A stretch of DNA of 64,000 nt from a bacterium (GTDB lineage Bacteria > Patescibacteriota > Minisyncoccia > Minisyncoccales > CG1-02-41-26): NCBI GenBank assembly GCA_043802745.1, contig JAZDKU010000015.1, forward strand, positions 1,358 to 65,357, read 5' to 3'. The translations under genes and the position numbers were made by a program. Shown here one piece after another: positions 1 to 64,000 of the stretch; positions within the stretch are counted from its first letter, which is position 1, and each line of letters opens with the position of its first letter. The notes beneath the pieces are model-generated. The model searched no databases and was not told the DNA's origin. It was given only the letters and a program-made list of their open reading frames with translations.

Positions 1-435
1 GCCAAATTTTAATAATGGCTTCAAGCCAATGCCATCCATTAAAACAACGCCTGGTCTTCTTATGGACATAGCTTGAAAAGGATGGGCCGCAATTGCTAGC
101 CCACCCTGTTCGTGAATTTGACGAATTGTTTCTTGGACGGTTTGATGCGACTCAATGGTTTTGTTTAAAAATAAGCCAACAATGTGGCCTTCTTGTGAAT
201 TTATTTCTTCACCCACGATTAAGTCAAACCGATAGCCCATTCCTTGCCAAGCTTTTTTTACTTTTAGGGCATTGTCAATGGAATCGTGATCGGTTAGGGC
301 CACAACATCTAAATCAGTTTTTTCCTCAATATAGCTTAAAAGTTCTTTTGGGTCTCTTTCAATTAAATGCACATGCAAATCAGCTTTGCCCAGCCCAGCC
401 ATCTCTTCAATTTTTTTTAAACTAATCTTTGCCAT
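1..435 (-). CDS. PHP-domain metal-dependent phosphoesterase (start codon in window, C-terminus cut by window edge)
   Basis: Reverse strand translates from ATG (rc of 433-435) as MAKISLKKIEEMAGLGKADLHVHLIERD...VVALTDHDSIDN...LAIAAHPF; DLHVH / HD motifs typical of PHP family; absent from ORF track only because no stop lies in the window. Confidence 0.6.
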   Translation of the reverse strand, partial: MAKISLKKIEEMAGLGKADLHVHLIERDPKELLSYIEEKTDLDVVALTDHDSIDNALKVKKAWQGMGYRFDLIVGEEINSQEGHIVGLFLNKTIESHQTVQETIRQIHEQGGLAIAAHPFQAMSIRRPGVVLMDGIGLKPLLKFG

Positions 436-455
436 AATATAATAATATTATAGCA

Positions 456-1049
456 TTATTTGCCTAAATCACCGACATAATAGCCAGCCAAAAGACTGCT
501 GGCGTATTGTGAGTGAGGCAAGCCAATAAAAGCTTGGGTAGCTTCCTTGCCACAATATGGCGTAATGGTATTTCTTCCTCCAGGATGAGTGCTTAAATAA
601 TTAGCAATAGAATAAACTTTATTATTAATAATAATCCAGCAATCCCCGGCTGTATTGTGTTTGGCTATTTGAATAGTTGTTAGTGTAAGGTCTGCGGTCG
701 AAGTGGCATTAATAGCTGGAGACGGAATTTGTGGGTTCGGTGCATAGTATAAAAAAATACATAAAACCAAGATGGCTGTCCAAATAATTCCAGTTATTAT
801 TTTAAAACTTCTTTTATTAAGCGAGTTGTGCCGTGACAACAAACTTATCGTGCCAGTTAAAGAATGCAAGTAAAACAAAGGAACAAATAAAATTGGCGTT
901 AGCACTAAGTGGATATAACGGCTGGTTGAATAATCAAGCCAAGGGGTTAAAGAAAATTTAACCATTAAAAATCCAGACAACAAAAAAACCAAAGTGGTTA
1001 TTGTTAAAAGCCAGGCTGTAGCCCTTAAAATTTTATAAAAATTAAACAT
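456..1049 (-). CDS. membrane protein with C-terminal cytochrome b5-like heme-binding domain
   Basis: N-terminal ~4 hydrophobic helices; C-terminal DCWIIINNKVYSIANYLSTHPGG matches cyt-b5 HPGG heme-binding signature. Confidence 0.55.
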   Translation of the reverse strand: MFNFYKILRATAWLLTITTLVFLLSGFLMVKFSLTPWLDYSTSRYIHLVLTPILFVPLFYLHSLTGTISLLSRHNSLNKRSFKIITGIIWTAILVLCIFLYYAPNPQIPSPAINATSTADLTLTTIQIAKHNTAGDCWIIINNKVYSIANYLSTHPGGRNTITPYCGKEATQAFIGLPHSQYASSLLAGYYVGDLGK

Positions 1050-1659
1050 CCTTTTCTAATTTCTTGGCAATTCTTTTGGTAATTTCACGATAAAGCAACA
1101 CAGCCAAAAGCGCAGCTCCTAAAAAAATTAGCAACACATAGCCCTTATTGTTAGCATATTGACTAATTGCTGTATAACTAGACCCGAAAAAATATCCTAA
1201 AAAAATAAAAAATAGTGTTTTCGGTATGCTAATCAAAGATGCCACTTTAATAAATCTCTTAAAAGGAAACTTGCTATTGCCAACAATGGCAAGGGCTAGG
1301 GGAGAGGCCACTGGCGATATTTTTATAGCTAAAAGGACTTTTTTGCTATGTTTTTCTAAAAGTTTTTTTAATTTCTCTATTCTTTCCTCTGATAGTCCAA
1401 AATAATGGCCATATTTATTAATCACAGCCAGCCGAGTAAGATATCCTGTAAAATACCAAACAAAATCGCCAACAAGGTCGGCAGCGAAAGCTAGGGAAAA
1501 AATAACAAAAACATTTAAATAGCCCAGAGAAGAAGCAAATGCCGAAGCAATAGTAATGAGCGGGCCCTCAACAACCATTATTAAAAATATTAAAAAATAG
1601 CCATGATGAATGGCCCATTGCAAAGCAAGTGGAAATGTTTGGGGTAAAGTAAAAAACAT
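1042..1659 (-). CDS. DedA/VTT (SNARE-associated) family membrane protein
   Basis: Polytopic membrane protein with VTT-domain-like core (LGYLNVFVIFSLAFAADLVGDFVWYFTGY). Confidence 0.6.
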   Translation of the reverse strand: MFFTLPQTFPLALQWAIHHGYFLIFLIMVVEGPLITIASAFASSLGYLNVFVIFSLAFAADLVGDFVWYFTGYLTRLAVINKYGHYFGLSEERIEKLKKLLEKHSKKVLLAIKISPVASPLALAIVGNSKFPFKRFIKVASLISIPKTLFFIFLGYFFGSSYTAISQYANNKGYVLLIFLGAALLAVLLYREITKRIAKKLEKDV

Positions 1660-1671
1660 ATTGTATTTGCC

Positions 1672-2604
1672 TTAACGTTGCCTATATCTCAAATTTTCAA
1701 CTTTACTCGCCACAGCCACTTTTAGCTTGTGGCTTTCTTTTTTAATTTGATAATCAGCAGAGTCAATTTTTTTGTGAACAAAAGCTATTCTTTCTTGAGC
1801 CTTAGCATAAACAGATGGAGAAGAAATAAAGACAAGCAAAACAACTGAAACAATTAAAAGCGGTTCCAAAATTATTTGGCTAACACGGCTTTCCTTTCTT
1901 ATGGGCTTTAATTTATTAAAATTATTTCTTTTTAAAAAAACTCTTGAAAAAGTGGCCGGGCCATAGCGAAGAATCCAAGAAATTAGCCCATATTTAAATC
2001 CTCGCCCTGATGTTTTAACTAAAAAATAAGAGTCTAATTTTACTGTGCCGAATTCTTTTATTCGTTGAGAAATATCATGTTCCTCGTTTATTTGCAGGCT
2101 AATATTAAAACCGCCAGTTTTTAAAAAACAAGTTTTTCTAACTGCAAAATTAGTTCCAGCTAAATTCCAGCCATTGCTTAGAAATTTATCCAAACAATTA
2201 AAGGCGCGAATAGAAGAAAGAAACCCCATTCTTATAAGAAAAGGCCCGGATGATAAATTATAAAGCCCACCAAAAGCGGCTAAGTTTTTATCTTCTTCAA
2301 ACTCTGTTGCTATGGTCGAAAGCCAATTTTCTGGCACAATAGTGTCAGCGTCAGTGTAAGCAATAATCTCACCTAAAGAAGCAACGGCTCCGGCTTGACG
2401 CGCCGAGCCAGTCCCTCTTTTTGGTTCAAAAACAACTTTTACTCCTGCTTGTTTGGCAATTTGGCTGGTTTTGTCAGTACTATTATTATCAACAACAATT
2501 ATTTCAAAATCGCCTTTAAAATCTTGCTTTTTAAGCGAAGTTAAACAAGCAGGCAAATAATCTTCCTCATTGTAAGCTGGCACAACAACTGAAATTTTCA
2601 TCAT
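1672..2604 (-). CDS. family 2 glycosyltransferase
   Basis: ISVVVPAYNEEDYL...DADTIV motifs (GT-A fold, DXD); C-terminal TM helix. Confidence 0.75.
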   Translation of the reverse strand: MMKISVVVPAYNEEDYLPACLTSLKKQDFKGDFEIIVVDNNSTDKTSQIAKQAGVKVVFEPKRGTGSARQAGAVASLGEIIAYTDADTIVPENWLSTIATEFEEDKNLAAFGGLYNLSSGPFLIRMGFLSSIRAFNCLDKFLSNGWNLAGTNFAVRKTCFLKTGGFNISLQINEEHDISQRIKEFGTVKLDSYFLVKTSGRGFKYGLISWILRYGPATFSRVFLKRNNFNKLKPIRKESRVSQIILEPLLIVSVVLLVFISSPSVYAKAQERIAFVHKKIDSADYQIKKESHKLKVAVASKVENLRYRQR

Positions 2605-2610
2605 CCTGTA

Positions 2611-3690
2611 TTATACCTTATTTTCTGGCATTTTGATAATGTCATTGGGCCAGCCGTATTCAGTCGGGTCAAAACCTTGCCCACAAATCGTATCAATAAG
2701 AGCTACTGACACTTGATAAGGGTCAAAATTTGCAGCAGGTCGCCTATCTTCTAAATAGCCTTTGCCTTTGTTATTTGTTTCCATGGGAATACGGATAGAA
2801 GCGCCTCGGTCAGACACGCCATAGCGAAATTCGTAAATACTGCAAGTTTCATGCTTGCCAGTTAAGCGCTTGTCATTATCAGCGCCATAAACCTGAATAT
2901 GCTGATTATGAAATTTTTTTAATTTTTCACAAGCCTCTAAAATAATTTTAATGCCTCCCTCCTCACGCATAGCTTTGGTAGAAAAATTAGTGTGCCCGCC
3001 TGTGCCATTCCAGTCTCCGGCCATAGGTTTTGGGTCAAGCTTGGCATACATTTCAAAATCCTCCCCATGCCTATATAAAATCCAGCGAGCTAGCCATAAT
3101 TGGTCAGAAGATTCAAGTGGATTTAATGGGCCCACTTGAAACTCCCACTGAGCTGGCATAACTTCAGCGTTAATACCGCAAATAGCCAGGCCAGCTTTTA
3201 AGCAATCTTTCAAATGGGCTTCCACTAATTTTCGGCCATAAACCTCATCACAACCAACCCCGCAATAATAACGGCCCTGGGGGTGAGGAAACCCCTGGGA
3301 AGGCCAGCCAACTGGCCAGTCTTTGCGATAAAGCGTATACTCTTGCTCAAAGCCAAAAATTGGCTCTTGCACTTTATGCTTTTCATAAAGCTCAACCAAT
3401 TTTGAGCGGGTATTGGTTTTATGAGGCGTGCCATCAGGATTTAAAACCTCGCACATTACCAAAATATTATTTTCACCCCGAATTGGGTCAGGTATATAAT
3501 AAACTGGCTTTAAGATGCAATCGCTAAAGTGGCCTTGGGCCTGCTCGGTTGAAGAACCATCAAACCCCCACAAAGGCAAGTCAGCTAAAGATAAAACCGG
3601 ACCGTCAACAATTTTTGTTTTTGAACGAAGTTTGGCGGTTGGCTTTTTACCGTCCATCCAAATGTACTCAGCCATTATTTTGTTTGTCAT
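2611..3690 (-). CDS. glnII: glutamine synthetase, type II (eukaryote-like GSII)
   Basis: N-terminus MAEYIWMDGKKP... (classic GSII AEYIWIDG start), 359 aa, catalytic region conserved. Confidence 0.75.
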   Translation of the reverse strand: MTNKIMAEYIWMDGKKPTAKLRSKTKIVDGPVLSLADLPLWGFDGSSTEQAQGHFSDCILKPVYYIPDPIRGENNILVMCEVLNPDGTPHKTNTRSKLVELYEKHKVQEPIFGFEQEYTLYRKDWPVGWPSQGFPHPQGRYYCGVGCDEVYGRKLVEAHLKDCLKAGLAICGINAEVMPAQWEFQVGPLNPLESSDQLWLARWILYRHGEDFEMYAKLDPKPMAGDWNGTGGHTNFSTKAMREEGGIKIILEACEKLKKFHNQHIQVYGADNDKRLTGKHETCSIYEFRYGVSDRGASIRIPMETNNKGKGYLEDRRPAANFDPYQVSVALIDTICGQGFDPTEYGWPNDIIKMPENKV

Positions 3691-6227
3691 AAAGATAATT
3701 TTAGTTTATTTTTAAATAATTTCAACGCTTCAAACCAAATTAAACTTGCGAATACAGCTAAAATCACAAAAAGATAATCTTTTAAATGTAAGTAAGTTAA
3801 ATGGAAAATATTAGAAAGAAATGGGATATATAACACAGATAACATAGCAAGAAAAGTGCCACCCAAAACAACATACAAAGTTTTGTTTTTAGATGAAATA
3901 ATCTGGATAATATTTTTATTCCACGATAGATTTACAACAATAAGCATTATGTTTGACAGCACCAAAGATACAAACGCCAAAGAGCGAGCCTCAACTTCGG
4001 GCCTACCCGACTTAACAGCAAAGAAAAATACTAAAAACACAGCAACCAATATTCCCAACCCCTGTGCTATGCTTATAAGCACAGTTTTGCGATTAAATAT
4101 GGGCTGATGAATGCCCCTTGGTGGCCTGCTCATAATTTTTTTATCTTCTTTTTCTGCTTCAAAAACAGTTGAACAAGCAGGATCAATAATCAATTCCAAA
4201 AAGGCTACATGAATGGGCATTAAAACCACTGGAAAACCAAAAGCCAGCGGAAGTAGAGACATCCCAGCGATTGGCACATGAACAGCCAAGATATATCCCA
4301 TGGCTCTTTTTAAATTATCATATATTCTTCTGCCCAAACGCACTGCCACAACAATTGAAGAAAAATTATCATCCAGCAAAACCAATGAAGAAGCCTCTCT
4401 GGCCACATCTGTGCCCCGCTCGCCCATAGCAATTCCTATATGAGCGGCTTTTAGGGCAGGGGCGTCATTAACCCCATCGCCTGTCATAGCCACAACCTCG
4501 CCATTAGCCTTTAGCGCATTAACGATTAATAATTTTTGTTCTGGCGCCACTCTAGCAAATATATTATTTGTTTTTATTTTTTCTTTTAATTCATCGCCAC
4601 TCATTTTTTCTAATTCATCGCCACTTATATAATTGTCTGTATCTTTTATGCCTATTTCTTTAGCAATAAACTGGGCTGTTCCAGAATAATCCCCAGTTAT
4701 AACAATCACCCTCATTCCAGCGTTATATGCCTCTTTTACCGAAGCAAAAGCATCCGCTCTTGGGGGATCAATAAACCCAAAGAGCCCGGCAAACTCAAAA
4801 TTTAAATCGTGCTGATTTTTTGGTGGCTCGCCAGCTGAAAAATTTGCCCTAGCTCCCGCTAATATTCGCAAGCCATTTTGAGACATTTCTTTAACTATTT
4901 TTAAAGTTTCTGATTTTTCTTTTTCGCTTGCATGGCACAATTTTAAAATTGCTTCTGGAGCACCTTTCGAAGCAATAACAAAATTATTTTCTGATAGTTG
5001 CCAAACTTGGGAAAAAGCTAGCAAGTCCTTTGATAAAGGATACTCTTTTATTAATTTCCAGCCACTAATCGAGCACTGGCTGTCTTTTAAATGCAGGCCT
5101 TCTGCTCTGTGAAGCTCTTTTTCAATTGGGTCAAAGGGATCTTTTTGGCTTGCTAAAAAACCTACTTCTAAAAGATTGCTGAATTCCTCTGATAATTTGC
5201 TATTTTGAGCAAGCTCATCCACATCTAAAAAAGAACCTTGCGCGTGCAAACTAACAAGTTGCATTTTATTTAGCGTTAAAGTTCCAGTTTTGTCAGCGCA
5301 AAGAACAGTGGCGGCTCCCAAAGTTTCAATAACTGCCGAGCGCCTGGCTAAAACTTTTCTTTTGGAAATACGCCATGCCCCTAAAGTTAAAAATATCAAA
5401 AGCACCAGTGGAAATTCCTCAGGCAAAACTGCCATACCAAGCGTTAAGCCTGCTAAAAATCCCTGGACGATACTCCCCCTTGATAGAATATAAATTAACA
5501 CCACTAAAAGACAAAGAAAAAGAACTATTATGGCCACATAGCGCACTATTCTGGCCGTTTCTTTATGTAAAAGCGTGTCTTCATCTTTTATTGTTTCTAT
5601 GCTTTTACCAATTTTTCCCATTTCTGTATTTATTCCAACTGAAAAGACTTTAACGACCCCTCGGCCACTCACCACCAGCGAGCCAGAGTACACAAACGGC
5701 AAATCATCTCCCCCTGGCCTTTGGTGTTCAAGTTTTCCGTCCCATGGTATTTTTCTTACTGGCATTGACTCCCCGGTAAGAAGCGACTCATCTATTAAAA
5801 GATTTTCGCAAGACAAAACAACTGCGTCTGCTGGAACTCTATCGCCTTCACGAATAATAACAATGTCATTCCTAACCACCTCTCGCCCGGGAACCCTTAT
5901 TTGCTGGCCATCTCTTATTACCAATGCTCGGGGGCTTGATAAATGCTTTAAGGCATCAAGCGTTTTTTCAGTTTTTCGGCTTTGATAAAAAGTAATGCCA
6001 ATAATGACAAACACGCAAAATAAAAGCACCAGAGCATCTCTTGGCTCGCCCATAAAAAGATACACTGCTCCACAGCCAACCAATAATAAAAGCATGGGCT
6101 CTGAAAGAACCCTAACCAGCATAAAAAACCAGCTCTGTTTTTTTTGCGATGGCAACTCGTTGTAACCATCTAATAGCAGAGCTTTTTTTGCCTCCTCCCC
6201 CGAGAGACCTGCGATTTGCTTATCCAT
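3687..6227 (-). CDS. P-type cation-transporting ATPase (Ca2+/Mg2+ type II-like)
   Basis: DKTGTLT phosphorylation motif, TGDGVNDAPAL hinge motif, ~10 TM segments, 846 aa. Confidence 0.9.
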   Translation of the reverse strand: MDKQIAGLSGEEAKKALLLDGYNELPSQKKQSWFFMLVRVLSEPMLLLLVGCGAVYLFMGEPRDALVLLFCVFVIIGITFYQSRKTEKTLDALKHLSSPRALVIRDGQQIRVPGREVVRNDIVIIREGDRVPADAVVLSCENLLIDESLLTGESMPVRKIPWDGKLEHQRPGGDDLPFVYSGSLVVSGRGVVKVFSVGINTEMGKIGKSIETIKDEDTLLHKETARIVRYVAIIVLFLCLLVVLIYILSRGSIVQGFLAGLTLGMAVLPEEFPLVLLIFLTLGAWRISKRKVLARRSAVIETLGAATVLCADKTGTLTLNKMQLVSLHAQGSFLDVDELAQNSKLSEEFSNLLEVGFLASQKDPFDPIEKELHRAEGLHLKDSQCSISGWKLIKEYPLSKDLLAFSQVWQLSENNFVIASKGAPEAILKLCHASEKEKSETLKIVKEMSQNGLRILAGARANFSAGEPPKNQHDLNFEFAGLFGFIDPPRADAFASVKEAYNAGMRVIVITGDYSGTAQFIAKEIGIKDTDNYISGDELEKMSGDELKEKIKTNNIFARVAPEQKLLIVNALKANGEVVAMTGDGVNDAPALKAAHIGIAMGERGTDVAREASSLVLLDDNFSSIVVAVRLGRRIYDNLKRAMGYILAVHVPIAGMSLLPLAFGFPVVLMPIHVAFLELIIDPACSTVFEAEKEDKKIMSRPPRGIHQPIFNRKTVLISIAQGLGILVAVFLVFFFAVKSGRPEVEARSLAFVSLVLSNIMLIVVNLSWNKNIIQIISSKNKTLYVVLGGTFLAMLSVLYIPFLSNIFHLTYLHLKDYLFVILAVFASLIWFEALKLFKNKLKLSL

Positions 6228-6666
6228 AAACCTTATCCTTTAAGTAATTGTCTAAAATTTCAGCGCTTGGAAAAAACAATTTTTCTGGCAAGCTGGTTAG
6301 CTCAAACCATTGCCATTCTGTTATTTCATCTGGCTCCATTACTTTTGCCTCGCCTTGAAAATCTTGGCATAAAAATCCAAGGGTGACAAAATGGGCGTCT
6401 TCCACTCTATCGTTGGCAATACTGATAAATTTTAATGTGTCTTGATTTATAATAATGCTGGTTTCTTCTTCGGTTTCTCTAGCCACAGATTGCTCAAAAC
6501 TTTCTCCAAAATGCATTTTGCCTCCAGGCATTGTCCATGTGCCTTCCCCGTGCAATTCCGAGTCTGCTTTAGCGGCATCCTCGTGCCTCTTGCCCAAAAG
6601 CACTTTATTATTTTTTAAAATAAACACCCCGAACCCCACCCCCACTTTTTTATTTTGTTGCTCCAT
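6220..6666 (-). CDS. NUDIX hydrolase
   Basis: Nudix box GGKMHFGESFEQSVARETEEETS. Confidence 0.8.
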   Translation of the reverse strand: MEQQNKKVGVGFGVFILKNNKVLLGKRHEDAAKADSELHGEGTWTMPGGKMHFGESFEQSVARETEEETSIIINQDTLKFISIANDRVEDAHFVTLGFLCQDFQGEAKVMEPDEITEWQWFELTSLPEKLFFPSAEILDNYLKDKVYG

Positions 6667-6670
6667 ATGT

Positions 6671-7084
6671 TTAAAATAATTTAAAAGAATTATTATTTAA
6701 AATTTCTCTAAAATAAGAACATAAATCTTCCATGCCCCCTAACTCATCTATTGAAAGCCACTTAAATTCTGTGTTCTCGTTTTTATCTAGTTCAACTTGA
6801 CCATCAATTGTCCCAGCATACGTTAAACGCACTATATGCTTACCCGAAACCCTAAAAATATCCTGCGCTCCAATTAATTTTGGGATTTCTATTAAGTCAA
6901 GCTGGGTTTCCTCTTTTACCTCCCTTTTTAAGTTTTCAAATAAGCTTGTGCCTGGCTCAATGCGACCACCCACAATGTCCCAAACACCCGAAGCATTTGG
7001 ATACTTTTCCTTGGAGCGCTTTACTGCTAAATATTTCCCGTCTTTATTCTTTAATAAAATTTTAACGCCTACTTGTAATTCCAT
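6671..7084 (-). CDS. NUDIX hydrolase
   Basis: Nudix box GGRIEPGTSLFENLKREVKEETQL. Confidence 0.8.
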   Translation of the reverse strand: MELQVGVKILLKNKDGKYLAVKRSKEKYPNASGVWDIVGGRIEPGTSLFENLKREVKEETQLDLIEIPKLIGAQDIFRVSGKHIVRLTYAGTIDGQVELDKNENTEFKWLSIDELGGMEDLCSYFREILNNNSFKLF

Positions 7085-7088
7085 AATT

Positions 7089-7865
7089 TTATTTTACACA
7101 ATGAAATATTAAGCCAACTGGGTAGTCTAATTTTTCAGAAAATCTTGGCGCAGCTTTTAACAAAGCCTTTGTTATTTCTGGCTCAAGGACTTTTTTCACC
7201 ACAAAACCGCTTACGGTTAGCTGGTTAAAATAATCTGAAAAAGTTTTTTGAAAATGATCCACCTCAAAGGTTTTTTTATATTTTTCAGCCAACTCTGGCC
7301 TAGCTTTGTTATCAACGCCCATAACATATTTTACATGGCCTCGATAAAAATAATTTTTTAATCCTTTAAATTTTTTTGGCTCAACTCCTATCTGCTCTTG
7401 GGCAAAAGCAAACAAATTCCAAGATGGATGCACTATAGCAAAAGTGAAAATGCCTTTCTTTTTTAAAACTCGAAATGCTTCTTGGATTGGTGTTCTAATA
7501 TTCGCAACTTCATTTAGCATCATTACAGAATAAATAATATCAATAGAATTAGAATTTACCCTCCACTTTCTTGTTGCGTTTTGTTCTAAAAAAGTTATTC
7601 TTTTGTCAGAGCATTTCTCTTTAGCATAATTCAAATTATACTCCGATATGTCCATTAAAATAACTTTTTTAGGCTTTTGGTTAAGAAATTTTTTAGCCAA
7701 ATAGCCATTGCCACAGCCAAGCTCCAAAACAACCTTATTTTCTAAGCTTCCGATAAGCTTAAACATAGCTGGGTCCAAAGCAAACCTTTTATAAACCTCG
7801 CCCGAGTCCCCAGCCCTATCATTCCAATATTCTGCAAACTCCTTATTTTGATAAATCGATTTCAT
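7089..7865 (-). CDS. class I SAM-dependent methyltransferase
   Basis: Motif I VLELGCGNGYLAKKF. Confidence 0.75.
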   Translation of the reverse strand: MKSIYQNKEFAEYWNDRAGDSGEVYKRFALDPAMFKLIGSLENKVVLELGCGNGYLAKKFLNQKPKKVILMDISEYNLNYAKEKCSDKRITFLEQNATRKWRVNSNSIDIIYSVMMLNEVANIRTPIQEAFRVLKKKGIFTFAIVHPSWNLFAFAQEQIGVEPKKFKGLKNYFYRGHVKYVMGVDNKARPELAEKYKKTFEVDHFQKTFSDYFNQLTVSGFVVKKVLEPEITKALLKAAPRFSEKLDYPVGLIFHCVK

Positions 7866-7868
7866 ATT

Positions 7869-8726
7869 TTATAACTGAAAATAATTAAAAATGTCTAATA
7901 TGCCGTTTTCGTCAATATCGCGACCAATACAAGATTTTTCTTTGCCCTTAGTTAAAACTTTATTTTTTAATGCCAAAGAAGCATTGCCCATTGCCCCGCC
8001 ATAACCGCACAACTCGATAAACCCCCAGTCCAGAGGGCTGTCTCCACAACCCAAAATATTCTCCAGGTTAATTCCCAGACCGTCGCTAATATCCAAAGCC
8101 CCCTGTTTTTTATCAACTCCCTTGGCTGTTATTATAGCAAATTGCCAAGGCAAGGCTGAGGGGTGAATCGACCACTGCAAGCTTATAGAAAACATGAAAG
8201 GAAGTAAAACTTTCTCTACCTTGGCCTTGGCTCCTTCATTGGGAACAATAGGCATAATTTTGGTAATTTCGGAGGAGAAAACTTCTTCGGCTAAAGAAAC
8301 GACTATCCGAGGCTCTCTTTTCAAAACTTCTAAATGTTTTGAAAAGATATTCTGGTCCAAGCGATCTTTCTGAACTAAATATGTTTCGCCATCGTAAAAT
8401 TCTGTATAAATATGTTGTTCTAAAAGAGCTTGAATAACTTGAATGGCTATCTGGGTATCAATTAAATACTTGCGAAAAACATACTTACTTTTAGGATTAA
8501 AAATAAAAGCGCCCCCTTCGCTAATATGAATATTGTCTAAATTTGCTTCGTTAATGATTTTTTCTATAGCAAAATATGGCTTGGCTGTGCACAAGCTAAT
8601 TGGCGTGCCATTATTCCTAATCCTCCTTAAGGCCATTATTACCTCTGGATGCGGATCTGGAAAGTTAAAACCCTCCTTAGCCCCCACCAAAACCCCGTCA
8701 ACATCTAAAATTAAAGCTTTTATCAT
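7869..8726 (-). CDS. HAD-IIB (Cof-type) hydrolase/phosphatase
   Basis: N-terminal LILDVDGVLV HAD motif I, Cof-like cap region, C-terminal GDSPLD motif IV-like. Confidence 0.7.
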   Translation of the reverse strand: MIKALILDVDGVLVGAKEGFNFPDPHPEVIMALRRIRNNGTPISLCTAKPYFAIEKIINEANLDNIHISEGGAFIFNPKSKYVFRKYLIDTQIAIQVIQALLEQHIYTEFYDGETYLVQKDRLDQNIFSKHLEVLKREPRIVVSLAEEVFSSEITKIMPIVPNEGAKAKVEKVLLPFMFSISLQWSIHPSALPWQFAIITAKGVDKKQGALDISDGLGINLENILGCGDSPLDWGFIELCGYGGAMGNASLALKNKVLTKGKEKSCIGRDIDENGILDIFNYFQL

Positions 8727-8754
8727 AAATAAGATTAAATATTTGTGAGCCTAT

Positions 8755-9201
8755 CTATTTACTAACAACAATGCAAGAGTTGTTTTTAAATTTATTTATT
8801 TCAGCACAAGCTTCAGCGCTATTATCATAATGCAAATCAATATTATTCTTTTTTATTTCTCTTACTTTATATTCACCTTCTTTCTGCCAAAACTTCTTCC
8901 TAAAAATAACTTCGTCGTAATAATCAATATTATTTCTCTTTAAAAAATAATAGATTATCTTAGCACACCTTTGGTTAGTATAGGTTAAAATAATAATTTT
9001 ATTTCCCTCTATCCTTGACCGCTTCATTAGCTCTATTACCTTCTCATTTCTCTTACAAAAAAACGTATAAGTAAAAATGAACGTTTTAAAATTACTTAGA
9101 AAACAGAAAATGATGTAAAAAAACTTTTTTTTAATCATCTTTCCACCGGTCTTAAAAACAATAATAGTATCGTGCAAATCAAAGCTAATTATTTTGGCCA
9201 T
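8755..9201 (-). CDS. hypothetical protein (weak HAD-like N-terminus)
   Basis: ORF only; FDLHDTII at N-terminus, extremely AT-rich codon usage. Confidence 0.3.
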   Translation of the reverse strand: MAKIISFDLHDTIIVFKTGGKMIKKKFFYIIFCFLSNFKTFIFTYTFFCKRNEKVIELMKRSRIEGNKIIILTYTNQRCAKIIYYFLKRNNIDYYDEVIFRKKFWQKEGEYKVREIKKNNIDLHYDNSAEACAEINKFKNNSCIVVSK

Positions 9202-9216
9202 AAAATTATTAACGCT

Positions 9217-9534
9217 TTAAGCTAGCTCTAAAATAACTACGGAAATTATGCCAACAACAATGCCCGCTATCTGCATGGGGGATAAAGTTTCTTTGAAATA
9301 AAGCCAACTGGCAAAAGAAAGAAAAATTACATTAAAAATAACAATAATCACCGAGGCCACCACAATATTTTTAAATTTAAAGCTCTGGGCTAAAAAAGTT
9401 AGCCCGACCAAATAAGTAGCAAGCCCAATAAAATAAAAAAGATAGCCGTTGGTGCTTACCCATTTTTTCATCAAAATATCCCCAATGGTTAAAATAAGCC
9501 CGCCAATTAGTAAAAGCACAATTGCAATGCTCAT
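9217..9534 (-). CDS. small 4-TM membrane protein (SMR/EamA-like DMT superfamily)
   Basis: 105 aa, four hydrophobic helices, topology typical of small multidrug-resistance-like transporters. Confidence 0.45.
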   Translation of the reverse strand: MSIAIVLLLIGGLILTIGDILMKKWVSTNGYLFYFIGLATYLVGLTFLAQSFKFKNIVVASVIIVIFNVIFLSFASWLYFKETLSPMQIAGIVVGIISVVILELA

Positions 9535-9557
9535 ATGTTTTTAAAAATTTATCTTTG

Positions 9558-9965
9558 TCATTCTTTGATAAAGGGAGAAAAATCTAGTTGGTATTCGGGT
9601 ATGCCAAGCGAAAGCCCGTAGCTTTTTGCTTGGTTGTACTGCTCTTTGCTTGCTCTGTCTATATAAAAAACTTTATCACGAAAAACGATGTAGTGGTGAG
9701 TGTCGTTTTTAAAATCCGCATACCACGAACCCTCGTGGCTATAATCAAGCGATTTGCTAATTTTTTCAGCAACTTCTTTTGCTTTGTCCTCTGAAATTTC
9801 CACCTTATGGAGCGTCCACTGCAAAAGCCAAGGAGTTTTATGTTTCTCCACAACCTGCTCAACCTTAGTGCTTAAAATTTTTACATCCAAAAGCACGCTT
9901 TTATCCTCCAAACTTTCCTCAATAATTGTCCCTTGGTAGTTCATAGGTTTTTTAAAATTTTTCAA
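9558..9965 (-). CDS. hypothetical protein
   Basis: 135-aa ORF, no recognisable motif. Confidence 0.35.
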   Translation of the reverse strand: MKNFKKPMNYQGTIIEESLEDKSVLLDVKILSTKVEQVVEKHKTPWLLQWTLHKVEISEDKAKEVAEKISKSLDYSHEGSWYADFKNDTHHYIVFRDKVFYIDRASKEQYNQAKSYGLSLGIPEYQLDFSPFIKE

Positions 9966-10359
9966 GCGCTTCTATTGCTCCAATAATCCAACTGGTTCTT
10001 AGCTTATCTTTCATGGAATAAATCTCTTCTTTTGTAAACCACCCAACATCAAGTAACTCATCTTTAGGAAAATTTAACTCACCCCCGATTATTTTTGCTT
10101 CAAAAGCGTGCCTAACTGACTCTTTAATGCTGTCCTGCCAAATTCCGATTTTTCTAACTAACTCAACATCATACCCTGTTTCTTCCTTACCCTCTCTAAT
10201 AGCTGCCTCCTCAATAGTTTCGCCAACATCAACTTTGCCAGCCGGCCAATTCCAAAGACCGTACTGTGAGGGCATACTTTCTTGCACTAATAAATATTTA
10301 TCGTCTTGTTTAATTACAACCCCAGCAGCAACATATGTTTTCACAAATTCTTTTTCCAT
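9952..10359 (-). CDS. NUDIX hydrolase (start moved to internal Met MEKEFVK to avoid overlap with tRNA-Ser)
   Basis: Nudix box GKVDVGETIEEAAIREGKEETGYDVE; ORF-track N-terminal extension (to 10470) runs through the tRNA gene. Confidence 0.7.
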   Translation of the reverse strand: MEKEFVKTYVAAGVVIKQDDKYLLVQESMPSQYGLWNWPAGKVDVGETIEEAAIREGKEETGYDVELVRKIGIWQDSIKESVRHAFEAKIIGGELNFPKDELLDVGWFTKEEIYSMKDKLRTSWIIGAIEALEKF

Positions 10360-10382
10360 ATAGCTACTTATAAATTTCTGTG

Positions 10383-10468
10383 CGGAGAGGGGGAGATTCG
10401 AACTCCCGGTGCCTTGCGACACACACGCTTTCCAAGCGTGCGCACTAGACCAACTATGCGACCTCTCC
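10383..10468 (-). tRNA. tRNA-Ser (anticodon GGA), type II with long variable arm
   Basis: rc reads GGAGAGG-TC-GCA..TGC D-arm, anticodon stem CACGC/GCGTG with loop TTGGAAA (anticodon GGA), variable arm GTGTCGCAAGGCAC, T-arm GGGAG TTCGAAT CTCCC, acceptor CCTCTCC + G discriminator. Confidence 0.85.
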
Positions 10469-10496
10469 ATTTATCCAAATACTACTTTAAATTTTT

Positions 10497-10531
10497 AGGC
10501 CGCGCAAGTCCCACTAGAAACAGAGTTTCTA
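10497..10531. terminator. hairpin between htpX 3' end and tRNA-Ser (cccactagaaac-agag-gtttctaacggg)
   Basis: Inverted repeat seen in sequence; shares the GTTAGAAAC/GTTTCTAAC core with the inverted repeat at 50521-50625. Confidence 0.4.
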
Positions 10532-10548
10532 ACGGGATTCGTTCTGAC

Positions 10549-11454
10549 TTATTTGATATCCAGACCTCGTAAAGCAGATACTCTTTCTTCAACAGGAGGG
10601 TGAGTTAAGAATAACTTGGTTAACCAGTTGCCTGCTCGTTTGCCTTTAAACGGAGAATAAATAAATAAATGGGCAGTGGAGTTGTTGGCTTTTCTCATTG
10701 GGCTTGGGTCGCTTGCAATTTTTTCTAAAGCGCTGGCTAACCCCTCGGGGTATCTTGTTAAAAGCGCCCCCGAAGCATCCGCTAAAAACTCTCGCTTGCG
10801 AGAAATAGCCAATTGAATAAGAGTAGCGGCAATTGGCGCTAAAATAGCAGCCACCAAAGTTAAAACCAACATTATAGCTCCAATTTTTGAATCATCATTA
10901 TCTGAACGCAAACCCCCAAACATACTCATGCGCAAAAAGAAATCAGCCATTATAGCCACCACCCCAGCCAAAACCACAATCACGGTTTGTAGTAGCATAT
11001 CTTTATTTTTAATATGGCTTAATTCATGGGCGATAACTCCCTCAACCTCCACTTTATTTAATTTTTGCAACAAACCAGCTGTGACCACTACCACTGCGTG
11101 ATTATAATCCCGACCTGTGGCAAAAGCATTTGGCTGGGCTTCGGGCATGACATAAATTCTTGGCATAGGTAAACCACTAGCTATACAAAGATTTTCCACA
11201 ATATGAAAAAGCTCTCGATTGTCTGCTTCTTGGATTGGCTGGGACTTTGTCATGGCTAAAACTAATTTGTCGCTCCACCAATAACTACTAATGGAACTGA
11301 AAATGCTAAAAAACACAGCAAAATACAAAATGCCAGGGGCATTAAAATATCTTGATAATAACCAACCAAACCCAATTATCACAACCAAAAATACGGTTAT
11401 CAAAAACCAAGTTTTGCGAATATTTGAATCTGCTTGCGTGTATAAAGTAGACAT
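10549..11454 (-). CDS. htpX: HtpX-like M48 zinc metalloprotease
   Basis: HELSHIKNKD (HEXXH) zinc motif, N-terminal TM helices, typical HtpX length. Confidence 0.85.
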   Translation of the reverse strand: MSTLYTQADSNIRKTWFLITVFLVVIIGFGWLLSRYFNAPGILYFAVFFSIFSSISSYWWSDKLVLAMTKSQPIQEADNRELFHIVENLCIASGLPMPRIYVMPEAQPNAFATGRDYNHAVVVVTAGLLQKLNKVEVEGVIAHELSHIKNKDMLLQTVIVVLAGVVAIMADFFLRMSMFGGLRSDNDDSKIGAIMLVLTLVAAILAPIAATLIQLAISRKREFLADASGALLTRYPEGLASALEKIASDPSPMRKANNSTAHLFIYSPFKGKRAGNWLTKLFLTHPPVEERVSALRGLDIK

Positions 11455-11530
11455 AAAAAAGTGATTGAGTCATTGAGTGACTAAGTGATTAAATTACTTA
11501 ATCTCTTAATAACTTGATGACTAATTCTTA
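11449..11530. promoter_or_regulatory. 5' leader/promoter module of htpX; first 44 nt (including ATG TCT) identical to rsmI leader at 32351-32394
   Basis: agacataaaaaagtgattgagtcattgagtgactaagtgattaa identical at both loci; further ~40 nt diverged but homologous (cttaat..cttgatgact). Confidence 0.5.
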
Positions 11531-11537
11531 ACTTGTT

Positions 11538-13253
11538 TTACCATGAGCCTCCGCCTCCGCCACCGAAGCCACCTCCAGAAAAACCGCCACTAAATCCGCT
11601 ACCATCCTTTCCGCCCCCTGGCTGACTTGCTAAAGCTCCGCCAATACCAGCTAGGGATTTGTTTAAAGATTCTGAAAAGTTAACCGGACTAAAGTATGTT
11701 CCATAAACCGCGCCTTCATACCAAGTTGGCGGTGTTTTATAAATCCCTTCAAATGCTTTGGCCCATTTTTTTGTACAGCCAAATATAATGGCATAGGGCA
11801 AGAACTTTTCAAAAATATTTTCTTTTTCCTGAAATTGCGCCCGATATTTTTCTGCCCTGGTGATGTATTCTTTAAACCCTAAAATATGCCACATCATCTC
11901 TGTGCCCTTTTTACTCTTCTTTGGCATAAGGGCGCCAAATATAATAAATAAGAATGCGCAAGTTATTATAATAAAAGCATACCATCCATTTAAATTTCTT
12001 ACAAAAGGAATAAATATTGAAAGAACTTTAATAAGAATAAAAGATCCTATCAAAAGCCCCATACCAATTCCTATAAATGTTGATTTTGCCTTTTCTGGAT
12101 CAGAAACAAAATAATCGTCAAGCACCATTTCTGTTGAGACATTTTCTTTTATCTCTTTAAACTCCTCATAAAATTTTTGACGCAATGAAGAAACCGCCAC
12201 TTCGCTCTTTTGAACGAATAACTTAGAAAGCAAGGTCCATTCAAAAGGCTCTAGTGTTTTGTCCATTACATAATCTTTTTGTTTAATAAATGTCCAGTCC
12301 TTGGTTTTGCCAATAAATTTCTTTTGCTCTGTTTCTTTTATCTTTATGTATCCCTTAACCGCCAAATCAATAATTGTAGCCGACAAATCGATGTAGGTGG
12401 TTTTTTGTTTTAAAATATATGATACCTCTATTGGGCGGAGCTCGTTTGGCAAGTCATATTGCACCATAATAGATCTGTGCAACTTTATATCTCTACCCTT
12501 TTTCCACCAAACAGAAAATAAGTAAACAAACATTAAAACCGGTATAATAAGCGGCCAGTACTTTTTAGCAGAATCTGTTATTTTTTCTATTGTGCTTGGC
12601 GGGCTAACCACGCCCTTTGGCCAGCCGAATACCACGGTTAGACCCTCTCCTTCATCCAGCAAGCGAGTAGTTCGGAAATGAGCTGTTCCATCAAAAGAAT
12701 ATTGACAATCTTCTCTTGTTGAACCAAACTGCCCCACATAACATTTTAAATTTTTTTCTCCTAAAAAATCTTCTACTTGCGGAAAATTAATGTTTATCAA
12801 AACGCCTTCGATTGGCACAGGCCAATTATTGCCAGTTACATTCCAATAAAACTCGTCGTGGTCGGGCAAAAACTTTACAGCACCCTTAACTAAATAAGTG
12901 ATGATGTATTGATGCTCCCCAGTAATTGTTTGGTTGGCATCGCCGATTTTTACTCTAATATTATCGCCTGTTTTTGACAAATCGTATTTATACTTATTGC
13001 CATTTTCATCAACCACACTTTTCACATCAACGTTAATATCTTTTGTATAAATATCCCGGTAGATGCCGTGCCTGTACTCTGTGCCAAAATCATAAAAAAT
13101 ATCCTCGGTTATTAAAACCGAACTATTCTTCTGAATTTGCGCCTGCACATCATAGCTATTTATTTTTTCTTGTGCCAAAGCAAAGCTACCAATAAACAAA
13201 GCTATTAAAAAAATAAATAAAAATACTTTAACTTGAAAATTTCTTTTTACCAT
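11538..13253 (-). CDS. DUF2207-family membrane protein with Gly-rich C-terminal tail
   Basis: Signal peptide, large extracytoplasmic domain, TM helices near C-terminus, tail GGGKDGSGFSGGFSGGGFGGGGGGSW typical of DUF2207; start moved to MVKRNF because upstream ORF extension runs through terminator hairpin. Confidence 0.6.
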   Translation of the reverse strand: MVKRNFQVKVFLFIFLIALFIGSFALAQEKINSYDVQAQIQKNSSVLITEDIFYDFGTEYRHGIYRDIYTKDINVDVKSVVDENGNKYKYDLSKTGDNIRVKIGDANQTITGEHQYIITYLVKGAVKFLPDHDEFYWNVTGNNWPVPIEGVLININFPQVEDFLGEKNLKCYVGQFGSTREDCQYSFDGTAHFRTTRLLDEGEGLTVVFGWPKGVVSPPSTIEKITDSAKKYWPLIIPVLMFVYLFSVWWKKGRDIKLHRSIMVQYDLPNELRPIEVSYILKQKTTYIDLSATIIDLAVKGYIKIKETEQKKFIGKTKDWTFIKQKDYVMDKTLEPFEWTLLSKLFVQKSEVAVSSLRQKFYEEFKEIKENVSTEMVLDDYFVSDPEKAKSTFIGIGMGLLIGSFILIKVLSIFIPFVRNLNGWYAFIIITCAFLFIIFGALMPKKSKKGTEMMWHILGFKEYITRAEKYRAQFQEKENIFEKFLPYAIIFGCTKKWAKAFEGIYKTPPTWYEGAVYGTYFSPVNFSESLNKSLAGIGGALASQPGGGKDGSGFSGGFSGGGFGGGGGGSW

Positions 13254-13267
13254 AAGACGAAAACAGG

Positions 13268-13302
13268 CCCAACCTAACAGCTTGCTGGGTTGGGCCAAAG
13301 CG
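13268..13302 (-). terminator. rho-independent terminator of lemA
   Basis: ggcccaacc..ggttgggcc perfect stem immediately after lemA stop, followed (minus strand) by T-rich tract. Confidence 0.6.
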
Positions 13303-13311
13303 AGCTGTTAA

Positions 13312-13887
13312 TTAAAACTTAACTTGAGGGGCTTGTTTTTCGCTAGGTTCTTGTATTTCAAAAAGATCCATCTTTTTGAAGCCAAATATCTTGGCTGCAA
13401 TATTAGAAGGAAAACTCTCAATTTTAATGGCTAAGTCCCGCACATTAGCATTGTAAAACCTGCGAGCAGCCTGAACCTTATCTTCAGTATCAGTTAATTC
13501 TCTTTGTAATTCTAAAAAGTTAACTGAAGCCTTTAAGTCTGGATAATTTTCGGAAACAGCAAACAACGACTTTAAAGTGCCCGCCAAAACGTTTTCTGCT
13601 TGGGCTTTATCAGTCACACCTTGAGCGCCCATGGCATTTGCTCTAGCTTGAGTGACTTTTTCAAACAGCTCTCGCTCATGTGTGGCATAACCTTTAACTA
13701 TATTTACTAAGTTTGGAATCAAATCGTACCTTCTTTTTAACTGAACATCAATATCAGCCCAGGCCTCTTTGGCTCTGTTTTTTAAACTCACCAAGCTATT
13801 ATAGAAAACAACCATAATAGCTACGAACAACACAATAACACCTAAAATTATTAACATTGTCATACTTTTGTTAAAGCCCGAAACCAT
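13312..13887 (-). CDS. lemA: LemA family protein
   Basis: N-terminal TM then conserved LemA core (NSLVSLKNRAKEAWADIDVQLKRRYDLIPNLV). Confidence 0.8.
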   Translation of the reverse strand: MVSGFNKSMTMLIILGVIVLFVAIMVVFYNSLVSLKNRAKEAWADIDVQLKRRYDLIPNLVNIVKGYATHERELFEKVTQARANAMGAQGVTDKAQAENVLAGTLKSLFAVSENYPDLKASVNFLELQRELTDTEDKVQAARRFYNANVRDLAIKIESFPSNIAAKIFGFKKMDLFEIQEPSEKQAPQVKF

Positions 13888-13926
13888 AAACCAGAATGCC
13901 GAACAAATACAAAAATATTTAAGTAT

Positions 13927-13950
13927 TTTTCGGATTTCGGATTTCGGATT
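13927..13950. repeat. tandem heptamer (ATTTCGG)x3, intergenic
   Basis: tttcggatttcggatttcgg; same unit recurs at 16345-16372 and inside uvrA. Confidence 0.7.
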
Positions 13951-13957
13951 TTTTTAA

Positions 13958-14491
13958 TTATTTTGGTAAGTTGGCAATAAAGATTGCCAAGGCAGGGTGC
14001 TGAACCAATAACTTATCGTTGAATAATTTTACCACTGCCATAAAATCATCAACTTCTTCTTTAAACGTTTCCGGACCCACAAAAACTTCCCTGCCCTCTT
14101 GGGCCAAACTTCTTAAATAATGGCACAAAATTTCATCAGTTTTCTTTTGTTTTAAATAACTGATTATTTTTTTAAACTCTCCTCTGTCAAGAAAAACCCC
14201 GTGGCAAAAATCACAAATATCAACCTTTATTGTCGAATGGTTGTAATTTACCTCATAAAGCGGGACTGCATCAACCGGACAAATCTTAGCTGTTTTACCC
14301 ATATGAAATTTTGTGGCCTCGTTCCACAAATCAACATCAAGCCATTGCAATGATTTATCAGCTTGGTCTTTGGCTTGCCTTAGCTCATCTTCTGAAAACC
14401 AAACTCCCAAGCACCTTGAGCAATAGTCAACATTGATGTTATAAAACATCGCTTTTTTCATTTCTTCACCTTGATGCGTTGGACATTTCAT
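13958..14491 (-). CDS. double zinc-ribbon (zf-TFIIB-like) domain protein
   Basis: Two CPxx...CxxC modules (CPTHQ..CSRCLGVWF; CPVDA..CDFCHGVFLD) each followed by an acidic/helical segment. Confidence 0.45.
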   Translation of the reverse strand: MKCPTHQGEEMKKAMFYNINVDYCSRCLGVWFSEDELRQAKDQADKSLQWLDVDLWNEATKFHMGKTAKICPVDAVPLYEVNYNHSTIKVDICDFCHGVFLDRGEFKKIISYLKQKKTDEILCHYLRSLAQEGREVFVGPETFKEEVDDFMAVVKLFNDKLLVQHPALAIFIANLPK

Positions 14492-14536
14492 ACGATTGTA
14501 TTATAACAAAAAATTGTCTCAAAATCAATTGTAAAA

Positions 14537-14575
14537 CAAAACCGCTCCGACAAGCTTGTCGGAGCGGTTTTGTTT
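14537..14575. terminator. bidirectional rho-independent terminator downstream of groEL
   Basis: aaaaccgctccgacaagcttgtcggagcggtttt: 11-bp perfect stem flanked by A-run and T-run. Confidence 0.8.
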
Positions 14576-14582
14576 TGCTTGA

Positions 14583-14608
14583 TTCCTAATTCCTAATTCT
14601 TAATTCTT
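14583..14608. repeat. tandem heptamer (TAATTCY)x4 just 3' of groEL stop
   Basis: ttcctaattcctaattcttaattcttg. Confidence 0.7.
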
Positions 14609-14612
14609 GTGT

Positions 14613-16292
<1,680 letters not shown>

Positions 16293-16344
16293 CTAAACCA
16301 GAATTCCTAATAAATGCCTAAATGCCTAATTCCCAATTTTTCGG

Positions 16345-16372
16345 ATTTCGGATTTCGAGCTTCGGGTTTTAA
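16345..16372. repeat. tandem heptamer (ATTTCGG)x3 in groES-groEL spacer
   Basis: tttcggatttcggatttcgagcttcgg. Confidence 0.65.
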
Positions 16373-16377
16373 TGATT

Positions 16378-16668
16378 TTATTCTAAAATCGCCAAAATAT
16401 CTTCTTCTTTGACAATTAAACACTCCTTATCGCCAACTTTTATTTTTGTAATACCATAGGGCTTAGAAAATAAAATTTTGTCGCCTACTTTTACAGCCAC
16501 AGGGACTTTCTCGCCTTTTACTGTTTTTCCCGGGCCAACCGCCATAACTTTGGCTTCCTCTGGCCCTTCTCTGTCTGAATTTTGAGGCACAAAAAAACCA
16601 GAATCGGTTTTTTCTTTGGCCAAAACTGGCTCAATTAACACATGATCAGATAATGGTTTGATAGTCAT
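16378..16668 (-). CDS. groS: co-chaperonin GroES (Cpn10)
   Basis: 96 aa, MTIKPLSDHVLIEPV..., classic GroES. Confidence 0.95.
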   Translation of the reverse strand: MTIKPLSDHVLIEPVLAKEKTDSGFFVPQNSDREGPEEAKVMAVGPGKTVKGEKVPVAVKVGDKILFSKPYGITKIKVGDKECLIVKEEDILAILE

Positions 16669-16845
16669 ATTTTTTTAATTTTTTTCTTAGTATTTATATT
16701 CTACTCTAATCCCAGTCCTCGTCAATATCAATAGTTATTAAAATTAAGCGGAAAATCTTGACTTCACCAACTTTTTGTTTTTTAATAGTAGTCATAAATT
16801 TATTCCCTGCTTAATATGAACAGCTTACTCCTTCCCCAAATCTTG

Positions 16846-19722
16846 TCAACTCCCTGCGCTACCTCGCAAATATTTTCCTGTCCAGCTGGTTTTGTTTTGG
16901 CTAATTTGTGTTGGTGTGCCTTCAGCTACAATCTGTCCGCCTTTTTCTCCGCTATCTGGGCCCAAGTCAACAATCCAATCAGCCTGATTAGCCAAATCCA
17001 TATTATGTTCAATAATAATTACTGTATTACCCTTATCAACTAAGGCTTTTAAAACAAACAAAAGCTTGTTTGTATCGTCTGGATGCAAGCCAGTGGTTGG
17101 CTCATCAAGAATATATAATGTTTTACCCGTAGATTTCTTTGACAGCTCAGTGGCTAATTTTATCCTTTGCGCTTCCCCGCCCGACAAAGAAGTAGCTGAC
17201 TGGCCAAGCTCAACATAAGAAAGCCCAACCTCGCTTAATGTTTGTAATTTTTGACTTAAAACTGGTATGTTTTTGAAAAACTCCAAGGCCTCCTCAACTG
17301 TCATATTTAAAACATCAGCAATTGATTTTCCTTTGTAATCCACCTCCAAAGTCTCTCGATTATATCTTTTGCCATGGCATTCCTGACACTGCACAAAAAC
17401 ATCAGGCAAAAAATACATTTCAATCTTTTTTACGCCTTGGCCTTCACATGCCTCGCATCTACCACCCCTAACATTAAAACTAAACCTGCCCAATTTAAAA
17501 CCTCGAACTCTTGCTTCTTTTGTTTTAGCAAAAATATCTCTAATATAATTGAAAGCGCCCGTATAGGTGGCTGGATTGCTACGAGGCGTGCGACCAATCG
17601 GGGATTGGTCAACCAGAACAACTTTGTCTAAAAACTCTGTACCCAAAATGCTATCGTGCAGGCCAATAATATCTTTTGACCGATAAAACTTTTGATACAA
17701 GGCTTTAGCCAAAATATCATTAATCAAGCTACTCTTGCCAGACCCCGAAACCCCTGTCACGCAGACAAATTTACCAAGCGGAATTTTAACATCAATATTT
17801 TTTAAATTATTCTCCTTCGCCCCTTTTATTTCTAAGTATCTTTGTTTTGAAATTTGATTTTTTGAATTTTGGGTTTGTTTAGAGTTTAAGATTTCGGATT
17901 TAGAATTTCTGGCAGAAATTATTTTTCTGCCAGAGAGGTATTCACCTGTAAGAGTCCTCGAGCTTAACAATTGTTTCGGCGTTCCCTCAAAAATAACCCT
18001 ACCCCCGTGCTTGCCAGCTCCAGGGCCAATATCAATAATCCAATCAGCTGATTTAACTGTTAAAGGATCGTGCTCAACCACAATCACTGAATTACCAACA
18101 TCTCTTAATTCCTTTAAAGTTACAATTAGCTTACTCTGGTCTCTGGGGTGCAAGCCAACTGATGGCTCGTCTAAAATATATAAAACCCCAGTTAGTTTTG
18201 AACCAATTTGCGTGGCTAATCTTGCTCTTTGCTCTTCCCCGCCCGACAATGTTTCAGTTTCTCTGGATAGGGTTAAATAATCCAAGCCCACGGAAACCAA
18301 AAACCCCAAACGGCTAACGATTTCTTTAATTAAAGGCTGGGCTATTTTTAAATGTTCTTGAGAAAAGTTTTTTGTTAAATTTTCAAAAAACTTTTTAGCT
18401 TCAATTGACGGCATATCTGAAACATCAGCAACTGATTTACCAGCAATTTTTACGGCCAGAGATTCTTTGTTCAGGCGCTTGCCTTGACATTTTTCACACA
18501 CACGAGAAACCATGTAGCGCTGGATTTCTTCCTTAGCCCAATCAGAATCTGTTGCCCAATATCGCCTTTGCAAATTAGTGATTACTCCTTCAAACCCTTC
18601 GCTATTGCCGTATAAAATTAAATCCAAAATTTCTGGCCTTAAATTTTTAATTGGCTCATCAAGAGAAAATTTATACTCATCCGCCAAATCAGACAAAACA
18701 CTAAAATAATAACCCTGCCTGCCAACCTTATGGCTGGCTCTAGCCCAAGGAAAAATCGCACCCTCTGCAATAGAAAGATTCTTATTGGGAATAACTAAGT
18801 CTGGAGAAACTTCTAATTTTTTACCAAGTCCTTGGCAATTCTTGCAAGCTCCAAAAGGCGAGTTAAAAGAAAATAATCTTGGCTCAATTTCTGGCAAAGA
18901 AACTTCGCAATAATCGCAAGCAAAGTGTTCACTAAAGATTAAATCTGCTGATTTAATCTTTTGATTCATGGTTGATGATTCATGACTCACGATGACTGCT
19001 CCATTGCCAAGTCGCAAGGCAATTTCTAAAGAATCAACTAACCGAGATTTCTCTAAGTCTTTATCTAAAACTAATCTGTCAACCACGATTTCAATGCTGT
19101 GCTTTTTCTGCCTGTCCAAATCTCTTTCTACTGCTTCGTCTAATCGTTGAATAACTCCATCAATTCGCGCTCGCACAAACCCGGCTTTTTGCGCTTCTAC
19201 TAAAACTGCTTTGTGCTCGCCTTTTTTGGCTTTAACAGCCGGACCTAAAATATTAATTTCGCTGTTCTTTGGCAGGCTCAAAATATTTTTAACGATTTGG
19301 TCGATTGTTTGTTTTTTTACTTCACGGTTGCAATTTGGGCAATAGGGCGTGCCTACTCGACTAAACAAAACTCTCAAATAATCGTAAATTTCAGTCATTG
19401 TGCCCACTGTGGACCTTGGATTGTGAGATGATTTTCTTTGGTCTATAGAAATGGCTGGGGAGATGCCTTCTATTTTATCAACATCTGGTTTTTGCATCAC
19501 GCCTAAAAACTGGCGAGCATAAGAGGATAAACTTTCCACATATCTTCTTTGGCCTTCAGCATACAAAGTATCAAAAGCCAAACTGGATTTGCCCGAGCCA
19601 GAAACGCCAGTGATAACCACGAGCTTGTTTTTGGGAATGTCCAAATCAATATTTTTCAAATTGTGCACTCTCGCCCCGCGTATGGAAATATAATTTTGTG
19701 GATTTTTTATTTTTGTTGCCAT
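16846..19722 (-). CDS. uvrA: excinuclease ABC subunit A (UvrA)
   Basis: Two ABC ATPase halves (GVSGSGKSSL x2), zinc-finger CxxC modules, signature LSGGE; start taken at MATKIKNPQNYISIRGARVHNLKNI. Confidence 0.95.
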   Translation of the reverse strand: MATKIKNPQNYISIRGARVHNLKNIDLDIPKNKLVVITGVSGSGKSSLAFDTLYAEGQRRYVESLSSYARQFLGVMQKPDVDKIEGISPAISIDQRKSSHNPRSTVGTMTEIYDYLRVLFSRVGTPYCPNCNREVKKQTIDQIVKNILSLPKNSEINILGPAVKAKKGEHKAVLVEAQKAGFVRARIDGVIQRLDEAVERDLDRQKKHSIEIVVDRLVLDKDLEKSRLVDSLEIALRLGNGAVIVSHESSTMNQKIKSADLIFSEHFACDYCEVSLPEIEPRLFSFNSPFGACKNCQGLGKKLEVSPDLVIPNKNLSIAEGAIFPWARASHKVGRQGYYFSVLSDLADEYKFSLDEPIKNLRPEILDLILYGNSEGFEGVITNLQRRYWATDSDWAKEEIQRYMVSRVCEKCQGKRLNKESLAVKIAGKSVADVSDMPSIEAKKFFENLTKNFSQEHLKIAQPLIKEIVSRLGFLVSVGLDYLTLSRETETLSGGEEQRARLATQIGSKLTGVLYILDEPSVGLHPRDQSKLIVTLKELRDVGNSVIVVEHDPLTVKSADWIIDIGPGAGKHGGRVIFEGTPKQLLSSRTLTGEYLSGRKIISARNSKSEILNSKQTQNSKNQISKQRYLEIKGAKENNLKNIDVKIPLGKFVCVTGVSGSGKSSLINDILAKALYQKFYRSKDIIGLHDSILGTEFLDKVVLVDQSPIGRTPRSNPATYTGAFNYIRDIFAKTKEARVRGFKLGRFSFNVRGGRCEACEGQGVKKIEMYFLPDVFVQCQECHGKRYNRETLEVDYKGKSIADVLNMTVEEALEFFKNIPVLSQKLQTLSEVGLSYVELGQSATSLSGGEAQRIKLATELSKKSTGKTLYILDEPTTGLHPDDTNKLLFVLKALVDKGNTVIIIEHNMDLANQADWIVDLGPDSGEKGGQIVAEGTPTQISQNKTSWTGKYLRGSAGS
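17861..17935. repeat. in-frame insertion in uvrA inter-domain linker: degenerate TTTGAAA/GATTTCG heptamers plus 11-bp perfect hairpin (tctggcagaaa/tttctgccaga)
   Basis: Seen in sequence; encodes SKSEILNSKQTQNSKNQISKQ within UvrA. Confidence 0.6.
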
Positions 19723-19778
19723 AGAAATATGCATTATAACCCATTTTCACCCAAAAGAAAAGCAACCGGGGTGAACTC

Positions 19779-20288
19779 TTAATCCAGTTGCTTATTTCTT
19801 CCATTTATTTCGTCGAAAAATTCCCTAACTGATAAAAGAGTACAGTTAGACAATCTTTTCTTATTAATAAATCTCAATATGTTCATCCTTGCTTCTGAAT
19901 CATCAGTCACAAGGACCATATTTTTAAAATACCTTGCCCTCTTGAGAGCGTCTAACAAATAGCCGTCTGCTCCTGTTCTGCTCCCTCCATTTGGGCAGAA
20001 AACAAGAAAAAAACTTCCGTGTTTCTTTCTCTCTGTTTCAGTTACATTGCTTGAGTCAGCGGCAATTTCCACAAGAAAATCGCCATAAGCCGAGCTACTT
20101 ATGATTCTCTCTCCAAGAGAGTGTAGAGCTTCTGTTAAATGGCCGTTTTGCTCTCTAATCCTCCTATCTCTGAAAGCCACATTAAATGCGTCGACTATCA
20201 CTATCTCGTGGCAAACATCGGGATTAAATTTTCTCTTCTTTTTATCCAATAAAATCACCTCTCTCCTTATTGGATTTTTAATACGCAA
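19779..20288 (-). CDS. NYN/PIN-like nuclease domain protein (YacP/LabA-like)
   Basis: IVIVDAFNVAF... and acidic residues spaced as in NYN domains; weak. Confidence 0.4.
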   Translation of the reverse strand: MRIKNPIRREVILLDKKKRKFNPDVCHEIVIVDAFNVAFRDRRIREQNGHLTEALHSLGERIISSSAYGDFLVEIAADSSNVTETERKKHGSFFLVFCPNGGSRTGADGYLLDALKRARYFKNMVLVTDDSEARMNILRFINKKRLSNCTLLSVREFFDEINGRNKQLD

Positions 20289-20364
20289 TTAAAAAAAGAT
20301 TACTCCAAATATTAGAAAAATACAAGTTTTGGGAAAAATAAAGAAAGTATGATACATTAAATTT

Positions 20365-21252
20365 ATGGAGAGGTTTTTGAATAATTTTCCAATAGGACAG
20401 ATCGATATAAAAAATTCTTATTTTCCCAAGGCGTTGAGAAATTTAGCGGGAATGCCAGAGGTTTTATATTACAGGGGCAATATCAAAATTTTAAATGAAA
20501 AATGCTTTGCCATTGTGGGCACGAGAAAGCCAACAGATTATGGCAAATCAGTTGCTTTATCTTTTAGCAATGGGCTTGCTGAATCTGGACTAACAATTGT
20601 TTCTGGCCTGGCCTTGGGCATTGATAGCTTAGCTCACCAGTGCGCTATTGATAAAAATGCTTTAACCATAGCGGTTTTGGGCTCTGGTCTAGACGAGCCA
20701 TGCTTTTACCCTGCAGAAAACTTAAAATTAGCCAAACAAATTTTAGAAAAAAATGGCTGTTTAGTTTCAGAATATCCATCTGGCACAAAAGGCGCTCTCT
20801 ATACTTTCCCGCAAAGAAACCGTATAATAGCAGGGTTGTCACTTGGAGCCTTAGTGGTGGAAGCAAAAATAAAATCTGGTGCTTTGATTACAGCCAGCTA
20901 TGCCAAGCAATATAAAAAACCTGTTTTTGCCATACCAAATAGCATTTACACCCAAACTTCCAAGGGCTGTAATTTTTTAATAAAAAACGGAGCCAAGCTG
21001 GTTGAATCGCCAAATGAAATCCTAGAAGTCCTTGGTTTAAAACAAAAAATAGAAACACAAGACCTTTTTGGCACAAGCCAAGAAAAAATAATAGCTGAAG
21101 TTCTAAAAAACGGCCCCTTACACATTGACACTATAATTGAAAAAACAAAAATGCCATCTCAGGCAATATCTGGAATTATCTGTATAATGGAATTAGAAAA
21201 TAAAATTAAAAACCTAGGCGCAAACACATATGCAATCATTAATAATAGTTGA
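20365..21252 (+). CDS. dprA: DNA processing protein DprA (Smf)
   Basis: AIVGTRKPTDYGKSVALSFSNGLAESGLTIVSGLALGIDSLAHQ Rossmann-like DprA core. Confidence 0.9.
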   Translation: MERFLNNFPIGQIDIKNSYFPKALRNLAGMPEVLYYRGNIKILNEKCFAIVGTRKPTDYGKSVALSFSNGLAESGLTIVSGLALGIDSLAHQCAIDKNALTIAVLGSGLDEPCFYPAENLKLAKQILEKNGCLVSEYPSGTKGALYTFPQRNRIIAGLSLGALVVEAKIKSGALITASYAKQYKKPVFAIPNSIYTQTSKGCNFLIKNGAKLVESPNEILEVLGLKQKIETQDLFGTSQEKIIAEVLKNGPLHIDTIIEKTKMPSQAISGIICIMELENKIKNLGANTYAIINNS

Positions 21253-23380
21253 AAGCCCGACAAAGGCGAAAACCCTGCAAGGGTTTCTTGACAAAAATTA
21301 CAATGTTATCTCTTCTTTTGGTCATGTGAGAGATTTGCCAAAAAGTGTTTTGGGTGTGGATGTTGAAAAAAACTTTGAAGTGAAGTATATCGTGCCAATT
21401 AAAGCCAAACCAAAGGTGAAGATCTTAAAAGAAGAGGCTAAAAAATCTGATGAAATTATACTAGCAACCGACGAAGACCGCGAAGGAGAAGCAATTGCCT
21501 GGCACTTATCTGAAGTTTTAAAGCTAGAAAACCCAAAAAGAATTGCTTTTCACGAAATAACAAAAACAGCTATTGAAGAAGCGTTAAAAAACCCGCGAAA
21601 AATAGATATGAATTTAGTAAACGCCCAGCAATCAAGAAGAGTTTTGGACAGATTGGTTGGCTACAAGCTTTCTCCTTTTTTATGGAAAAAAATAATGCGA
21701 GGGTTGTCAGCGGGCCGAGTGCAGTCAGTGGCTATGCGCTTAATTTGCGCAAGAGAAGACGAAATCAAAAAATTTATCCCCCAAGAGTACTGGTCCATTG
21801 AGGCATTGCTTGACCGCTTCCGCCCCACCCCTCGGCCCCAAGCCGAGGAGTGGGGCGGTTTCCGAGCAAATTTGATTGGCGTTGAAATAAAAAACAAAGC
21901 TCAAGCTGATAAAATTTTGCAGGAATTAGATGGGGCGCAATACATTGTTGAAAGCATTGAGAAAAAAGAAACAATCAGAAACCCCCAAGCCCCCTTCACC
22001 ACCAGCACTCTCCAACAAACATCTTCAAGCAAGCTAGGCTATGGAGCAAAAAGAACCATGATGATTGCCCAAAAGCTTTATGAAAAAGGTCATATTACCT
22101 ATCATCGTACCGATTCCTTAAACCTAAATATGCAAAGCCAAGAAATAGCCAAGCAGTTTATAATTAACTCTTTTGGTGAAAAATATTGGCCAGGAGATTA
22201 TAGAAAGTTTAAAACAAAATCAAAATCAGCCCAAGAAGCCCATGAGGCCATCCGGCCAACTCATCCTGAAAACGATCCTGATAGCTTTAAAAAATCAGCT
22301 AAGCCAACCCCAGACGAATCAAAGCTTTACACTTTAATTTGGCAAAGATTTATAGCTAGTCAAATGAGCCAGGCTATTTTTGACACTTGCTCAATTGACA
22401 TAAAAGCCCATTCGGCAAGCTCAGGGCAGGCCCCTTCGAATTCCTCAGGACAGGCTTATACATTTAGGGCTAATGGCCAAACCTTAAAATTTGATGGGTT
22501 TTTGAAAGTTTATCCTGTTAAGTTTGAAGAAACAGATTTGCCCAACTTGGATAAGGGCGAAGTTCTTGAGTTAAAAGACTTACTCTCAAATCAACATTTT
22601 ACCCAACCCCCGGCCAGATATTCAGAAGCAACATTAATAAAAGTTTTAGAAAAAGAAGGCATTGGCCGACCATCAACATATGCCCCAACGCTAAGCACAA
22701 TTCAACAGAGAAACTACACCGAGAAAGACGAAAACAAAAAGCTAAAACCAACCCAAATTGGCATAATGGTTGACACGATGCTTTTAGCGAACTTTCCCCA
22801 GATTGTAGATATTCAATTTACTGCTAAAATGGAGAAAGAGTTCGATGAGGTAGCTAATGGAAAAGACACTTTTCAACAAACCTTAAAAGATTTTTATATG
22901 CCATTTGAAAAAATTTTAAAAGACAAAGAAAAAACCGTGGAAAAATTAGATCTCACAGAAAAAACCGATAAAATATGCCCAGAATGTAAAAACCCAATGG
23001 TGCTACGGATGGGCAGGTTTGGAAAGTTTTATGCGTGCAGTAAGTTTCCAGAGTGTAAACATACAGAGCCAATAAAAAAACCAACTCTTGGAATTGAGTG
23101 CCCAAAATGCGGTCTAGGTCAAATAACTGAAAAAACAACAAAAACCAAAAAAATATTTTACGGTTGCTCAAATTGGCCCAAGTGCGACTTTGCTTTATGG
23201 GATAAACCAGTTAATCAATTCTGCCCGGATTGCAAGTCTATAATGATAGAAACAAAACCTGCCCGCAATGCTTCCAGCATAGCTGATGCAGGCGGGAGTA
23301 AAGTAATAAAATGCCCAAGTAAAACCTGCCCATCAATTATCAATGCAAAAGAAAATAAAAAACTTAAAAAGGAAACTTAA
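21230..23380 (+). CDS. topA: DNA topoisomerase I
   Basis: MQSLIIVESPTKAKT..., TOPRIM, active-site Tyr region, C-terminal zinc ribbons (CPECKNPM.., CPKCG.., CPDCK..). Confidence 0.95.
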   Translation: MQSLIIVESPTKAKTLQGFLDKNYNVISSFGHVRDLPKSVLGVDVEKNFEVKYIVPIKAKPKVKILKEEAKKSDEIILATDEDREGEAIAWHLSEVLKLENPKRIAFHEITKTAIEEALKNPRKIDMNLVNAQQSRRVLDRLVGYKLSPFLWKKIMRGLSAGRVQSVAMRLICAREDEIKKFIPQEYWSIEALLDRFRPTPRPQAEEWGGFRANLIGVEIKNKAQADKILQELDGAQYIVESIEKKETIRNPQAPFTTSTLQQTSSSKLGYGAKRTMMIAQKLYEKGHITYHRTDSLNLNMQSQEIAKQFIINSFGEKYWPGDYRKFKTKSKSAQEAHEAIRPTHPENDPDSFKKSAKPTPDESKLYTLIWQRFIASQMSQAIFDTCSIDIKAHSASSGQAPSNSSGQAYTFRANGQTLKFDGFLKVYPVKFEETDLPNLDKGEVLELKDLLSNQHFTQPPARYSEATLIKVLEKEGIGRPSTYAPTLSTIQQRNYTEKDENKKLKPTQIGIMVDTMLLANFPQIVDIQFTAKMEKEFDEVANGKDTFQQTLKDFYMPFEKILKDKEKTVEKLDLTEKTDKICPECKNPMVLRMGRFGKFYACSKFPECKHTEPIKKPTLGIECPKCGLGQITEKTTKTKKIFYGCSNWPKCDFALWDKPVNQFCPDCKSIMIETKPARNASSIADAGGSKVIKCPSKTCPSIINAKENKKLKKET
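21820..21858. repeat. GC-rich near-palindromic element inserted in-frame in topA (encodes RPTPRPQAEEWGG)
   Basis: ccgccccacccctcggccccaagccgaggagtggggcgg; 35 nt identical to copy in metG (29873-29911). Confidence 0.85.
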
Positions 23381-25115
23381 CTCCCCGGAGTTATTTGAAG
23401 AAATAATTCAGCTTGCAAAAGAAGAAATTTTTAGGCCTATTTTAAGCGATGAAAAAATCGCTAAAAACAAGGCTTTTTTGTTTAACCATGCCATAAAAAC
23501 CGGGGAAATACTAAGCGAAATAAACTCATCAAAAGAAACTATTTTAGCTGGAATACTTTACCAGCTCAAAGATTTAGTTTTTCCAAAATCAATCACCCAA
23601 GAAAGCCAACAAAACGAAATCTTTGACATTATAACTTTAACAAAAAAGCTTAGAGATTCTTTTGGTTTTTTCAAAGAGCCAAAAATGAAATCTATTAAAG
23701 ACTGGCAAAAAGTTCTTTTTGATGAGCAATCAGAAAATTTAAGAAAGTCATTTTTTGCTTTAGCTAAAGACCTCCAACCCATCTTGGTTTTAATAGCCGA
23801 CTCTTTGGACGAAATAGAGAGTATGGCAAGATATTACAACAAAAACCAACAAAAAAACCAGGCCATCATTGCTTTGGAAATTATGGCGCCTTTATGCTAT
23901 GCCCTTGGTATGGAAAACTTGAAAGTAAGGTTTGAAGATGCTGCCTTTCCCATTCTCTATCCCAAAGAATACGGGTGGTTAATCAAAAACTTCACCGACG
24001 ACAGAACAGAAATAAGGGCCTACACTGAAAAGATAAAACCAAAAGTTAAAAAAATTCTTCAAGATAAAGGCCTAACAAAAGTTGAAATCTTTTCCCGAGC
24101 AAAGGGCTTATTTTCGCTTTATCAAAAACTCTTAAGACACGACATGGATTTTAGCCAAATTTACGACGTAGTGGCTGTTCGGGTTTTAGTTGAAACAGCG
24201 GACGATTGTTATAAAGCCTTGGGTTTTTTGCACCAAATTTTTCAGCCCCTACCAAACAGAACAAAAGACTATATTGGCAATCCAAAAAACAATGGCTATC
24301 GGGCAATCCACACCACTGTTACTGGCCCAGAAAATAAAACATTTGAAATCCAAATAAAAACAATGCAAATGCACCAAGAAGCTGAGTTTGGTATTGCTGC
24401 TCACTTGGGATATAAGGGAAAGATAAACTCAAAAGCTTATAAACAATTTTTTTGGCTTGATAAAATTCGCCAATGGAAGGCTGAAGCAACAACAATGGAT
24501 GGTCTTTCAAAAGATATTAAAAAGGGGTTGTTTAAAGATTTAATTTTTGTTTCAACGCCAAAAGGCGACCTTATCAACCTGCCAAAAGACGCAACCCCGG
24601 TTGACTTTGCCTATGCTGTTCATTCAGATATCGGCGACCATTGCGAAGGCGCCTTGGTTAATCAAAAAATGGTACCCTTAAATTATAAACTGCAAAACAA
24701 TGACCATATAGAAATTTTGACTAGCAAGAACCACTCTCCTTCAGAAAAATGGCTAAGTTTTGTTAAGACACAAAAAGCTAAAAGCAAAATCAGCAAATTT
24801 TTAGAGCAGTCATTGGGCCAACCCGCTCAATCAATGGCTAAGGCAACTGTTTCAGCTATTACAGAAAAGGTTAGCCTTATTAAAAAAATTATTCCTAGCC
24901 GCTTTATCAAGACACCAAAAATTTTAATTGGCGGAGAACAAGGGATTGCCTTTAAGCTAACTATGTGTTGCCACCCCAAACTAGGTGATAAAATTTCAGC
25001 TTTCATAACCCAGGGAGGAGGCGCTTCTGTTCATAAAGAAACCTGCTTTAACTTAATCGAATTAAAACAAAAATGGCCCGAACGAATCGTGCCAGCTTCT
25101 TGGGTTAGTTCTTGA
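23343..25115 (+). CDS. RelA/SpoT-family (p)ppGpp synthetase with TGS domain
   Basis: Synthetase motif YRAIHTTVTGPENKTFEIQIKTMQMH..AEFGIAAH; TGS segment IFVSTPKGDLINLPKDATPVDFAYAVHSDIG. Confidence 0.85.
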   Translation: MQKKIKNLKRKLNSPELFEEIIQLAKEEIFRPILSDEKIAKNKAFLFNHAIKTGEILSEINSSKETILAGILYQLKDLVFPKSITQESQQNEIFDIITLTKKLRDSFGFFKEPKMKSIKDWQKVLFDEQSENLRKSFFALAKDLQPILVLIADSLDEIESMARYYNKNQQKNQAIIALEIMAPLCYALGMENLKVRFEDAAFPILYPKEYGWLIKNFTDDRTEIRAYTEKIKPKVKKILQDKGLTKVEIFSRAKGLFSLYQKLLRHDMDFSQIYDVVAVRVLVETADDCYKALGFLHQIFQPLPNRTKDYIGNPKNNGYRAIHTTVTGPENKTFEIQIKTMQMHQEAEFGIAAHLGYKGKINSKAYKQFFWLDKIRQWKAEATTMDGLSKDIKKGLFKDLIFVSTPKGDLINLPKDATPVDFAYAVHSDIGDHCEGALVNQKMVPLNYKLQNNDHIEILTSKNHSPSEKWLSFVKTQKAKSKISKFLEQSLGQPAQSMAKATVSAITEKVSLIKKIIPSRFIKTPKILIGGEQGIAFKLTMCCHPKLGDKISAFITQGGGASVHKETCFNLIELKQKWPERIVPASWVSS

Positions 25116-25152
25116 AATTACCCCCAAAATCTGCAATACTAAAAAACAACAA

Positions 25153-25238
25153 GCCGAGGTGATGGAACTGGCTAGACATGTAGGTCTCAAAAACCTATGG
25201 CCGAAAGGCCGTGAGGGTTCGACTCCCTCTCTCGGCAC
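25153..25238 (+). tRNA. tRNA-Leu (anticodon CAA), type II
   Basis: Acceptor GCCGAGG/TCTCGGC, D-stem ATG/CAT, anticodon stem TAGGT/ACCTA loop CTCAAAA, variable arm GGCCGAAAGGCC, T-arm GAGGG TTCGACT CCCTC. Confidence 0.85.
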
Positions 25239-25255
25239 ATAAACAAAATAAAAAA

Positions 25256-25302
25256 GGGCAGACCTCCAAAAAACTTGAGCTCAGTTCTGGGGAGGTCTGC
25301 CC
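25256..25302. terminator. bidirectional terminator (gggcagacctcc ... ggaggtctgccc) between tRNA-Leu and convergent nucleotidyltransferase gene
   Basis: 12-bp perfect stem, A-run 5' and T-run 3'. Confidence 0.75.
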
Positions 25303-26055
25303 TTATTTATTTTGTTCGTTGAGGAAGTTTTCTACTTTGGCGATGTCGTCAGGGTTGCCAAAGTCTAGCCAATAATCCTCGAGCATTTTTACTTTTACTT
25401 TGCCCTCTTTTGCCAACAAAGTAACCGCGTCAGTTAACTCGTATTCTCCTCTTGGAGATAAACAAACTTGAGAAAGTTTTTCAAAAACTTCGGGCGTAAA
25501 CTTATAAATCCCCTTGTTAACCAAATTGCCAACATATTCTTTTGGCTTTTCTATAATCTCTTTTAAGTGGCCCTTGTCATCGATTATTAAAACCCCATAT
25601 TTTTCTGGATTTTCAGCCACAGAAGCGCCAATATAATTATAGACATCATCAATAGCCATTGATTTTAAATCGCGCACAGAAAATAAATTATCCCCATAAA
25701 TGGAAATAAAGCTTTCATTACCAACGAAATCTTTAATGCATTTCATTGGGCATAAAGTGCCATATTCTTTTTCTTTTGGGCCCAAAATCTTAAATTGATC
25801 AACCAGCTGGATTTTAATATCATTTTTATTATTACTAGAGCAATGCTCCAAATATTCCTTAGCAAACCTTTCCATTAATTCAGCAAAAAAGCCAACTACT
25901 AAGATAAAATCTTTGTAGCCAGCTTCAATTAAATTATCGAGCAAATAAGCCAAAAATGGCCTTTGCTTTACACAGATTAAGGACTTGGGCTTATCTTTGC
26001 AAAGCTCTTTCATCCTTGTGCCCTGGCCGGCTGCTGCAATAACAACTTTCATCAT
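25303..26055 (-). CDS. sugar-phosphate nucleotidyltransferase (NTP_transferase family)
   Basis: N-terminal AAGQGTRM (GxGTRx) motif. Confidence 0.75.
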   Translation of the reverse strand: MMKVVIAAAGQGTRMKELCKDKPKSLICVKQRPFLAYLLDNLIEAGYKDFILVVGFFAELMERFAKEYLEHCSSNNKNDIKIQLVDQFKILGPKEKEYGTLCPMKCIKDFVGNESFISIYGDNLFSVRDLKSMAIDDVYNYIGASVAENPEKYGVLIIDDKGHLKEIIEKPKEYVGNLVNKGIYKFTPEVFEKLSQVCLSPRGEYELTDAVTLLAKEGKVKVKMLEDYWLDFGNPDDIAKVENFLNEQNK

Positions 26056-26076
26056 ATGTTAGAACCCCTTAACGAG

Positions 26077-26106
26077 CCTGTATAATTTTTAATAAAATTA
26101 TACAGG
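26077..26106. promoter_or_regulatory. perfect 12-bp-arm palindrome containing TATAAT in both orientations, 22 nt upstream of nucleotidyltransferase start
   Basis: cctgtataattt-ttaata-aaattatacagg. Confidence 0.4.
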
Positions 26107-26237
26107 AGAGTTTAGGGGGTATTACACCCTGTGAAGTAAAATTTGAGTACAAATTTTAATTTTAAATTTATTAAAATTTAAAATTACTTCACGGGGTAGT
26201 GATTTTACTACTAAATTTTTGATTAGGCCTCAAAAAT

Positions 26238-28730
26238 TTATTGAAAATCTACTACGAAATTTATTAGTTTATTTTGCACGAAAACAACCTTTTTAATTGT
26301 TTGGCCTTTCAGCCATTTATTTATCTTTTCATCCTGTTTGGCAATTTCTAAAGCTTGCCCTTGACTTGCTTCTGCTTCAACTTCCACAACTCCTCTGGCT
26401 TTGCCATTGATTTGCACCACTATCTTCACCCTATCTTCAAAAAGCCACTCTTCTTCTGGTTTTGACCATTGTTCTAAAAATATACTATCATTATTTCCTA
26501 ACCGATGCCACAATTCCTCTGCTATATGGGGGGCAAACGGCGAAACAATAATCAAAAATCTTTCTAAATCTTTTTTAGACAGAAAACCTTCCTGCAAATC
26601 TTTTTGAGTCCACCATAATCCGATAAAACCCATCAAACAACTAATTGCCGTATTAAACTTCATTTGCTCAATGTCCTCTGAAACTTTTTTAATTCTCAAT
26701 TCAAGCGATACCTTCAGCTCTCTAAATTTTATTTCTTTGGGAAATTCTTTTGAAAGAGAGTCGTTAACCAACAACCATATTCTTTCTAAAAATTTTCGCG
26801 CACCAATTATAGCTTCTGTATTCCATGCGATTGCTTGGTCAAAGGGCCCCATAAACATTTCGTAAATTCTTAAAGTATCAGCTCCATATTCTTTCACAAT
26901 ATCATCAGGATTTATCACGTTGCCCTTACTCTTGCTCATTTTCACCCCCCCCTCCGCCAAAATTAACCCCACATTACGCAATTTTAAAAACGGCTCATCA
27001 AAACTAATTAAACCCTTTCTAAAAAGAGCTTTAGTAAAAAACCGAGCATATAAAAGATGCAAAACCGCATGCTCTGCTCCCCCCACATATAAATCTACTG
27101 GTAGCCAATATTTAATTTTTTCTAAGCCAGCAAACTCATTTTTATTTTGATAATCAAGATAACGAAAAAAATACCAAGACGAGCAAACAAAAGTGTCCAT
27201 TGTATCAGATTCTCGCTTTGCTTGTCCGCCGCATTGCGGGCATTTAACATTATGAAAATCCTTAGACTTTGTTAGGGGCGACTCGCCTGTTGGCACAAAA
27301 TCAACATCTGTTGGTAATAACACTGGCAAATCTTTTTCTAACACAGCTTGCTCCCCGCATTTGTCGCAATAAATAATAGGAATAGGGGCGCCCCAATATC
27401 TTTGCCTAGAAACCAGCCAATCCCGCATCCTATAATTTACTTTTTTCTCAGCTATTTTTTTACTAGCCAGCCACTGCCCAATACTTTCTATAGCTTCATT
27501 CGAGGCAATCCCATTAAATTGTTCTGAATTTGTTAAAATGCCTTCTTCTTCCCAACACTCTGCCTCTAATCTAACGCAATCCTTCTTACCCATAGCAAAA
27601 TCAACAGCATTAACTAAAGTAGCGCTCAACTCTGGTGGCAGAATAACCTTTGGACAGGGCAACCCATACTTTTTTGCAAACTCAAAGTCACGAGCGTCGT
27701 GAGCTGGCACAGCCATAATAGCGCCAGTGCCATAGCCAGACAAAACATAGTCAGCCACAAAAATCGGAATTTCTTTTCCATTGGCTGGGTTTATGGCCAT
27801 AATACCTTCTAGTTTTACACCTGTCTTATCCCTAACATCTGCCTGCCTATCTCTCTCGCTTTTTTTCTTTGCTACTTCAACATACTCTTTCACCTCCTTT
27901 AGATTTAAGATTTTAGATTTAAGATTTAAGATTATTTCATGTTCTGGAGCCACCACTAAATAAGTGCACCCGAATATAGTATCAATTCTTGTTGTGAACA
28001 CATTTATTTCAAATCTTGAATCATGAATCTTGAATCTTATTTCATGCCCAGTGCTTTTTCCAATCCAATTTTTTTGCATTATTTTAATTGGTTCTGGCCA
28101 ATCAATTTTGTCCAAGCCAGCCAAAAGCTCTTCGTTAAAATCCGTAATTTTAAAAAACCACTGCTCTAAATCTTTTTGGCTAACCTCGCTACTGCACCTT
28201 TCACACTTGCCATCTTGGGCTTGCTCATTAGCTAAAACTGTTTGGCAAGAATCGCACCAATTAACAGAGGCTTTGGCTTTATACGCCCAACCATTTTTAT
28301 AAAGAAAAAGAAAAAACCATTGTGTCCATTTGTAATATTCGGGACTTGAAGTGTCTATTTCTCTTTCCCAATCATAAGAAAATCCTAATGACTTAATTTG
28401 TTCTTTAAAATAAGCTATATTTTTGTGCGTGCTTTCGTTTGGGTGGACTTTAGTTTTAATAGCATAGTTTTCTGCTGGCAAGCCAAAAGCATCCCAACCA
28501 ATTGGATGGAGCACATTAAAACCGCTCATCCGCTTATATCGAGAAATAATATCAGTGGCTGTATATCCCTTTGGGTGGCCCACATGCAAACCAGCCCCGG
28601 AAGGATAGGGAAACATATCCAAACAATAAAACTTAGCTTTGTTGCCAAAATCCTCAGCCTTATTTAACCCTTGCTCTTCCCAAAACTTTTGCCATTTGGA
28701 TTCAATTTTATCTGGCTCGTAATTATTCAT
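26238..28730 (-). CDS. leuS: leucyl-tRNA synthetase
   Basis: HVGHPKGY (HIGH), KMSKSKGN, CP1 editing domain. Confidence 0.95.
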   Translation of the reverse strand: MNNYEPDKIESKWQKFWEEQGLNKAEDFGNKAKFYCLDMFPYPSGAGLHVGHPKGYTATDIISRYKRMSGFNVLHPIGWDAFGLPAENYAIKTKVHPNESTHKNIAYFKEQIKSLGFSYDWEREIDTSSPEYYKWTQWFFLFLYKNGWAYKAKASVNWCDSCQTVLANEQAQDGKCERCSSEVSQKDLEQWFFKITDFNEELLAGLDKIDWPEPIKIMQKNWIGKSTGHEIRFKIHDSRFEINVFTTRIDTIFGCTYLVVAPEHEIILNLKSKILNLKEVKEYVEVAKKKSERDRQADVRDKTGVKLEGIMAINPANGKEIPIFVADYVLSGYGTGAIMAVPAHDARDFEFAKKYGLPCPKVILPPELSATLVNAVDFAMGKKDCVRLEAECWEEEGILTNSEQFNGIASNEAIESIGQWLASKKIAEKKVNYRMRDWLVSRQRYWGAPIPIIYCDKCGEQAVLEKDLPVLLPTDVDFVPTGESPLTKSKDFHNVKCPQCGGQAKRESDTMDTFVCSSWYFFRYLDYQNKNEFAGLEKIKYWLPVDLYVGGAEHAVLHLLYARFFTKALFRKGLISFDEPFLKLRNVGLILAEGGVKMSKSKGNVINPDDIVKEYGADTLRIYEMFMGPFDQAIAWNTEAIIGARKFLERIWLLVNDSLSKEFPKEIKFRELKVSLELRIKKVSEDIEQMKFNTAISCLMGFIGLWWTQKDLQEGFLSKKDLERFLIIVSPFAPHIAEELWHRLGNNDSIFLEQWSKPEEEWLFEDRVKIVVQINGKARGVVEVEAEASQGQALEIAKQDEKINKWLKGQTIKKVVFVQNKLINFVVDFQ
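27901..27935. repeat. in-frame (AGATTTA)x5 heptamer array in leuS ending ...atttcatg
   Basis: Encodes HEIILNLKSKILNLKE. Confidence 0.8.
28012..28039. repeat. in-frame (AATCTTG)x4 heptamer array in leuS ending ...atttcatg
   Basis: Encodes HEIRFKIHDSRFEI; paralogous to the array at 27901. Confidence 0.8.
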
Positions 28731-29568
28731 AGTTCAATTTAAACAAATTTTTAGCGTTTTGGGTAGTGGTTTGAGCAATTTTCTCCAAACTTTCGCCTCT
28801 TATTTCGGCAATTTTTTGAGCAATGTATTTTACAAAAATCGGTTCATCGCGATCTTGCTGGCCGCCTTCGCCTTGCGGGCTAAGGCGTGCAGAAGGCGGG
28901 CAAAGAAACGGGCAATCTGTTTCCAAAAGCATTCTTTCCAGAGGCATTTTTTTAATTGTTTCTGCTAAATCCATTTTGAAAATAATTCCATTAAAGCCTA
29001 AATAAAAGCCGAGCCCCATATACTGTTGTGCCTCCTCCCAGCTCCCTGTAAAACAATGCACTACACCCCTCCCCCCTCCTAATTCATAATTCTTAATTCT
29101 TAATTCTTCTAGCAGGTCTTGATGGGCTTTTCGGCAATGTAGGATTACAGGCAAATTTAATTCTTTTGCCAAATCTAATTGTTTTAAAAAAACTTGTTTT
29201 TGCTTGTCTTTAAAAATTCTGGCCTTTTCTTTTCCTTTTGGCTCGTTCCAATAATCCAAACCAATTTCTCCTATAGCCACCACTCCCTTTTCTTTGGCTA
29301 ACTCTCTGTATTTTTCAATATCTAATTCTTCTAGTCTATCCTCGTCTAATTGACTTAAGTCAATAACGCAATTGATTGGATGCAAGCCAACAGAAGCAAA
29401 AACACCCTCTTTATGTTGTTGGGCTATTTTCACGGCTAATTGCGAGGTTTTATAGTTTGAGGAAGCGTTTATTATCCAAGTATCTTGCTCTAGGCTTTTT
29501 TTTATAACCTCATCCCTGTCCTCGTCAAACGCCTTAAAATTCAAATGGCTGTGGGTATCAATTAGCAT
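28723..29568 (-). CDS. tatD: TatD-family metal-dependent hydrolase/DNase
   Basis: MLIDTHSHLNF..., conserved His/Glu/Asp metal ligands. Confidence 0.85.
   Translation of the reverse strand: MLIDTHSHLNFKAFDEDRDEVIKKSLEQDTWIINASSNYKTSQLAVKIAQQHKEGVFASVGLHPINCVIDLSQLDEDRLEELDIEKYRELAKEKGVVAIGEIGLDYWNEPKGKEKARIFKDKQKQVFLKQLDLAKELNLPVILHCRKAHQDLLEELRIKNYELGGGRGVVHCFTGSWEEAQQYMGLGFYLGFNGIIFKMDLAETIKKMPLERMLLETDCPFLCPPSARLSPQGEGGQQDRDEPIFVKYIAQKIAEIRGESLEKIAQTTTQNAKNLFKLNYE
29078..29108. repeat. 31-nt element cctaattcataattcttaattcttaattctt in-frame in tatD (encodes ELRIKNYELG); identical copy in ileS at 43119-43149
   Basis: Exact identity seen in sequence. Confidence 0.85.
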
Positions 29569-29569
29569 A

Positions 29570-31015
29570 TTAGGCTAGTCTTGGAAACAAAGGTTCGCTT
29601 TTGTTGGTTTTTATTTGTTCTAAAATTTTCTCTGAAGTTTGGGGCATAAAGGGCGCAAGCATCTCAGCGATGCTACAAATAACAAATAACAAATAACAAA
29701 TAACTTTTTCATTTTTAGTTTTTAGTTTTTCATTTCCTTCTTCCCATGGCTTTTCTGTGGCCATTATTTTATCGCAAACCCCGATCAACTCCCAAACAGC
29801 TCCCAAGGCCTCGTCAATTTTTAAATCTTTAAGCGCTATATTGTACTTATCTTTTGCCTGTTTCACCTCGCTTCCGCCCCACTCCTCGGCTTGGGGCCGA
29901 GGGGTGGGACGTAGTGCCTTGTATTTACTTGCAAGAGTTACAACTCTAGCAACCAAATTACCAAGGCCGCTAGCCAAGTCTGAATTATATTTTTCATCCA
30001 AGCGAACAAGCGAAACATCTCCGTCATTGCCAAAGGGAAATTGGGTTAAAAGTAAATACCTAGTAGCATCAACACCATATTTGTCTATTAAATCATTGGG
30101 GTCAACCACATTGCCGATTGTTTTGGACATTTTTTGGCCATCAATAGTGAAATAACCATGGCAAAAAACCTGTTTTGGCAACTGGTCAACAGCGTCTTCG
30201 CCATAATAAGCTAGCAACAAGGCTGGCCACATAATACAATGAAATTTTAGAATATCACGGCCGACTAATTGCAAGTCCATTGGCCAAAATTCAGTTTTGC
30301 CTAAATTCTGCAGAGCAGTCCAATAATTAAGCAAAGCGTCTACCCACACATAAATTGTCTGGCTTTCCTCCCATGGCAACTTAATGCCCCAAGAAACGCT
30401 TTTACGAGAAATAGAAATATCGTCAAGCCCCTGCTTTATCACGCCCAAAACCTCGCTTTTAGCATTTTCTGGCATTATTAAAATTTTATCTTGTTCTATT
30501 AGTTCTTGAATCTTTGGCAATAATTGCCTTAACTTAAAAAACCAATTCTCTTCAGCCACGTCTTGGGGCTCACATTTATGGTCTGGGCATTTGCCCTCAA
30601 CCAGATCTTTATCAGTCACAAACTTTTCACAACCCACACAATACTTGCCCGCATACTCGCCCTCATAAACAAAACCATTATTTTTTAATACTGTTAAAAA
30701 TTCCTGCACTTTTTCCTCGTGCGGTTTGTCCGTGGTGCGAATAAAGTATGAGTAGTCAATGTTTAAATTTTCCCAAGCTTTTTTAAATAAATCTGAAACT
30801 TCATCGCAAAATTCTTTTGGGGTTTTGTTGGCTTTTTGGCTAGCTTCAAAAATTTTAGCCCCATGCTCATCAGTGCCTGTTAGGAAAAAGACCTCTTTAC
30901 CGCCTATCTTATGATAGCGAGTCAAAACATCAACTGCCAAAGTAGTATAGGCATGGCCCAGATGTGGGCGTGAGTTCACATAATATATTGGGGTGGTTAA
31001 GTAAATTTTATTCAT
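29570..31015 (-). CDS. metG: methionyl-tRNA synthetase
   Basis: PIYYVNSRPHLGHAYTT (HIGH region), KMSKT, zinc-knuckle CVGCEKF..CPDHKC. Confidence 0.95.
   Translation of the reverse strand: MNKIYLTTPIYYVNSRPHLGHAYTTLAVDVLTRYHKIGGKEVFFLTGTDEHGAKIFEASQKANKTPKEFCDEVSDLFKKAWENLNIDYSYFIRTTDKPHEEKVQEFLTVLKNNGFVYEGEYAGKYCVGCEKFVTDKDLVEGKCPDHKCEPQDVAEENWFFKLRQLLPKIQELIEQDKILIMPENAKSEVLGVIKQGLDDISISRKSVSWGIKLPWEESQTIYVWVDALLNYWTALQNLGKTEFWPMDLQLVGRDILKFHCIMWPALLLAYYGEDAVDQLPKQVFCHGYFTIDGQKMSKTIGNVVDPNDLIDKYGVDATRYLLLTQFPFGNDGDVSLVRLDEKYNSDLASGLGNLVARVVTLASKYKALRPTPRPQAEEWGGSEVKQAKDKYNIALKDLKIDEALGAVWELIGVCDKIMATEKPWEEGNEKLKTKNEKVICYLLFVICSIAEMLAPFMPQTSEKILEQIKTNKSEPLFPRLA
29674..29732. repeat. adjacent in-frame heptamer arrays (CAAATAA)x4 and (TTTTTAG/TTTTTCA)x4 in metG C-terminal region
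   Basis: Encodes KLKTKNEKVICYLLFVICSI. Confidence 0.75.
29873..29911. repeat. GC-rich near-palindromic element in-frame in metG (encodes RPTPRPQAEEWGG), same coding orientation as topA copy
   Basis: rc reads cgtcccacccctcggccccaagccgaggagtggggcgg. Confidence 0.85.
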
Positions 31016-31137
31016 AAATCTACTCTACCACACTTCTCCCCAAATTTTAACCTTGACAAACCCACTAATAATTGTGTAGTATTAAATAATTTTAAAACTC
31101 TCTACCAAATATTTTTTATTTACAGGAGGTTTCGAAA

Positions 31138-31572
31138 ATGTCAAAAAAACTTTTTGTTCTTTTTTTATTTTTCTTTATCTCTTCTACAACGGTCCAACCC
31201 CTAGCTCTAAAGGATTTTAATAGGCTCCCCGAGAATAAAAAAGCAGAAGCTTATTCAAAGTTATCTTTTAAGGACAGAGCGATCGCCTATGAAAAATGGT
31301 TAGGGGAATTAAAGTCCAAAATATCTTACGAAGGCGACCTTCCCTTAACCCCAGTTTCCTTAGTAGAAAAAACAGAGAAAAAAAAGACGGGAGTAAGCGA
31401 AGAAAGGGTGGAAGCAAGCATAATTCCTATAATGCCTGCCCCATCTTCCGCGGACAGCTCCGAGAGCCCCCTTATTTTATACCTCGTTGTATTAATATTC
31501 CTTCTCGCCATGACCATATCTATGGGCACATGGATAAGAAGGAGGTTCTGGGTTGGCTACCATAGGAGATGA
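31138..31572 (+). CDS. hypothetical secreted/membrane-anchored protein (signal peptide, C-terminal TM + RRR tail)
   Basis: Good RBS aggaggt 8 nt upstream; MSKKLFVLFLFFFISSTTV signal; GC-richer than surroundings. Confidence 0.5.
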   Translation: MSKKLFVLFLFFFISSTTVQPLALKDFNRLPENKKAEAYSKLSFKDRAIAYEKWLGELKSKISYEGDLPLTPVSLVEKTEKKKTGVSEERVEASIIPIMPAPSSADSSESPLILYLVVLIFLLAMTISMGTWIRRRFWVGYHRR

Positions 31573-31585
31573 CCCAGAAAAAACA

Positions 31586-31650
31586 GCAATTCAGCGGTCG
31601 ATTATTTCACAGGTAATCTACTAATCGATTGCTGTTTTGCTTTTTTACAG
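31586..31650. terminator. bidirectional stem-loop terminator between convergent genes
   Basis: aaaacagcaat..tcgatt / aatcga ttgctgtttt followed by gctttttt. Confidence 0.5.
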
Positions 31651-31657
31651 AACAATT

Positions 31658-32356
31658 TTATGCGCTAATTTTATTAACTGCTACGACGAATTCTCCTTTT
31701 AGGGGGGATTTTTTTATTGCTTCAATAACTTCGTTGAGAGAGCCGCGGTAGATGGTTTCAAACTTTTTAGTTAGTTCTCTACCCACCACTATTTGCGTTT
31801 TATCTTCTATTCCTGATTCCTGAACCATAAATCCTAATTCATTGAGCGTCTTTATGATGCGATAAGGAGATTCAAAAAATATCACTGAGTGCTTTGAGTT
31901 TATAATTTCTTCAAAAAATTGCTTTCTTTTTTTCTTAATTGGCGGAAAGCCTAGAAACAAAAACTTGTCCATAGGAAACCCGCAAACACTAGCTATAGCT
32001 GTTAATGCCGACGGTCCGGGAATTGGCTCTATTCTAACTTTATCACTCAATGACTTAATGACTTCCCCAACAAGCTGACTGCCTGGGTCAGATATTCCCG
32101 GCGTGCCAGCATCTGAAATTAAAGCTAGATTTTTCCCGTCTTGTAACAAACCTAAAATATAATCAACCTTATCTAACTTAGAATGCTGATGATAAGAAAT
32201 CATTGGCTTTTTAATGCCAAAACGAGTGAGCATTTTTTGGCTCACCCGCGTGTCTTCACATAAAATATAATCAACAGATTTTAAGGTATCCAAGACCCTT
32301 TGGGAAATATCGCTTAAATTCCCAATAGGCGTTCCCACCACATACAAAACAGACAT
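31658..32356 (-). CDS. rsmI: 16S rRNA (cytidine1402-2'-O)-methyltransferase RsmI
   Basis: MSVLYVVGTPIGNLSDIS..., tetrapyrrole-methylase fold. Confidence 0.85.
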   Translation of the reverse strand: MSVLYVVGTPIGNLSDISQRVLDTLKSVDYILCEDTRVSQKMLTRFGIKKPMISYHQHSKLDKVDYILGLLQDGKNLALISDAGTPGISDPGSQLVGEVIKSLSDKVRIEPIPGPSALTAIASVCGFPMDKFLFLGFPPIKKKRKQFFEEIINSKHSVIFFESPYRIIKTLNELGFMVQESGIEDKTQIVVGRELTKKFETIYRGSLNEVIEAIKKSPLKGEFVVAVNKISA

Positions 32357-32430
32357 AAAAAAGTGATTGAGTCATTGAGTGACTAAGTGATTAAGCTTCT
32401 TAATCACTTGATGACTTGATGACTTAGTGA
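32351..32430. promoter_or_regulatory. 5' leader/promoter module of rsmI, 44 nt identical to htpX leader
   Basis: See 11449-11530. Confidence 0.5.
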
Positions 32431-33474
32431 CTACCCCTCAGCTTGTTCTGGTAACTCGTGCCTTTGGCGTTTTAATAAATAATCTTTAACAATTTCAAAA
32501 ACCACCCCAGCCAAAGGAATACCAAGTATTGCCCCAGCCGCCCCCCATAACTCCCCGCCAATAGCAAAGGCCACCAACACCAAAACAGGAGACAAACCAA
32601 TAAGTTTTTTAAATATAATAGGAAATAAAATATGGTTTTCTATTTGCTGAATAATAAAGAAGGCTAAAATCACAAAAACTGCCTGGGGAAAAGAAATTAA
32701 AGAAACAACCGAGAATAAAGCAACCCCAGCCACCAATGGCCCGATAAACGGTAGCAAATCCAACACCCCAGCAATAAGGGCTAAAATAAAAGCATACTTT
32801 ACATTTAAAATCATTAAAATAACATACATACCCACCCCAACAAAAGCAATGCCAATCAAGCGGGTAACAAACCAGCCGCTTACTTTCTTTTTTGAGCGCC
32901 TCCACAAGCCAAATAAGTATTCTTTGTATTGGGGGGGTGAAAAAGCGCTAAGAATCTTTTCCACAAAATGCCGCTCTAAAGATATAAAAAATGCCATGGC
33001 CACCACCAGAGCTGTTGAGGCTGCCCCGCCAAAAATACTGGCCAACGCATTGGTAAAGCTCCCCCCAGCGCTGCTTAAGCTTGTTTGCAGGCTACCCATA
33101 AAAACCTTGCTGTTTTTGAAAGAAGTAATCCCCAATTTTTCGAAAAACGGCGAGATCTTTTTTAAGTAAGCTGGCAAATTAGCCACAAACTCTTGAATTT
33201 CATAAAGTAAAATAGGGGCTGTTTTATAAATAAAAAACCCAAGCAAAGCAAAAAACCCAAGGTATAAAACACTGGTAGAAACAATGCGAGGCACCTTTCT
33301 TTTTTGCAAGCCATCAATAGCAAAATTAAACAAAATAGAAATAACCAAGGCAAAAATAAACCAAATAATAATATCTTTCAATATATACAAGACATACAAA
33401 CCCACCACCAAAAGCGTGAGCTTGGCAGCTGATTGCCAATCTAAATGCAAATTGTAAATTTCTTTTTCTTTCAT
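32431..33474 (-). CDS. AI-2E family transporter (PerM/UPF0118 permease)
   Basis: ~8 TM, 347 aa, conserved C-terminal GIPLAGVVF region. Confidence 0.7.
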   Translation of the reverse strand: MKEKEIYNLHLDWQSAAKLTLLVVGLYVLYILKDIIIWFIFALVISILFNFAIDGLQKRKVPRIVSTSVLYLGFFALLGFFIYKTAPILLYEIQEFVANLPAYLKKISPFFEKLGITSFKNSKVFMGSLQTSLSSAGGSFTNALASIFGGAASTALVVAMAFFISLERHFVEKILSAFSPPQYKEYLFGLWRRSKKKVSGWFVTRLIGIAFVGVGMYVILMILNVKYAFILALIAGVLDLLPFIGPLVAGVALFSVVSLISFPQAVFVILAFFIIQQIENHILFPIIFKKLIGLSPVLVLVAFAIGGELWGAAGAILGIPLAGVVFEIVKDYLLKRQRHELPEQAEG

Positions 33475-34766
33475 ACTCTCATTAACTTTTGCAATTGGTT
33501 TTCGTTTTTATGCGGACCAATAATTGATAGATTTAAGCTTTGTTTCTTGAAGATTTCTTTGGCTAGAGCCCTAACTTCGCTTGCTTTTACTTTATCAATT
33601 TTGGCACACTCATCTTTTAATGTCAAAATCTTGCCCGTTAAAAGTTCTTGGCCAGCATAAAAAGAAGCTAGAGCATCCGAACTCTCCAAGCTCAAAGTTA
33701 AATTTCCTTTTAAATAATCTTTGGCTTTTTTAAGCTCGCTTTCTGCCACAGTTACTTGAGCTAAATTTTTATATTCTTTTAAAATCATGGCAATAGCTTT
33801 AGCTAAAGCAGTGTGGGGCACTCCAGCTTGAGTAACCAAATAACCGCTATCAGTAAAACTTTCCGCATCTGTTTTAATATAATAAGCCAATCCATTTTTT
33901 TCCCGCACCTTAATGAAAAGTCGAGAGCTCATATTGCCCCCCAAGATAGTGGCCAATACTTCTTGCACATAAATTTTAGGACTAAACAAATCAAAAGCCC
34001 TAACCCCTAAGCAAAAATGAGTTTGGTCTGTTTCTTTAAACTTTAAATGCATTTGTGGCTCTTTTTGCCCCTCAACAACCCTTATTTTCCCTTCTGGTCT
34101 TTGCTTGTTGATAACTCTAAACTTTCTTTTGATGTCTTCTGTCATTTTAACTTGGTTAAAATTACCAGAAACGCAAACAATTGTATTGCTGGCAGAATAA
34201 TGGTTTTTAATATAATCAATAAAATCTTTTCTTTGAACTTTTTTTAAATTATCTTTAGTACCTATAATTTCCCAGCCAGCTGGCTGGTCACCATACAAGA
34301 GCGTTTCAAATAAATCTCTTATATGCCTCACTGGCGTATCTAAATACATATTTAACTCTTCAATAATAACGCCTCGCTCTTTCTCTATTTCTTTGCTATC
34401 AATTTTAGAGTTTAAAAAAATATCTGAAACCCAATCCAAGGCCAAATCAGTATGTTTGGAATCAACTTTAGCAAAATAGCCAGTGTATTCTTTGCTGGTA
34501 AAAGCATTGTAAAAACCGCCCACCCTATCTAAGGTTTCAGAAATTGCCAAAGTGTTTGGCCTTTTTTTTGTGCCTTTAAAAAACATATGCTCCACAAAAT
34601 GAGAAATGCCATTATTCTTCTTATTTTCATACTTACTGCCAGCCCCTACCACAGCCAAAACCGTAACAGCTTGAGTGTTTTTATTGGGCACCAACATTAT
34701 ACGCAAACCATTATCTAAAATTATTTTTTTATACATAGAATTAATTTTCAATTTACGAATTTTCAA
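33471..34766 (-). CDS. M16-family (insulinase/pitrilysin-like) zinc peptidase
   Basis: Inverted zinc motif HFVEHMFFKGT (HxxEH). Confidence 0.85.
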   Translation of the reverse strand: MKIRKLKINSMYKKIILDNGLRIMLVPNKNTQAVTVLAVVGAGSKYENKKNNGISHFVEHMFFKGTKKRPNTLAISETLDRVGGFYNAFTSKEYTGYFAKVDSKHTDLALDWVSDIFLNSKIDSKEIEKERGVIIEELNMYLDTPVRHIRDLFETLLYGDQPAGWEIIGTKDNLKKVQRKDFIDYIKNHYSASNTIVCVSGNFNQVKMTEDIKRKFRVINKQRPEGKIRVVEGQKEPQMHLKFKETDQTHFCLGVRAFDLFSPKIYVQEVLATILGGNMSSRLFIKVREKNGLAYYIKTDAESFTDSGYLVTQAGVPHTALAKAIAMILKEYKNLAQVTVAESELKKAKDYLKGNLTLSLESSDALASFYAGQELLTGKILTLKDECAKIDKVKASEVRALAKEIFKKQSLNLSIIGPHKNENQLQKLMRV

Positions 34767-34776
34767 TTTTCAAATA
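34744..34776. repeat. AATTTTC heptamer element at prmC 3' end / M16 peptidase 5' end; near-identical to element inside recO (41930-41976)
   Basis: aattttcaatttacgaattttcaattttcaaa vs recO aattttcaatttacaattttcaattttcaaa. Confidence 0.7.
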
Positions 34777-35502
34777 TCGCCATTTGCCGAATTGGTCCTT
34801 GTTAAAATTATATTTCTGGTACCCAAATTTCTTTAAAAGTTTTTCAATCTCTTTTTTTTGATTATAGCCAAATTCTAAATAAATAACACCTTCTGGGGCT
34901 AAATAATTTTTAGCTTGGCTTAAAAACTTTTTTATAAAAAATAAACCTCTATCTTTTGCGAATAAGGCCTGCTTTGGTTCAAAATTCAAAACCGACTTCT
35001 GCACTTTACTCTTCTCGCCAAGCCCAATATACGGAGGATTAGCTAAAATTACATCATATTTGCTGCTGAAGTTTGACTTCAGCAGCCCTTCAAAGACATT
35101 GGATTTTATAACACGGTACCTTTTTTTATCAATTCCATTCAGTTTTAAATTAAACCGAATTTGCTTTAAACAATTATCATCAATATCCGCAAAATCGCAA
35201 TGGCTATTAGGAGCATTCTTTAAAACCGCAATCCCACAACACCCAGAACCCGCGAATATATCTAAATATTTACACCGGTCTGACCGGTGTAAACTTATCG
35301 CTTCGCCAACCCAGTACTCTGTCTCATCTCTTGGGATAAGTGGCTTGTAGCGCAAATCAATTTTACAAGCCAAAAAATTCTTGTGGCTAATCACATAATC
35401 CACTGGTTCACCTTTTTCCAACCGAGTTATATCCTTTTTCGCCTTATCCGTCAACCGCCCCCCATATTTCTCATTTAACAGCCAAACCACCTCTTGTTTC
35501 AT
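34753..35502 (-). CDS. prmC: release-factor glutamine N5-methyltransferase PrmC (HemK)
   Basis: NPPY motif (ILANPPYIG), SAM-binding motif I. Confidence 0.85.
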   Translation of the reverse strand: MKQEVVWLLNEKYGGRLTDKAKKDITRLEKGEPVDYVISHKNFLACKIDLRYKPLIPRDETEYWVGEAISLHRSDRCKYLDIFAGSGCCGIAVLKNAPNSHCDFADIDDNCLKQIRFNLKLNGIDKKRYRVIKSNVFEGLLKSNFSSKYDVILANPPYIGLGEKSKVQKSVLNFEPKQALFAKDRGLFFIKKFLSQAKNYLAPEGVIYLEFGYNQKKEIEKLLKKFGYQKYNFNKDQFGKWRYLKIENS

Positions 35503-36236
35503 AGTTTTTTAGATATAAACCAAAACCATTTTTTGAAGCTTTCGGATAAATCCTTATCTTTCAAAATAAAAATAGTAGCATCATCTTTCATTTTTGCCAA
35601 TGTAACTCCCGAAAACATAACCGTATAACTGCCAAATATTAATAGGGCAGAATTAGTAGAACACTCCTTCGGAAAAAACTTATGTGGCAAAGAATAATAT
35701 TTCAAAATATCTTGCCCCTTGCTCCTCACTTCAATATCAAAAATACAATGGAATTTAATGCCCTTTATTTTCGCTTCCTTAAAAAATTGCTCGCTAAACA
35801 GCCTGATTCGCTGGTCAAACCATATTAATTTTCCACCGATGAAGTAAACATCTTCACCCAACCTTAAAATTTCCCTCATATAATTTTTTAACCCATTGAT
35901 ACCCCTGTAAATATACGCTCCCTGGCCCTCTTTTCTAGACTGATATTTTTCTTTCAATGTCGGCAAAATATTTAATAATTTTACCTCTTTTTCTTTCATA
36001 ATCTCAACAAGCCTGTCGGGATTTATCGGACAGTAAACGCTTTCCTTATCGCTTAGTATAGAAAAAACAAAGCCCTTTTCGTTAAGGCGTTTAATTGCGT
36101 CGTAAACATTTCGCCTATGAATGCTAGTTTTATTGGTTATTGCGCTTACCCCAGCCTCTCCCAACTCCAAAAGAGCCTCGTATATCTTTGCTTCGTTTGA
36201 TGACAAACCAAATTCTTGTAAAATTTTTGTAACCAT
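35499..36236 (-). CDS. TrmB-like HTH transcriptional regulator
   Basis: N-terminal winged helix LSSNEAKIYEALLELGEAGVSAITNKTSIHRRNVYDAIKRLNEKGFV. Confidence 0.65.
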   Translation of the reverse strand: MVTKILQEFGLSSNEAKIYEALLELGEAGVSAITNKTSIHRRNVYDAIKRLNEKGFVFSILSDKESVYCPINPDRLVEIMKEKEVKLLNILPTLKEKYQSRKEGQGAYIYRGINGLKNYMREILRLGEDVYFIGGKLIWFDQRIRLFSEQFFKEAKIKGIKFHCIFDIEVRSKGQDILKYYSLPHKFFPKECSTNSALLIFGSYTVMFSGVTLAKMKDDATIFILKDKDLSESFKKWFWFISKKL

Positions 36237-36402
36237 AAATAAATTTTTAATTCAAGCAAAGCATACACCCTTACCCAAAAACCGTCAAGGTAGCTACCGT
36301 CACCACAGGGCTTTCTTGACTACTCTAAAAACCGAAGCGTAAGCTTGGAGTTGATACAGATGTTTAAAAACTAAATTTCTAAAACACAATGGAGGTAAAA
36401 AA

Positions 36403-37536
36403 ATGAATAACCCTTTATCAGTAAAAATTGAGAACAGGATATTTGTGACCGACTCATCGGAATCGAACGACGAAAAGTATGAGAAACCATTACTAAAGCT
36501 TTTTGAAGATATTAATACAGATATTTGCGAGGGGTCACATCTTTTACGACTAGATCCAGAGAACGCGGATAATCAATCTATTTATAAAGCCTATGGGATA
36601 GACATTGATTATCTGCAAACTAAAACCCACGAGTTTGAAAAGTGGGTTTTTAATGCTGTTTTTTGCTCCATAGTTGCCAGTTCAAGTGGAAAAAAAGCCA
36701 AAAATAACATCAGCAACCCACAAAAAATGCTGACTATGGAATTGATTAAGACAGACCTTCCAAGATTAGACAATAATCAGTTCATAATGTTAGGCTACCA
36801 ACAAAGCCAAAAAATACCAAAAGAGCTAATAACCGATTTACAACAGCAGTATAAAAACGCTGTTAACCATATGGTAAGAATGTGGATGATGTGGCTAGAA
36901 AAGCTAGTGGAAGCAAAGCACATCGGATTAACTCAATGGCCACACAAAGATTCAGCCTCTTGCCTTTTTTATTTTTTCCGTAAATCTCAAGGGGAAAAAA
37001 CCAGTGAAGTAGAGAAAAAAACTACTCTCAAATCAGTAGTCAAGGAAGAAGTTTCAAAGACTATAAATACTACTTCCATAATTAATGAAAGGCATGTACA
37101 TCATCTGGTTGAGGCAAAAATCTCAAGCTTGTCGGATTACCAGAAAATACCGAGATTTGTAAGATTTTTTTTGAATTCTACCCCAAAGTGGATCAAAAAA
37201 TACCTTATGGTTATAGATGGAGTGGCAACAATGGAAGAAATAGACAAAATTGAGAACATAGGCGAAATCTCTGAAGTTGTTGTCAACCGCAAAAGGTCTC
37301 TGTTTCTGCCCGACCCTGCCGTTACATTTGGCCCTTTCGTATTGACAGCTTGGAATTCAAAAGATTTTAAGGAAGAGCCACACGATCCATTTCCTATCCA
37401 CTTTGTCAATGTCAAGCTACGAAAAAGATTGGTGTATTTCCTTACATTACCACTCTCTTTTATCTTTTTAGCGTTAACTATTTTATCACTTGTATACCCA
37501 GCAATACCCCAATGGATAATTGAGTTATTCCGCTAA
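36403..37536 (+). CDS. hypothetical protein with C-terminal TM helix (orphan)
   Basis: Strong RBS ggaggt; 377 aa; no recognisable motif; one of few plus-strand genes. Confidence 0.5.
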   Translation: MNNPLSVKIENRIFVTDSSESNDEKYEKPLLKLFEDINTDICEGSHLLRLDPENADNQSIYKAYGIDIDYLQTKTHEFEKWVFNAVFCSIVASSSGKKAKNNISNPQKMLTMELIKTDLPRLDNNQFIMLGYQQSQKIPKELITDLQQQYKNAVNHMVRMWMMWLEKLVEAKHIGLTQWPHKDSASCLFYFFRKSQGEKTSEVEKKTTLKSVVKEEVSKTINTTSIINERHVHHLVEAKISSLSDYQKIPRFVRFFLNSTPKWIKKYLMVIDGVATMEEIDKIENIGEISEVVVNRKRSLFLPDPAVTFGPFVLTAWNSKDFKEEPHDPFPIHFVNVKLRKRLVYFLTLPLSFIFLALTILSLVYPAIPQWIIELFR

Positions 37537-37540
37537 TTTA

Positions 37541-37581
37541 AATTCCCGCAACTATTAGAACTATTAGTAGTTACGGGAATT
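37541..37581 (+). terminator. hairpin downstream of 36403-37536 (aattcccgcaa ... ttacgggaatt) with 24-nt loop carrying direct repeat actattag x2
   Basis: Seen in sequence, followed by ttctatt. Confidence 0.4.
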
Positions 37582-37711
37582 TTCTATTAGTAAAAGATAA
37601 AAATACTAGAACAAATTATTCAATTCTGAGACGGTCGTCGCAAAAGTGAATAAAATTAATACACATTAAAATCAAAAATCCTCCCTCGATAATCTTAGGA
37701 GAATTCTTGAT

Positions 37712-37810
37712 GCGGAGGTCGGTGGAGTCGGACCACATCCCGCAAAGCGGGACCAATCGGTTATCAATCGATGATCAGATCCGTCTGATTTCGGCCTCCC
37801 GCACCTCCGC
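37712..37810. ncRNA. candidate structured RNA of unknown identity (GC-rich closed stem gcggaggt...acctccgc, internal hairpin cccgc-aaa-gcggg)
   Basis: GC-rich island in AT-rich 400-nt convergent intergenic gap; no match I can recognise to SRP, RNase P or 6S consensus. Confidence 0.3.
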
Positions 37811-37836
37811 AATTTAATTTTATATTTTTTAAAAAC

Positions 37837-37872
37837 AAAAGCAACATCTTCATTTCTGCAGATGTTGCTTTT
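37837..37872. terminator. bidirectional terminator (aaaagcaacatc ... gatgttgctttt)
   Basis: 9-bp stem flanked by A- and T-runs; terminates rlmE (minus) side. Confidence 0.6.
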
Positions 37873-37939
37873 GGTTCCGTTAACGGGTATGTGACATCGA
37901 TTGATAACCATTTACATTATAGCAAAAATATCAATTGTG

Positions 37940-38545
37940 TCAAGATTTTCGCTGTGGAGAAAAGCCTTTGGCGATGAGGTAAAATTCTTTGCTACCGCGC
38001 CGGACGGCTTGGGGGCGGTATCTTTTGACCATTTGAAAATGTTTTTTTACTTCTTTAACAAAATTATCAGTACCCGGCCCCTCAAAAATCTTGCAAACAA
38101 AATTGCCATTTTTCGCTAAAACTTTTATAGCAATCTCCAAAGCTCTTTGGGTTAGCTCCAAACAATTAGCCACATCTAATTCTAAAAGCCCAGTAGTGTT
38201 TGGAGCCATATCCGAAACCACTGCATTATATTTATCCTTTAAAAAATCGCTATCAAAAAAATCTTCAGCTAAAACATCTTTTTTAATAAAAATAGTATTG
38301 TTTAATGGCTTGGTGTTTAAATCTAAAATATCTACAGCCACCAGCCTGCCAGTCATTGAAATTTTATTACCAATATACAAAAGCCAAGAACCCGGAGCCG
38401 CTCCCAAATCTAAAACAAAAAAGCCTTTTTGTAAAAGCTTAAACTTTTCATCTACCTCTTTTAGCTTGTATACCGAACGAGCTGGATAACCCTCTTCCCT
38501 AGCTTTTTGCGTTAAAAAATCTTTTTTGCTAAATTCTCTTTTCAT
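37940..38545 (-). CDS. rlmE: 23S rRNA (uridine2552-2'-O)-methyltransferase RlmE/FtsJ
   Basis: RSVYKLKEVDEKFKLLQKGFFVLDLGAAPGSW. Confidence 0.85.
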   Translation of the reverse strand: MKREFSKKDFLTQKAREEGYPARSVYKLKEVDEKFKLLQKGFFVLDLGAAPGSWLLYIGNKISMTGRLVAVDILDLNTKPLNNTIFIKKDVLAEDFFDSDFLKDKYNAVVSDMAPNTTGLLELDVANCLELTQRALEIAIKVLAKNGNFVCKIFEGPGTDNFVKEVKKHFQMVKRYRPQAVRRGSKEFYLIAKGFSPQRKS

Positions 38546-38548
38546 CTA

Positions 38549-39925
38549 TTACTTTAATTTATCTTGCAAGATATTTTTTATCTCGCTAATTTTTATTCTT
38601 TCTTGTTTCATGGTATCTCTATCGCGCAAAGTTACAGTGTCATCTGCGAGAGTATCAAAATCAATTGTTAGGCAAAATGGCGTTCCCACCTCATCTTGCC
38701 TTCTATATCTTTTGCCAATGTTTCCCGAATCATCAAATTCAACCATAAAATCTTTTTTCAATTCATTAAAAATAATTTTGGCTTTTTCAACCAATTCTGG
38801 CTTATTGGCTAATAACGGAAAAATGGCAGCTTTAATAGGCGCTAACTTAGCTGGAAATTTTAAAACTGTTCGAATTTCTCCGGCCTCTGTTTGCTCTTCA
38901 TTATAAACTTCGGTTAAAACAGCTAGCATTGTTCGGCCCACCCCAACAGAGGACTCAATAATATGGGGCACATATTTTTCTTTAGTTTTTGGGTCAGTAT
39001 AATCCAATATTACACCAGAAAATTTGCTATGCTGGGATAAATCATAATCGCTTCTAGCGTGAATGCCTTCTAATTCTTTAAAGCCGAATGGAAAATTATA
39101 CTCAATATCATAAGCCTCTTTAGCGTAAAAAACTAGATTTTCGTGCTTGTGCCATTTTAAATTTTTCTCGCTAATGCCAAGATTTAAATAATACTGCCAC
39201 CTAACCTGCCTTAATTTTTCATACTCCTCCATCTCGCCTTTTGGTGAGCAAAAATACTGCATTTCCATTTGTTCAAACTCGCGAGTGCGAAAAATAAACT
39301 GGCGGGCAGTTATTTCATTACGAAAAGCCTTGCCAATTTGGGCAATGCCAAAAGGAATTTGCACTCTGGCTGAATCTAAAACGTTTAAATAGTTAACATA
39401 AATTCCCTGGCAAGTTTCACCTCGCAAATAAACGGGTTCGCGAGTCCAGTCATCGGTAAAATTTCCCAAATTAGCTTTAACCAACAAATTAAACTTTCTA
39501 ACTTTTGTCCAGTCGATCTTTTGGCAGTTCGGGCATTTTATTTTGGCTTTGTGCTCGTCAAATAGTTTGTTAATTTCTTCTTCTGTCATTTTCTCATCAG
39601 CAAAAACATCAATACTTTCAAGCAAGTGGTCCACCCTCAAACGGCTGTGGCACTTTTTACATTCAGTTAACGGGTCAGCAAACCCGCCCACATGGCCAGA
39701 GGCTTCCCAAATTTTTGGATGCATAAAAATAGCAGAGTCAAGCCCAACAATATCCTCTCTTTCTTGAACCATGGCTTTCCACCATTCTTTCTTTATATTA
39801 TTGGCTAGCTCAACACCATACGGCCCTAAGTCATAAATAGCTGAAAATCCTCCGTAAATTTCCGAGCTAGCAAAAATAAAACCCCGCCTCTTGCACAAAG
39901 ATATAATATTTTGCATTAAATCCAT
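38549..39925 (-). CDS. glyQS: glycyl-tRNA synthetase, homodimeric (eukaryote/archaeal-like class II)
   Basis: MDLMQNIISLCKRRGFIFASSEIYGGFSAIYDLGPYGVELANN..., class II motifs 1-3. Confidence 0.9.
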   Translation of the reverse strand: MDLMQNIISLCKRRGFIFASSEIYGGFSAIYDLGPYGVELANNIKKEWWKAMVQEREDIVGLDSAIFMHPKIWEASGHVGGFADPLTECKKCHSRLRVDHLLESIDVFADEKMTEEEINKLFDEHKAKIKCPNCQKIDWTKVRKFNLLVKANLGNFTDDWTREPVYLRGETCQGIYVNYLNVLDSARVQIPFGIAQIGKAFRNEITARQFIFRTREFEQMEMQYFCSPKGEMEEYEKLRQVRWQYYLNLGISEKNLKWHKHENLVFYAKEAYDIEYNFPFGFKELEGIHARSDYDLSQHSKFSGVILDYTDPKTKEKYVPHIIESSVGVGRTMLAVLTEVYNEEQTEAGEIRTVLKFPAKLAPIKAAIFPLLANKPELVEKAKIIFNELKKDFMVEFDDSGNIGKRYRRQDEVGTPFCLTIDFDTLADDTVTLRDRDTMKQERIKISEIKNILQDKLK

Positions 39926-39929
39926 AGTT

Positions 39930-41579
39930 TTATTTTACTATTCCGCTATCGCCATCAACTGAATCGTCGTGGGGCAAGGAAGTATCTTCTGCTTCTGATC
40001 TTTCTGCTATAGCATTGCCAGCAAAACTATCTTCAGCTGTTAACTGGGCTTCGCCAATTAGCAAAGCCACCGAGCCAACCTGTGAGCTATCGGGAACTAA
40101 TTCGATTTGAAAAGCCAAAGTATAGGGAGAATCAAACCCTTGAAAAGCTCTTATGTCGCCTATTGACCAAACTACCTCTCGAGAAGCTGAGTCAAAAGTA
40201 AAAGAAGCTCCTTGTGGATTTGTTTGGCCGGTCAGCCTAACATTAGCTGGCAAAACTGCTTTTACTTTTGCGTTAGTCAAACCATTCCAATAATTTTTAA
40301 TTTGCCAGAAAACAGTGTAGTCCGTGCTTGTGCCAACTTGCGGAGGAATTGGCCCTTTGGCGGTAAAAGCATCGTCTTGATACATAACTTTTTGACTAAA
40401 GTCTATTTTGCCTTGCAGTTTTGTTTCAAAAGCTTTTTCCACTCCGCTTAAAGAAACAGTGTTTCTCAAAATAGGGCTTTCAACCCTTCGGCTAAAAGAA
40501 GTGTCTTTTGTTTTTACCCAAAACTCTACTTTGCCCTCCTCGCTAGCATCTAAAAATCTTAAGCTTTGCACATCTTGCCAATCAAAGATAATCGAGTTGT
40601 CTCCTTGGCCAATGCTTCCGTTTTCTGTTTTTAAGCTATTAAGATCAAAAAAATCGCTGTTTAATTTTACTAAAAGAAATTTTTTCTCCAAAGCAGTTGC
40701 CCCAATATTTTTAAAATAAACTTCATAATGAAGCAAACTTCCAACCCTCATAGATCCGGCTTGGGAGCCATTAACCATTTGAGATATGAAAACAGACGGC
40801 TCGGAAATTTCTATAGACCCTGTCACTTCTTTTAAGGCCATGAAGCCCTTGTCTTTTATAATGCCAATTTGGGCTTTAAAAATTTTTCGCTCGCCTTGCG
40901 TTCCGTTCAACAATCCTTGAATGTTAACCCTGCCACCATTAGCTTGCGTTAGGGTGGGCAAAGACCACTCGGCCACATCCATGCCTTTTGGCTTAGCACT
41001 TTGAAAGGTAAAGCCCGAAGGATAAAACATCTTTAGCCTTAAATTTTCTAAAGGAAAGTTAATATTGGAAAAATAGTTAACTGTAAAACCCAAATCTCCC
41101 CCTTGCTCGGCCTTAACTGGCAAATCAAATTCTAAGGTTAAGGGCACAAAACTTATCTTAGTTGTTAGGTTGGTGTTTGACTCGTATCTTGATTTTAAAT
41201 TTTTAGGGTTATAAAAAAGAGATGCTTTAGCCTGAAGTGTATCATTTTCTTTGCCAATAACTATGGCTTTAAACACTGCTGTTCGCTCTTCTCCGGGATA
41301 AATATCTTCTAGTTTTTTAGTAATTCTTTGTTCAGTATCTTCAATGGGGGAAGCATTGCCCGGATATTCAAAAATAAGCTCAGCTGACTCAAGCCTTACT
41401 TTGCCATTATTTTTAAATTTAACTGTGTAATCAATTTCATCGCCAGCTTGAACTTGTTCTGGACCCAAAATTTCAAGCTTTAAAGCTTCTTTGGAATAGA
41501 TGTTTCCTCGCCAATACCAAAAAGCAATGGCTGCCAAAAAAGCCATGGCTAAAAGAAAAAAGGTTAAGAATTTCCTCAT
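39930..41579 (-). CDS. hypothetical membrane-anchored extracellular protein (repeated beta-sandwich-like segments)
   Basis: N-terminal TM MRKFLTFFLLAMAFLAAIAFWYW, 549 aa. Confidence 0.45.
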   Translation of the reverse strand: MRKFLTFFLLAMAFLAAIAFWYWRGNIYSKEALKLEILGPEQVQAGDEIDYTVKFKNNGKVRLESAELIFEYPGNASPIEDTEQRITKKLEDIYPGEERTAVFKAIVIGKENDTLQAKASLFYNPKNLKSRYESNTNLTTKISFVPLTLEFDLPVKAEQGGDLGFTVNYFSNINFPLENLRLKMFYPSGFTFQSAKPKGMDVAEWSLPTLTQANGGRVNIQGLLNGTQGERKIFKAQIGIIKDKGFMALKEVTGSIEISEPSVFISQMVNGSQAGSMRVGSLLHYEVYFKNIGATALEKKFLLVKLNSDFFDLNSLKTENGSIGQGDNSIIFDWQDVQSLRFLDASEEGKVEFWVKTKDTSFSRRVESPILRNTVSLSGVEKAFETKLQGKIDFSQKVMYQDDAFTAKGPIPPQVGTSTDYTVFWQIKNYWNGLTNAKVKAVLPANVRLTGQTNPQGASFTFDSASREVVWSIGDIRAFQGFDSPYTLAFQIELVPDSSQVGSVALLIGEAQLTAEDSFAGNAIAERSEAEDTSLPHDDSVDGDSGIVK

Positions 41580-41608
41580 ATTTTATAAAAATTATTTATG
41601 CTTCTATA

Positions 41609-42331
41609 TTACCCTTTTTCCACTAAAAAATCAAAGTATGCAGTAAAAGCCTGGTTTAGATTTTGCAAATCTTTTTCCAAAATATTTAATCTCTCTACTT
41701 TCTCAATTGGCTCTTTGATAAAAAATCTTATAAGCTTCACCGCCCCCACTGTGATTTCCTGAGCAGGAAAATCACAGCACTTCCCGCATATCACTCCTCC
41801 GTGCTCTGGTGATAAAAAAAATATCTCTGGCAAAAGTTTTTTAGCGCAAACAGGGCAAGTGTAGAGCTCAGGAGAATAACCTAAAATCGCCAATAGGTTC
41901 CAGGCAAAGTGGTAATAAATAATTTTCAATTTACAATTTTCAATTTTCAAACAATTTTCAATTTTTTGAAATACTCCAAACAGTAAATTCCAAACGTTTT
42001 CATCGCTTTGTTCTTTTATTGTCAAGCGACACATGATTTCAGAGATTTTAATTATCAAAGAAAGCGCTCCTGGATTTTTTCTTGTTTCTGAAAACTTGTC
42101 AGTTATAATGGCATCAGTTAGAGTTTTTTGTTTTTTGCCTTGGATAAATTCGAGTTCAATAAAATAAAAAACATCAATGCCTGCTCTTAATTTTGATGTT
42201 ATTTTACGAATTGCCCTACCAACCACTTCTATCTTGCCAAAGTCCTGTGTGTATAAAATAAAAATCTGGTCTGCCTCCCCAGAATCTCTTTTAGATAAAA
42301 CAATTCCTTTTGTTCGATAATGCTGATGCAT
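41609..42331 (-). CDS. recO: DNA repair protein RecO
   Basis: N-terminal OB fold (TKGIVLSKRDSGEADQIFILYT), C-terminal CxxC...CxxC zinc finger. Confidence 0.8.
   Translation of the reverse strand: MHQHYRTKGIVLSKRDSGEADQIFILYTQDFGKIEVVGRAIRKITSKLRAGIDVFYFIELEFIQGKKQKTLTDAIITDKFSETRKNPGALSLIIKISEIMCRLTIKEQSDENVWNLLFGVFQKIENCLKIENCKLKIIYYHFAWNLLAILGYSPELYTCPVCAKKLLPEIFFLSPEHGGVICGKCCDFPAQEITVGAVKLIRFFIKEPIEKVERLNILEKDLQNLNQAFTAYFDFLVEKG
41930..41976. repeat. in-frame (AATTTTC)n heptamer array in recO (encodes KIENCLKIENCKLKII)
   Basis: Seen in sequence. Confidence 0.75.
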
Positions 42332-42332
42332 A

Positions 42333-42752
42333 CTAAAGGCCTGTTTTCTTTTTTAAATAATTATATTTCTGCAGAGCGTCAAACTTTTCTTGCGAGGGCT
42401 TGTAGGCCTTGCCTTTTTGCTCTAAATCGCGCATTGTTTCTTGCAGAGCTTTTCTACTAACATACTCGCCAAATTTTTCTTTAGGAAAAAGACTCTCAGC
42501 CAAAGCTTTTCTTTTGGCTCGGCTTGAATAGCTACCTCGAATGCCCGCCTTCCAGCCAGTTTGAGGAATTCTATCTTTATCAAGAGTGATTTTTTTAACC
42601 AAATCATTCCGCTTAACAAAATCCCTTCTACCTGAAAAAAATATTTTTTTATCAAGCTTTTTAAAACCAACCCTCTTGGGTCTTGCTTCCCCAGTTGAAC
42701 TTAAACCAAAAAATTTAGGAATTCTATCTAATATAGACATAGCGCTAACCAA
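42333..42752 (-). CDS. hypothetical basic protein
   Basis: 139 aa, Lys/Arg-rich, no motif recognised; overlaps ileS 3' end by 25 nt. Confidence 0.4.
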   Translation of the reverse strand: MVSAMSILDRIPKFFGLSSTGEARPKRVGFKKLDKKIFFSGRRDFVKRNDLVKKITLDKDRIPQTGWKAGIRGSYSSRAKRKALAESLFPKEKFGEYVSRKALQETMRDLEQKGKAYKPSQEKFDALQKYNYLKKKTGL

Positions 42753-45673
42753 ATTACTTTCCCATCTATTTTAAATTCTGACTGGGCTAAGAATTCTCCT
42801 TCTTTATTTTTGTTTTCTTTTATTTCTTTTGAGCGAGTGGTTGATAAAATTTCGGCTTTGTTTTTATCAAAAATTTTCTCTAAACTCTTTTCAGCAGAGT
42901 AACTAATAACAATATTTGTGTCGTTTGGCGTTAGCCCGGCTTGTTTGCGCAAGCTTTGGATATTTCTAATAATTTCCCGCACTGTGCCCTCTTCTTTTAA
43001 CTCCTCGGTCATAGTAGTGTCCAGCTCAACCCCACCAGTAATATCATCGCTAAACAAAACCTCTTTAACATTGACCTCATCTTTAATTAATTCCAAAAAT
43101 TCTTTTTTCCCCTTTATTCCTAATTCATAATTCTTAATTCTTAATTCTTTTAAGGCTTGTCTCACCCCAATACCAAGCTCGGCTCTTTTGGCCAAAACCA
43201 AAGAAACAACATCCCTAACCTCCTGCATATCTTTTTCTAATTTTTCATCAATAAGTTTCTTATCCACTTTAGGCCAATCGCACAGATGAACCGACCGAGG
43301 GCAGCCCTCGGGGTAGCACCCCGAGGGCTGCCCTCGGGACACTAACTGCTGATAAATATCTTCAGCTAAAAATGGCATAAAAGGAGTGGTAAGTTTGGCA
43401 ATAGTTATTAAAACATCATAAAAAGTTTGCTCTGCTTCTTGAAATCTTTTGCGCGATCTTCGCACATACCAAAGCGACAAATCATTAATCCAAAAATTTT
43501 CAATAGCCAACGTGGCTTTCATTACGTCAAATTTATCTAAGCTATCTGTTGCCTCTTTTATTAAATTATTTAATTTTGAAATTATCCATCTATCTAAAAC
43601 ATTCTTGATTCTTGATTCTTGATTCTTGATTCTTGATTCTGACGCGTATGTTAAAAAGAAGGTTACGCAATTTGTTAAAGTTAAGATTTTTCTTTCAGTT
43701 TCTTTGGCCACATTATAGCCAAACCTCATATTGTTGGCTGGATTTTGTACCACATACATCCATCTCATCACGTCAGCTCCGATTTTTTCTACTGCCTCGT
43801 CAAACCAAATAGCATTGCCTTTTGACTTGTGCATTTCCTCGCCCTTTTCATCCACTACTGAAGCAAACCCTAATAAATTCTTAAACGGCATTTCATTTTC
43901 CAAAACTTGGCTCATCACCAACAAAACATAAAACCAATTTTTAAATTGACCGGGAAAACTCTCGCACACTAAATCAGCTGGGAACCATTTGTCCCACTCT
44001 CCTTTATTATTATGAAAATAGCCGGGAATGGTTGAAAATGGCACAATACCCGCATCCAGCCATGGAGTACCAACATCTAAAATTCTTGGCACAACTTCAC
44101 TGCACTTTGAGCATTTTATCTTTACTGAATCAATCCAAGGCCGATGAAGTGAATTTCCCTCGAATTCTTTCCAACCCTCCACTGCCCTTTCTTTTAATTC
44201 TCCCATTGAGCCAATAACATCAAAATTTTTACACTTAGAGCATTCATAAATCGGCAGGGCCAAACCCCAATATCTTTTTTTAGATATTAGCCAATCGCGC
44301 ATATTCAGGAGCCAATCAAGCTCTCTTTCTAAGCAAAAACCAGGAACCCAGTTTATTTTTCTGGCAATAGTCATTAGTGGTGCTTTTAGATAATCCATAG
44401 CAATATACCACTCATCAACCAAGCGAAAAATTAACTCACTTTTACATCTCCAGCAAGTTGGATACCTGTGTTTATAATCTTCTATTTTATAAACTAAGTT
44501 ATTGGTTTTTAATCTTTCAAAAATAAGCTCACGAACAAACTCTTCGCCCACAAAATGCCCGGTTAAAGCATCAAAGCCTTCGGCGTATTTACTTTCATCG
44601 TTAGTTGGATTAACAACTGGCAAGCCTTGTTCTTTCCCTAAAGCAAAATCTTCCTGGCCACACCCTGGGGCAGAGTGCACAACTCCAGTGCCCTCTTCTT
44701 GCGTTACATCTTTCCATAAAATAACTTTGTGCTCATAACTTTTTAAAGCCTCCCTTACAGCGGGCAATTCATCAAAAAGCCCAGTATATCTCTTGCCTTC
44801 AAGCGCCCTACCTTCAAATACTTCCAAAATTTGACCATTTTCAATTAAACTAGCTTTGTCTTTTAATAAGATATAAATTTCGCCAGTTTTTGGGTCAGCT
44901 ACTTTAGCATAAATCAAATCCGGATGAACTGATAAAAAAACATTGGCCACTAATGTCCATGGAGTGGTTGTCCAGGCTAAAAAATATGTTTCATTTTCGC
45001 CCATAACTGGCAGTTTAAAATAAATAGCCTTATGGGTTATTTCTTTATATTCCTCAGTTAAAATTTCGTGCTGGGAAATAGCAGTGCCACATCTCGGACA
45101 CCAAGGCACCACATCATGGCCTTTGTATAAAAGCCCTTTTTCTTTACACCTCTTCAGGAAATGCCAAATAGCGTAATTATTTTCTGGGGACATTGTGTAA
45201 TACGAATGGCTTTGCTCCATCCACTCGCCTTTTTCATCAAAATCTGTTTGCCAGTTGCCCCAATCCCGCAACATGCCCAATCTTATGGACTGCTCGGTTT
45301 GGATTTTTGAATATTTATGCACCCGCTCCTTACATTTGTTGACAAAATTAGCAATGCCGTATCTTTCAATGTCCTTTTTGTTGCGAAAGCCAAGTTCTTT
45401 TTCCACTTCTACTTCCACCCAAAGCCCTTGGCAATCAAAACCATTTTGGAAGCGCTCGCTATAGCCTTGCATGGCCCTATACCGCTGAAATAAGTCTTTG
45501 TAAGTCCTGCCCCAAGCATGATGAACGCCCATGGGGTTATTAGCAGTTATCGGACCATCTAAAAAACTCCAAGGCTTTCCTTTTTTATTTTTCTCTTTCA
45601 GTTTTTCTAAAAGTTTTATATCCTCCCAAAACTTTAAAGTTTCCTTTTCTTTTTTTACAAAATCATTTTCCAT
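42728..45673 (-). CDS. ileS: isoleucyl-tRNA synthetase
   Basis: HIGH-region (PITANNPMGVHHAWGRTYKD), KMSKSKGN, CP1 editing domain, 981 aa. Confidence 0.95.
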   Translation of the reverse strand: MENDFVKKEKETLKFWEDIKLLEKLKEKNKKGKPWSFLDGPITANNPMGVHHAWGRTYKDLFQRYRAMQGYSERFQNGFDCQGLWVEVEVEKELGFRNKKDIERYGIANFVNKCKERVHKYSKIQTEQSIRLGMLRDWGNWQTDFDEKGEWMEQSHSYYTMSPENNYAIWHFLKRCKEKGLLYKGHDVVPWCPRCGTAISQHEILTEEYKEITHKAIYFKLPVMGENETYFLAWTTTPWTLVANVFLSVHPDLIYAKVADPKTGEIYILLKDKASLIENGQILEVFEGRALEGKRYTGLFDELPAVREALKSYEHKVILWKDVTQEEGTGVVHSAPGCGQEDFALGKEQGLPVVNPTNDESKYAEGFDALTGHFVGEEFVRELIFERLKTNNLVYKIEDYKHRYPTCWRCKSELIFRLVDEWYIAMDYLKAPLMTIARKINWVPGFCLERELDWLLNMRDWLISKKRYWGLALPIYECSKCKNFDVIGSMGELKERAVEGWKEFEGNSLHRPWIDSVKIKCSKCSEVVPRILDVGTPWLDAGIVPFSTIPGYFHNNKGEWDKWFPADLVCESFPGQFKNWFYVLLVMSQVLENEMPFKNLLGFASVVDEKGEEMHKSKGNAIWFDEAVEKIGADVMRWMYVVQNPANNMRFGYNVAKETERKILTLTNCVTFFLTYASESRIKNQESRIKNVLDRWIISKLNNLIKEATDSLDKFDVMKATLAIENFWINDLSLWYVRRSRKRFQEAEQTFYDVLITIAKLTTPFMPFLAEDIYQQLVSRGQPSGCYPEGCPRSVHLCDWPKVDKKLIDEKLEKDMQEVRDVVSLVLAKRAELGIGVRQALKELRIKNYELGIKGKKEFLELIKDEVNVKEVLFSDDITGGVELDTTMTEELKEEGTVREIIRNIQSLRKQAGLTPNDTNIVISYSAEKSLEKIFDKNKAEILSTTRSKEIKENKNKEGEFLAQSEFKIDGKVIWLALCLY
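43119..43149. repeat. 31-nt element identical to tatD copy, in-frame in ileS (ELRIKNYELG)
   Basis: cctaattcataattcttaattcttaattctt. Confidence 0.85.
43295..43337. repeat. 43-nt GC-rich perfect palindrome (20-bp arms, 3-nt loop; each arm itself a hairpin) in-frame in ileS
   Basis: ccgagggcagccctcggggt-agc-accccgagggctgccctcgg; encodes SRGQPSGCYPEGCPRSV. Confidence 0.85.
43603..43642. repeat. in-frame (TTGATTC)x6 heptamer array in ileS (encodes ESRIKNQESRIKN)
   Basis: Seen in sequence. Confidence 0.8.
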
Positions 45674-45686
45674 GAATTTTACTTTA

Positions 45687-46283
45687 TCACTTTACGAACG
45701 GATTTTCCATATCAAAAATAATAAGCGGAGTCTGGTTGTTAATTTTTGCTTCATCAATGCCATATTCGCCATACTTTTTTGTATAAATCAGACTAACAGC
45801 GCAAAATAACGCTTGCGAATAGTCAAAGCCTAATTTTTCTGAAACTTCTTTGGTTTCTTGTTCGCTTGGGCCTTCAACTTCCACAAACGGCTCTAAAAAT
45901 GGCCATTCATCAATACAAATTTCAGTTTCAGCCATCTGCCAAACTTCTCTTTTGCTTTCTTGACGAGCTTTTTCCTTGCAGCCCAATTCTTTTAAAAACT
46001 CAACTCCATTTTCAAGGCTATCAATTTTTAAACAAATTTCTTTTTGCTCATCTATTTTTATAGCTCCGCCCCGCCCAACAATTTTAAAACTCATGGTAAT
46101 TTTATCGCCCTCATCTCTAACCCTAGCAAAAGCTCCTGGCCTATCATATCCTTCGGGCAAATGAAAAACGCACCGCTTCATTACAACTTCTGGCTTAACC
46201 AAAACCGCCCCAACCTGTTTGAGTTTTTCTCTAACCTCATCCTTATTAATATTTACGAATGTCGCCTCATACTCCGTCTGCAT
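45687..46283 (-). CDS. CYTH-domain protein (CyaB/thiamine-triphosphatase-like)
   Basis: N-terminal EYEATF (ExExK-like), RVRDEGD, paired EVEGP acidic motifs. Confidence 0.55.
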   Translation of the reverse strand: MQTEYEATFVNINKDEVREKLKQVGAVLVKPEVVMKRCVFHLPEGYDRPGAFARVRDEGDKITMSFKIVGRGGAIKIDEQKEICLKIDSLENGVEFLKELGCKEKARQESKREVWQMAETEICIDEWPFLEPFVEVEGPSEQETKEVSEKLGFDYSQALFCAVSLIYTKKYGEYGIDEAKINNQTPLIIFDMENPFVK

Positions 46284-46287
46284 AAAT

Positions 46288-47046
46288 TTATTTTAATTTA
46301 AAAATAAAACCGTTACGACTCCAAAACCATAGGGGTGGGTGCAGATCGATAGGGGCAATGCCGCTACCAGCCAACAGCTCGCGCCATTTCTGGGAAATTT
46401 GGTCTTTAGAGAGTTTTTTCGCTTCATCTTCGGTTATAACCCCAAGTATAATTGAGCATTTCGTGATGTGGGTATCAGGGGCTATTTCGATAAACTCTTT
46501 ATTTTTTAAATCAATTCCACCATAAGTGCTCATTACAAAACCCCAATAATTAAAAATTTTCGGACCAGACAAATATGGAAAATCTTTTTTAAATCTTCCT
46601 TGGATTATATTCTTAACTTCTGAAAAATCATTATTAGCCCCCTGAAAAAAATCTATAAACGATCCCCAGTTTTTAAAAATTGTTTGGCTAATTTTTTGCC
46701 AAATCTCTGGGTGCTTGTTAGGTTGTAAGGCTAATTTATGCTTTATCAAATTTTCTCGCAAATCCGCTTGACTCATTGCTGCAACTCTAGCCAAAGAAAA
46801 AACTTTTTTTGTTGCTTCATCATTATAAGTTATCAGGGCTGCCTGCCAAAGCTTATAACTATCTCTTTGATAATTCAGGGCCATTGGCAAAGTAAAGTAT
46901 GCTAATTTTTCCTCTGTTTGATTTTTTGAAAAACCAGGATTTGTGTCTTCTGGCATTATTGTTTGCCCTAGCCTGCCATCTCTATACGCCTCCAACAAAA
47001 TCCTGCAATTGCCCACAACTCTTTCTTTTTTAAAAACATTTCTCAT
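46288..47046 (-). CDS. hypothetical protein (possibly AGOG-like DNA glycosylase; weak)
   Basis: 252 aa, helical; impression only. Confidence 0.3.
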   Translation of the reverse strand: MRNVFKKERVVGNCRILLEAYRDGRLGQTIMPEDTNPGFSKNQTEEKLAYFTLPMALNYQRDSYKLWQAALITYNDEATKKVFSLARVAAMSQADLRENLIKHKLALQPNKHPEIWQKISQTIFKNWGSFIDFFQGANNDFSEVKNIIQGRFKKDFPYLSGPKIFNYWGFVMSTYGGIDLKNKEFIEIAPDTHITKCSIILGVITEDEAKKLSKDQISQKWRELLAGSGIAPIDLHPPLWFWSRNGFIFKLK

Positions 47047-47053
47047 TTAAAAA

Positions 47054-47635
47054 TTATTCTAAAGAAGCATTGGTTACGCTCACTAATTCAAATTTATCTC
47101 CTGTTTTCTCAATTTCAAATAAAGCGCAATCGCGTAGCTCTTTTATTTCTCCCCATTTAAAAAACTCTCTAAACAAGCACCTAATTGGCCCGCCATGGCT
47201 AACCACAGCAATAACATCATAATTTCGGTTGGCAAGCTCTAAAAAAGCATTTGTGATTCTTTCTGTGAAATGTTCGTAGGTTTCTGCCCCCTCGATAGTA
47301 TTTTTATAGCTTTTTAACAGCTCCGCTTCTTGCGGATATTTTTCTCTTGCTTCGCTTTTTAACATGCCTGTCAAAATACCATAAGTGTTCCTTTCTCTTA
47401 TATTATTTATAACCTCTATCTCGCAACTTAAAGAATTTGTTAGTATTTCAGAAGTTTCCTTGGCTCTATTCAAAGAGCTTGAAAAAATTATCTCTATACT
47501 TTTCCCCTCCAGTTTACTGGCTAAGGTTTTGGCTTGCTCTGCTCCCTTCTCTGTCAAACTATCATTATAATCACCCCCATATCTATCTTCAACGTCTCCA
47601 ATTGTTTGGCCATGCCGGCATAAAAATATTCTCAT
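47054..47635 (-). CDS. histidine phosphatase family protein (phosphoglycerate-mutase-like)
   Basis: MRIFLCRHGQT RHG catalytic motif. Confidence 0.8.
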   Translation of the reverse strand: MRIFLCRHGQTIGDVEDRYGGDYNDSLTEKGAEQAKTLASKLEGKSIEIIFSSSLNRAKETSEILTNSLSCEIEVINNIRERNTYGILTGMLKSEAREKYPQEAELLKSYKNTIEGAETYEHFTERITNAFLELANRNYDVIAVVSHGGPIRCLFREFFKWGEIKELRDCALFEIEKTGDKFELVSVTNASLE

Positions 47636-47639
47636 AAAT

Positions 47640-49292
47640 TTACATTTTAGTAGGGGATTCGATGCCTAGGATAGTTAGGCTGTTTTTTATTACGTAGCCA
47701 ACAGCGGACGTTAAGGCCAAGCGGAATTGTTTTTGTTCTTTGGTGTCTGCTTTTAAAATTGAAATTTCATTATAAAACAAATTAAAGCTTTGCGATAAGT
47801 CAAAAGCATAATTGCAAATAAGATTAGGTGAAAAAGTAACAACAGCCTGCTCAATTATTTCTTGAAAATGTAAAAGCTTTTTCAAGAGTATTTTCTCAAT
47901 TTCCTGCAAGCCACTAAAATCAATTTTGGTAATTTTGACAGTAGTCGGGCTACCGTTATATTTTTCCAAAACGCTTTGGGTACGAGCAAAAGCATATTGC
48001 AAATATGGCCCGGAATTGCCCTTTAAGTTTAAAATTTTATCCCAGTCAAAAACAATATCTCTTGAATGGTGCTGGCTTAAATCATTGTATTTAACCGCCC
48101 CAATGCCAACTTGTTTGGCTAGCTCTTTGTTTTTTTCACCAGAAAGATCTTCGGCTTTGTCGATAGCCTCTTGCAAAACATCTTCTAGGTGCACGGTATC
48201 GCCTCGCCGAGTTGAAAACTTGCCAGTCTTACTGCGCATCAAACCGTGGACAATATGCTCAAATTTCACATCTTGAATCCAACCAAGTAAATCAACTGTT
48301 TTAAATAACTGCTTAAAATAAAGCGACTGGTCAACTCCAACCTCGTAGGCAATAATATTGGGCTTCCATTTTTCTAATCTGTATTTAATAGTGGCCAAGT
48401 CTCTTAAAAAATAAGTAGTGGCACCATCGGATTTCATCAGCACCAAACCTGGAAAAACATTATTTTCAAATTCCACTACCCAAGCGCCCTCGCTCTGCTT
48501 TGTTAAATTTTTCTTTTTCATTTCTTCAAAAATACTTTGCATTTTATCTAAATAAAAACTTTCGCCCAAAGCATTATCAATTTTAACACCAAGCAAATTA
48601 TAAATTCTATCAAACTCTTTTAAAGAAATTTCCTTGCAAGCCTGCCAAATTTCTTTAGCTTTTTTATCACCGTCTTCTAATTTTTTAAACCAAGCCCGAG
48701 CCTCGTCATTCAGAGCTGGGTTTATTTCTGCCTCTTTATGAAACTCTACATAAAGCTGTTCTAATTTTTCTATATTTAACTCCCCAATTCTTAATTCTTG
48801 ATTCTTAATTCCTAATTCTATTTTATAAATCAGTTTCCCGAATTGTGTGCCCCAATCTCCCAAATGGTTATCGCCAATAGTTTTATAGCCCAAAAATTTA
48901 TATAAATTATAAATCGCTTGGCCAATAATCGTGGAGCGCAAGTGGCCAATGCCAAATGGCTTGGCAATATTTGGACCAGAATAATCAATAACAATAGTTT
49001 TGCCATGGCCGACTTGCGAGGAGCCGTATTTCTCTTTTTGTTTTAAAATCTGCTTTAAATTTTCCAAAAAATACTCTGGCTTTAAGAAAAAATTTATAAA
49101 CCCATTGACAACTTCTACTTTTTCGAATAAAGGGCTTGCTTTTAATTTATCAGCAATTTCTTGGCTGTTTAACTTTTCTTTAATTGCCACATTAGTAGAA
49201 AAATCTCCAAAACTAAAATTATCCGGCATATCCACCACCGCTTTTTTATTGATTGTCTTTTCAATTAAATTTTCTATCTCTTGTTTTAACAT
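47640..49292 (-). CDS. argS: arginyl-tRNA synthetase
   Basis: PNIAKPFGIGHLRS (HIGH-like), C-terminal DALR anticodon-binding domain. Confidence 0.9.
   Translation of the reverse strand: MLKQEIENLIEKTINKKAVVDMPDNFSFGDFSTNVAIKEKLNSQEIADKLKASPLFEKVEVVNGFINFFLKPEYFLENLKQILKQKEKYGSSQVGHGKTIVIDYSGPNIAKPFGIGHLRSTIIGQAIYNLYKFLGYKTIGDNHLGDWGTQFGKLIYKIELGIKNQELRIGELNIEKLEQLYVEFHKEAEINPALNDEARAWFKKLEDGDKKAKEIWQACKEISLKEFDRIYNLLGVKIDNALGESFYLDKMQSIFEEMKKKNLTKQSEGAWVVEFENNVFPGLVLMKSDGATTYFLRDLATIKYRLEKWKPNIIAYEVGVDQSLYFKQLFKTVDLLGWIQDVKFEHIVHGLMRSKTGKFSTRRGDTVHLEDVLQEAIDKAEDLSGEKNKELAKQVGIGAVKYNDLSQHHSRDIVFDWDKILNLKGNSGPYLQYAFARTQSVLEKYNGSPTTVKITKIDFSGLQEIEKILLKKLLHFQEIIEQAVVTFSPNLICNYAFDLSQSFNLFYNEISILKADTKEQKQFRLALTSAVGYVIKNSLTILGIESPTKM
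48786..48820. repeat. in-frame (TAATTCT)x5 heptamer array in argS
   Basis: caattcttaattcttgattcttaattcctaattct encodes KNQELRIGELN. Confidence 0.8.
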
Positions 49293-49355
49293 ACTTGTGC
49301 TGAGCTTGCCGAAGCATTCTTTATATTATCGTATTTTCTGCTAAAATCAAAGAAT

Positions 49356-49802
49356 ATGGAACAAACATTGGCAGAAAATAGAAAAGCGTTTTTTGACTAT
49401 GAAATAATAGAAAAGTATCAAGCAGGCATTATTTTAAACGGTCAAGAAGTGAAGTCGATTAAAAACGGACGAATTAGCTTGGCAGGAAGTTTTGTTGTTT
49501 TAAAAGATAACGAGGTTTTTTTATTAAACGCTGATGTGCCACCTTACCAGCCAAACAATATCTATGGAGAATACGAAGCAAAACGCTCTCGCAAACTGCT
49601 TTTGCAAAAATCAGAAATAAATGAACTTGTTGGCAAAACCAAGCAAAAAGGGTTGACTATGGTGCCCCTAAAAGTGTATAATCACAAGGGTAAAGTAAAG
49701 ATAGAGTTTGCCCTATGTAAGGGCAAGCGCAAAGCCGACAAGCGAGAAAAAATAAAGACCAGGGAAGCTGATAGAGAAATACAAAGAGTGTTAAAATATT
49801 AA
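49356..49802 (+). CDS. smpB: SsrA-binding protein SmpB
   Basis: NRKAFFDYEIIEKYQAGIILNGQEVKSIKNG aligns with SmpB core (NKRARHEYFIEE..GWEVKSLRAGK). Confidence 0.9.
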   Translation: MEQTLAENRKAFFDYEIIEKYQAGIILNGQEVKSIKNGRISLAGSFVVLKDNEVFLLNADVPPYQPNNIYGEYEAKRSRKLLLQKSEINELVGKTKQKGLTMVPLKVYNHKGKVKIEFALCKGKRKADKREKIKTREADREIQRVLKY

Positions 49803-49806
49803 GAGT

Positions 49807-50058
49807 ATGTTTTACACTTATGTAATAAAAAGTAAAAAAGATAGTAAATTATATGTTGGGCATACAAACGACTTAGTAGCGAGAATAAAAGAACATAATA
49901 ATGGATTTGTTAAGTCAACGAAATCGAGAAAACCTTTCAAGCTACTTTACTATGAAGCTTGTAATATTTTAGAGGACGCAATAAAAAGAGAAAAATCATT
50001 AAAAACTGGATTTGGAAGAAGATATCTTAAACAAAGATTAAGTGATATAAATGTTTAA
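49807..50058 (+). CDS. GIY-YIG nuclease family protein
   Basis: YTYVIKS..LYVGHTNDLVARIKEHN (GIY-YIG). Confidence 0.8.
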   Translation: MFYTYVIKSKKDSKLYVGHTNDLVARIKEHNNGFVKSTKSRKPFKLLYYEACNILEDAIKREKSLKTGFGRRYLKQRLSDINV

Positions 50059-50103
50059 GCTTCGCCCATAGCATTTCGCTTGAAAAAAGCTACCTCGTCG
50101 TAA

Positions 50104-50161
50104 GCGGGCCCGCCCGCATCGCTACGCGAGCAAGCTCGCTTGCGAAGCGTTGCGGGCGGGG
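50104..50161. repeat. GC-rich hairpin (cccgcccgca ... tgcgggcggg) abutting tmRNA 5' end
   Basis: 10-bp stem enclosing GC-rich loop; terminator of GIY-YIG gene or member of GC-palindrome family. Confidence 0.5.
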
Positions 50162-50523
50162 ATGACAGCTTTGACAATTATGGCTTATTTAATAAGCAAG
50201 CCGAGCTCCAAAATCTCGCAAAACTTTTGGAAAACCATAAGTGCTACATACACCTATGAACCAGCTTACGCATTAGCATAAGCCTGTCTAGCCTTTAAGG
50301 CTGGGCCATCTCGCCTGTTGATTCCTAATAAACAGGACGGGGTGACAAATTATTAGGATTGGCAAATAGCCCTCCCAAACTATTTGCTGAAAAATTTGGG
50401 ATCGAAGCTTAAAATTTTTGTTATTTTTATATTTTGGGCTTTTAAACTTTTAAAATAACTAAGCTTGTAGTATTGTTAAGTAAATCGTTTTTGGACGAGA
50501 GTTCAATCTCTCCATCTCCACCC
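50158..50523 (+). ncRNA. ssrA: tmRNA (ssrA), predicted tag (A)ATYTYEPAYALA*
   Basis: 5' GGGGATG pairs with 3' CATCTCC; 3' end GGACGAGAGTTCAATCTCTC-CATCTCC-A matches tmRNA T-arm/acceptor; 5' ACAGCTTTGAC resembles conserved D-analog UUCGAC; in-frame GCT(50243)...GCA TTA GCA TAA(50279-81) ~86 nt from 5' end; smpB immediately upstream. Confidence 0.6.
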
Positions 50524-50625
50524 CGTTAGAAACTGCTATTTATTTATAACAGTTTGTAAAAATAGAAAAATTAAGCAACTCCGAAACGAAACTAGAAATC
50601 CATACAGTTTCTAACGGGGTCCACC
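50521..50625 (+). promoter_or_regulatory. 15-bp perfect long-range inverted repeat (ccccgttagaaactg ... cagtttctaacgggg) enclosing ~75 nt of infC leader; candidate L20/IF3 autoregulatory leader
   Basis: 3' arm contains the only G-rich SD-like sequence (acgggg) upstream of infC start. Confidence 0.4.
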
Positions 50626-50637
50626 ACAATAAATTTC

Positions 50638-51150
50638 TTGCAAAAAAGAATTTTAATCAACAATCAAATAAAAGCTCCTAATGTTCGTTTGATTAACGAA
50701 AAAGGAGAAATGCTTGGCATTGTTACCTTGCAGCAGGCATTAATAAAAGCCCATGAGGCAAATCTGGATTTAATAGAAATATCGGAAAAAACTGTTCCGC
50801 CAATTTGCAAAATTTCTGATTATGGAAAATTTTCCTATCAGCAAGGCAAAAAAGAAAAAAAAATGAGCAAGGGCCAAAAAGCTGGGGAGATAAAGGGCAT
50901 AAGGCTAAGCTTTGCCATTTCACCCCATGATATAGAAACAAGATCAAAAGCTGTTGAAAAATTTTTAAAAACCGGGTATAAAGTAAGAGTTGAAATGGTG
51001 CTACGGGGCAGAGAAAAGGGCTTGGCTGAATTTGCCAAACAAAAATTATTAAAATTTTTAGATGTTCTTCGGGCCACCACTCCTATTAAAATTGAAAGGG
51101 AGTTAAAGATGGAGGCAAGAGGATGGACGATGATTATTACAAAACTATGA
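50638..51150 (+). CDS. infC: translation initiation factor IF-3 (non-AUG start: TTG at 50638 or ATA at 50629)
   Basis: INNQIKAPNVRLINEKGEMLGIV..DLIEIS..PPICKI..KVRVEMVLRGRE matches IF3; no in-frame ATG after upstream TAG at 50593. Confidence 0.9.
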   Translation: MQKRILINNQIKAPNVRLINEKGEMLGIVTLQQALIKAHEANLDLIEISEKTVPPICKISDYGKFSYQQGKKEKKMSKGQKAGEIKGIRLSFAISPHDIETRSKAVEKFLKTGYKVRVEMVLRGREKGLAEFAKQKLLKFLDVLRATTPIKIERELKMEARGWTMIITKL

Positions 51151-51338
51151 AAACAAGAAAGGCCTTGATGAAGAGGTTTAAAATTACGAAAAACGGAAAG
51201 GTTTTAAGAAAGGTTGGTGGACAAAATCACTACCGAGCTAAAAAAACCGGCAAACAAATTCGCCAAAAGCGAAACTGGATTGCGTTGCACCCAAGTATTG
51301 TGAAAAGAATAAAGAAGGCCGGGCTTAAATTAAGATAA
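51147..51338 (+). CDS. rpmI: 50S ribosomal protein L35
   Basis: [43 protein letters not shown]; start at internal Met overlapping infC stop (ATGA). Confidence 0.85.
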
Positions 51339-51342
51339 ATTT

Positions 51343-51690
51343 ATGGTAAGAATAAAAAGAGGAACAATCGCCCATAAGCGCAGACGACATTTGTTGGAAA
51401 ATACAAAGGGTTTTAAATGGGGTAGAAAATCAAAATTCAGCCAGGCCAAACAAGCCATGCAAAAGGCCTGGACTTATGCCTATCGAGATAGAAAGAAAAA
51501 CAAATCCAACCGCCGGGCTTTGTGGCAAATAAACATTAACGCAGCTGTTAGGCATTTTGGCCTTTCATACAGCAAGTTTATTGCTGGCCTAAAAAAGAAT
51601 GGCATTGAGCTTGATAGAAAGGTTTTAGCCCAACTAGCCAAAGACCAACCTGAAATTTTTGAAAAAATCGTTGAGAAAGCTAAATCCTAG
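51343..51690 (+). CDS. rplT: 50S ribosomal protein L20
   Basis: [32 protein letters not shown]... Confidence 0.9.
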
Positions 51691-51724
51691 ATTTACGATT
51701 CAAGATTCATGATTCAAGAATAGA
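51691..51724. repeat. intergenic (GATTCAW)x4 heptamer array
   Basis: gatttacgattcaagattcatgattcaagaatag. Confidence 0.65.
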
Positions 51725-51740
51725 AAATTATAATTAAAAG

Positions 51741-51777
51741 CTCCCCGGCCCATCCGCCAACTGGCGGAGCCAGGGAG
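51741..51777 (+). terminator. rho-independent terminator of infC-rpmI-rplT operon
   Basis: ctccccggcccatccgccaactggcggagccagggag followed by tttt; core ccgccaactggcgg recurs at 59521-59540. Confidence 0.7.
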
Positions 51778-51822
51778 TTTTAGTTTAAGTTATTTAGTAA
51801 ATTTAAAAGTTGCCAAAATTTA

Positions 51823-52758
51823 TTATTGAAATGGCATCGTAAATTTAAAAGAATCGACCATACTTTGAAAAACTTTTTTCGCTTGCGTGCCGTTATAGGT
51901 TATACAAAACAATAAATATTTATTGCCATCAAAAAAGCAATAACCTCCGTCTGGCCCGCCTAAATCAGCCCAGCCCCCTATTTTCACCGCATCAAAGCCA
52001 GCCACAGCGTAGTCACGGGTTATCTGTATGCCGCCGAGATATTTTACAGCGTCTGATAGTGAAGAAGTGGCGTTTAATGTCCTTATATAATATCCAGAAA
52101 CGACAATAGTATTTTCCAAGCTATCGCTTGGAGTAAAAATGGTTTTATAAGATGATATTTGAGCGCTTGGATCATCGACTCTGTTAATATCATACAGCCT
52201 CCAAGTAGTGGGAAAATTAATGCTAAAATTATAGTTTTTGTTATCATACGCTAACCAGCCCTCAGAGTACTTGCTGGTGGTGTATGTTGTACAATCTTTC
52301 GGGCAATTGCACTGATTTTCGCCCTTGCCACAGACCCCATTACCACAAGCCGCACAAGTATTTTTCACTGGATCCATCGCCAAACTACTCAAGAAGTCTG
52401 GTAGACAACTATAACTAATTGAACCATCTGCATTTTTCCATATATCATAACCAGATACGATTAAATTTAACCCTGAACAGCAAATAGAACCGTCTTTCCA
52501 TCTCTCTCCCTCTTTTACGCAATTGCCTTGGCTTACGGCGTTATCGGATTGATCATTTTTTTGAAGCATTTGTTTCTGCAACGAAGTTATTTGCTGTTGC
52601 AAAGAATCGGCTATTTGATTGGCAGTATTCCTTTGCCACAATAAAACACCAACTAATGCGATTACTAAAACTAACAAGATAACTGGCCAAAGGGGCTTGA
52701 TGCTTTTTTGGCTTAGCTGTTGAGCCGAACTTGGCTGACTAAAATTTTGTTGGTCCAT
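51823..52758 (-). CDS. hypothetical Cys-rich membrane-anchored extracellular protein
   Basis: Start moved to MDQQNF (upstream ORF extension overlaps neighbour); N-terminal TM PLWPVILLVLVIALVGVLLW; CxxCGNGxC motifs resembling giant protein 55219-59481. Confidence 0.5.
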   Translation of the reverse strand: MDQQNFSQPSSAQQLSQKSIKPLWPVILLVLVIALVGVLLWQRNTANQIADSLQQQITSLQKQMLQKNDQSDNAVSQGNCVKEGERWKDGSICCSGLNLIVSGYDIWKNADGSISYSCLPDFLSSLAMDPVKNTCAACGNGVCGKGENQCNCPKDCTTYTTSKYSEGWLAYDNKNYNFSINFPTTWRLYDINRVDDPSAQISSYKTIFTPSDSLENTIVVSGYYIRTLNATSSLSDAVKYLGGIQITRDYAVAGFDAVKIGGWADLGGPDGGYCFFDGNKYLLFCITYNGTQAKKVFQSMVDSFKFTMPFQ

Positions 52759-52774
52759 ATGATTTGATTGCTTG

Positions 52775-53563
52775 TTAAAACGCCCTAAAAGAAAGAAGAA
52801 TTTTTTGCAATAATTTATCAGCATCAATATCAGAAATCGCATTTGGGCCTGTTGGGTCAGTCCGTAAGTAGCCTAAATAAAAATTATTATTATTCATTGT
52901 TGGCATACTAAAGCATGCGTAACGGATTCCGTCCGAACATCGGTCTAACAATGGCTTCGGATGAGATCTTTTATACTCAGAGGCACATTGATCATCTTGC
53001 CTAATAGCAGAAGTAATTTTTGAGCCATCGCCATTAATTTTATAATCTATATTACAGTATTCCATGCCAAATCCTAAGGGATTAGCATACAAAACAAATT
53101 TTATTTGGCTTGTTGGAAAAGAGTTATTAAAAAATTCTATATTTTGAAACGCAATAGTATCTTGCGTGGTTGTTGGCAGGGTATTCTTTATACCCCACTG
53201 CTCGGGGTAACTTATTTCAAAACCGTAAGCTTCATTTCTGTAAGTCTGGGTAAGGGGATACTTTTCCTCCTTGTCTTGCACGGTAATCTTGATTTCTTTG
53301 CTTTTAATGAGAGTACTTACCTGATTCGCAACGTAAGCAATTTTTCCTTGGAGTTTGCTAATTATTGAACCAGATGACTTATTTTGCCAAAAGTAAACTC
53401 CTCCCCCAACAATTATAGCTGTAAAAATCATTAGCATCACCACCCAAAATGGTCGCACACCTGTTCTGTTTGGTTCGGAATTTATAATAACATTCGGCTG
53501 TTCTTCTTCTAGATGCTCCGCATCTAATTGATCAGTAAATTGATTTTCAAACCTTTGTCCCAT
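52775..53563 (-). CDS. hypothetical single-pass membrane-anchored extracellular protein
   Basis: TM FWVVMLMIFTAIIVGGGVYFW after acidic cytoplasmic N-tail. Confidence 0.5.
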   Translation of the reverse strand: MGQRFENQFTDQLDAEHLEEEQPNVIINSEPNRTGVRPFWVVMLMIFTAIIVGGGVYFWQNKSSGSIISKLQGKIAYVANQVSTLIKSKEIKITVQDKEEKYPLTQTYRNEAYGFEISYPEQWGIKNTLPTTTQDTIAFQNIEFFNNSFPTSQIKFVLYANPLGFGMEYCNIDYKINGDGSKITSAIRQDDQCASEYKRSHPKPLLDRCSDGIRYACFSMPTMNNNNFYLGYLRTDPTGPNAISDIDADKLLQKILLSFRAF

Positions 53564-53568
53564 ATGAT

Positions 53569-54576
53569 TTATTCCACTACCAGCTCTGGCTGGTAGTATT
53601 TATTTAATCTTACTTTTTCTAACACAACATTGTCAATTTTTTTATTTTTTATTTCTACTCGCAAAAGCCCGCCTTCCATTGTTTCTTTAGAAAAATACTG
53701 GTCAAAAACAAAATTGCCCAAAGAATAAGCAATCCAACCATTATTATATTTTTCTAATGGCTCAACCACATGCGGATGATGACCAATTATTAAATCCGCT
53801 CCTGAATCAATGGCCATTTTACCAAACTCTTTTTGAAAAGCGTTAGACAATGGCTGATATTCTGTTCCTGCGTGAATTGAAACAGCCAAAATATCAACCT
53901 GCTTTTTACTTTGGCTAATTATCTCTTTTATTTTAGAAAAATCTTCACCAACCCAAGCCATGCCAATTTTGCCGTCCCCAACTTTCCAGCTATTTGGGCT
54001 AAAATTTTCAAACCCTAAAAAACCAACTTTAGTTCCTTGAATTTCTTTTATTCTCAAACTAAATGCTTCCTGCTCGTTTAGCCCTGCCCCAACATAGTCA
54101 ATGCCAGCTTTTTGCAAATTAGCCATTGTATCAGCTAGAGCCACAGCTTGATAATCAAACATATGATTATTAGCAATTGACAAAATATCAAAGCCAGCAT
54201 TTTTTAAAGCCAAAGTTGAAGTTGGAGAAAATCGAAAAGAATAAATACTGCCAACCTTAATACCACGGCTTGAAATTGGCCCCTCTAAATTGCCAAAAAG
54301 AATATCAGCCTGACTTAAATAATCTTTTATATTAGCAAAAGCAAAGTTAAAATCACCTTTACCATATTTATCAATCATATACTTAACAGCCCTCTCAAGC
54401 ATAATATCCCCCACAGCCATTAAAATAATCGGCTGGGTATCTTTTGCGAGGCCAGCGGGACTAATATTTGCAGACAAAATAGAAACTTCTGATTTTTTTG
54501 CATAAATAAAAAAACCAGCCACCAAAAAACACGCTCCAAATAGAATCCAAAATATTAGGGCTAAAAATCTTTTCAT
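53569..54576 (-). CDS. CapA/PgsA-family metallophosphatase (poly-gamma-glutamate capsule biosynthesis-like)
   Basis: N-terminal TM, calcineurin-like phosphoesterase motifs (GDIMLER, NLEGP, GHHPH). Confidence 0.75.
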   Translation of the reverse strand: MKRFLALIFWILFGACFLVAGFFIYAKKSEVSILSANISPAGLAKDTQPIILMAVGDIMLERAVKYMIDKYGKGDFNFAFANIKDYLSQADILFGNLEGPISSRGIKVGSIYSFRFSPTSTLALKNAGFDILSIANNHMFDYQAVALADTMANLQKAGIDYVGAGLNEQEAFSLRIKEIQGTKVGFLGFENFSPNSWKVGDGKIGMAWVGEDFSKIKEIISQSKKQVDILAVSIHAGTEYQPLSNAFQKEFGKMAIDSGADLIIGHHPHVVEPLEKYNNGWIAYSLGNFVFDQYFSKETMEGGLLRVEIKNKKIDNVVLEKVRLNKYYQPELVVE

Positions 54577-54721
54577 TAAAACACTTTAGAAGAAATAAAC
54601 CACATAAGCAATATGCCCCCAATACCAATAAGCACCCAAGTCAAGCTAATCTTTTGAGGTGGCTCTACTGGAATTGGCGTTTGCTCTTGAGTGGGCGGTT
54701 GATTTGTGTTTTGTTCTGCTG

Positions 54722-55222
54722 TTACCATAAAAATGATTTTAAAATAGAAATAAATGCCTTAGCAAATAAGAAAATGGCTAAGCCAATGGAGGCCCAAATA
54801 ATTATTTGCTTGCCTTTGGTTGACCTTTTTGAGTCCCCGGCCGCCGTGAGCATATAAAACGCGCCAAGTAAAATCATCAAAGGCGCCACCACCAAGGCTA
54901 TAACCAATGCCCAATTTGAAACTTTATTAACAAGGTCTTTAATTTCTTTATTAGAAGAAAAAGAACAATAAGTAATTTTATTAGGATCTTTGCATTGACC
55001 ATAGTCACCCGAAAAGATCGGCTTGTCATCCGTGCCACCTTGTTTGCATGGATTATCACCATCGCTTTTGGACCCCACACAATCAGCACCACTTATGCAG
55101 TTAGTTTTTACACAACAAGGATAGCAAATCCCCTGATTTCCAGCTTTGGCAAAATTAGACCAAAAGCTAAAAACTAAAACTGCTAATAAAATTACTGAAT
55201 AAAATTTTAGTACTTTTTTCAT
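54722..55222 (-). CDS. small secreted Cys-rich protein with conserved C-terminal two-helix membrane module (paralogous to C-terminus of 55219-59481)
   Basis: Signal peptide; 12 Cys in ~90 aa; C-terminal LVIALVVAPLMILLGAFYMLTAAGDSKRSTKGKQIIIWASIGLAIFLFAKAFISIL. Confidence 0.6.
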   Translation of the reverse strand: MKKVLKFYSVILLAVLVFSFWSNFAKAGNQGICYPCCVKTNCISGADCVGSKSDGDNPCKQGGTDDKPIFSGDYGQCKDPNKITYCSFSSNKEIKDLVNKVSNWALVIALVVAPLMILLGAFYMLTAAGDSKRSTKGKQIIIWASIGLAIFLFAKAFISILKSFLW

Positions 55223-58200
55223 TTTAGGACCGAGGTGATGATAGAGATAAACGCTTTAGCAGTTAAAATAACAGCCAAGCCAATTATTGCCCAAGTAAGA
55301 ATTGTCTTGCCTTTAGTTGAGCGAGCTGGCTCCCCGGCGGCTGTTAACATATAAAACCCACCAAGCAAAATCATTAACGGCGCAATAACCAAAGCCAGAT
55401 AAAACAACCACTTTGCTAAAGAATTAATCAAGCACTCAAAGCTAGTGTGAGTTGTTATTGGGCAAAAAGCAATCTGCCCAATTGGCATACACTGCCCAGA
55501 AGCAGGCTCTGTTTTGTTTGAACACTCTAACGAGGCATTACATTGATCCTTAGGCGTTGCAGTATCCTTGCATGGACCACAAAACTCCATCTCCTTCGGC
55601 GCTGAATCACACTCATCTTTTTTTGCCGGAAGAACATCGCCATCAGCGGCTATGGCCACATTTGAGAAGTGGGTGGTTTGGGCAGTGAGGGTTTGGGTTG
55701 TTGGGTTCACAACAGTGTCTTTTAAAATTTCGTAGTTATTAGTAATGGCGCTGAAAAGAACAATGCGCAAGGCCTTTTCCTGCTCATCATTTAAACCCAA
55801 ACCGCTTTTGCTATATTTTGTAACAACTGTAATTTGCTTGGAAAAGTTATGAATTTCCTCGCCCTTGAGCGTCTTAATAGAAACATGAAACATAAAAGGG
55901 CCTAGCAAATTTGTATTGCTTGATGATTGCACCGAGAAAAACGGCGCTTTGTTAGCAAAATCAGGATCATTTTTTGGCATTGACTCTATGGCCACAGCCA
56001 CGTCTTCGGTAAAAGTGTTTGGGCTTATGATTAATTTTATACTCAAATTTGTTTTACTCATTTCCACTGTACCCCCTTCAGCTGGCTTTATAATCTTCCC
56101 GCTAGGAACCGGGGTGATCGGTGTAATTGGGATAACTGGAGTTGAACAATCTCCGGGCACAAATGTTTTCTTATTGCATTGAGCCATACATGCATTGGCA
56201 TAAACTACGCCATCACTCCCGCATACTTTGTCACTGCCCGAACAAGCAAACTCGCATTGAGCTTTATTAAAACAATTATTGCCAAAAACACCAAGAAATC
56301 CTTTGGTAAAAATACAATCCGGACCAAAAGCAAGGCATTCTTTTTCATCACAAACATTCAAAATTCCGTTTCCGCAATCCAAGCAAGTAGCTGTTGCACA
56401 TTTGCATTGGCCATCACTCCCGCACACTTGCTTCTGGCCACTCGCACACATGGGTGTACAATCTGCATCACTAGAACATTTATAAGGTAACACCGACCCC
56501 CCTTGGCACTCACATTGCTGTTTATAACATGTTGGATTCTTGCCCCCAGAGCAAGGAAAACTTGCACATTCTTTGTTTTGTTTGCAAGTAACAACATCTT
56601 TGGAGCTACTTAACAAATGAAAATTAGCGGATACATCATAAACATTGCTTCGAGAAGCCAACTTTATTTCAGCATCTTTATAGCCAGACGCCCCCCTAAC
56701 AACCGCTGTATAGCTATGCTCTGGAGAAAAGGTTAGAGCCGGTATAGTACATTTTCCTCGCGGGTCGCTGGTTACACAGCTTGCCACTTGACTGCCTTTG
56801 TCAAGAATAGAAACCGAAATTCCTGGCAAGTCCTCGCTAGTATAATTATCATCAACATGAACAAGAATTCTTTTTTGTAATGTATTATTTAAGCAAAAAC
56901 ATTCTTTTGGTTTTATGGTTGTGCCATAGATATCTTTTACTTCGCAAATTGGTGTTTGGTCTGCTTGGCAAGTTATTGTTTTAGTGCATTCTGAATCTTG
57001 AGAGCAAGTTAAATTTTTACAAAAACATTTTTTATCAGCGCCACAAGCTGGCTCTGTTATTTTTGTTTCATTGTTTGGACAGGTTGTGAGATAACCACAG
57101 TCATCTTTTGTGTTGCAGGGTTTGGCGCAAAAAACGCAATAATTACCGCCTTGCTTATCGCAAAAAGAATCACTTAAAAATTGATGCGAAACTTTATCAG
57201 CTTGGCCACAAACCGTGTCAAGACCGTCTTCTTTGGCGCAAAAACCGCCAAAAGTAGAGGACATATTAGGACAATTAATTAAACAAGCGCCATCATAACA
57301 ACCAGCTGGGCAAGCAGTTACCTTTGGCCAGCCATTACAATCATATTGCGCCACAGATGGTCCTTCTAATGAGGGAATATAAGAGAAAGAGGCATTAGTT
57401 ATACAATGGTCAATTATTGAGTTAAACCCGCCAGTAGCTAGCGCCGTTATATACCTTACCGCCCCCTTGGTATATTCATCTCCTCCATCAGTTCGCGAGC
57501 AATAAGGCGAGGGGCTCCCCTGCACTTTTGTCATTTTAGCCACTAATTTAACTGTGACATCACTATTATTTATTTCAAAGTCAGTAAAACATCCTCCAGG
57601 CTCATCCCAGCAAAACTGATAATCAATTATATAGGCTCGGTATTCTCCGTTTGGCAGTGAAAAAACGCATTTTTGAGGCGGGTTAATGGCAAAGCATTCT
57701 TGTTGAGGCAAGGCCTGGCTTTCGCCTTTTTTAACAATACCCACACGAACTCCCCAAGAATCATTCAAATCAATAGTTGCCTTAAATGCTGTTTGCGTGT
57801 TTTTATAAAGCGCTATTTGCACAGGAGCCATATTTAAAACAGCATCAAAATTTACTGTATTGTTTGTAAAAAATCCTTGAGCAGAAACTTGGGTAGAGTA
57901 ATTTTGCGTAGGAAAAGCTTCTGTATTATAGCCAAGGGGTATTAATTCATTAGTAAGGCAAGAGCCGTTTTGGTCAGTCACGCAAGAACCAACTTGCTTT
58001 TGCTGGCTGTCAAAAACTTTTATATTTGCTTGAGAAACTGCTTGGCCATTATCAGTTGTAATTTTAAAAGAAATTTTTTGCTCGGTGACAGCTGGAACAC
58101 AAGAGCAAGTGCGTTTTTGCTTATCGCACTTAGCAAGATAATCACTGCTTGCGCAACCATTAGTAGTGGCGCACTCTTGGTCATTGGCACAACCACCAGG

Positions 58201-59481
58201 AGAACATTTCCCGCCAACTATGTAAGAGCTAAAAAGACAGTGTGGGTCTATAGCAAAGCACTCATTTTTATCGCAAAGATTAAAAATTCCATTGCCACAG
58301 TCCGGACATTTTTTTATTTGCGCTAGAGCAGGCACCACATTAAAATATCCGTCGCTTATATCTTTGCCGGCCTGGCCACCAAACTGCGTTGTCTCGGTGA
58401 TGATAATTCTTAAATTGTCCGTTGGTTTCCAAATGCCGTTTGATGTAAAAAAATCGCTTTGTATTTCCCATGGGTAGGACATACTTGTGCCTCCTTGGTC
58501 TAGGGCGCCTTTTACTGGCTTATTGCTGTTTGTGGCTATAATTTTATAGGCCTGGGGAGATGTTTGGTCAACATAATCATAATTCCAAATGGCAATACTA
58601 ATTAAACTGTCAGGATTTTGAGTTTTCCATTTGATTTGATACAACTGACCTGCTTGCCAGCTTTCCCCGCCATTAGGAGATGAAACTGTAAGTCCAGCAG
58701 AAGGAACAAATTCCCCTCCCGAGCCTCCTCCTAGATTACCGCTAGGCAATGGCAGGCCACAAGCACTTTGTTTATAAATTAATGTATCAAAAGGCGGACA
58801 ATTGCCCGAACAACATTGGCTATGAGAGCTACAAAAAGTACCAAGCCCTAAGCATGGTTTACAAAAATAATTAACACAAACATTGGGCGAGCAACAATCA
58901 GAGCTAAGCACACAAGAATCATTGGCAACCTTGCAACCTGAAATTATGGGGTCTGGCTTGCAGATATTATCCTTTGGGTCGCAAATATATGGCGAGCAAC
59001 AATTATTTTTTATATCACCAGGGACACAGCCCTGACCAATATTAAAACATACCTTTGAATCTGGACATTGAGGTGGCACAGATGGCCCGCTATCAACACA
59101 CTTATTGCCACAACAATTTTTTGACGCGCATTGCGCGCTCTCTGTGCAATAATCCCCCAAAACAAACTCGCCTGGCTTGTTTTTAACGCAACGGTATTCG
59201 TTTGGAGTGCCGATGAAAAGGTATTCATAACCACAGCATGTATTAAACCCGTGTAAATAAGATTCCCCTGGAATAGTGTCACAACATTTTTTAATAGTAT
59301 TATCTCCGAAGACTAAACATCTATCTGATGTGTTGCAACAACTATTAGAGTCTAAACAAGCTTCTCCTTTTGCTACACAATTAGATTGAGCTTTAACAGT
59401 AAATCCGTGGGCTAAATAAAAAGCTGAACCTAAAAAAATTAGTCCAGCGATAATTAAAAACCATTTTTGTTTTTGCGCCAT
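55219..59481 (-). CDS. giant (1420 aa) secreted Cys-rich multidomain surface protein with Kazal-like domain and C-terminal two-helix membrane module
   Basis: Start taken at MAQKQKW (signal peptide; upstream extension runs through terminator hairpin); >120 Cys; CGSDGVVYANACMAQC Kazal signature; SSPNGGESWQAGQLYQIKW beta-sandwich motif; CarbopepD_reg-like ISFKITTDNGQAVSQANIKVFD; C-terminal LVIAPLMILLGGFYMLTAAGEPARSTKGKTILTWAIIGLAVILTAKAFISII. Confidence 0.7.
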   Translation of the reverse strand: MAQKQKWFLIIAGLIFLGSAFYLAHGFTVKAQSNCVAKGEACLDSNSCCNTSDRCLVFGDNTIKKCCDTIPGESYLHGFNTCCGYEYLFIGTPNEYRCVKNKPGEFVLGDYCTESAQCASKNCCGNKCVDSGPSVPPQCPDSKVCFNIGQGCVPGDIKNNCCSPYICDPKDNICKPDPIISGCKVANDSCVLSSDCCSPNVCVNYFCKPCLGLGTFCSSHSQCCSGNCPPFDTLIYKQSACGLPLPSGNLGGGSGGEFVPSAGLTVSSPNGGESWQAGQLYQIKWKTQNPDSLISIAIWNYDYVDQTSPQAYKIIATNSNKPVKGALDQGGTSMSYPWEIQSDFFTSNGIWKPTDNLRIIITETTQFGGQAGKDISDGYFNVVPALAQIKKCPDCGNGIFNLCDKNECFAIDPHCLFSSYIVGGKCSPGGCANDQECATTNGCASSDYLAKCDKQKRTCSCVPAVTEQKISFKITTDNGQAVSQANIKVFDSQQKQVGSCVTDQNGSCLTNELIPLGYNTEAFPTQNYSTQVSAQGFFTNNTVNFDAVLNMAPVQIALYKNTQTAFKATIDLNDSWGVRVGIVKKGESQALPQQECFAINPPQKCVFSLPNGEYRAYIIDYQFCWDEPGGCFTDFEINNSDVTVKLVAKMTKVQGSPSPYCSRTDGGDEYTKGAVRYITALATGGFNSIIDHCITNASFSYIPSLEGPSVAQYDCNGWPKVTACPAGCYDGACLINCPNMSSTFGGFCAKEDGLDTVCGQADKVSHQFLSDSFCDKQGGNYCVFCAKPCNTKDDCGYLTTCPNNETKITEPACGADKKCFCKNLTCSQDSECTKTITCQADQTPICEVKDIYGTTIKPKECFCLNNTLQKRILVHVDDNYTSEDLPGISVSILDKGSQVASCVTSDPRGKCTIPALTFSPEHSYTAVVRGASGYKDAEIKLASRSNVYDVSANFHLLSSSKDVVTCKQNKECASFPCSGGKNPTCYKQQCECQGGSVLPYKCSSDADCTPMCASGQKQVCGSDGQCKCATATCLDCGNGILNVCDEKECLAFGPDCIFTKGFLGVFGNNCFNKAQCEFACSGSDKVCGSDGVVYANACMAQCNKKTFVPGDCSTPVIPITPITPVPSGKIIKPAEGGTVEMSKTNLSIKLIISPNTFTEDVAVAIESMPKNDPDFANKAPFFSVQSSSNTNLLGPFMFHVSIKTLKGEEIHNFSKQITVVTKYSKSGLGLNDEQEKALRIVLFSAITNNYEILKDTVVNPTTQTLTAQTTHFSNVAIAADGDVLPAKKDECDSAPKEMEFCGPCKDTATPKDQCNASLECSNKTEPASGQCMPIGQIAFCPITTHTSFECLINSLAKWLFYLALVIAPLMILLGGFYMLTAAGEPARSTKGKTILTWAIIGLAVILTAKAFISIITSVLK

Positions 59482-59505
59482 ATTTTTTAAAAAATTATTC
59501 CCACA

Positions 59506-59555
59506 GACCCCACTCCTCCGCTCCGCCAACTGGCGGACGGCGGAGGGGTGGGGTC
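59506..59555 (-). terminator. GC-rich hairpin terminator after methyltransferase gene (gaccccactcctccgc ... gcggaggggtggggtc)
   Basis: 16-bp stem abutting stop codon; shares CCCCACYCCTC core with topA/metG in-frame element. Confidence 0.6.
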
Positions 59556-60084
59556 AAGTGCTGTTTATAAACAAAAGCCCGTAGTGATAACCGCTAGTTT
59601 CAATTTTTTTCTCCAAAACAAAATCTTGTTCTTCGGCAATCTCTTGAACGCGACCCGCAGAAACACGGCTTTCTTGCATGGGTCCAAAAGGCGATTCCAT
59701 ATCCCACTCAATTACTAAAACTTTTCCGCTTTGTTTTAAAACTCTTTTTGCTTCTTTAAAAACCGCGCTTTTGTCATCAATTTGAAATAAAAGATTTGTC
59801 ATTAGCACAATATCACAAGAATTATTTTCTATTTGCTTTATGCCTCTTTCAATATCAGCTAAAACTTTTTTAATATTATTTATGCCTTGCAGGTTCGCCT
59901 TGCTCATCAATGCTGACAATGCGTTTTCTTGCACATCAACAGCATAGACAACACCGTCTTCTAATTTGCTGGCCAAAGGAATCACCCATCCGCCCGAGCC
60001 ACAACCAAAATCAGCTGCTATCATATCTTTTTCAAGCGCTAATTGATTTAAAATTTCATTTGGATCTAAAAACCCTGTTGGCAT
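59554..60084 (-). CDS. class I SAM-dependent methyltransferase
   Basis: DFGCGSGGWVIPLA motif I. Confidence 0.75.
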   Translation of the reverse strand: MPTGFLDPNEILNQLALEKDMIAADFGCGSGGWVIPLASKLEDGVVYAVDVQENALSALMSKANLQGINNIKKVLADIERGIKQIENNSCDIVLMTNLLFQIDDKSAVFKEAKRVLKQSGKVLVIEWDMESPFGPMQESRVSAGRVQEIAEEQDFVLEKKIETSGYHYGLLFINST

Positions 60085-60086
60085 AA

Positions 60087-62570
60087 TTATTCTTCTTCTT
60101 TTTCATCGTTTAGGCAGATGGCCGAGGCAACTTTGTCGCCTGATTTTAATTTCATTATTCTCACCCCAGAGGAAGCCCGACCAATAACGGAAATGGTTTT
60201 TATCTCGCTCTTAATTACTTGGCCCTTAGTTGAAATAACAATTAAGTCAGCATCTTCTTCAGATAAAACTTTTGAAAAAACAATGTTTCCATTTTTTTCT
60301 GTTATTTTAGCGGCCTTTATGCCCGAGCCACCTCTTTTTTGCAATCTATATTCTTCAAGTTTTGTTCTCTTGCCATAACCGTTTTCAGTAATTATTAAAA
60401 GATGGTTTTTCCCATCAATTTTTGGCTTTATATCGTCCATAACAATAATTTCGTCGTTCTTACCAAGCCTCATGCCATGCACCCCAGAGGAGCCCCTGCC
60501 CATTGGCCGAACATCCGCATTTTTAAATCTAATTGATTGACCCAATTTAGAAATCATTATTATCTCGTCATTTTTATCAATAATCTTAGCGGATTTTAAA
60601 GAATCGCCTGGCTGTAATTTAATAGCCAAAAGCCCATTCTTTCTTACATTTTTAAAAGCAGACAACTCTGTCTTTTTTATTATACCATTTTTTGTAGCCA
60701 TTACTAAAAACTTTCCCGTGTCCACCTCATCTTGCTTGCTATATGGAATAAGGCTTAAAATTTTCTCATTTTGCGATATTTCCAAAAAGTTTAAAAGCCC
60801 CCTGCCTTTTGTAGCCCGACCCATTTCTGGAATTTCCCAAACAAAACACTGGAAAACCTTCCCAGAATCGGAAAAAAATAAAAGCTTGTCTAGGGTATTG
60901 CCGGTGGTAAGGTGGTCAACAGTGTCTTCGTCAGACACGTCAATGCCAGTAACCCCTTGCCCGCCTCGTTTCTGAATTTTATAAACAGACGGCTTAAACC
61001 GTTTTATAAACCCCCCTTGGGTTAAAATAATAATCGCCTCCTCTTTGGGAATTAAATCCTCGTCGCCAATCTCGCCCAACTTGCCTGCCACAACTTTTGT
61101 TCTTCTTGCGTCTTGGTGCTTTTCTAGAACTTCTTTTAACTCTTTTTTAACAACTTCTTTTAATTTTTTTGGGTTTTCTAAAATAACTAAAAGCTCTTTT
61201 ATTTTTTCTTCAATAGCTTTTAGCTCTTGCTCAACTTTATCTCTTTCAAGCTTGGCTAAACTTTGCAAACGCATTTCCAAAATAGCGGTTGCTTGAATGG
61301 CTGACAATTTAAATTTTTTTTGTAAATTTATATGAGCTGCATCTTTACTTTCTGACTGCCTGATTGTTTTTATAACCTCATCAATGTTTTTTAAGGCAAT
61401 CATCAAACCCTCTAAAATATGGGCTCTTTCCTTGGCTTTAGCTAAGTCAAACTTTGTGCGCCTAATAACCACTTCTTGCTTGTGCTTTAGGTAAAAAGAC
61501 AAAACATCAGCCAATGATAAAACTCTTGGCTGAATCCCATCCACCAAAGCCAGCATATTTAAATGAAATGTTTTTTGCAGGTCAGTGTATTTATATAAAG
61601 CATTCAAAACTTTATTAGGAAAAGCTTCTTTTTTTAAATCAATAACAATGCGCATGCCTTCTCGGTCAGACTCGTCTCTGATGTCTTTAACTCCGTCTAT
61701 TCTTTTATCTTCAACCAACTTAGCAAACTGGATGACCAGAGAAGATTTTTGCACTTGATAAGGAATCTCGGTGATAACAATTTGTGAAGCGCCTTTTTTA
61801 TTCTCAATAATTTCCGCCTTGCCTCGCGTTAAAATTGGCCCCTTACCTTGAGAGTAAGCGGAAATAATTTCTTTTTTACTATAAATAATTCCACCAGTTG
61901 GAAAATCAGGGCCTTTAACAAATTGAAATAAATCTTCAGTTGTGGCCTCTGGATTATCAACTAAATGAATTGTGGCCTCCAAAACTTCTCCGGCATTGTG
62001 GGGCGGAATACTCGTGGCCATGCCAACCGCAATTCCAAAAGAACCGTTTAATAAAAGTTGAGGCACAGGAGATGGCAAAACAGCTGGCTCTTTTCTGGTG
62101 GCATCGTAGTTTGAAACAAAATTAACTGTTTCTTTTTCAATATCATTTAGCATTTCCTCTCCCGCCGAAGAAAGCTTACACTCTGTGTATCGCATGGCAG
62201 CCGCTCCATCACCATCAATACTGCCCCAATTCCCTTGGCCTTTAACTAATGTATAGCGCAAAGAAAAATCTTGGGCCATTCTTACTAAAGAATCATACAC
62301 TGCCACATCCCCATGCGGGTGGTATTTTCCCAAAACTTCTCCCACAACCGTGGCCGACTTTCTAAATTTTGCCGTGGACCGTAAACCCATATCGTACATA
62401 GCAAACAAAATCCTTCGGTGAACCGGTTTTAAGCCGTCCCGCACATCGGGCAAAGCCCGGGAAACAATAACCGACATTGCATAATCCAAATAGCAATTTT
62501 TTATTTCTTCGGTAATTTCTCGGTCTTTGATATATCCAATTTCTTGCAATGGTTGTTCTTTTTCTGGCAT
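60087..62570 (-). CDS. gyrA: DNA gyrase subunit A
   Basis: [33 protein letters not shown], active-site Tyr region, C-terminal beta-pinwheel repeats. Confidence 0.95.
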
Positions 62571-62594
62571 GAATTAAAAGTTTATAGTTTATAG

Positions 62595-62891
62595 TTAGTA
62601 GTTAATAGTAGACGAAGCAGTAGAAGTTGAAATTGTCTCGTCTAAAGTGGTTGTGCCAACTAGGCTTTCTATCATTTGGGTTATTTCTTGATTTGTTTGG
62701 TCAGTTATTTGCGTTGCCTCTTTGGCTTTATCAATAGCGCCCAAAGTATTTAGCCCCAAACCAACGTCAATGCCCTGACTAGCAAACTTATCCATTCTTG
62801 CTCTGGCATTATGACCAATAATAAAAGCCAACGGCACAGCAATTGCCATCAAAACCACCCCTGTTAAAATTATTTTCCAAATTTTTTCCAT
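62595..62891 (-). CDS. hypothetical small membrane-anchored protein
   Basis: 98 aa, N-terminal TM ILTGVVLMAIAVPLAFIIG. Confidence 0.4.
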   Translation of the reverse strand: MEKIWKIILTGVVLMAIAVPLAFIIGHNARARMDKFASQGIDVGLGLNTLGAIDKAKEATQITDQTNQEITQMIESLVGTTTLDETISTSTASSTINY

Positions 62892-62893
62892 AA

Positions 62894-63556
62894 TTACGGA
62901 GCAAGTAAAATAATCTTCATTTCGTCGTCTTCGCTTGGTAGGTCTTTTTGGGTTATTTTTGCTTTTGGCAAAGGCTCGATGGCTTCACTGCCCATTTCTT
63001 TTAAAAATTTAGAAACATCATCTAACTCAACTTTTAGGCCCGGTATTTTATAATGCATTGGAATAACAATGCCTGGCTCTATTTGAGCAATAATTTCAGT
63101 GGCGTCTTTAGCATTAATAGTGTAAGTGCCACCAACCGGAATTATTAAAATATCAACATTGCCCAAATCCTCAACCTGCTGACTTGTTAATTCTTTCTGC
63201 CCCAAGTCGCTTAAAAATCCAATCTTCATTCCTTCTGCCATAATAGTGAACATTATCACCGACCCCCTTTCTTTGCCATTAGCGTTGTCGTGAAAAGCGG
63301 GAATAGCTTTGATAAAAGCATCTTTTATTTCATATTCTCCAGGAGTGTCAACAACAAAAGGACTTCCTCCCACAGCCCTGTGGTTTGAGTGATCTTTGTG
63401 GCCGTGACTGATCAAAACAACATCCCCCTCGGTTTTAGGAAATTTTAAGCCAATAAAGTCTGCTTCAAAGGGGTCAATAATAACTTTGGTTTCCCCGTCT
63501 TTACGGTTTTTAACTATAATTTCAAAAAAAGATTGTCCGTGCCAAGTAATATTCAT
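62894..63556 (-). CDS. MBL-fold metallo-hydrolase
   Basis: VLISHGHKDHSNH (HxHxDH) motif. Confidence 0.8.
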   Translation of the reverse strand: MNITWHGQSFFEIIVKNRKDGETKVIIDPFEADFIGLKFPKTEGDVVLISHGHKDHSNHRAVGGSPFVVDTPGEYEIKDAFIKAIPAFHDNANGKERGSVIMFTIMAEGMKIGFLSDLGQKELTSQQVEDLGNVDILIIPVGGTYTINAKDATEIIAQIEPGIVIPMHYKIPGLKVELDDVSKFLKEMGSEAIEPLPKAKITQKDLPSEDDEMKIILLAP

Positions 63557-63667
63557 AAATTATTTATTTATATTATCAAAATACAATCACTCTTGCAACA
63601 ATGTAAGTTTTCGGGTATATTAAACAAGACGCGAAAGCGTTTCGGAAAAAGAATAGTTAATTATTTA

Positions 63668-64000
63668 TGATAGCGAAAACAATAAAAAAGATAAAAACAG
63701 AAATTATCTGCCCGCCAAAAGTAGGGGAAATTGTTGATGGCACAATTATCAACCGAGCCAAAAGCGCCCTATATGTCGACTTAGGCTCAAAAGGAATCGG
63801 CGTTATTTATGGTAAAGAGTTTTTTGACTCAAAGGCAGCTTTAAAAAACTTAAAACCAGGCGACGCAATTTCCACCAAGTTGATTGGCCTGGAAACAGAA
63901 GATGGCCTAAGAGAACTCTCAATGGTAGGAGCCAACCAAGAAATGGCTTGGAAAGAATTAGAAGAAGCAAAAGAAAAGCAAAGTATTTTTGAGGCAACCA
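63668..64000 (+). CDS. rpsA: 30S ribosomal protein S1 (N-terminal part; continues past window end)
   Basis: MIAKTIKKIKTEIICPPKVGEIVDGTIINRAKSALYVDLGSKGIGVIYGKEF.. S1-domain pattern; not in ORF track (no stop). Confidence 0.55.

Follow-up and report, generated by a model that had tools for sequence, protein, structure and literature searches.

In the window analysed here, a 64,000-nt stretch of DNA from a Paceibacteria-type CPR bacterium, two spacers on the minus strand, one in front of htpX and the other in front of rsmI, are each filled by a copy of the same repeat-built element. The genes and the parts of the element are as follows, with sequences read on the coding strand.

10549-11454, minus strand: htpX, an M48 peptidase of 301 aa, 3' of copy A
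11449-11454, minus strand: ATG-TCT of htpX, within the identical block and native to htpX (compare relative L004)
11455-11537, minus strand: copy A, the complete DUF2207-htpX spacer of 83 nt, in which 8-nt units form an imperfect palindrome ahead of T6
11455-11460, minus strand: T6 tract immediately 5' of the htpX ATG
11461-11492, minus strand: right (gene-proximal) arm of copy A, TTAATCAC TTAGTCAC TCAATGAC TCAATCAC, 100% identical to copy B
11493-11497, minus strand: loop of copy A, GTAAT
11498-11522, minus strand: left (distal) arm of copy A, AGTCAT CAAGTTAT TAAGAGAT TAA, sharing about 80-88% identity with its counterpart in copy B
11538-13298, minus strand: gene for a DUF2207 membrane protein, 5' of copy A
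31658-32356, minus strand: rsmI, a 16S rRNA C1402 2'-O-methyltransferase of 232 aa, 3' of copy B
32037-32065, minus strand: third, partial member within the rsmI coding sequence, GAAGTCATTAAGTCATTGAGTGATAAAG, matching the left arm of the element at 24/28 positions
32351-32356, minus strand: ATG-TCT of rsmI, within the identical block
32357-32430, minus strand: copy B, the complete AI-2E permease-rsmI spacer of 74 nt, judged from relatives to be the older locus of the element
32357-32362, minus strand: T6 tract immediately 5' of the rsmI ATG
32363-32395, minus strand: right (gene-proximal) arm of copy B
32396-32398, minus strand: loop of copy B, AAG
32399-32432, minus strand: left (distal) arm of copy B, AGTCAC TAAGTCAT CAAGTCAT CAAGTGAT TAAG, overlapping the permease stop codon TAG (32431-32433)
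32431-33474, minus strand: gene for an AI-2E family transporter (PerM-like), 5' of copy B

The part shared without any difference is a 44-mer, AGACATAAAAAAGTGATTGAGTCATTGAGTGACTAAGTGATTAA, which occurs exactly twice in the window, at 11449-11492 and 32351-32394; no third site was found in the window at up to 3 mismatches, and none is expected from shuffled sequences. On the minus strand the last letters of the 44-mer are TTTTTT-ATG-TCT, with the ATG opening the htpX and the rsmI reading frame. The identity that the original prediction had reported in front of both genes is confirmed at two exact sites. The same holds for the homologous but diverged stretch further upstream, since the two copies can be aligned without gaps at 89% identity across 82 nt and 24/30 positions match beyond the 44-mer, and for the internal direct repeats, which follow a strict 8-nt period (TTAATCAC TTAGTCAC TCAATGAC TCAATCAC). 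A Shine-Dalgarno sequence is missing as had been claimed, but this is not peculiar to htpX and rsmI, because nearly all genes in the window lack one. The block is, however, only the gene-proximal half of a larger structure, since each spacer as a whole is an imperfect palindrome. A misassembly at the 44-mer was rejected because relatives share the gene order on either side of both copies.

The further claim that the block supplies the start codon and the second codon is doubtful for htpX. In the relative L004, the htpX orthologue lacks the element and nevertheless starts with ATGTCTACT, so ATG-TCT is native to this gene. For rsmI the claim is ambiguous: the second codon is TCT in both genomes that carry the element, and AGT or GCA in relatives without it.

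Both copies span the entire spacer between two co-oriented genes (83 nt at htpX, 74 nt at rsmI). The element, a palindrome of 75-85 nt, is composed of about eight 8-nt units arranged head to tail, which read (Y)AAGTSAY in one arm and TYARTSAC in the opposite arm. TRF detected period 8 at 11460-11478, 32362-32380 and 32399-32432, and a regular-expression search found 4 units in each arm. A small inverted repeat is present even within the single unit, AGTSACT. Pairing between the arms holds for 77.5% of cells in register and for 17-36% when the register is slid, and the element as a whole has the terminal inverted repeats of MITE- or Correia-like elements in the form of an imperfect palindrome. 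The partial member inside rsmI is specific to the window, and its length equals that of the orthologous segment; this internal array arose through about 10 clustered substitutions with the length unchanged, which we attribute to the copying process that also acted on the spacers.

Comparison with relatives showed that the two loci differ in history. At htpX, the element is present in 0/7 relatives: a GC-rich hairpin stands in its place in L001, L002, L004 and L008, and L003, L009 and L010 have spacers of only 5-14 nt. What the element replaced is another hairpin of similar length rather than an empty site. At rsmI, the element is present in 1/4 relatives, namely L005 (RsmI 85% identical), which carries it at the same permease-rsmI junction with 93% identity. 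The junction holds unrelated heptamer arrays in L006 and L133 and no array in L134, and gene overlap is among the arrangements that replace the element. With these counts at htpX and rsmI, retention of an operator upstream of the orthologues was not found. As judged from this distribution, the permease-rsmI junction is the older locus of the element, and the htpX copy is secondary and lineage-specific.

The rsmI copy has been conserved well beyond its surroundings. Between the window and L005, 63/68 positions of the element are identical, compared with 61-64% of third codon positions gene-wide, 68-76% of them locally and 30-60% of positions in other spacers, and the binomial probability of such conservation is 2e-5 to 3e-4. 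This is sequence constraint above the neutral level at the rsmI copy, and because this copy is clearly constrained between two genomes, some cis function is likely for it. The identity between copies A and B is of another kind. Mismatches between them are distributed unevenly, with 0/44 in one part and 6/30 in the other (Fisher p=0.003), and the right arm at rsmI has 3 substitutions between the window and L005. Because the identity is confined to one arm and the orthologous arm varies, it is better read as recent copying than as extreme constraint, and the uneven pattern points to recent short-patch ectopic copying, not to co-regulation.

Folding of the sense strand gave -18.9 kcal/mol (z -3.8) for copy A and -20.9 kcal/mol (z -4.3) for copy B. 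On the antisense (+) strand, z was -4.1 for copy A and -9.0 for copy B, the latter at -36.7 kcal/mol, and the L005 copy gave -30.2 kcal/mol antisense versus -22.4 kcal/mol sense. An RNA thermometer of the fourU or ROSE type would hide the start region in a weak helix in both copies; in the folds, U6-AUG of copy B is unpaired, and for copy A the UAAAA found at the upstream stop codon pairs with U6 and with the first base of AUG. No compensatory changes that would give structural proof were found among the three element sequences, a number too small to be informative, and the substitutions between the window and L005 make and break sense-strand pairs about equally.

Known signals were searched for in and around the element. 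The original prediction had proposed a promoter cassette, and this proposal is not supported: no sigma-70 promoter (-35/-10 with 16-18-nt spacing) was found within 11455-11537 or 32357-32430, whereas recognisable TATAAT boxes lie 5-12 nt before the start codons of other genes in the window. Neither copy is listed by a scan for canonical intrinsic terminators (G+C-rich stem with a T-run within 0-2 nt), because the T6 tract lies about 8 nt beyond the last solid helix; the stem itself is AT-rich. The same type of scan gave no promoter or terminator on the + strand beside the element. The HrcA site CIRCE (TTAGCACTC-N9-GAGTGCTAA) has 0 matches in the window at up to 3 mismatches, and the HspR site HAIR (CTTGAGT-N7-ACTCAAG) is absent from the element, its 2 matches elsewhere in the window being at chance level. 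The octamer motif was not found in the upstream region of groES. At the gathering threshold, Rfam reports only a tmRNA and two tRNAs in the window and nothing in the element, where the only matches are sub-threshold ones to eukaryotic miRNA hairpins. A cluster of DnaA boxes or an origin was rejected, as the cumulative GC skew is monotonic through both loci and the loci are two in number, and read-through of the permease stop codon into the element was rejected, as stops come quickly and L005 differs.

Outside the window, neither an exact 24-mer nor a degenerate 31-mer specific to the family had any match in 185,579 species genomes or in JGI metagenomes. A degenerate octamer-array pattern matched at least 120 loci across many phyla. 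However, a special cross-phylum octamer family was rejected, because scrambled-unit controls were as common as octamer arrays in viral contigs (44 and 51 versus 49).

The host and its relatives are rich in 7-8-nt tandem arrays and short palindromes. In the 64 kb of genome visible, 15 period-7 tandem arrays are present where 0.35 are expected, and 11/15 of them lie within ORFs, including those of essential genes. The arrays form many intercistronic spacers and also lie in-frame in variable loops of conserved proteins. They occur at orthologous positions across relatives with units that differ by genome, for example in aminoacyl-tRNA synthetases, UvrA and TatD, and short-unit repeats are thus both over-represented and turned over at junctions between relatives. 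In addition, two further blocks have been copied between unrelated loci of the window, each in-frame in unrelated proteins: TatD and IleRS share 32 nt without a difference, and TopA and MetRS share an identical 35-nt palindrome. Unrelated enzymes thereby contain the same encoded peptide. Most heptamer arrays fold no better than shuffles, and a general tendency of such arrays to form hairpins was therefore rejected. Array length was compared in arrays of the relatives rather than in the htpX/rsmI element, and between near-identical strains no indels were found (5.1 kb in L006/L007; 1.7-4.4 kb in L009-L012), so that the behaviour of a contingency locus was not seen in these arrays. In the literature, we found no report of comparable arrays in CPR bacteria.

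Our main reading, which we hold with moderate confidence, is that the element is a palindromic spacer built from octamers that has been copied ectopically and is likely to act as an intercistronic RNA hairpin; among the possible roles of the element, the hairpin is the one we infer to be most likely. Comparison with the relatives indicates that a copy of the rsmI-junction element replaced the GC-rich hairpin they have before htpX. The right arm, together with T6 and ATG-TCT, would then have been re-homogenised, or very recently copied, by short-patch ectopic gene conversion, which was probably anchored by a chance similarity of the gene starts (ATG-TCT-nnT-TTr-TAy, M-S-x-L-Y). The flanking genes are probably co-transcribed at both loci, and in the polycistronic mRNA a long, AU-rich, mismatched stem-loop would end just 5' of a single-stranded U6-AUG. 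Such a hairpin may terminate transcription in part, cause pausing, protect a 3' end or offer a site for RNase III-type processing, and the start region left open would allow Shine-Dalgarno-independent initiation. From the sequence comparisons, the element does not look like a promoter, nor like a conserved operator linking htpX and rsmI. Some points speak against the main reading. The 93% conservation exceeds what a mere hairpin needs and leaves room for a protein-binding role, and the T6 tract is set off from the last solid helix by about 8 nt. Folding is also more stable on the antisense strand (copy B, -36.7 versus -20.9 kcal/mol), which fits a role at the DNA level or in antisense RNA equally well.

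The spacer may instead be a functionless by-product that grew by octamer slippage or conversion and is tolerated, with its identity reflecting recent conversion only. We consider this rather unlikely. A genome full of such arrays, unrelated or absent arrays at the same junction in relatives, the balance of sense-strand pairs made and broken between orthologues, and the generic occurrence of octamer-type arrays across phyla, where they are no commoner than scrambled-unit arrays, would all agree with it, but neutrality would hardly explain why identity to L005 reaches 93% where neighbouring synonymous sites reach at most 76% and other spacers 30-60%. That same conservation, far above that of synonymous sites, could be expected of a shared operator, in which the octamer array would be bound by a DNA- or RNA-binding regulator co-controlling htpX and rsmI. 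The AGTSACT unit resembles many operator half-sites in being a small inverted repeat, and the perfectly identical part is the part nearest the start codon. However, this shared regulator site, the other role put forward in the original prediction, is missing at htpX in 7/7 relatives and at rsmI in 3/4, CIRCE and HAIR are absent, and the upstream region of groES lacks the motif. Furthermore, the same arm differs between orthologues, so the 44/44 identity does not come from constraint, and a spacing of 8 bp fails to hold sites on a single face of the DNA helix. Taken together, an operator is quite improbable.

A mobile miniature element (MITE-, Correia- or REP-like) that was moved by a transposase and brought a promoter or leader with it is very unlikely. 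No direct repeats flank either copy as a target-site duplication, the ends are undefined outside the spacer, and the element took the place of a similar-length hairpin at htpX rather than entering an empty site. Its divergence is uneven along its length, a pattern more in line with conversion than with one insertion event, no promoter was found in it, and the exact and degenerate searches yielded no more copies in the species genomes or JGI metagenomes. In its favour are the imperfect terminal inverted repeat form at 75-85 nt, the presence/absence polymorphism at orthologous junctions, and the two copies and one fragment in 64 kb. What survives of the mobile cassette originally proposed is that the copies are non-orthologous and that one was apparently copied from the other, with the element at rsmI in L005 and at htpX in 0/7 relatives; a promoter in it is not supported. 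The least probable explanation, and one we regard as remote, is a hairpin acting in a + strand RNA, or at the DNA level as a cruciform or a single-stranded hairpin in replication or recombination. The arms differ systematically by CA versus TG, which yields G·U pairs on the + strand only, the + strand folds are the more stable both for copy B (z -9.0) and for L005, and in our reading wobble pairing on the + strand accommodates 3/3 of the stem changes that separate the window from L005. However, the CA/TG difference recurs unit by unit, which reduces it to one or two independent events. It is the sense strand that is favoured by the left-arm substitutions of the htpX copy, and no + strand promoter or terminator was found beside the element.

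The element shares features with several known systems. Correia elements are co-transcribed with flanking genes, and their long hairpin is processed by RNase III; the element here would likewise be co-transcribed and could fold into a long hairpin such as RNase III processes. REP/BIME elements are palindromes of 20-40 nt that occur in high copy number together with a RAYT transposase. Similar to Correia, ERIC, RUP, BOX and REP/BIME elements, it is a small intergenic imperfect palindrome that is present or absent at orthologous sites. In contrast to them, it lacks a target-site duplication and its termini are undefined, it is found as 2 copies and a fragment in 64 kb, its arms are tandem octamers rather than unique sequence, and its spread looks like short-patch conversion. 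Rickettsia palindromic elements (RPE) are 100-150 bp long, belong to a single sequence family and occur in intergenic regions as well as in-frame in unrelated conserved proteins. The short repeated or palindromic blocks of this window are also both intergenic and in-frame in unrelated proteins, but they are 30-45 nt long and of several unrelated types, and the htpX/rsmI element is non-coding except for ATG-TCT. The terminator and promoter in the htpX spacers of relatives are comparable in position and in length, as L002, L004 and L008 have a GC-rich hairpin and a T-run where the element has a hairpin and then T6; here, however, an AT-rich stem with mismatches is separated from the T-run, and no TATAAT box lies after the hairpin or in the loop.

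Heptameric and other short-unit intergenic repeats are known as cyanobacterial STRR and as the GGGAATC arrays of Xanthomonas and Nostoc (PMC4692102). Like the arrays here, they are tandem 7-8-nt units in spacers of the same genes across related genomes, with large variation in length and sequence between relatives, genome-specific unit families, and inverted array pairs that are sometimes capable of forming stem-loops (PMC4692102). The unit of the present element is different in being AT-rich and 8 nt long and in forming a single palindrome over the whole spacer, with one arm perfectly copied to a second locus; the arrays of this clade also lie in-frame within essential genes, and the host is a CPR bacterium. 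For Haemophilus influenzae hmw, a 7-nt repeat tract in the 5' region is reported, where RNA structure and RNase III processing affect expression (PMC12721329). The tract resembles the element in placing short-unit repeats between upstream signals and the start codon, but the hmw tract is a hypervariable phase-variation locus 3' of a known promoter; here no promoter is evident, and near-identical strains of the relatives show no length polymorphism of arrays.

The co-regulation of membrane proteostasis and ribosome maturation through a common leader is unsupported, and an evolutionary account, the ectopic copying of a spacer hairpin built from repeats, replaces it. For the htpX/rsmI finding itself little changes. 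It is also conceivable, and we propose it only tentatively, that this Paceibacteria lineage has an active short-patch copy-and-paste process, possibly by template switching or homeologous conversion. Such a process would write 25-45-nt repeat blocks, in the form of octamer or heptamer arrays and small palindromes drawn from a small genome-specific repertoire of units, into spacers and, in-frame and length-neutrally, into variable loops of essential proteins. Whole intercistronic spacers and protein loops would be built and rebuilt in this way, with the htpX/rsmI leader as one of the products, later brought under selection. As far as we found, a genome-wide process of this kind has not been described in CPR bacteria. 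The wider pattern of array-built spacers, arrays at orthologous positions and shared blocks may outweigh the element. If this pattern is general in CPR genomes, it would bear on how very small genomes acquire indels, protein loop insertions and non-coding signals, it would warn annotators against taking dispersed identical leaders for regulons, and it would provide a concrete system for asking why bacteria favour heptamer periodicity.

The identical 44-mer that the original prediction placed before htpX and rsmI was confirmed at exactly two sites in the window (11449-11492 and 32351-32394), and no further site with up to 3 mismatches was found there or is expected from shuffled sequence. Its minus-strand sequence is TTAATCAC TTAGTCAC TCAATGAC TCAATCAC TTTTTT ATG TCT. 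The predicted diverged homology upstream of the block was also borne out, with 89% likeness over 82 nt without gaps and 24 of 30 matching positions in the stretch adjoining the 44-mer. In both places the element that holds the block makes up the complete spacer separating two genes of the same orientation, and the best database matches of both proteins carry the same names (HtpX, RsmI) and belong to Candidatus Pacebacteria/Patescibacteria.

11455-11537, minus strand: copy A, 83 nt, between the gene of a DUF2207 membrane protein (11538-13298) and htpX
10549-11454, minus strand: htpX, 301-aa M48 peptidase HtpX, starting at the ATG of the copy-A 44-mer
32357-32430, minus strand: copy B, 74 nt, between the gene of an AI-2E family transporter (32431-33474) and rsmI
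31658-32356, minus strand: rsmI, 232-aa TP_methylase-fold protein RsmI, starting at the ATG of the copy-B 44-mer

Misassembly at the 44-mer was excluded, as both flanks of both copies match the gene order of relatives.

Each spacer is an imperfect palindrome, in which a distal arm of YAAGTSAY units is followed by a 3-5-nt loop, a proximal arm (the conserved 32 nt), T6 and the ATG. When the three known copies are aligned, 77.5% of the cells pair in register, compared with 17-36% when the register is slid, and sense-strand folds of -18.9 kcal/mol for copy A (z -3.8) and -20.9 kcal/mol for copy B (z -4.3) are predicted. The element is classified with short-unit repeat or palindromic intergenic elements, which are a known kind, and on sequence comparison it is a duplicated palindromic spacer built from repeats. 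Many phyla contain octamer arrays of the AGTSAYYN pattern, but these are generic repeats and not a homologous family, because scrambled-unit controls are equally frequent. We infer that the element acts as an intercistronic stem-loop in a polycistronic RNA, where it could serve as an attenuator, pause site, 3'-end protector or RNase III-type site, and would keep the U6-AUG accessible to Shine-Dalgarno-independent initiation.

The order M16 peptidase, AI-2E transporter, rsmI, metG, tatD, leuS is kept in the related genomes (handles L001 and so on), and the transporter-rsmI junction itself varies.

Transporter-rsmI junctions of related genomes
L005 (RsmI 85%): same octamer palindrome, 63/68 identical in arms and loop; second codon TCT
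L134 (RsmI ~86%): no spacer, genes overlap (ATGA); second codon AGT
L133 (RsmI 80%): ATAGTTA heptamer array; second codon AGT
L006 and L007 (RsmI 79%): AACAAAT heptamer array; second codon GCA

Third codon positions of the window and L005 agree at only 61-64% gene-wide and 68-76% across the neighbouring 80-100 codons, and other non-coding stretches at 30-60%. Under those rates, the binomial probability of only 5 differences in 68 nt at the rsmI copy is 2e-5 to 3e-4, so the rsmI copy is, judged in this way, under sequence constraint. A recent exchange confined to the element could explain this too, although its flanks give no hint of one. The element is dispensable in close relatives, yet constrained where it is found.

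At htpX, the order groES-groEL, Zn-ribbon, lemA, (DUF2207), htpX is conserved, and the octamer element is absent upstream of htpX in 7/7 relatives. Since L005 carries the element at rsmI and none of the seven at htpX, this comparison identifies rsmI as the older site and the htpX copy as secondary and restricted to the lineage of the window; the proposed co-regulation of the two genes through the leader is left unsupported. Four relatives whose HtpX proteins are 85-92% identical (L001, 9876-10000; L002, 9913-10000; L004, 5910-5983; L008, 745-818) instead have before htpX a GC-rich hairpin that reads GAGACCCGACCTCT...AGAGGTCGGGTCTC or a variant with covarying stems. A T-run usually comes next, with TATAAT in the loop or just ahead of the ATG. 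The covarying stems of the hairpin are GTAGCCCTCT/AGAGGGCTAC versus CCCGACCTCT/AGAGGTCGGG, and an extended -10 box, TGTTATAAT, lies in the loop or directly past the T-run. The arrangement suggests a terminator overlapping a promoter, and the element would stand in for this hairpin before htpX. In L003, L009 and L010 the htpX spacers are merely 5-14 nt. The 44-mer does cover the ATG-TCT of both genes as claimed, but ATG-TCT is native to htpX, since L004 has this start (ATGTCTACT) without the element.

Copies A and B show no differences over 44 nt and then 6 over the adjoining 30 nt (Fisher p=0.003). Such identity does not come from absolute constraint, because the proximal arm varies between the window and L005 (three substitutions, plus T-run changes). 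By our manual reading of the alignments, the distal arm of the htpX copy matches that of the rsmI copy at 23/26 positions, versus 21/26 for the complement of the arm it is paired with. The simplest history would have two steps, in which the entire element was copied onto the htpX junction and a later short conversion tract restored the identity of the proximal arm, stopping at ATG-TCT, where the gene starts are natively alike (M-S-T-L-Y vs M-S-V-L-Y). Part of the identity between the copies is recent.

Neither copy contains a sigma-70-like promoter or a canonical terminator, and Rfam gave no family in the element at threshold, with only sub-threshold matches to eukaryotic miRNA hairpins. The promoter reading of the leader is therefore unsupported, and the cassette idea holds only insofar as the sequence was copied. 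The absence of a Shine-Dalgarno at both genes holds, but it applies to the window at large: across all its ORFs, such sites are almost absent from the 45 nt upstream. TATAAT stands 5-12 nt ahead of the ATG in many genes (e.g. 1672-2604, 13958-14491, 37672-37911), and together these features suggest that mRNAs with very short leaders, or with none, are common in the window.

Other explanations of the element were weighed against the intercistronic stem-loop. A neutral by-product is unlikely; the dispensability of the element in relatives would fit such an origin, and the constraint at rsmI argues against it. A shared operator, to which the identical arm before two genes would be suited, is quite improbable, and the CIRCE and HAIR heat-shock operators were not found in the element. 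Mobilisation of a miniature element by a transposase would also place a second copy at htpX, where copying followed by conversion is the simpler account, and is very unlikely. An antisense or DNA-level hairpin is hardly to be expected, even with antisense folds (-23.4 kcal/mol for copy A, -36.7 for copy B; z up to -9.0) that are predicted to be stronger than the sense folds, because the CA/TG arm difference, which recurs in every unit, gives G·U only there. This plus-strand gap concerns 32362-32432 and 11460-11530 (-36.7 vs -20.9 kcal/mol for copy B). The intercistronic stem-loop remains our preferred reading.

Besides the 44-mer, the 64 kb contain only two dispersed exact repeats of at least 25 nt, and a third, partial octamer array lies within rsmI.

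29077-29108 (TatD) and 43118-43149 (IleRS): 32-mer of AAGAATT units, both translating to ELRIKNYELG
21815-21857 (TopA) and 29869-29911 (MetRS): in-frame GC-rich palindrome CCCACCCCTCGGCCCCAAGCCGAGGAGTGGGGCGG, both encoding RPTPRPQAEEWGG
32037-32065: partial octamer array within the rsmI coding sequence

TatD and IleRS are unrelated enzymes sharing one identical 32-nt array. The TopA/MetRS palindrome resembles Rickettsia palindromic elements; a third, diverged, non-coding copy lies at 59513-59555 upstream of a 1436-aa ORF, and the orthologous MetRS site in L006 holds a different palindrome. The rsmI-internal site is GTAATAAAAGAATTTGGAGATAAAG in orthologues (L005, L006, L133) versus GTCATTAAGTCATTGAGTGATAAAG in the window, with unchanged length and ~10 clustered substitutions, suggesting templated short-patch conversion rather than slippage. 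As this 28-nt array matches the distal arm of the element at 24/28 positions, base pairing with the proximal arm, which lies 300 nt upstream, would also be possible. Downstream of leuS, the 182-nt spacer 26056-26237 is predicted to fold exceptionally strongly on both strands (-59 to -67 kcal/mol, z about -10), as a long hairpin that is AT-rich and has GC clamps, and it has no Rfam match.

Period-7 arrays (non-overlapping, at least 2.5 copies) number 15 in the window against 0.35 in shuffles, a ~40-fold excess also found in relatives.

Arrays in the window (27898-27933 is a period-14 row)
13928-13951, 14582-14606, 16339-16357, 17845-17871, 24771-24789, 27898-27933, 28012-28038, 29080-29108
29675-29704, 29712-29730, 34743-34773, 41921-41965, 43112-43149, 43601-43640, 48786-48819, 62574-62609

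Eleven of the 15 are in-frame within ORFs (UvrA, LeuRS, TatD, MetRS, RecO-like, IleRS, ArgRS), and the remainder are short spacers directly ahead of the starts of lemA, groEL, M16 peptidase and gyrA. Most heptamer arrays have no predicted fold, unlike the octamer palindrome. At 13888-13957 (lemA) and 16272-16377 (groEL), TCCGAAA arrays precede TTCGGNN/TTCTGGN arrays that are in part complementary to them and that extend into the start codon of lemA and as far as the start of groEL. The predicted fold is significant for the lemA spacer (z -2.75) and not for the groEL spacer. When the window was compared with L001, L002 and L006, arrays of different units occupied the same variable-loop alignment positions in UvrA (16846-19734), TatD (28723-29568), MetRS (29570-31015) and LeuRS (26238-28730), and each genome uses few unit families, each recurring at several loci, a pattern suggestive of concerted evolution or of the same sites being rewritten repeatedly. 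The arrays are not fast contingency loci, because no length differences were seen between near-identical strains of the relatives.

Heptameric repeats are over-represented in bacteria, those of Xanthomonas and Nostoc being intergenic and sometimes inverted, and polymerase slippage was given as an explanation (PMC4692102). We found no literature on such an excess in CPR bacteria. It is possible, if doubtful, that the copy-pasting of blocks and the heptamer arrays in this lineage reflect a distinct mechanism, and we believe that they are a more unusual lead than the element itself.

Follow-up and report, generated by a model that had tools for sequence, protein, structure and literature searches.

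The GC-rich segment found in both topA and metG is probably, at odds of roughly 60%, part of a small family of GC-rich imperfect palindromic dispersed repeats that are non-autonomous and resemble REP sequences and Rickettsia palindromic elements (RPEs), and with the same likelihood AT-rich Patescibacteria (CPR) of one clade carry this family, designated family A, in spacers and, less expectedly, in essential genes. The DNA analysed, in the following called the window, is a stretch of 64 kb from an AT-rich metagenome-assembled genome of the Patescibacteria type (CPR). CPR genomes are tiny and are regarded as poor in mobile DNA. The two copies and the genes in which they reside are:

21230..23380, + strand, topA, host gene, type IA DNA topoisomerase I of 716 aa (PDB TopA match, 3e-148)
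21821..21859, + strand, family-A copy 1, 39 nt or 13 codons, TopA residues 198-210, RPTPRPQAEEWGG
29570..31015, - strand, metG, host gene, methionyl-tRNA synthetase (MetRS) of 481 aa (PDB MetRS match, 6e-117)
29873..29911, - strand, family-A copy 2, 39 nt, MetRS residues 369-381, peptide RPTPRPQAEEWGG

The exact 35-mer, CCCACCCCTCGGCCCCAAGCCGAGGAGTGGGGCGG, is present at 21824-21858 (+) and at 29874-29908 (-), and with the flanks included 37 of 38 nt match (21821-21858 versus 29874-29911). A repeat of this length was obtained in none of 100 dinucleotide shuffles, and a third copy was not detected in the 64-kb window when up to three mismatches were allowed. The copies are located about 8 kb apart in unrelated genes and are mutually inverted, but orientation and frame relative to the host gene are identical, and both encode the same peptide. 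Their GC content of 0.77-0.79 compares with 0.375 for the whole window and 0.34-0.41 in 2-kb windows. Folding predicts for the topA copy a hairpin of 16 pairs with a 5-nt loop and one C·A mismatch (-35.9 kcal/mol, z -7.3), and for the metG copy 15 pairs, again with a 5-nt loop and one C·A mismatch (-30.8 kcal/mol, z -5.4). The preliminary description had reported the repeat with its flanks, the common orientation, frame and peptide, a GC content of about 80% in an AT-rich genome and an imperfect hairpin of 14 bp; all of this was reproduced except the length of the hairpin, which is slightly greater. Translation of the segment in six frames yields no stop codon and a content of Pro, Gly, Ala and Arg of 56-66%.

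The source of the window is a metagenome-assembled genome, and an assembly or binning artefact has to be considered. It is scarcely credible: both copies are in frame within intact conserved genes, two NCBI accessions exist for each of TopA and MetG, and analogous in-frame hairpins are found in independently assembled relatives. Moreover, the k-mers of typical assemblers are longer than a 35-nt repeat.

For comparison, syntenic relatives with proteins of about 80% identity were used, about 20 kb being covered per relative. In the window, TopA reads EALLDRF-RPTPRPQAEEWGG-FRA at the site. Relative L095 has a short loop, EAKLFKDKEFLS, and the equivalent position of L009 and L010 is taken by KLKTENEKLKNN, an AT-rich insert of unrelated sequence; the family-A segment is absent from all three. 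Because the loop of L095 is short at this site, the window TopA is 11 residues longer there, but it exceeds L009 and L010 by only two. The stretch around the site is variable, and two aligned TopA chains of solved structure are shorter there by a few residues.

In MetRS, the peptide RPTPRPQAEEWGG is absent from the seven proteins of relatives compared, which are 77-82% identical. Residues 369-381 form a coil between helices with a pLDDT of about 53 in an AF2 model, in agreement with the surface-loop location suggested for them. The loop as a whole has about the same length as in the relatives, with one residue more than in L093 and 12 downstream L093 residues missing, and judged from the alignment the metG copy swaps out loop sequence and is no net insertion. 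This inter-helix loop is hypervariable: three relatives have three different hairpins in it, two of the three at the same codon boundary. Compared with L093, the one in L009 is a clean insert of 36 nt, placed at the codon boundary used by the family-A copy of the window; an intergenic copy in L096 matches it with 94% identity, and it has stretches of 14-18 nt in common with positions 50105-50165 of the window.

An ancestral protein segment was rejected, since TopA and MetRS of the relatives are devoid of the peptide; the same residues were not found in any orthologue of the syntenic, about 80% identical relatives. As far as sequence comparison can tell, the segment is lineage-specific and has no ancestral origin in the proteins. 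Of the lineage-specific 13-residue loop insertion put forward at the outset, lineage specificity was borne out, but a clean insertion of 13 residues in both genes was not, the net change being +11 or +2 in TopA and about zero in MetRS.

In an alternative history, a hairpin in topA, metG or an unseen donor would have been copied a single time into the variable loop of the other gene by ectopic gene conversion or templated repair via microhomology, without any propensity to spread. Only two identical copies are present, 8 kb apart and inverted; the topA copy has CGCTTCCG on its left, and the metG copy has the reverse complement, CGGAAGCG, on its right, CGCTTC being native topA sequence in the relatives; the metG copy substitutes for loop sequence and adds none; and public data sets contain very few examples of the element. 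Nevertheless, such a single event appears unlikely, because the stem recurs with its mismatch, both in two further genomes and in spacers, because other hairpin families are likewise coding and intergenic across genomes, and because the same loops repeatedly hold different hairpins.

Two other metagenome contigs, L011 and L012, contain the family-A stem, again with the C·A mismatch but with other loops. The copy in L011 is clearly intergenic, between a murE-like gene and recA. Within the window, the following further hairpins and palindromic inserts were noted:

23258..23296, + strand, second in-frame GC-rich insert in topA, a clean 39 nt, PARNASSIADAGG, imperfect palindrome
43293..43337, - strand, perfect GC-rich palindrome of 20 bp within the ileS reading frame (-48.5 kcal/mol, z -7.5)
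50105..50165, + strand, intergenic hairpin similar to family F, abutting the 5' end of the tmRNA gene
51737..51781, no strand assigned, intergenic hairpin between the convergent rplT (+) and an unnamed ORF (-), with a flanking A-run and T-run
59506..59555, no strand assigned, intergenic hairpin (-49 kcal/mol); its neighbours, both - strand, are a methyltransferase gene and a large gene with a pilin domain

The outer stem of the 59506-59555 hairpin consists of the 11 nt of family A, CCCCACYCCTC/GAGGRGTGGGG, including the C·A mismatch. Further in, the 16 nt at 59522-59537 are identical to 51753-51768, so that the hairpins at 59506 and 51737-51781 have the core TCCGCCAACTGGCGGA in common. It had been described as a terminator hairpin sharing the family-A core; the core was confirmed, but no T-tract is adjacent and the structure was not called terminator-like. 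Nor did the regions 21600-22100 and 59300-59700 contain any called terminator-like site. In total, two full copies and one partial copy of family A are visible in 64 kb. The C·A mismatch is kept in all five members known (topA, metG, L011, L012 and the 59506 hairpin), and in four of the five the strand bearing it is the transcribed sense strand.

This constancy of the mismatch, together with the very high stability of the hairpins (z -5 to -7) and a 57-nt hairpin insert that is 100% identical in L009 and in L093/L094 despite diverged genes, would also be compatible with a selected cis-acting structure, for example a site of processing (by RNase III or otherwise), of translational pausing or of protein binding, topA and metG answering to one factor. 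Such a function is decidedly improbable, as both sites are empty or occupied by unrelated sequence in close relatives and the genes hosting such hairpins change from genome to genome. The stems are identical and offer no covariation to test, a terminator signature is lacking, and a search of the whole window against Rfam 15 at the gathering threshold returned only tmRNA and two tRNAs and no match to family A.

The second topA insert, at 23258-23296, has ends, CCTGCCCGCA...TGCAGGCGGG, that resemble family F, for which the consensus CCAGYCCGCATCGCTACGC..GCGTTGCTGGCGGG was defined. It is missing in L009, L010 and L095, where the surrounding site is conserved, and it folds weakly (z -2.0). The sequences CCGCATCGCTACGC and AAGCGTTGC.GGCGG are common to the 50105-50165 hairpin, the metG insert of L009 and the intergenic copy of L096. 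The ileS palindrome encodes most of SRGQPSGCYPEGCPRS and results in a net gain of nine aa relative to L010. One of its arms contains native-like CCCGAGG(G)C, and the arms are palindromes themselves. A mobile source is therefore not needed for every hairpin insert, and this palindrome could have originated in place by inverted duplication. Applied to all hairpins, this would mean local template switching or inverted duplication at fragile loop-coding sites, the identity between topA and metG being coincidental or secondary. Besides the ileS palindrome, it is consistent with several hairpin inserts of the relatives being singletons, but as a general explanation it is highly improbable, and for family A it is refuted, since independent origins cannot account for an exact identity of 35 nt and for nearly identical stems in other genomes.

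Dispersal of repeats, as proposed for family A, is also suggested by the hairpins of the relatives. GC-rich hairpins were found in frame in their genes rsmI and ftsJ and in one for a methyltransferase. With about 20 kb covered per relative, most hairpin inserts are singletons, and some are members of repeat families with additional intergenic copies. In L096, a 53-nt element is present in the coding sequence of ftsJ and in a spacer, the copies being 96% identical. The same loops of metG, rsmI, ftsJ and the methyltransferase gene hold different hairpins in different relatives. In all of about 13 in-frame cases, from the window, L009, L010, L093, L095 and L096, the downstream frame and the conserved sequence are intact, and an AGY serine codon follows immediately at three of four mapped insertion points. 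Translational bypass or excision was considered and rejected on the basis of the preserved frame, which argues for read-through without proving it.

Database searches revealed how rare family A is. A loose pattern of the outer stem, CCCCACYCCTC..GAGGRGTGGGG, gave eight matches in viral contigs, mostly unrelated hairpins of GC-rich phages; this pattern is unspecific, and a stricter one was therefore applied to the large collections. The strict pattern had no match in 185,579 species, each represented by one genome, and matched only two contigs in the JGI metagenomes. A peptide profile had no match among 1.84 billion representative proteins, which is an undercount because close relatives share cluster representatives. 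Peptide queries in the form of a six-frame concatenate or a padded profile returned nothing at E <= 10, although the proteins of the window itself scored 40 bits in a local test; such queries are uninformative. When genome contigs were searched with a MetRS alignment, the best among the matches listed was 49% identical, which is useless for an analysis of empty sites. In the literature searched, no description of such elements in CPR bacteria was found, consistent with the novelty for this lineage that had been supposed.

From these observations we infer that the element is mobile, how it is copied, that the segment is translated, and that it is neutral or selfish. Copies would be inserted at new sites with no duplication of the target, by a process that recognises hairpins in single-stranded DNA or by templated repair. 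Target-site duplications are not consistently present: TTCCG is found on either side of the topA copy, but none at the metG copy, and they are also absent at the clean inserts, topA 23258 and metG of L009. Insertions would survive only if they comprise 3n bases and hit a permissive surface loop, and the ribosome would read through the element, the segment thereby becoming part of the protein. Family A may be tolerated in loops because it is free of stops and rich in Pro, Gly, Ala and Arg in all six frames. A bolder version holds that an active, undescribed class of GC-rich hairpin elements exists in this CPR clade, spreading by a hairpin- or single-strand-specific route and homing to a few loop sites (metG, topA, rsmI, ftsJ, ileS), with copies in essential genes that cannot be purged by deletion, so that the proteins of each lineage are continually remodelled; this is put forward tentatively and is doubtful at present.

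If family A is confirmed genome-wide, selfish DNA inside protein-coding genes, best known from Rickettsia, would be extended to CPR. Part of the lineage-specific loop insertions in CPR housekeeping proteins would then be explained, and the elements could provide strain-level typing markers. Unrelated hairpins at one codon boundary across lineages offer a natural test of target-site preference versus survival in permissive loops. When CPR marker proteins are trimmed in alignments, used in phylogenomics or modelled by homology, inserts of this kind can be misleading.

Among known systems, the GC clusters of yeast mitochondria are short GC-rich palindromes in an AT-rich genome, present in hundreds of copies in spacers and occasionally in frame (var1). 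They and other mitochondrial hairpin elements are alike in behaviour only, being organellar and unrelated in sequence. With intrinsic terminators, family A has the GC-rich stem-loop in common, and the 51737 and 59506 hairpins are located between genes, but this class was rejected as no T-tract follows either coding copy or the 59506 hairpin. DNA-uptake sequences (DUS/USS) occur at densities far above that of family A in the window, and this class was rejected as well. A MITE, with terminal inverted repeats plus target-site duplication, is not indicated, since the whole element is one palindrome and duplications are not consistently present. A CRISPR repeat was rejected too: in place of an array, there are two gene-internal copies at a distance of 8 kb.

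Closer parallels are provided by the GTAG- and CGTC-tagged REPs, including RPE-4 and RPE-6 of R. conorii, which are characterised in the sections available of Di Nocera et al. (2013, PMC3733652) as 20-40-bp imperfect palindromes, mainly extragenic, inserted without target duplication and, when intragenic, often found in replication or repair genes; those of the CGTC type have a stem of 8-9 bp, a loop of 4-5 nt and no dedicated transposase. Patescibacteria were not found among the phyla named there for tagged REPs. Family A agrees in size, with 35-39 nt, 15-16 pairs, one mismatch and a 5-nt loop, but its stem of 14-16 bp exceeds the 8-9 bp of the CGTC type. A high copy number and an arrangement in dimers, further traits of tagged REPs, were not seen for family A in the window. 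GTAG REPs are associated with RAYT, a Y1 HUH transposase; no transposase or RAYT domain was detected in Pfam scans of 48 ORFs, nearly all main ORFs of the window. Membership among the tagged REPs was rejected, since the unpaired motif is not conserved: of the five members, only the metG copy has CGTC in front of the stem (A-CGTC-CCACC), the topA copy has CGCC at this position, and neither GTAG nor CGTC is present in L011, L012 or the 59506 hairpin.

The likeness to RPEs is more extensive. RPEs, in the account of PMC10969869, are palindromic repeats of a reduced, AT-rich genome, found in frame in housekeeping genes unrelated to one another and also in non-coding DNA; the peptide is conserved per family and fold-compatible, and no transposase is known (Ogata et al. 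2000). The first ones described were about 150 bp long, and R. conorii has 44 insertions in genes (PMC10969869). Intragenic REPs and RPEs are documented in these two sources, many of them in replication and repair genes (PMC3733652; PMC10969869). Family A is likewise in frame in topA and metG, at fold-compatible positions. It differs from RPEs, which are about 100-150 bp long, in its 35-39 nt, its GC content of about 78% and its phylum, and two in-gene copies were seen here in 64 kb as opposed to 44 in R. conorii. By these descriptions it is set apart from the described RPE families in size class and lineage. Of the RPE-like behaviour proposed initially, in-frame insertion in housekeeping genes and the spacer copy hold, but not membership in an RPE family, and the best reading of family A is a known kind of element in a new lineage.

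The 35-nt sequence CCCACCCCTCGGCCCCAAGCCGAGGAGTGGGGCGG is present in two exact copies in the window, one in topA and one in metG, and no third copy was detected there with up to three mismatches allowed.

Copies of the 35-mer and the genes containing them
21824-21858, + strand: within ORF 21230-23380 (+), type IA topoisomerase I, topA (PDB 6ozw, E 3e-148; source annotation 'type I DNA topoisomerase')
29874-29908, - strand: within ORF 29570-31015 (-), methionyl-tRNA synthetase (MetRS), metG (PDB 2csx, E 6e-117)

With flanks added, 37 of 38 positions are identical. Orientation and frame relative to the gene are the same, and both copies encode RPTPRPQAEEWGG. Such a pair did not appear in any of 100 dinucleotide-preserving shuffles. 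The repeat reported in the preliminary description, shared in sequence, frame and peptide, was borne out. The element, designated family A, has a GC content of 77-79%, compared to 37.5% for the window. The sense-strand RNA hairpins are predicted to contain 16 pairs in topA (-35.9 kcal/mol, z = -7.3) and 15 pairs in metG (-30.8 kcal/mol, z = -5.4); each contains a single C·A mismatch and a loop of 5 nt, and no shuffled sequence folded as stably. By a strict scan (at least 10 pairs, at most one mismatch), three GC-rich hairpins were found in the window, all of them intragenic, and none in ten shuffles. Family A is free of stop codons in all six frames, and Pro, Gly, Ala and Arg account for 56-66% of the residues encoded.

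The host is AT-rich and belongs to the candidate phyla radiation (CPR). Its MetRS is the same, residue for residue, as an NCBI protein encoded on a 67.5-kb contig of a metagenome-assembled genome, and the next closest MetRS sequences (77-82% identity) carry the labels Pacebacteria or Patescibacteria. Gene content of the window is housekeeping throughout, including several aminoacyl-tRNA synthetases, GroEL/ES, UvrA, GyrA, RelA, DprA, SmpB and tmRNA, IF3 and L20; giant proteins with pilin-like domains are also encoded. The products of two adjacent genes (55219-59481 and 54722-55222) both have a type IV secretion pilin domain at the C-terminus, and one of them is ~1420 residues long; a 175-nt direct repeat (54744-54918 and 55241-55415, 72% identical) is located just upstream. 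No transposase domain was detected in 48 ORFs, which are nearly all main ORFs of the window.

Syntenic DNA of relatives used for comparison
L009: GCA_030648255.1
L010: GCA_964948515.1
L093, L094: ENA / JGI metagenome contigs
L095: GCA_028718785.1
L096: ENA metagenome contig
L098: JGI metagenome contig
L099: JGI metagenome contig

At the element site, TopA of the window reads EYWSI-EALLDRF-RPTPRPQAEEWGG-FRA-NLI, while TopA of L095, 84% identical overall, has the short loop EYWTL-EAKLFKDKEFLS-NLI, a net difference of +11 residues. The loop is also shorter in both solved TopA chains aligned, and L009 and L010 harbor an unrelated AT-rich segment, KLKTENEKLKNN (+9 residues), at the same place. The GC-rich segment is therefore derived and lineage-specific, and the unrelated segment in L009 and L010 indicates that the site was struck independently in sister lineages.

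In MetRS, the alignment places the element in a hypervariable stretch joining two helices of the anticodon-binding domain. In the AlphaFold model, residues 369-381 fall largely in a predicted coil (365-380, pLDDT ~53) between helices 336-364 and 381-396. Compared to L093, the loop of the window is only one residue longer overall, since 12 L093 residues just downstream are missing in the window and compensate for the 13 residues that the element encodes. Compared to L093, L009 metG has a clean insert of 36 nt here, a different GC-rich hairpin. The codon boundary it occupies is exactly that of the window element and immediately precedes an AGY serine codon. The same loop in L098 contains a third, unrelated imperfect hairpin. 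From the TopA and MetRS comparisons, the proposed insertion in a loop is right in substance, but a 13-residue insertion is exact in neither gene.

Further inserts became apparent by comparing window proteins with their L009 and L010 orthologues.

Additional GC-rich in-frame inserts in the window
22412-22453, + strand: topA, 42-nt direct-repeat insert, window-specific
23258-23296, + strand: topA, clean 39-nt imperfect palindrome, absent in three relatives
43293-43337: ileS, perfect 20-bp palindrome, window-specific (-48.5 kcal/mol, z -7.5)

The 22412-22453 insert is built from a direct repeat of 12 nt (CTCAGGGCAGGC / CTCAGGACAGGC) and reads SSGQA two times over; it is missing from L009 and L010, and L095 has a different, shorter insert there. 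The ileS palindrome includes native-like CCCGAGG(G)C, where L010 has CCCGAGGCG, and it may have originated in place by inverted duplication. Relatives possess in-frame hairpins of their own in rsmI, ftsJ and a PrmC-like methyltransferase gene, and one loop is often occupied by different hairpins in different lineages. In every case of in-frame insertion, the downstream frame and conserved residues are intact.

A strict family A pattern, CCCACYCCTCGGC-N3-12-GCCGAGGRGTGGG, had no match in 185,579 species represented by one genome each, and matched two JGI metagenome contigs. In L011 (38.5% GC), the spacer separating a murE-like gene from recA holds a version of 18 bp whose loop differs; L012 keeps the stem unchanged, and its loop is the reverse complement. 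Within the window, the 11-nt outer stem recurs in the intergenic hairpin 59506-59555. The C·A mismatch (G·U on the opposite strand) is retained in all five members, which favors common descent over convergence. In the 59506 hairpin, the inner 16 nt are identical to the core of another intergenic hairpin, 51737-51781; spacer hairpins are thus mosaics. The family A peptide was not found in a profile search of 1.84 billion representative proteins. Family A is real, yet rare in public data.

Dispersal between genes and spacers was also seen for other hairpins. An intergenic copy in L096 matches the metG insert of L009 at 94% identity, and this insert shares blocks of 14-18 nt with the window hairpin 50105-50165, which resembles a further group of GC-rich hairpins, family F. 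This strong GC-rich hairpin (-43 kcal/mol), whose arms match both the L009 insert and the L096 copy, abuts the tmRNA gene (50158-50523), its end, GCGGGCGGGG, overlapping the first bases of that gene. A 53-nt element of L096 occurs once in the ftsJ coding sequence and once in a spacer (96% identical). The ftsJ copy is contained in an insert of 44 residues that includes GCCHPEQ units in tandem (gene at 637-1371), and the spacer copy (region 2701-2810) lies 1.7 kb off, directly beside a family F hairpin. Eighteen nucleotides of the L093 ftsJ hairpin are identical to part of a window spacer hairpin, a 34-nt inverted repeat (25242-25316, 88% complementary) between tRNA-Leu (25153-25238) and a convergent gene. 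A 57-nt stretch is 100% identical in L009 (5274-5330), L093 (6297-6353) and L094 (455-511) with diverged flanking genes; it belongs to a 40-residue, partly hairpin-forming insert in the PrmC-like methyltransferase, and its identity suggests strong constraint or recent exchange.

Sequence features of other types were noted as well. AT-rich tandem repeats with a 7-8-nt period (TTCTTGA / TTCTTAAT) are found in coding sequences and in spacers, and similar K/N/E-rich low-complexity inserts occur in the topA and metG loops of relatives. An intergenic array of ~80 nt, composed of 8-nt units (GTGATTGA / GTCATTGA / GTGACTAA and others), is present in two copies, 89% identical. A 43-residue LeuRS segment (MGKKDCVRLEAECWEEEG...; leuS 27465-27593), neither GC-rich nor hairpin-forming, is missing from the L009 and L010 orthologues.

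Repeats of other types in the window
43602-43641 and 43103-43142: AT-rich tandem repeats in ileS, translated as ESRIKNQESRIKN and ELRIKNYELGIK
14569-14608, 29069-29108, 48767-48827: AT-rich tandem repeats
11441-11527 and 32343-32432: intergenic 8-nt-unit arrays, the latter itself palindromic at 32362-32432

Exact copying between unrelated genes, the potential to form hairpins, lineage-specific presence, location in loops, occurrence in spacers and genes, and recurrence at hot spots are regarded as established; active proliferation is putative, as is the copying mechanism. A consistent target duplication and a terminator signature were both absent. Such elements would spread by copy-and-paste, either with an enzyme that acts specifically on hairpins or single strands or by templated repair. 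Insertions within genes would mostly be lethal, and survivors would be those adding 3n bases in a permissive loop, which persist and are translated. In three of four mapped cases, the insertion point immediately precedes AGY. Target preference may explain the hot spots, but survivorship may do so equally, and the present data fit both.

The GC clusters of yeast mitochondria are the nearest analogy in composition and context. In behavior, Rickettsia palindromic elements (RPEs; PMC10969869) and the intragenic REPs, small palindromic repeats, of Di Nocera et al. are closest. The latter are palindromes of 20-40 bp, and some of them interrupt genes for replication and repair; no transposase is known for the CGTC type (PMC3733652). 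Membership of family A in RPEs, CGTC REPs or MITEs is not supported: its size differs from that of classic RPEs, its stem exceeds that of CGTC REPs in length, a single member out of five bears the CGTC tag, no REP-associated transposase (RAYT) was found in the window, and terminal inverted repeats and target duplication typical of MITEs are lacking. The earlier interpretation as RPE-like palindromes is partly supported: the similar behavior, lineage specificity, loop location, and coding and spacer copies stand, but a clean 13-residue insertion does not. Full-text literature searches turned up no account of such elements from CPR or Patescibacteria; family A is a new sequence family, in a new lineage, of an already known kind of element.

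What the first reader, a model, noticed from the sequence alone, without database searches (positions are those of the whole stretch)
27901..28039. Pervasive AT-rich tandem-heptamer micro-elements inserted in-frame in essential genes (two paralogous copies in leuS)
Throughout the window, 3-6 tandem copies of 7-nt units (AGATTTA, AATCTTG, TAATTCT, TTGATTC, AATTTTC, CAAATAA, TTTTTAG, ATTTCGG) occur inside leuS (twice, 110 nt apart, both ending …atttcatg), tatD, metG, ileS (twice), argS, uvrA and recO. The same units also occur intergenically (13927, 14583, 16345, 51691). In coding DNA the arrays are always a multiple of 21 nt or otherwise frame-preserving, and translate to Lys/Ile/Asn/Glu/Leu-rich 7-14-aa inserts. 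Heptamer units are not a multiple of three, so a one-unit slippage would frameshift an essential gene. Their persistence implies either strong constraint on copy number or that they are insertion footprints of a small mobile element rather than slippage-prone microsatellites.
Basis: seen in the sequence. Interest (0 to 1): 0.65.

Follow-up and report, generated by a model that had tools for sequence, protein, structure and literature searches.

The report
Seven-base repeats overwriting essential genes
Short runs of a repeated 7-base unit do pepper the housekeeping genes of this candidate-phyla-radiation bacterium, but they look like self-homogenising microsatellite-type tracts that overwrite tolerant protein segments in place, not insertions left by a tiny mobile element.

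Summary
The window (a Patescibacteria/CPR MAG, GC 37%) has 11 period-7 arrays of at least 21 nt against 0.19 expected; periods 5, 6, 8 and 9 have 0-2. They lie in leuS (two), tatD, metG (two), ileS (two), argS, recO, a degenerate tract in uvrA, and six intergenic sites.

The "in-frame insertion of a mobile micro-element" reading is not supported.
- Both leuS arrays, one ileS array and one metG array replace native segments with little or no length change. Net gains occur only in loops and linkers (tatD, argS, uvrA).
- Relatives carry arrays at the same leuS and ileS sites, in the same register, with different units.
- 106 arrays in 1.47 Mb of CPR DNA cover about 60 units.
- No termini, target duplications or transposase were found.
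- Coding arrays mostly use stop-free units (62/77, against 12/58 strand readings of noncoding arrays), or deviate exactly at would-be stops.

Best explanation: heptanucleotide simple-sequence repeats made and homogenised in situ by 7-nt-register strand misalignment, then filtered by selection. Heptamer repeats are known in Geobacter, Xanthomonas and Nostoc, so this is a new variant.

Unexplained: the 7-nt period, the roughly four-unit size, and identical imperfect 29-32-mers in unrelated genes.

The parts
27898..27933 (-). leuS site 1 array. Sense strand (AATCTTA/AATCTAA)x5, coding ILNLKSKILNLK (aa 266-278).
   Evidence: TRF; translation. Aligns to T. thermophilus LeuRS PLTLELAAPE-KREEV with a 1-aa length difference. 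AF2 helix/turn/helix, pLDDT 84-90. Relatives carry other units in the same register.
28012..28038 (-). leuS site 2 array. Sense strand (AAGATTC)x3.9, coding RFKIHDSRF (aa 231-240).
   Evidence: TRF. Gap-free alignment to solved LeuRS. AF2 beta-hairpin, pLDDT 79-87. The ancestral motif FKIKDS is already quasi-periodic.
29077..29108 (-). tatD array AAGAATTAAGAATTAAGAATTATGAATTAGGA, coding ELRIKNYELG.
   Evidence: 4-5 aa longer than the L001/L002 orthologues; shared with L004 apart from 3 substitutions.
29675..29704 (-). metG array. Sense strand (GTTATTT)x4.3, coding VICYLLFVIC.
   Evidence: Same-length overwrite of VIADLLLVLRE/VIKDLLVVLGE in relatives.
29705..29735 (-). metG array. Sense strand (AAAAACT/AAAAATG), coding NEKLKTKNEK.
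   Evidence: Conserved in L001 and L004; 6 aa absent in L002.
43112..43149 (-). ileS array (aa 842-854), a 32-mer identical to the tatD array, coding ELRIKNYELGIK.
   Evidence: Orthologues have LKIKNEKLKI, LKVKSAKFKV, LRIRNHELRI and similar at the same columns without gaps.
43601..43640 (-). ileS array (aa 678-691). Perfect sense-strand (AGAATCA)x5.7, coding SESRIKNQESRIKN.
   Evidence: TRF 100% matches. Aligns to a T. thermophilus linker that is 3 aa longer. The linker is of variable length in relatives and is full of array-type peptides.
48786..48819 (-). argS array (AAGAATT/AGGAATT/AAGAATC), coding IELGIKNQELRI (aa 158-169).
   Evidence: About 5 aa longer than the solved ArgRS loop.
41921..41965 (-). 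recO array. Sense strand (GAAAATT)x6.9 at 75% matches, coding KIENCLKIENCKLKI.
17840..17910 (-). Degenerate heptamer-periodic tract in the uvrA inter-domain linker (ARNSKSEILNSKQTQNSKNQISKQ).
   Evidence: TRF 17845-17871, 71% matches; sequence. 14 aa longer than solved UvrA.
34743..34773 (-). Array (GAAAATT) across the last codons of prmC and the prmC / M16-peptidase junction.
   Evidence: The true M16 start is MYKK, as in the relatives.
13928..13951 (.). Intergenic array (TTTCGGA)x3.4, upstream of lemA.
14578..14608 (.). Intergenic array of the AAGAATT/AGGAATT family (on the - strand), 5 nt downstream of groEL.
16339..16357 (.). Intergenic array (TTTCGGA)x2.7, upstream of groEL.
26151..26185 (.). 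Intergenic imperfect array (AAATTTA)x4.7, downstream of leuS.
51689..51719 (.). Intergenic array (AGATTCA). 23 nt are identical to the sense strand of leuS site 2.
62574..62609 (.). Array (TTAATAG-type, 82% matches) immediately upstream of the gyrA start codon.

Best explanation
These are heptanucleotide simple-sequence repeats: short tracts of about 3-5.5 units (21-40 nt). They arise and are kept homogeneous in situ by a local 7-nt-register strand-misalignment process, that is, slippage or realignment during replication or repair. This process is active in this and several other Patescibacteria lineages.

The process acts everywhere in the genome. Natural selection then decides what remains.
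- In intergenic DNA, tracts of any unit persist and can grow long.
- In genes, only tracts that keep the frame, avoid stop codons and sit in sequence-tolerant helices, hairpins and linkers survive.
- At length-constrained sites they therefore overwrite the native sequence without changing its length. In loops and linkers they add a few to 14 residues.
- They are translated as ordinary parts of the protein.

Unit changes spread through the whole tract (concerted evolution). Whole alleles can also be swapped by homologous recombination between strains.

Shown: the enrichment and period specificity, the in-place overlay, the conserved register, the selection signatures, the lineage patchiness and the short-term stability.

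Inferred: the molecular step (misalignment in a 7-nt register) and the reason for the 7-nt period and the four-unit size.
For: Period specificity:
- 11 arrays against 0.19 expected in the window.
- In 1.47 Mb of window plus 86 CPR leuS loci, the excess of perfect runs occurs only at lags 7 and 14, not at lags 4, 5, 8, 10, 11 or 13. That set holds 106 arrays. A near-identical subset, without two late-fetched loci, holds 101 arrays covering 61 distinct units.

In-place overlay:
- leuS site 2 has no gap and site 1 differs by 1-3 aa against solved LeuRS. Both are confidently structured in AF2.
- The ileS linker is shorter than the T. thermophilus one.
- metG (GTTATTT)x4 is aligned nucleotide for nucleotide with GTTATTGCTGATTTATTATTAGTTTTG of relatives.
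- The second ileS site is ungapped across 43 orthologues.

Seeding and register:
- Lineages without arrays carry KLKxxIxN and FKIKDS at the two leuS sites. In AT-rich codons these motifs are already quasi-7-periodic.
- 15 lineages share the same register. Their differences are all-or-none per unit position: 71 of 105 pairs at site 1 and 20 of 21 pairs at site 2 have p<0.05.
- Glycosyltransferase genes that are 85% identical carry (GAATTAT)n in one and (GGGTTTA)n in the other, at the same site and with the same length.

Selection filter:
- Array density in noncoding DNA is 2.9 times that in coding DNA (6.9 times in the window).
- Units are stop-free in 62 of 77 coding arrays against 12 of 58 strand readings of noncoding arrays.
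- All 28 predicted in-frame stops are broken. The mismatch rate elsewhere is 3.8%.
- Coding arrays reach at most 40 nt; noncoding arrays reach 120 nt.

Lineage effect: many CPR loci of equal GC content have none.

Precedent: heptameric repeats are reported as over-represented in many bacteria, with a polymerase-slippage hypothesis (Mrazek 2007, as cited in PMC4692102). Geobacter has four-unit heptanucleotide elements both inside and between genes (PMC2700814).

No mobile-element genes, Rfam hit or significant hairpin were found.
Against: - Identical imperfect 32-mers occur in tatD and ileS. The same 29-mer occurs in rplC, argS and glycosyltransferase genes of other organisms, with diverged flanks. 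This needs either a strong convergent 'attractor' or copying between loci.
- The tracts have sharp edges and a narrow size range, with a shoulder at 27-34 nt. There is no cryptic lag-7 signal outside them. This looks more like burst-like formation than gradual homogenisation.
- No +/-7n length polymorphism was seen in about 35 kb of 99.6-100% identical contig pairs or in ten LeuRS clusters. Ongoing slippage was therefore not observed directly.
- A single +/-7 step is lethal in these genes, so same-length turnover needs realignment or gene-conversion-type events that have not been demonstrated.
- The in-register difference test partly follows from both sequences being periodic.
Confidence: 0.6

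Rival explanations
1. Copy-and-paste micro-element or inter-locus gene conversion. Pre-formed heptamer cassettes, such as GAATTAAGAATTAAGAATTATGAATTAGG, are copied from one locus to another. The route could be ectopic recombination, uptake of short DNA, or an unknown insertion mechanism. The arrays would then be dispersed copies, not locally grown tracts.
For: - A 32-nt identical imperfect array sits in tatD and ileS of the window, whereas their orthologues in the L004 genome differ from it and from each other.
- A 23-nt identity links leuS site 2 and intergenic 51697-51719.
- The exact 29-mer occurs in 22 metagenome contigs in unrelated genes with sharp boundaries and diverged flanks.
- Units are shared more often within a locus (24%) than between loci (13%); permutation p about 0.002.
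- Strains 96% identical carry unrelated units at leuS site 1.
Against: - About 60 different units exist.
- Overlays of exactly the native length, in unrelated genes with no flanking homology, are hard to obtain by insertion.
- The register is conserved across lineages and is anchored on conserved codons.
- All coding 29-mer copies end on a conserved Gly / ELG seed.
- The L085/L086 swap extends about 30 nt beyond the array, as ordinary homologous recombination would.
- No termini, target-site duplications or mobile-element genes were found.
Confidence: 0.17
2. Functional cis-elements. The tracts are selected at DNA or RNA level, for example as binding arrays for a periodicity-reading protein, or as regulatory RNA elements as was proposed for the Geobacter four-heptanucleotide elements. 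On this view their periodicity is maintained by selection, not by mutation bias.
For: - Arrays can be better conserved than their flanks: the 29-mer is 100% identical in ArgRS and glycosyltransferase genes whose flanks differ by 12-40%.
- The size is narrow, about four units, as in Xanthomonas and Geobacter.
- Several intergenic arrays sit just upstream or downstream of genes (groEL, lemA, gyrA).
- The same gene sites recur across lineages.
Against: - About 60 unrelated units rule out a sequence-specific binder.
- Arrays occur in either orientation.
- There is no Rfam match. The only candidate hairpin is not significant, z = -0.74.
- Many CPR lineages lack the arrays altogether.
- The metG overwrite replaces conserved Asp and Glu residues, as a mutational drive would.
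Confidence: 0.12
3. Protein-level selection for seven-residue (heptad-like) peptide repeats in surface helices.
For: The tracts translate to K/I/N/E/L/R/Q/S-rich peptides with a 7-aa period, located in helices and hairpins.
Against: - Selection on a 7-aa repeat would give a 21-nt period, not a 7-nt period.
- The same tracts occur in intergenic DNA at higher density.
- The hydrophobic spacing is not a/d-like.
- Units differ freely between orthologues.
Confidence: 0.03
4. Chance in AT-rich DNA, or an assembly artefact.
For: The genome is AT-rich (GC 0.37). Two 29-mer hits in GC-rich contigs may be chimeras.
Against: - Markov and dinucleotide shuffles give about 0.04-0.5 against 11-27 observed.
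- Other periods show no excess.
- Arrays also occur in loci with GC 0.45-0.50.
- The same arrays appear in independent NCBI, JGI and ENA assemblies.
Confidence: 0.01

Closest known systems
Heptanucleotide 'long' simple-sequence repeats of prokaryotes (Mrazek, Guo & Shah 2007, as summarised in PMC4692102)
   Same: Head-to-tail 7-nt units, over-represented relative to other unit lengths, present in some lineages and absent in others, with slippage proposed as the cause.
   Different: Here they sit mostly inside essential genes (77 of 106) and overwrite native segments. They carry many AT-rich units per genome. No length polymorphism was seen. I could not read the 2007 paper itself.
Geobacter metallireducens elements of four tandem heptanucleotides (GGGACCG; also MTYCTGA x5) (PMC2700814)
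   Same: [quoted passage not shown]
   Different: Geobacter has one GC-rich consensus per family and the elements were interpreted as regulatory. Here there are dozens of units and evidence for in-situ origin.
Xanthomonas GGGAATC and Nostoc GGGGAYT repeats; cyanobacterial STRR heptamers (PMC4692102)
   Same: [quoted passage not shown]
   Different: Those repeats are G-rich, potentially G-quadruplex forming, mostly intergenic and under-represented in coding DNA. The CPR tracts are AT-rich and mostly coding. One relative (L100) does carry (GGGTTTA)n in a gene.
Rickettsia palindromic elements (RPE), from my own knowledge
   Same: Repetitive DNA found in frame inside essential protein genes and translated.
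   Different: RPEs are palindromic insertions of roughly 100-150 bp belonging to defined sequence families. These tracts are 21-40 nt tandem repeats, not palindromic, and usually not insertions. In-frame GC-rich inserts of unknown type do occur in relatives' LeuRS and IleRS, but they are a separate thing.
Phase-variable contingency loci (tetra- to heptanucleotide repeats in Haemophilus and Neisseria)
   Same: Unit length is not a multiple of three, the repeat lies inside an ORF, and one-unit slippage would shift the frame.
   Different: Contingency loci have long, hypervariable arrays in surface or modification genes. Here the arrays are short and length-stable, and sit in aminoacyl-tRNA synthetases and repair genes.

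Membership tests
Heptanucleotide simple-sequence repeat (long SSR) | Head-to-tail copies of a 7-nt unit, at least 3 copies | tested here: met
   TRF and lag scan: 17 tracts in the window, 3-6.9 copies.
Heptanucleotide simple-sequence repeat (long SSR) | Over-representation specific to the unit length, beyond composition | tested here: met
   11 against 0.19 expected. The excess occurs only at lags 7 and 14 in 1.47 Mb.
Heptanucleotide simple-sequence repeat (long SSR) | Unit sequence not fixed; many motifs | tested here: met
   61 canonical units among 101 arrays.
Heptanucleotide simple-sequence repeat (long SSR) | Copy-number change by slippage between close strains | tested here: inconclusive
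   No +/-7n indel in about 35 kb of 99.6-100% identical contig pairs or in ten LeuRS clusters. Length differences do exist between species in loops: uvrA +14 aa and the LeuRS C-terminal site +7-11 aa. No read-level data.
Miniature mobile element (MITE / RPE-like insertion) | Defined sequence family with conserved ends (terminal inverted repeats) and target-site duplication | tested here: not met
   About 60 units. The flanks of 24 copies of the same 29-mer are unrelated and show no duplication. The shared TTATTTCATG at leuS is the His-Glu-Ile codons.
Miniature mobile element (MITE / RPE-like insertion) | Present as extra DNA relative to orthologues (filled versus empty site) | tested here: not met
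   leuS, ileS and metG arrays have the same length as the native segments. Only small or linker gains occur in tatD, argS and uvrA.
Miniature mobile element (MITE / RPE-like insertion) | Cognate transposase or other mobilising gene | tested here: inconclusive
   None among the 40 window proteins scanned. The rest of the genome was not available.
Phase-variable contingency locus | Hypervariable repeat number that switches a non-essential (surface or modification) gene on and off | tested here: not met
   The hosts are aminoacyl-tRNA synthetases, uvrA, recO and tatD. No length variants were seen.
Geobacter-type four-heptanucleotide element | About four tandem heptamers, multicopy, both intragenic and intergenic | tested here: met
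   Size 3-5.5 units with a mode near 4-4.5; 77 coding and 29 noncoding; compare.
Geobacter-type four-heptanucleotide element | One conserved consensus shared by all copies in a genome | tested here: not met
   The window alone has at least 8 unit families.

The most novel reading that the evidence does not exclude
Some Patescibacteria, and other prokaryotes with four-unit heptamer elements, may possess an active and so far undescribed process that writes tracts of about 28 nt with a 7-nt period. One possibility is reiterative gap-filling or template switching by a particular polymerase or repair complex. Another is copying of pre-formed cassettes between loci. Such a process would repeatedly overwrite segments of essential genes and act as a directional mutational drive, remodelling proteins such as the class I aminoacyl-tRNA synthetases.
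Probability: 0.2. Interest if true: 0.8.

Novelty: new variant of a known kind. Interest (0 to 1): 0.5.

Why it matters
[quoted passage not shown] Examples are a beta-hairpin and a helix of the LeuRS editing domain, IleRS linkers and a MetRS helix.

- This is a clean natural example of mutational drive and concerted evolution acting inside conserved genes.
- It explains odd low-complexity "signature" peptides (ELRIKNYELG, KNQESRIK, FQFPISNFQ, KVQSAKCK) that recur in CPR proteins and can mislead alignment, phylogeny and domain annotation.
- It links CPR to the unexplained four-unit heptamer elements of Geobacter, Xanthomonas and Nostoc. That suggests a common mechanism, which the patchy lineage distribution makes testable by comparative genomics.

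Tried and rejected
- RNA hairpin between the two inverted leuS arrays: MFE -30.3 kcal/mol against -27.7 +/- 3.5 for shuffles, z = -0.74. Relatives do not keep complementary units at the two sites. Rejected.
- Genome-wide cryptic 7-nt periodicity: after masking the arrays, lag 7 is not raised (0.268 against 0.272-0.273 at neighbouring lags). The tracts are discrete.
- Exact-protein look-up of the window's LeuRS to obtain its own contig or strains: not on record. The 90% cluster has one member, so no population data exist for this species.
- Rfam at gathering thresholds: only tmRNA and two tRNAs.
- NCBIfam and Pfam scans for transposase, reverse transcriptase or nuclease drivers in the window: none.
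- AF2 of the whole LeuRS from an 18-sequence alignment: poor overall (mean pLDDT 48.7). Only the editing-domain region was usable. No fold search was run.
- Mrazek 2007 (PMC1895974) is not held. It is cited only through PMC4692102.
- Searches combining Patescibacteria or Parcubacteria with SSR or heptamer terms found no paper describing this.
- Protein-level scan for 7-aa periodicity: too insensitive, because the arrays are short.
- Shared flank CATGAAATA as an element terminus: rejected. It is the conserved Glu-Ile codons plus a His, and relatives do not share it.
Full report
**What the window is.** The 64-kb window has GC 0.34-0.41 and most genes lie on the - strand. The LeuRS it encodes is 100% identical to a protein annotated "MAG: leucine--tRNA ligase [bacterium]". 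Its nearest relatives (65-77% identity) are Pacebacteria/Patescibacteria MAGs. NCBIfam confirms leuS (26238-28730), tatD (28723-29568), metG (29570-31015), recO (41609-42331), ileS (42728-45673), argS (47640-49292), uvrA (16846-19734) and gyrA (60087-62570). The other genes scanned are ordinary CPR content, including groEL, topA, dprA, a P-type ATPase and NUDIX proteins. There is no transposase or reverse transcriptase.

- With my own lag scan, arrays of at least 21 nt number 11 at period 7. Periods 5, 6, 8 and 9 give 1, 2, 1 and 0. One hundred order-3 Markov simulations give a mean of 0.19 and a maximum of 2 at period 7.
- (AAGAATT)x3 with up to 3 mismatches occurs 13 times against 0.04 expected. 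A degenerate RRGAWTY x3 pattern occurs 27 times against 0.51 expected.
- The window is 92.6% coding, yet 6 of 17 tracts are intergenic. That is a roughly 7-fold higher density outside genes.
- After masking the tracts there is no residual lag-7 signal, so they are discrete objects.

- Coding arrays are 27-45 nt long, never 21 or 42.
- The uvrA "array" is a degenerate tract.
- The two leuS arrays have reverse-complementary units (arms 78-82% complementary).
- The shared flank TTATTTCATG is the codons His-Glu-Ile that precede both tracts.
- The predicted RNA pairing between the two leuS arrays is not significant (z = -0.74).

The 62574 array lies just upstream of gyrA.

**Are they insertions?** Mostly not.
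- Against solved LeuRS structures, site 2 (RFKIHDSRF) aligns without a gap. Site 1 (ILNLKSKILNLK) differs by 1 aa from T. thermophilus and by 3 aa from E. coli.
- In an AF2 model that is poor overall, the editing-domain region is confident (pLDDT 79-90). It shows site 2 as a beta-hairpin and site 1 as helix-turn-helix.
- Eighteen CPR LeuRS sequences are ungapped at site 1.
- The perfect ileS array (SESRIKNQESRIKN) aligns to a T. thermophilus linker that is 3 aa longer.
- The second ileS array is ungapped across 43 orthologues.
- In metG, (GTTATTT)x4.3 lines up base for base with GTTATTGCTGATTTATTATTAGTTTTG... of relatives. This turns VIADLLLVLRE into VICYLLFVICS with no length change.
- Net gains occur only where length is free: tatD +4-5 aa, argS about +5 aa, the uvrA inter-domain linker +14 aa, and a LeuRS C-terminal loop in relatives +7-11 aa.

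**How widespread is it?**
- Syntenic relatives (L001-L004) also show the period-7 excess.
- Eighty Patescibacteria leuS loci from species-representative genomes were added. The pooled 1.47 Mb holds 106 arrays. A near-identical subset, lacking two late-fetched loci, holds 101 arrays covering 61 canonical units.
- Periods 8-11 are essentially empty. Perfect-run excess appears only at lags 7 and 14, with a shoulder at 27-34 nt total length.
- Sizes are 3-5.5 units, with one array of 17 units.
- The trait is patchy. It is strong in the window's clade, in some Moranbacteria, Gribaldobacteria, Falkowbacteria and others, including loci of GC 0.45-0.50. It is absent from many loci of equal GC, including three complete genomes.

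**Same sites, different units.**
- Arrays occupy leuS offsets of about 690 and 800 nt in many distant lineages, each with its own unit.
- Lineages without arrays carry the protein motifs FKIKDS (site 2) and KLKxxIxN..EV (site 1). Written in AT-rich codons these are already quasi-7-periodic, which provides a seed.
- At site 1, fifteen lineages share one register, with AAT at the same codon positions. Pairwise differences are all-or-none per unit position. For example, the window and L007 differ at 6 positions, 5 of them the same unit position. Of 105 pairs, 71 have p<0.05; at site 2, 20 of 21 do.
- This test partly follows from both sequences being periodic. The conserved register, however, argues for in-situ evolution and against insertion of cassettes, which would arrive in arbitrary registers.
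- Glycosyltransferase genes that are 85% identical carry (GAATTAT)n in one and (GGGTTTA)n in the other, at one site and with the same length.
- Two Moranbacteria strains with 96% identical leuS carry (AAGAATC/T)x4 and (ATTGCAG)x4 at site 1. The 5' boundary is sharp and divergence is raised for about 30 nt on the 3' side. This looks like a short recombination import.

**Selection signatures.**
- In the unbiased set, 62 of 77 coding arrays use units with no stop codon in any frame of the sense strand. Only 12 of 58 strand readings of noncoding arrays do.
- Over the larger pooled set, 28 perfect-array in-frame stops are predicted and all 28 are broken by a deviant copy. The mismatch rate elsewhere is 3.8%. 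Examples are AAT-TAA changed to AAT-TAT in ELRIKN**Y**ELG and TCT-TAA changed to TCT-AAA in leuS site 1.
- Coding arrays stop at 40 nt, whereas noncoding arrays reach 46-120 nt.
- Tracts are stable in the short term. No indels occur at arrays in about 35 kb of 99.6-100% identical contig pairs, and there are no length variants within ten 90%-identity LeuRS clusters.

**The awkward facts.**
- tatD 29077-29108 and ileS 43114-43149 share an identical imperfect 32-mer. Their orthologues in the L004 genome differ from it and from each other.
- The 29-mer GAATTAAGAATTAAGAATTATGAATTAGG occurs in 22 metagenome contigs. It lies in rplC, the ArgRS N-terminal domain, several GT4 glycosyltransferases and noncoding long arrays. 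In coding DNA it is always read ELRIKNYELG, with unrelated or diverged flanks.
- In every coding case the tract ends on a conserved Gly. In GT4 enzymes the ancestral motif at that position appears to be ELG (my own knowledge of the family, not tested here), and the segment length looks native.
- I therefore favour convergence on an attractor: maximal periodicity, no in-frame stop, AT bias and an ELG seed. I cannot exclude copying between loci.
- Units are shared within a locus more often than between loci (24% against 13%, p about 0.002). That fits either genome-specific bias or ectopic conversion.
- (AAGAATT)x3 is also present in 58 IMG/VR contigs. In the GC-rich contigs examined it typically lies next to AT-rich or other heptamer tracts with different units.

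**Comparison with what is known.**
[quoted passage not shown] The stated hypothesis relates the unit length to the DNA segment held by the polymerase (Mrazek 2007, as cited in PMC4692102). The original paper is not held.
[quoted passage not shown] - I found no paper describing such tracts in Patescibacteria.
- The present case is therefore a new variant of a known kind. The tracts are AT-rich with many units, sit predominantly inside essential genes, and overwrite structured protein segments in place.

**Verdict.** The interpretation as in-frame insertions of a mobile micro-element is not supported. The tracts are best explained as heptanucleotide simple-sequence repeats generated and homogenised in situ and filtered by selection (confidence about 0.6). 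Copying between loci (about 0.17) and a cis-acting function (about 0.12) are the live rivals. Three things remain unexplained: why the period is 7 nt, why the size is about four units, and how same-length turnover proceeds in genes where a single +/-7 step would be lethal.

Noticed in passing
window 11441-11525 and 32341-32432 (- strand): Two intergenic leaders share a block of about 45 nt...TAATCACTTAGTCACTCAATGACTCAATCACTTTTTTATGTCT, that runs into the ATG of the downstream genes (an M48 peptidase at 10549-11454 and an rsmI-like methylase at 31658-32356). The block is built from 8-nt units AGTCAYYR in direct and inverted orientation, giving a hairpin followed by a T-run. It may be a shared regulatory leader or a dispersed repeat.
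   Followed up: partly
relatives: LeuRS P0007, P0016, P0017; IleRS P0172, P0174, P0177, P0184; glycosyltransferase in L100: GC-rich in-frame inserts translating to VILSQQAKNLGDPSARSPQDDK or SCHSE..EESQRSFGSTLRMTF sit at the same variable loops that hold heptamer tracts in other lineages. This is a different dispersed in-frame insert of unknown type; I did not check it for palindromic structure.
   Followed up: no
L087-L108 (metagenome contigs): The exact 29-mer shared by the window's tatD and ileS occurs in 22 contigs. It lies in rplC, the argS N-terminal domain, GT4 glycosyltransferases and long noncoding arrays. Two hits (L093, L098) are in contigs with GC 0.60-0.67 and may be chimeric assemblies or real AT-rich islands.
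   Followed up: partly
window leuS, ileS, metG, argS: Seven of the 11 coding tracts lie in the four class I aminoacyl-tRNA synthetase genes, which make up about 17% of coding DNA. The class II synthetase at 38549-39925 has none. A post-hoc binomial estimate from those two figures gives about 6e-4.
   Followed up: no
L085 vs L086 (Moranbacteria leuS, nt 873-945 of the gene): Strains 96% identical overall differ at about 55% of positions in a 70-nt block centred on the site 1 array. The 5' edge is sharp, falling at the APEH codon. This looks like a short recombination import.
   Followed up: yes
alignment A1 columns about 430-500 (window LeuRS aa about 358-425): A segment of about 66 aa (CPKVILPPELSATLVNAVDFAMGKKDCVRLEAECWEEEGILTNSEQFNGI...) is present in the window and some relatives. 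It is cleanly absent from about half of the closest LeuRS sequences.
   Followed up: no
window 13928-13951, 14578-14608, 16339-16357: groEL (14613-16271) and the neighbouring Zn-ribbon gene are bracketed by two (TTTCGGA)n tracts, with an AAGAATT-family tract between them.
   Followed up: no
L109-L166 (IMG/VR contigs); L055 7178-7297: (AAGAATT)x3 occurs in 58 virus-labelled contigs. It often directly abuts tracts of another heptamer, for example (AAGAATT)6 followed by (CACTAAC)5 in L126. L055 holds a 120-nt noncoding heptamer array.
   Followed up: partly
window 50158-50523: A tmRNA gene (tag ATYTYEPAYALA), plus tRNA-Ser(GGA) at 10382-10468 and tRNA-Leu(CAA) at 25153-25238.
   Followed up: yes
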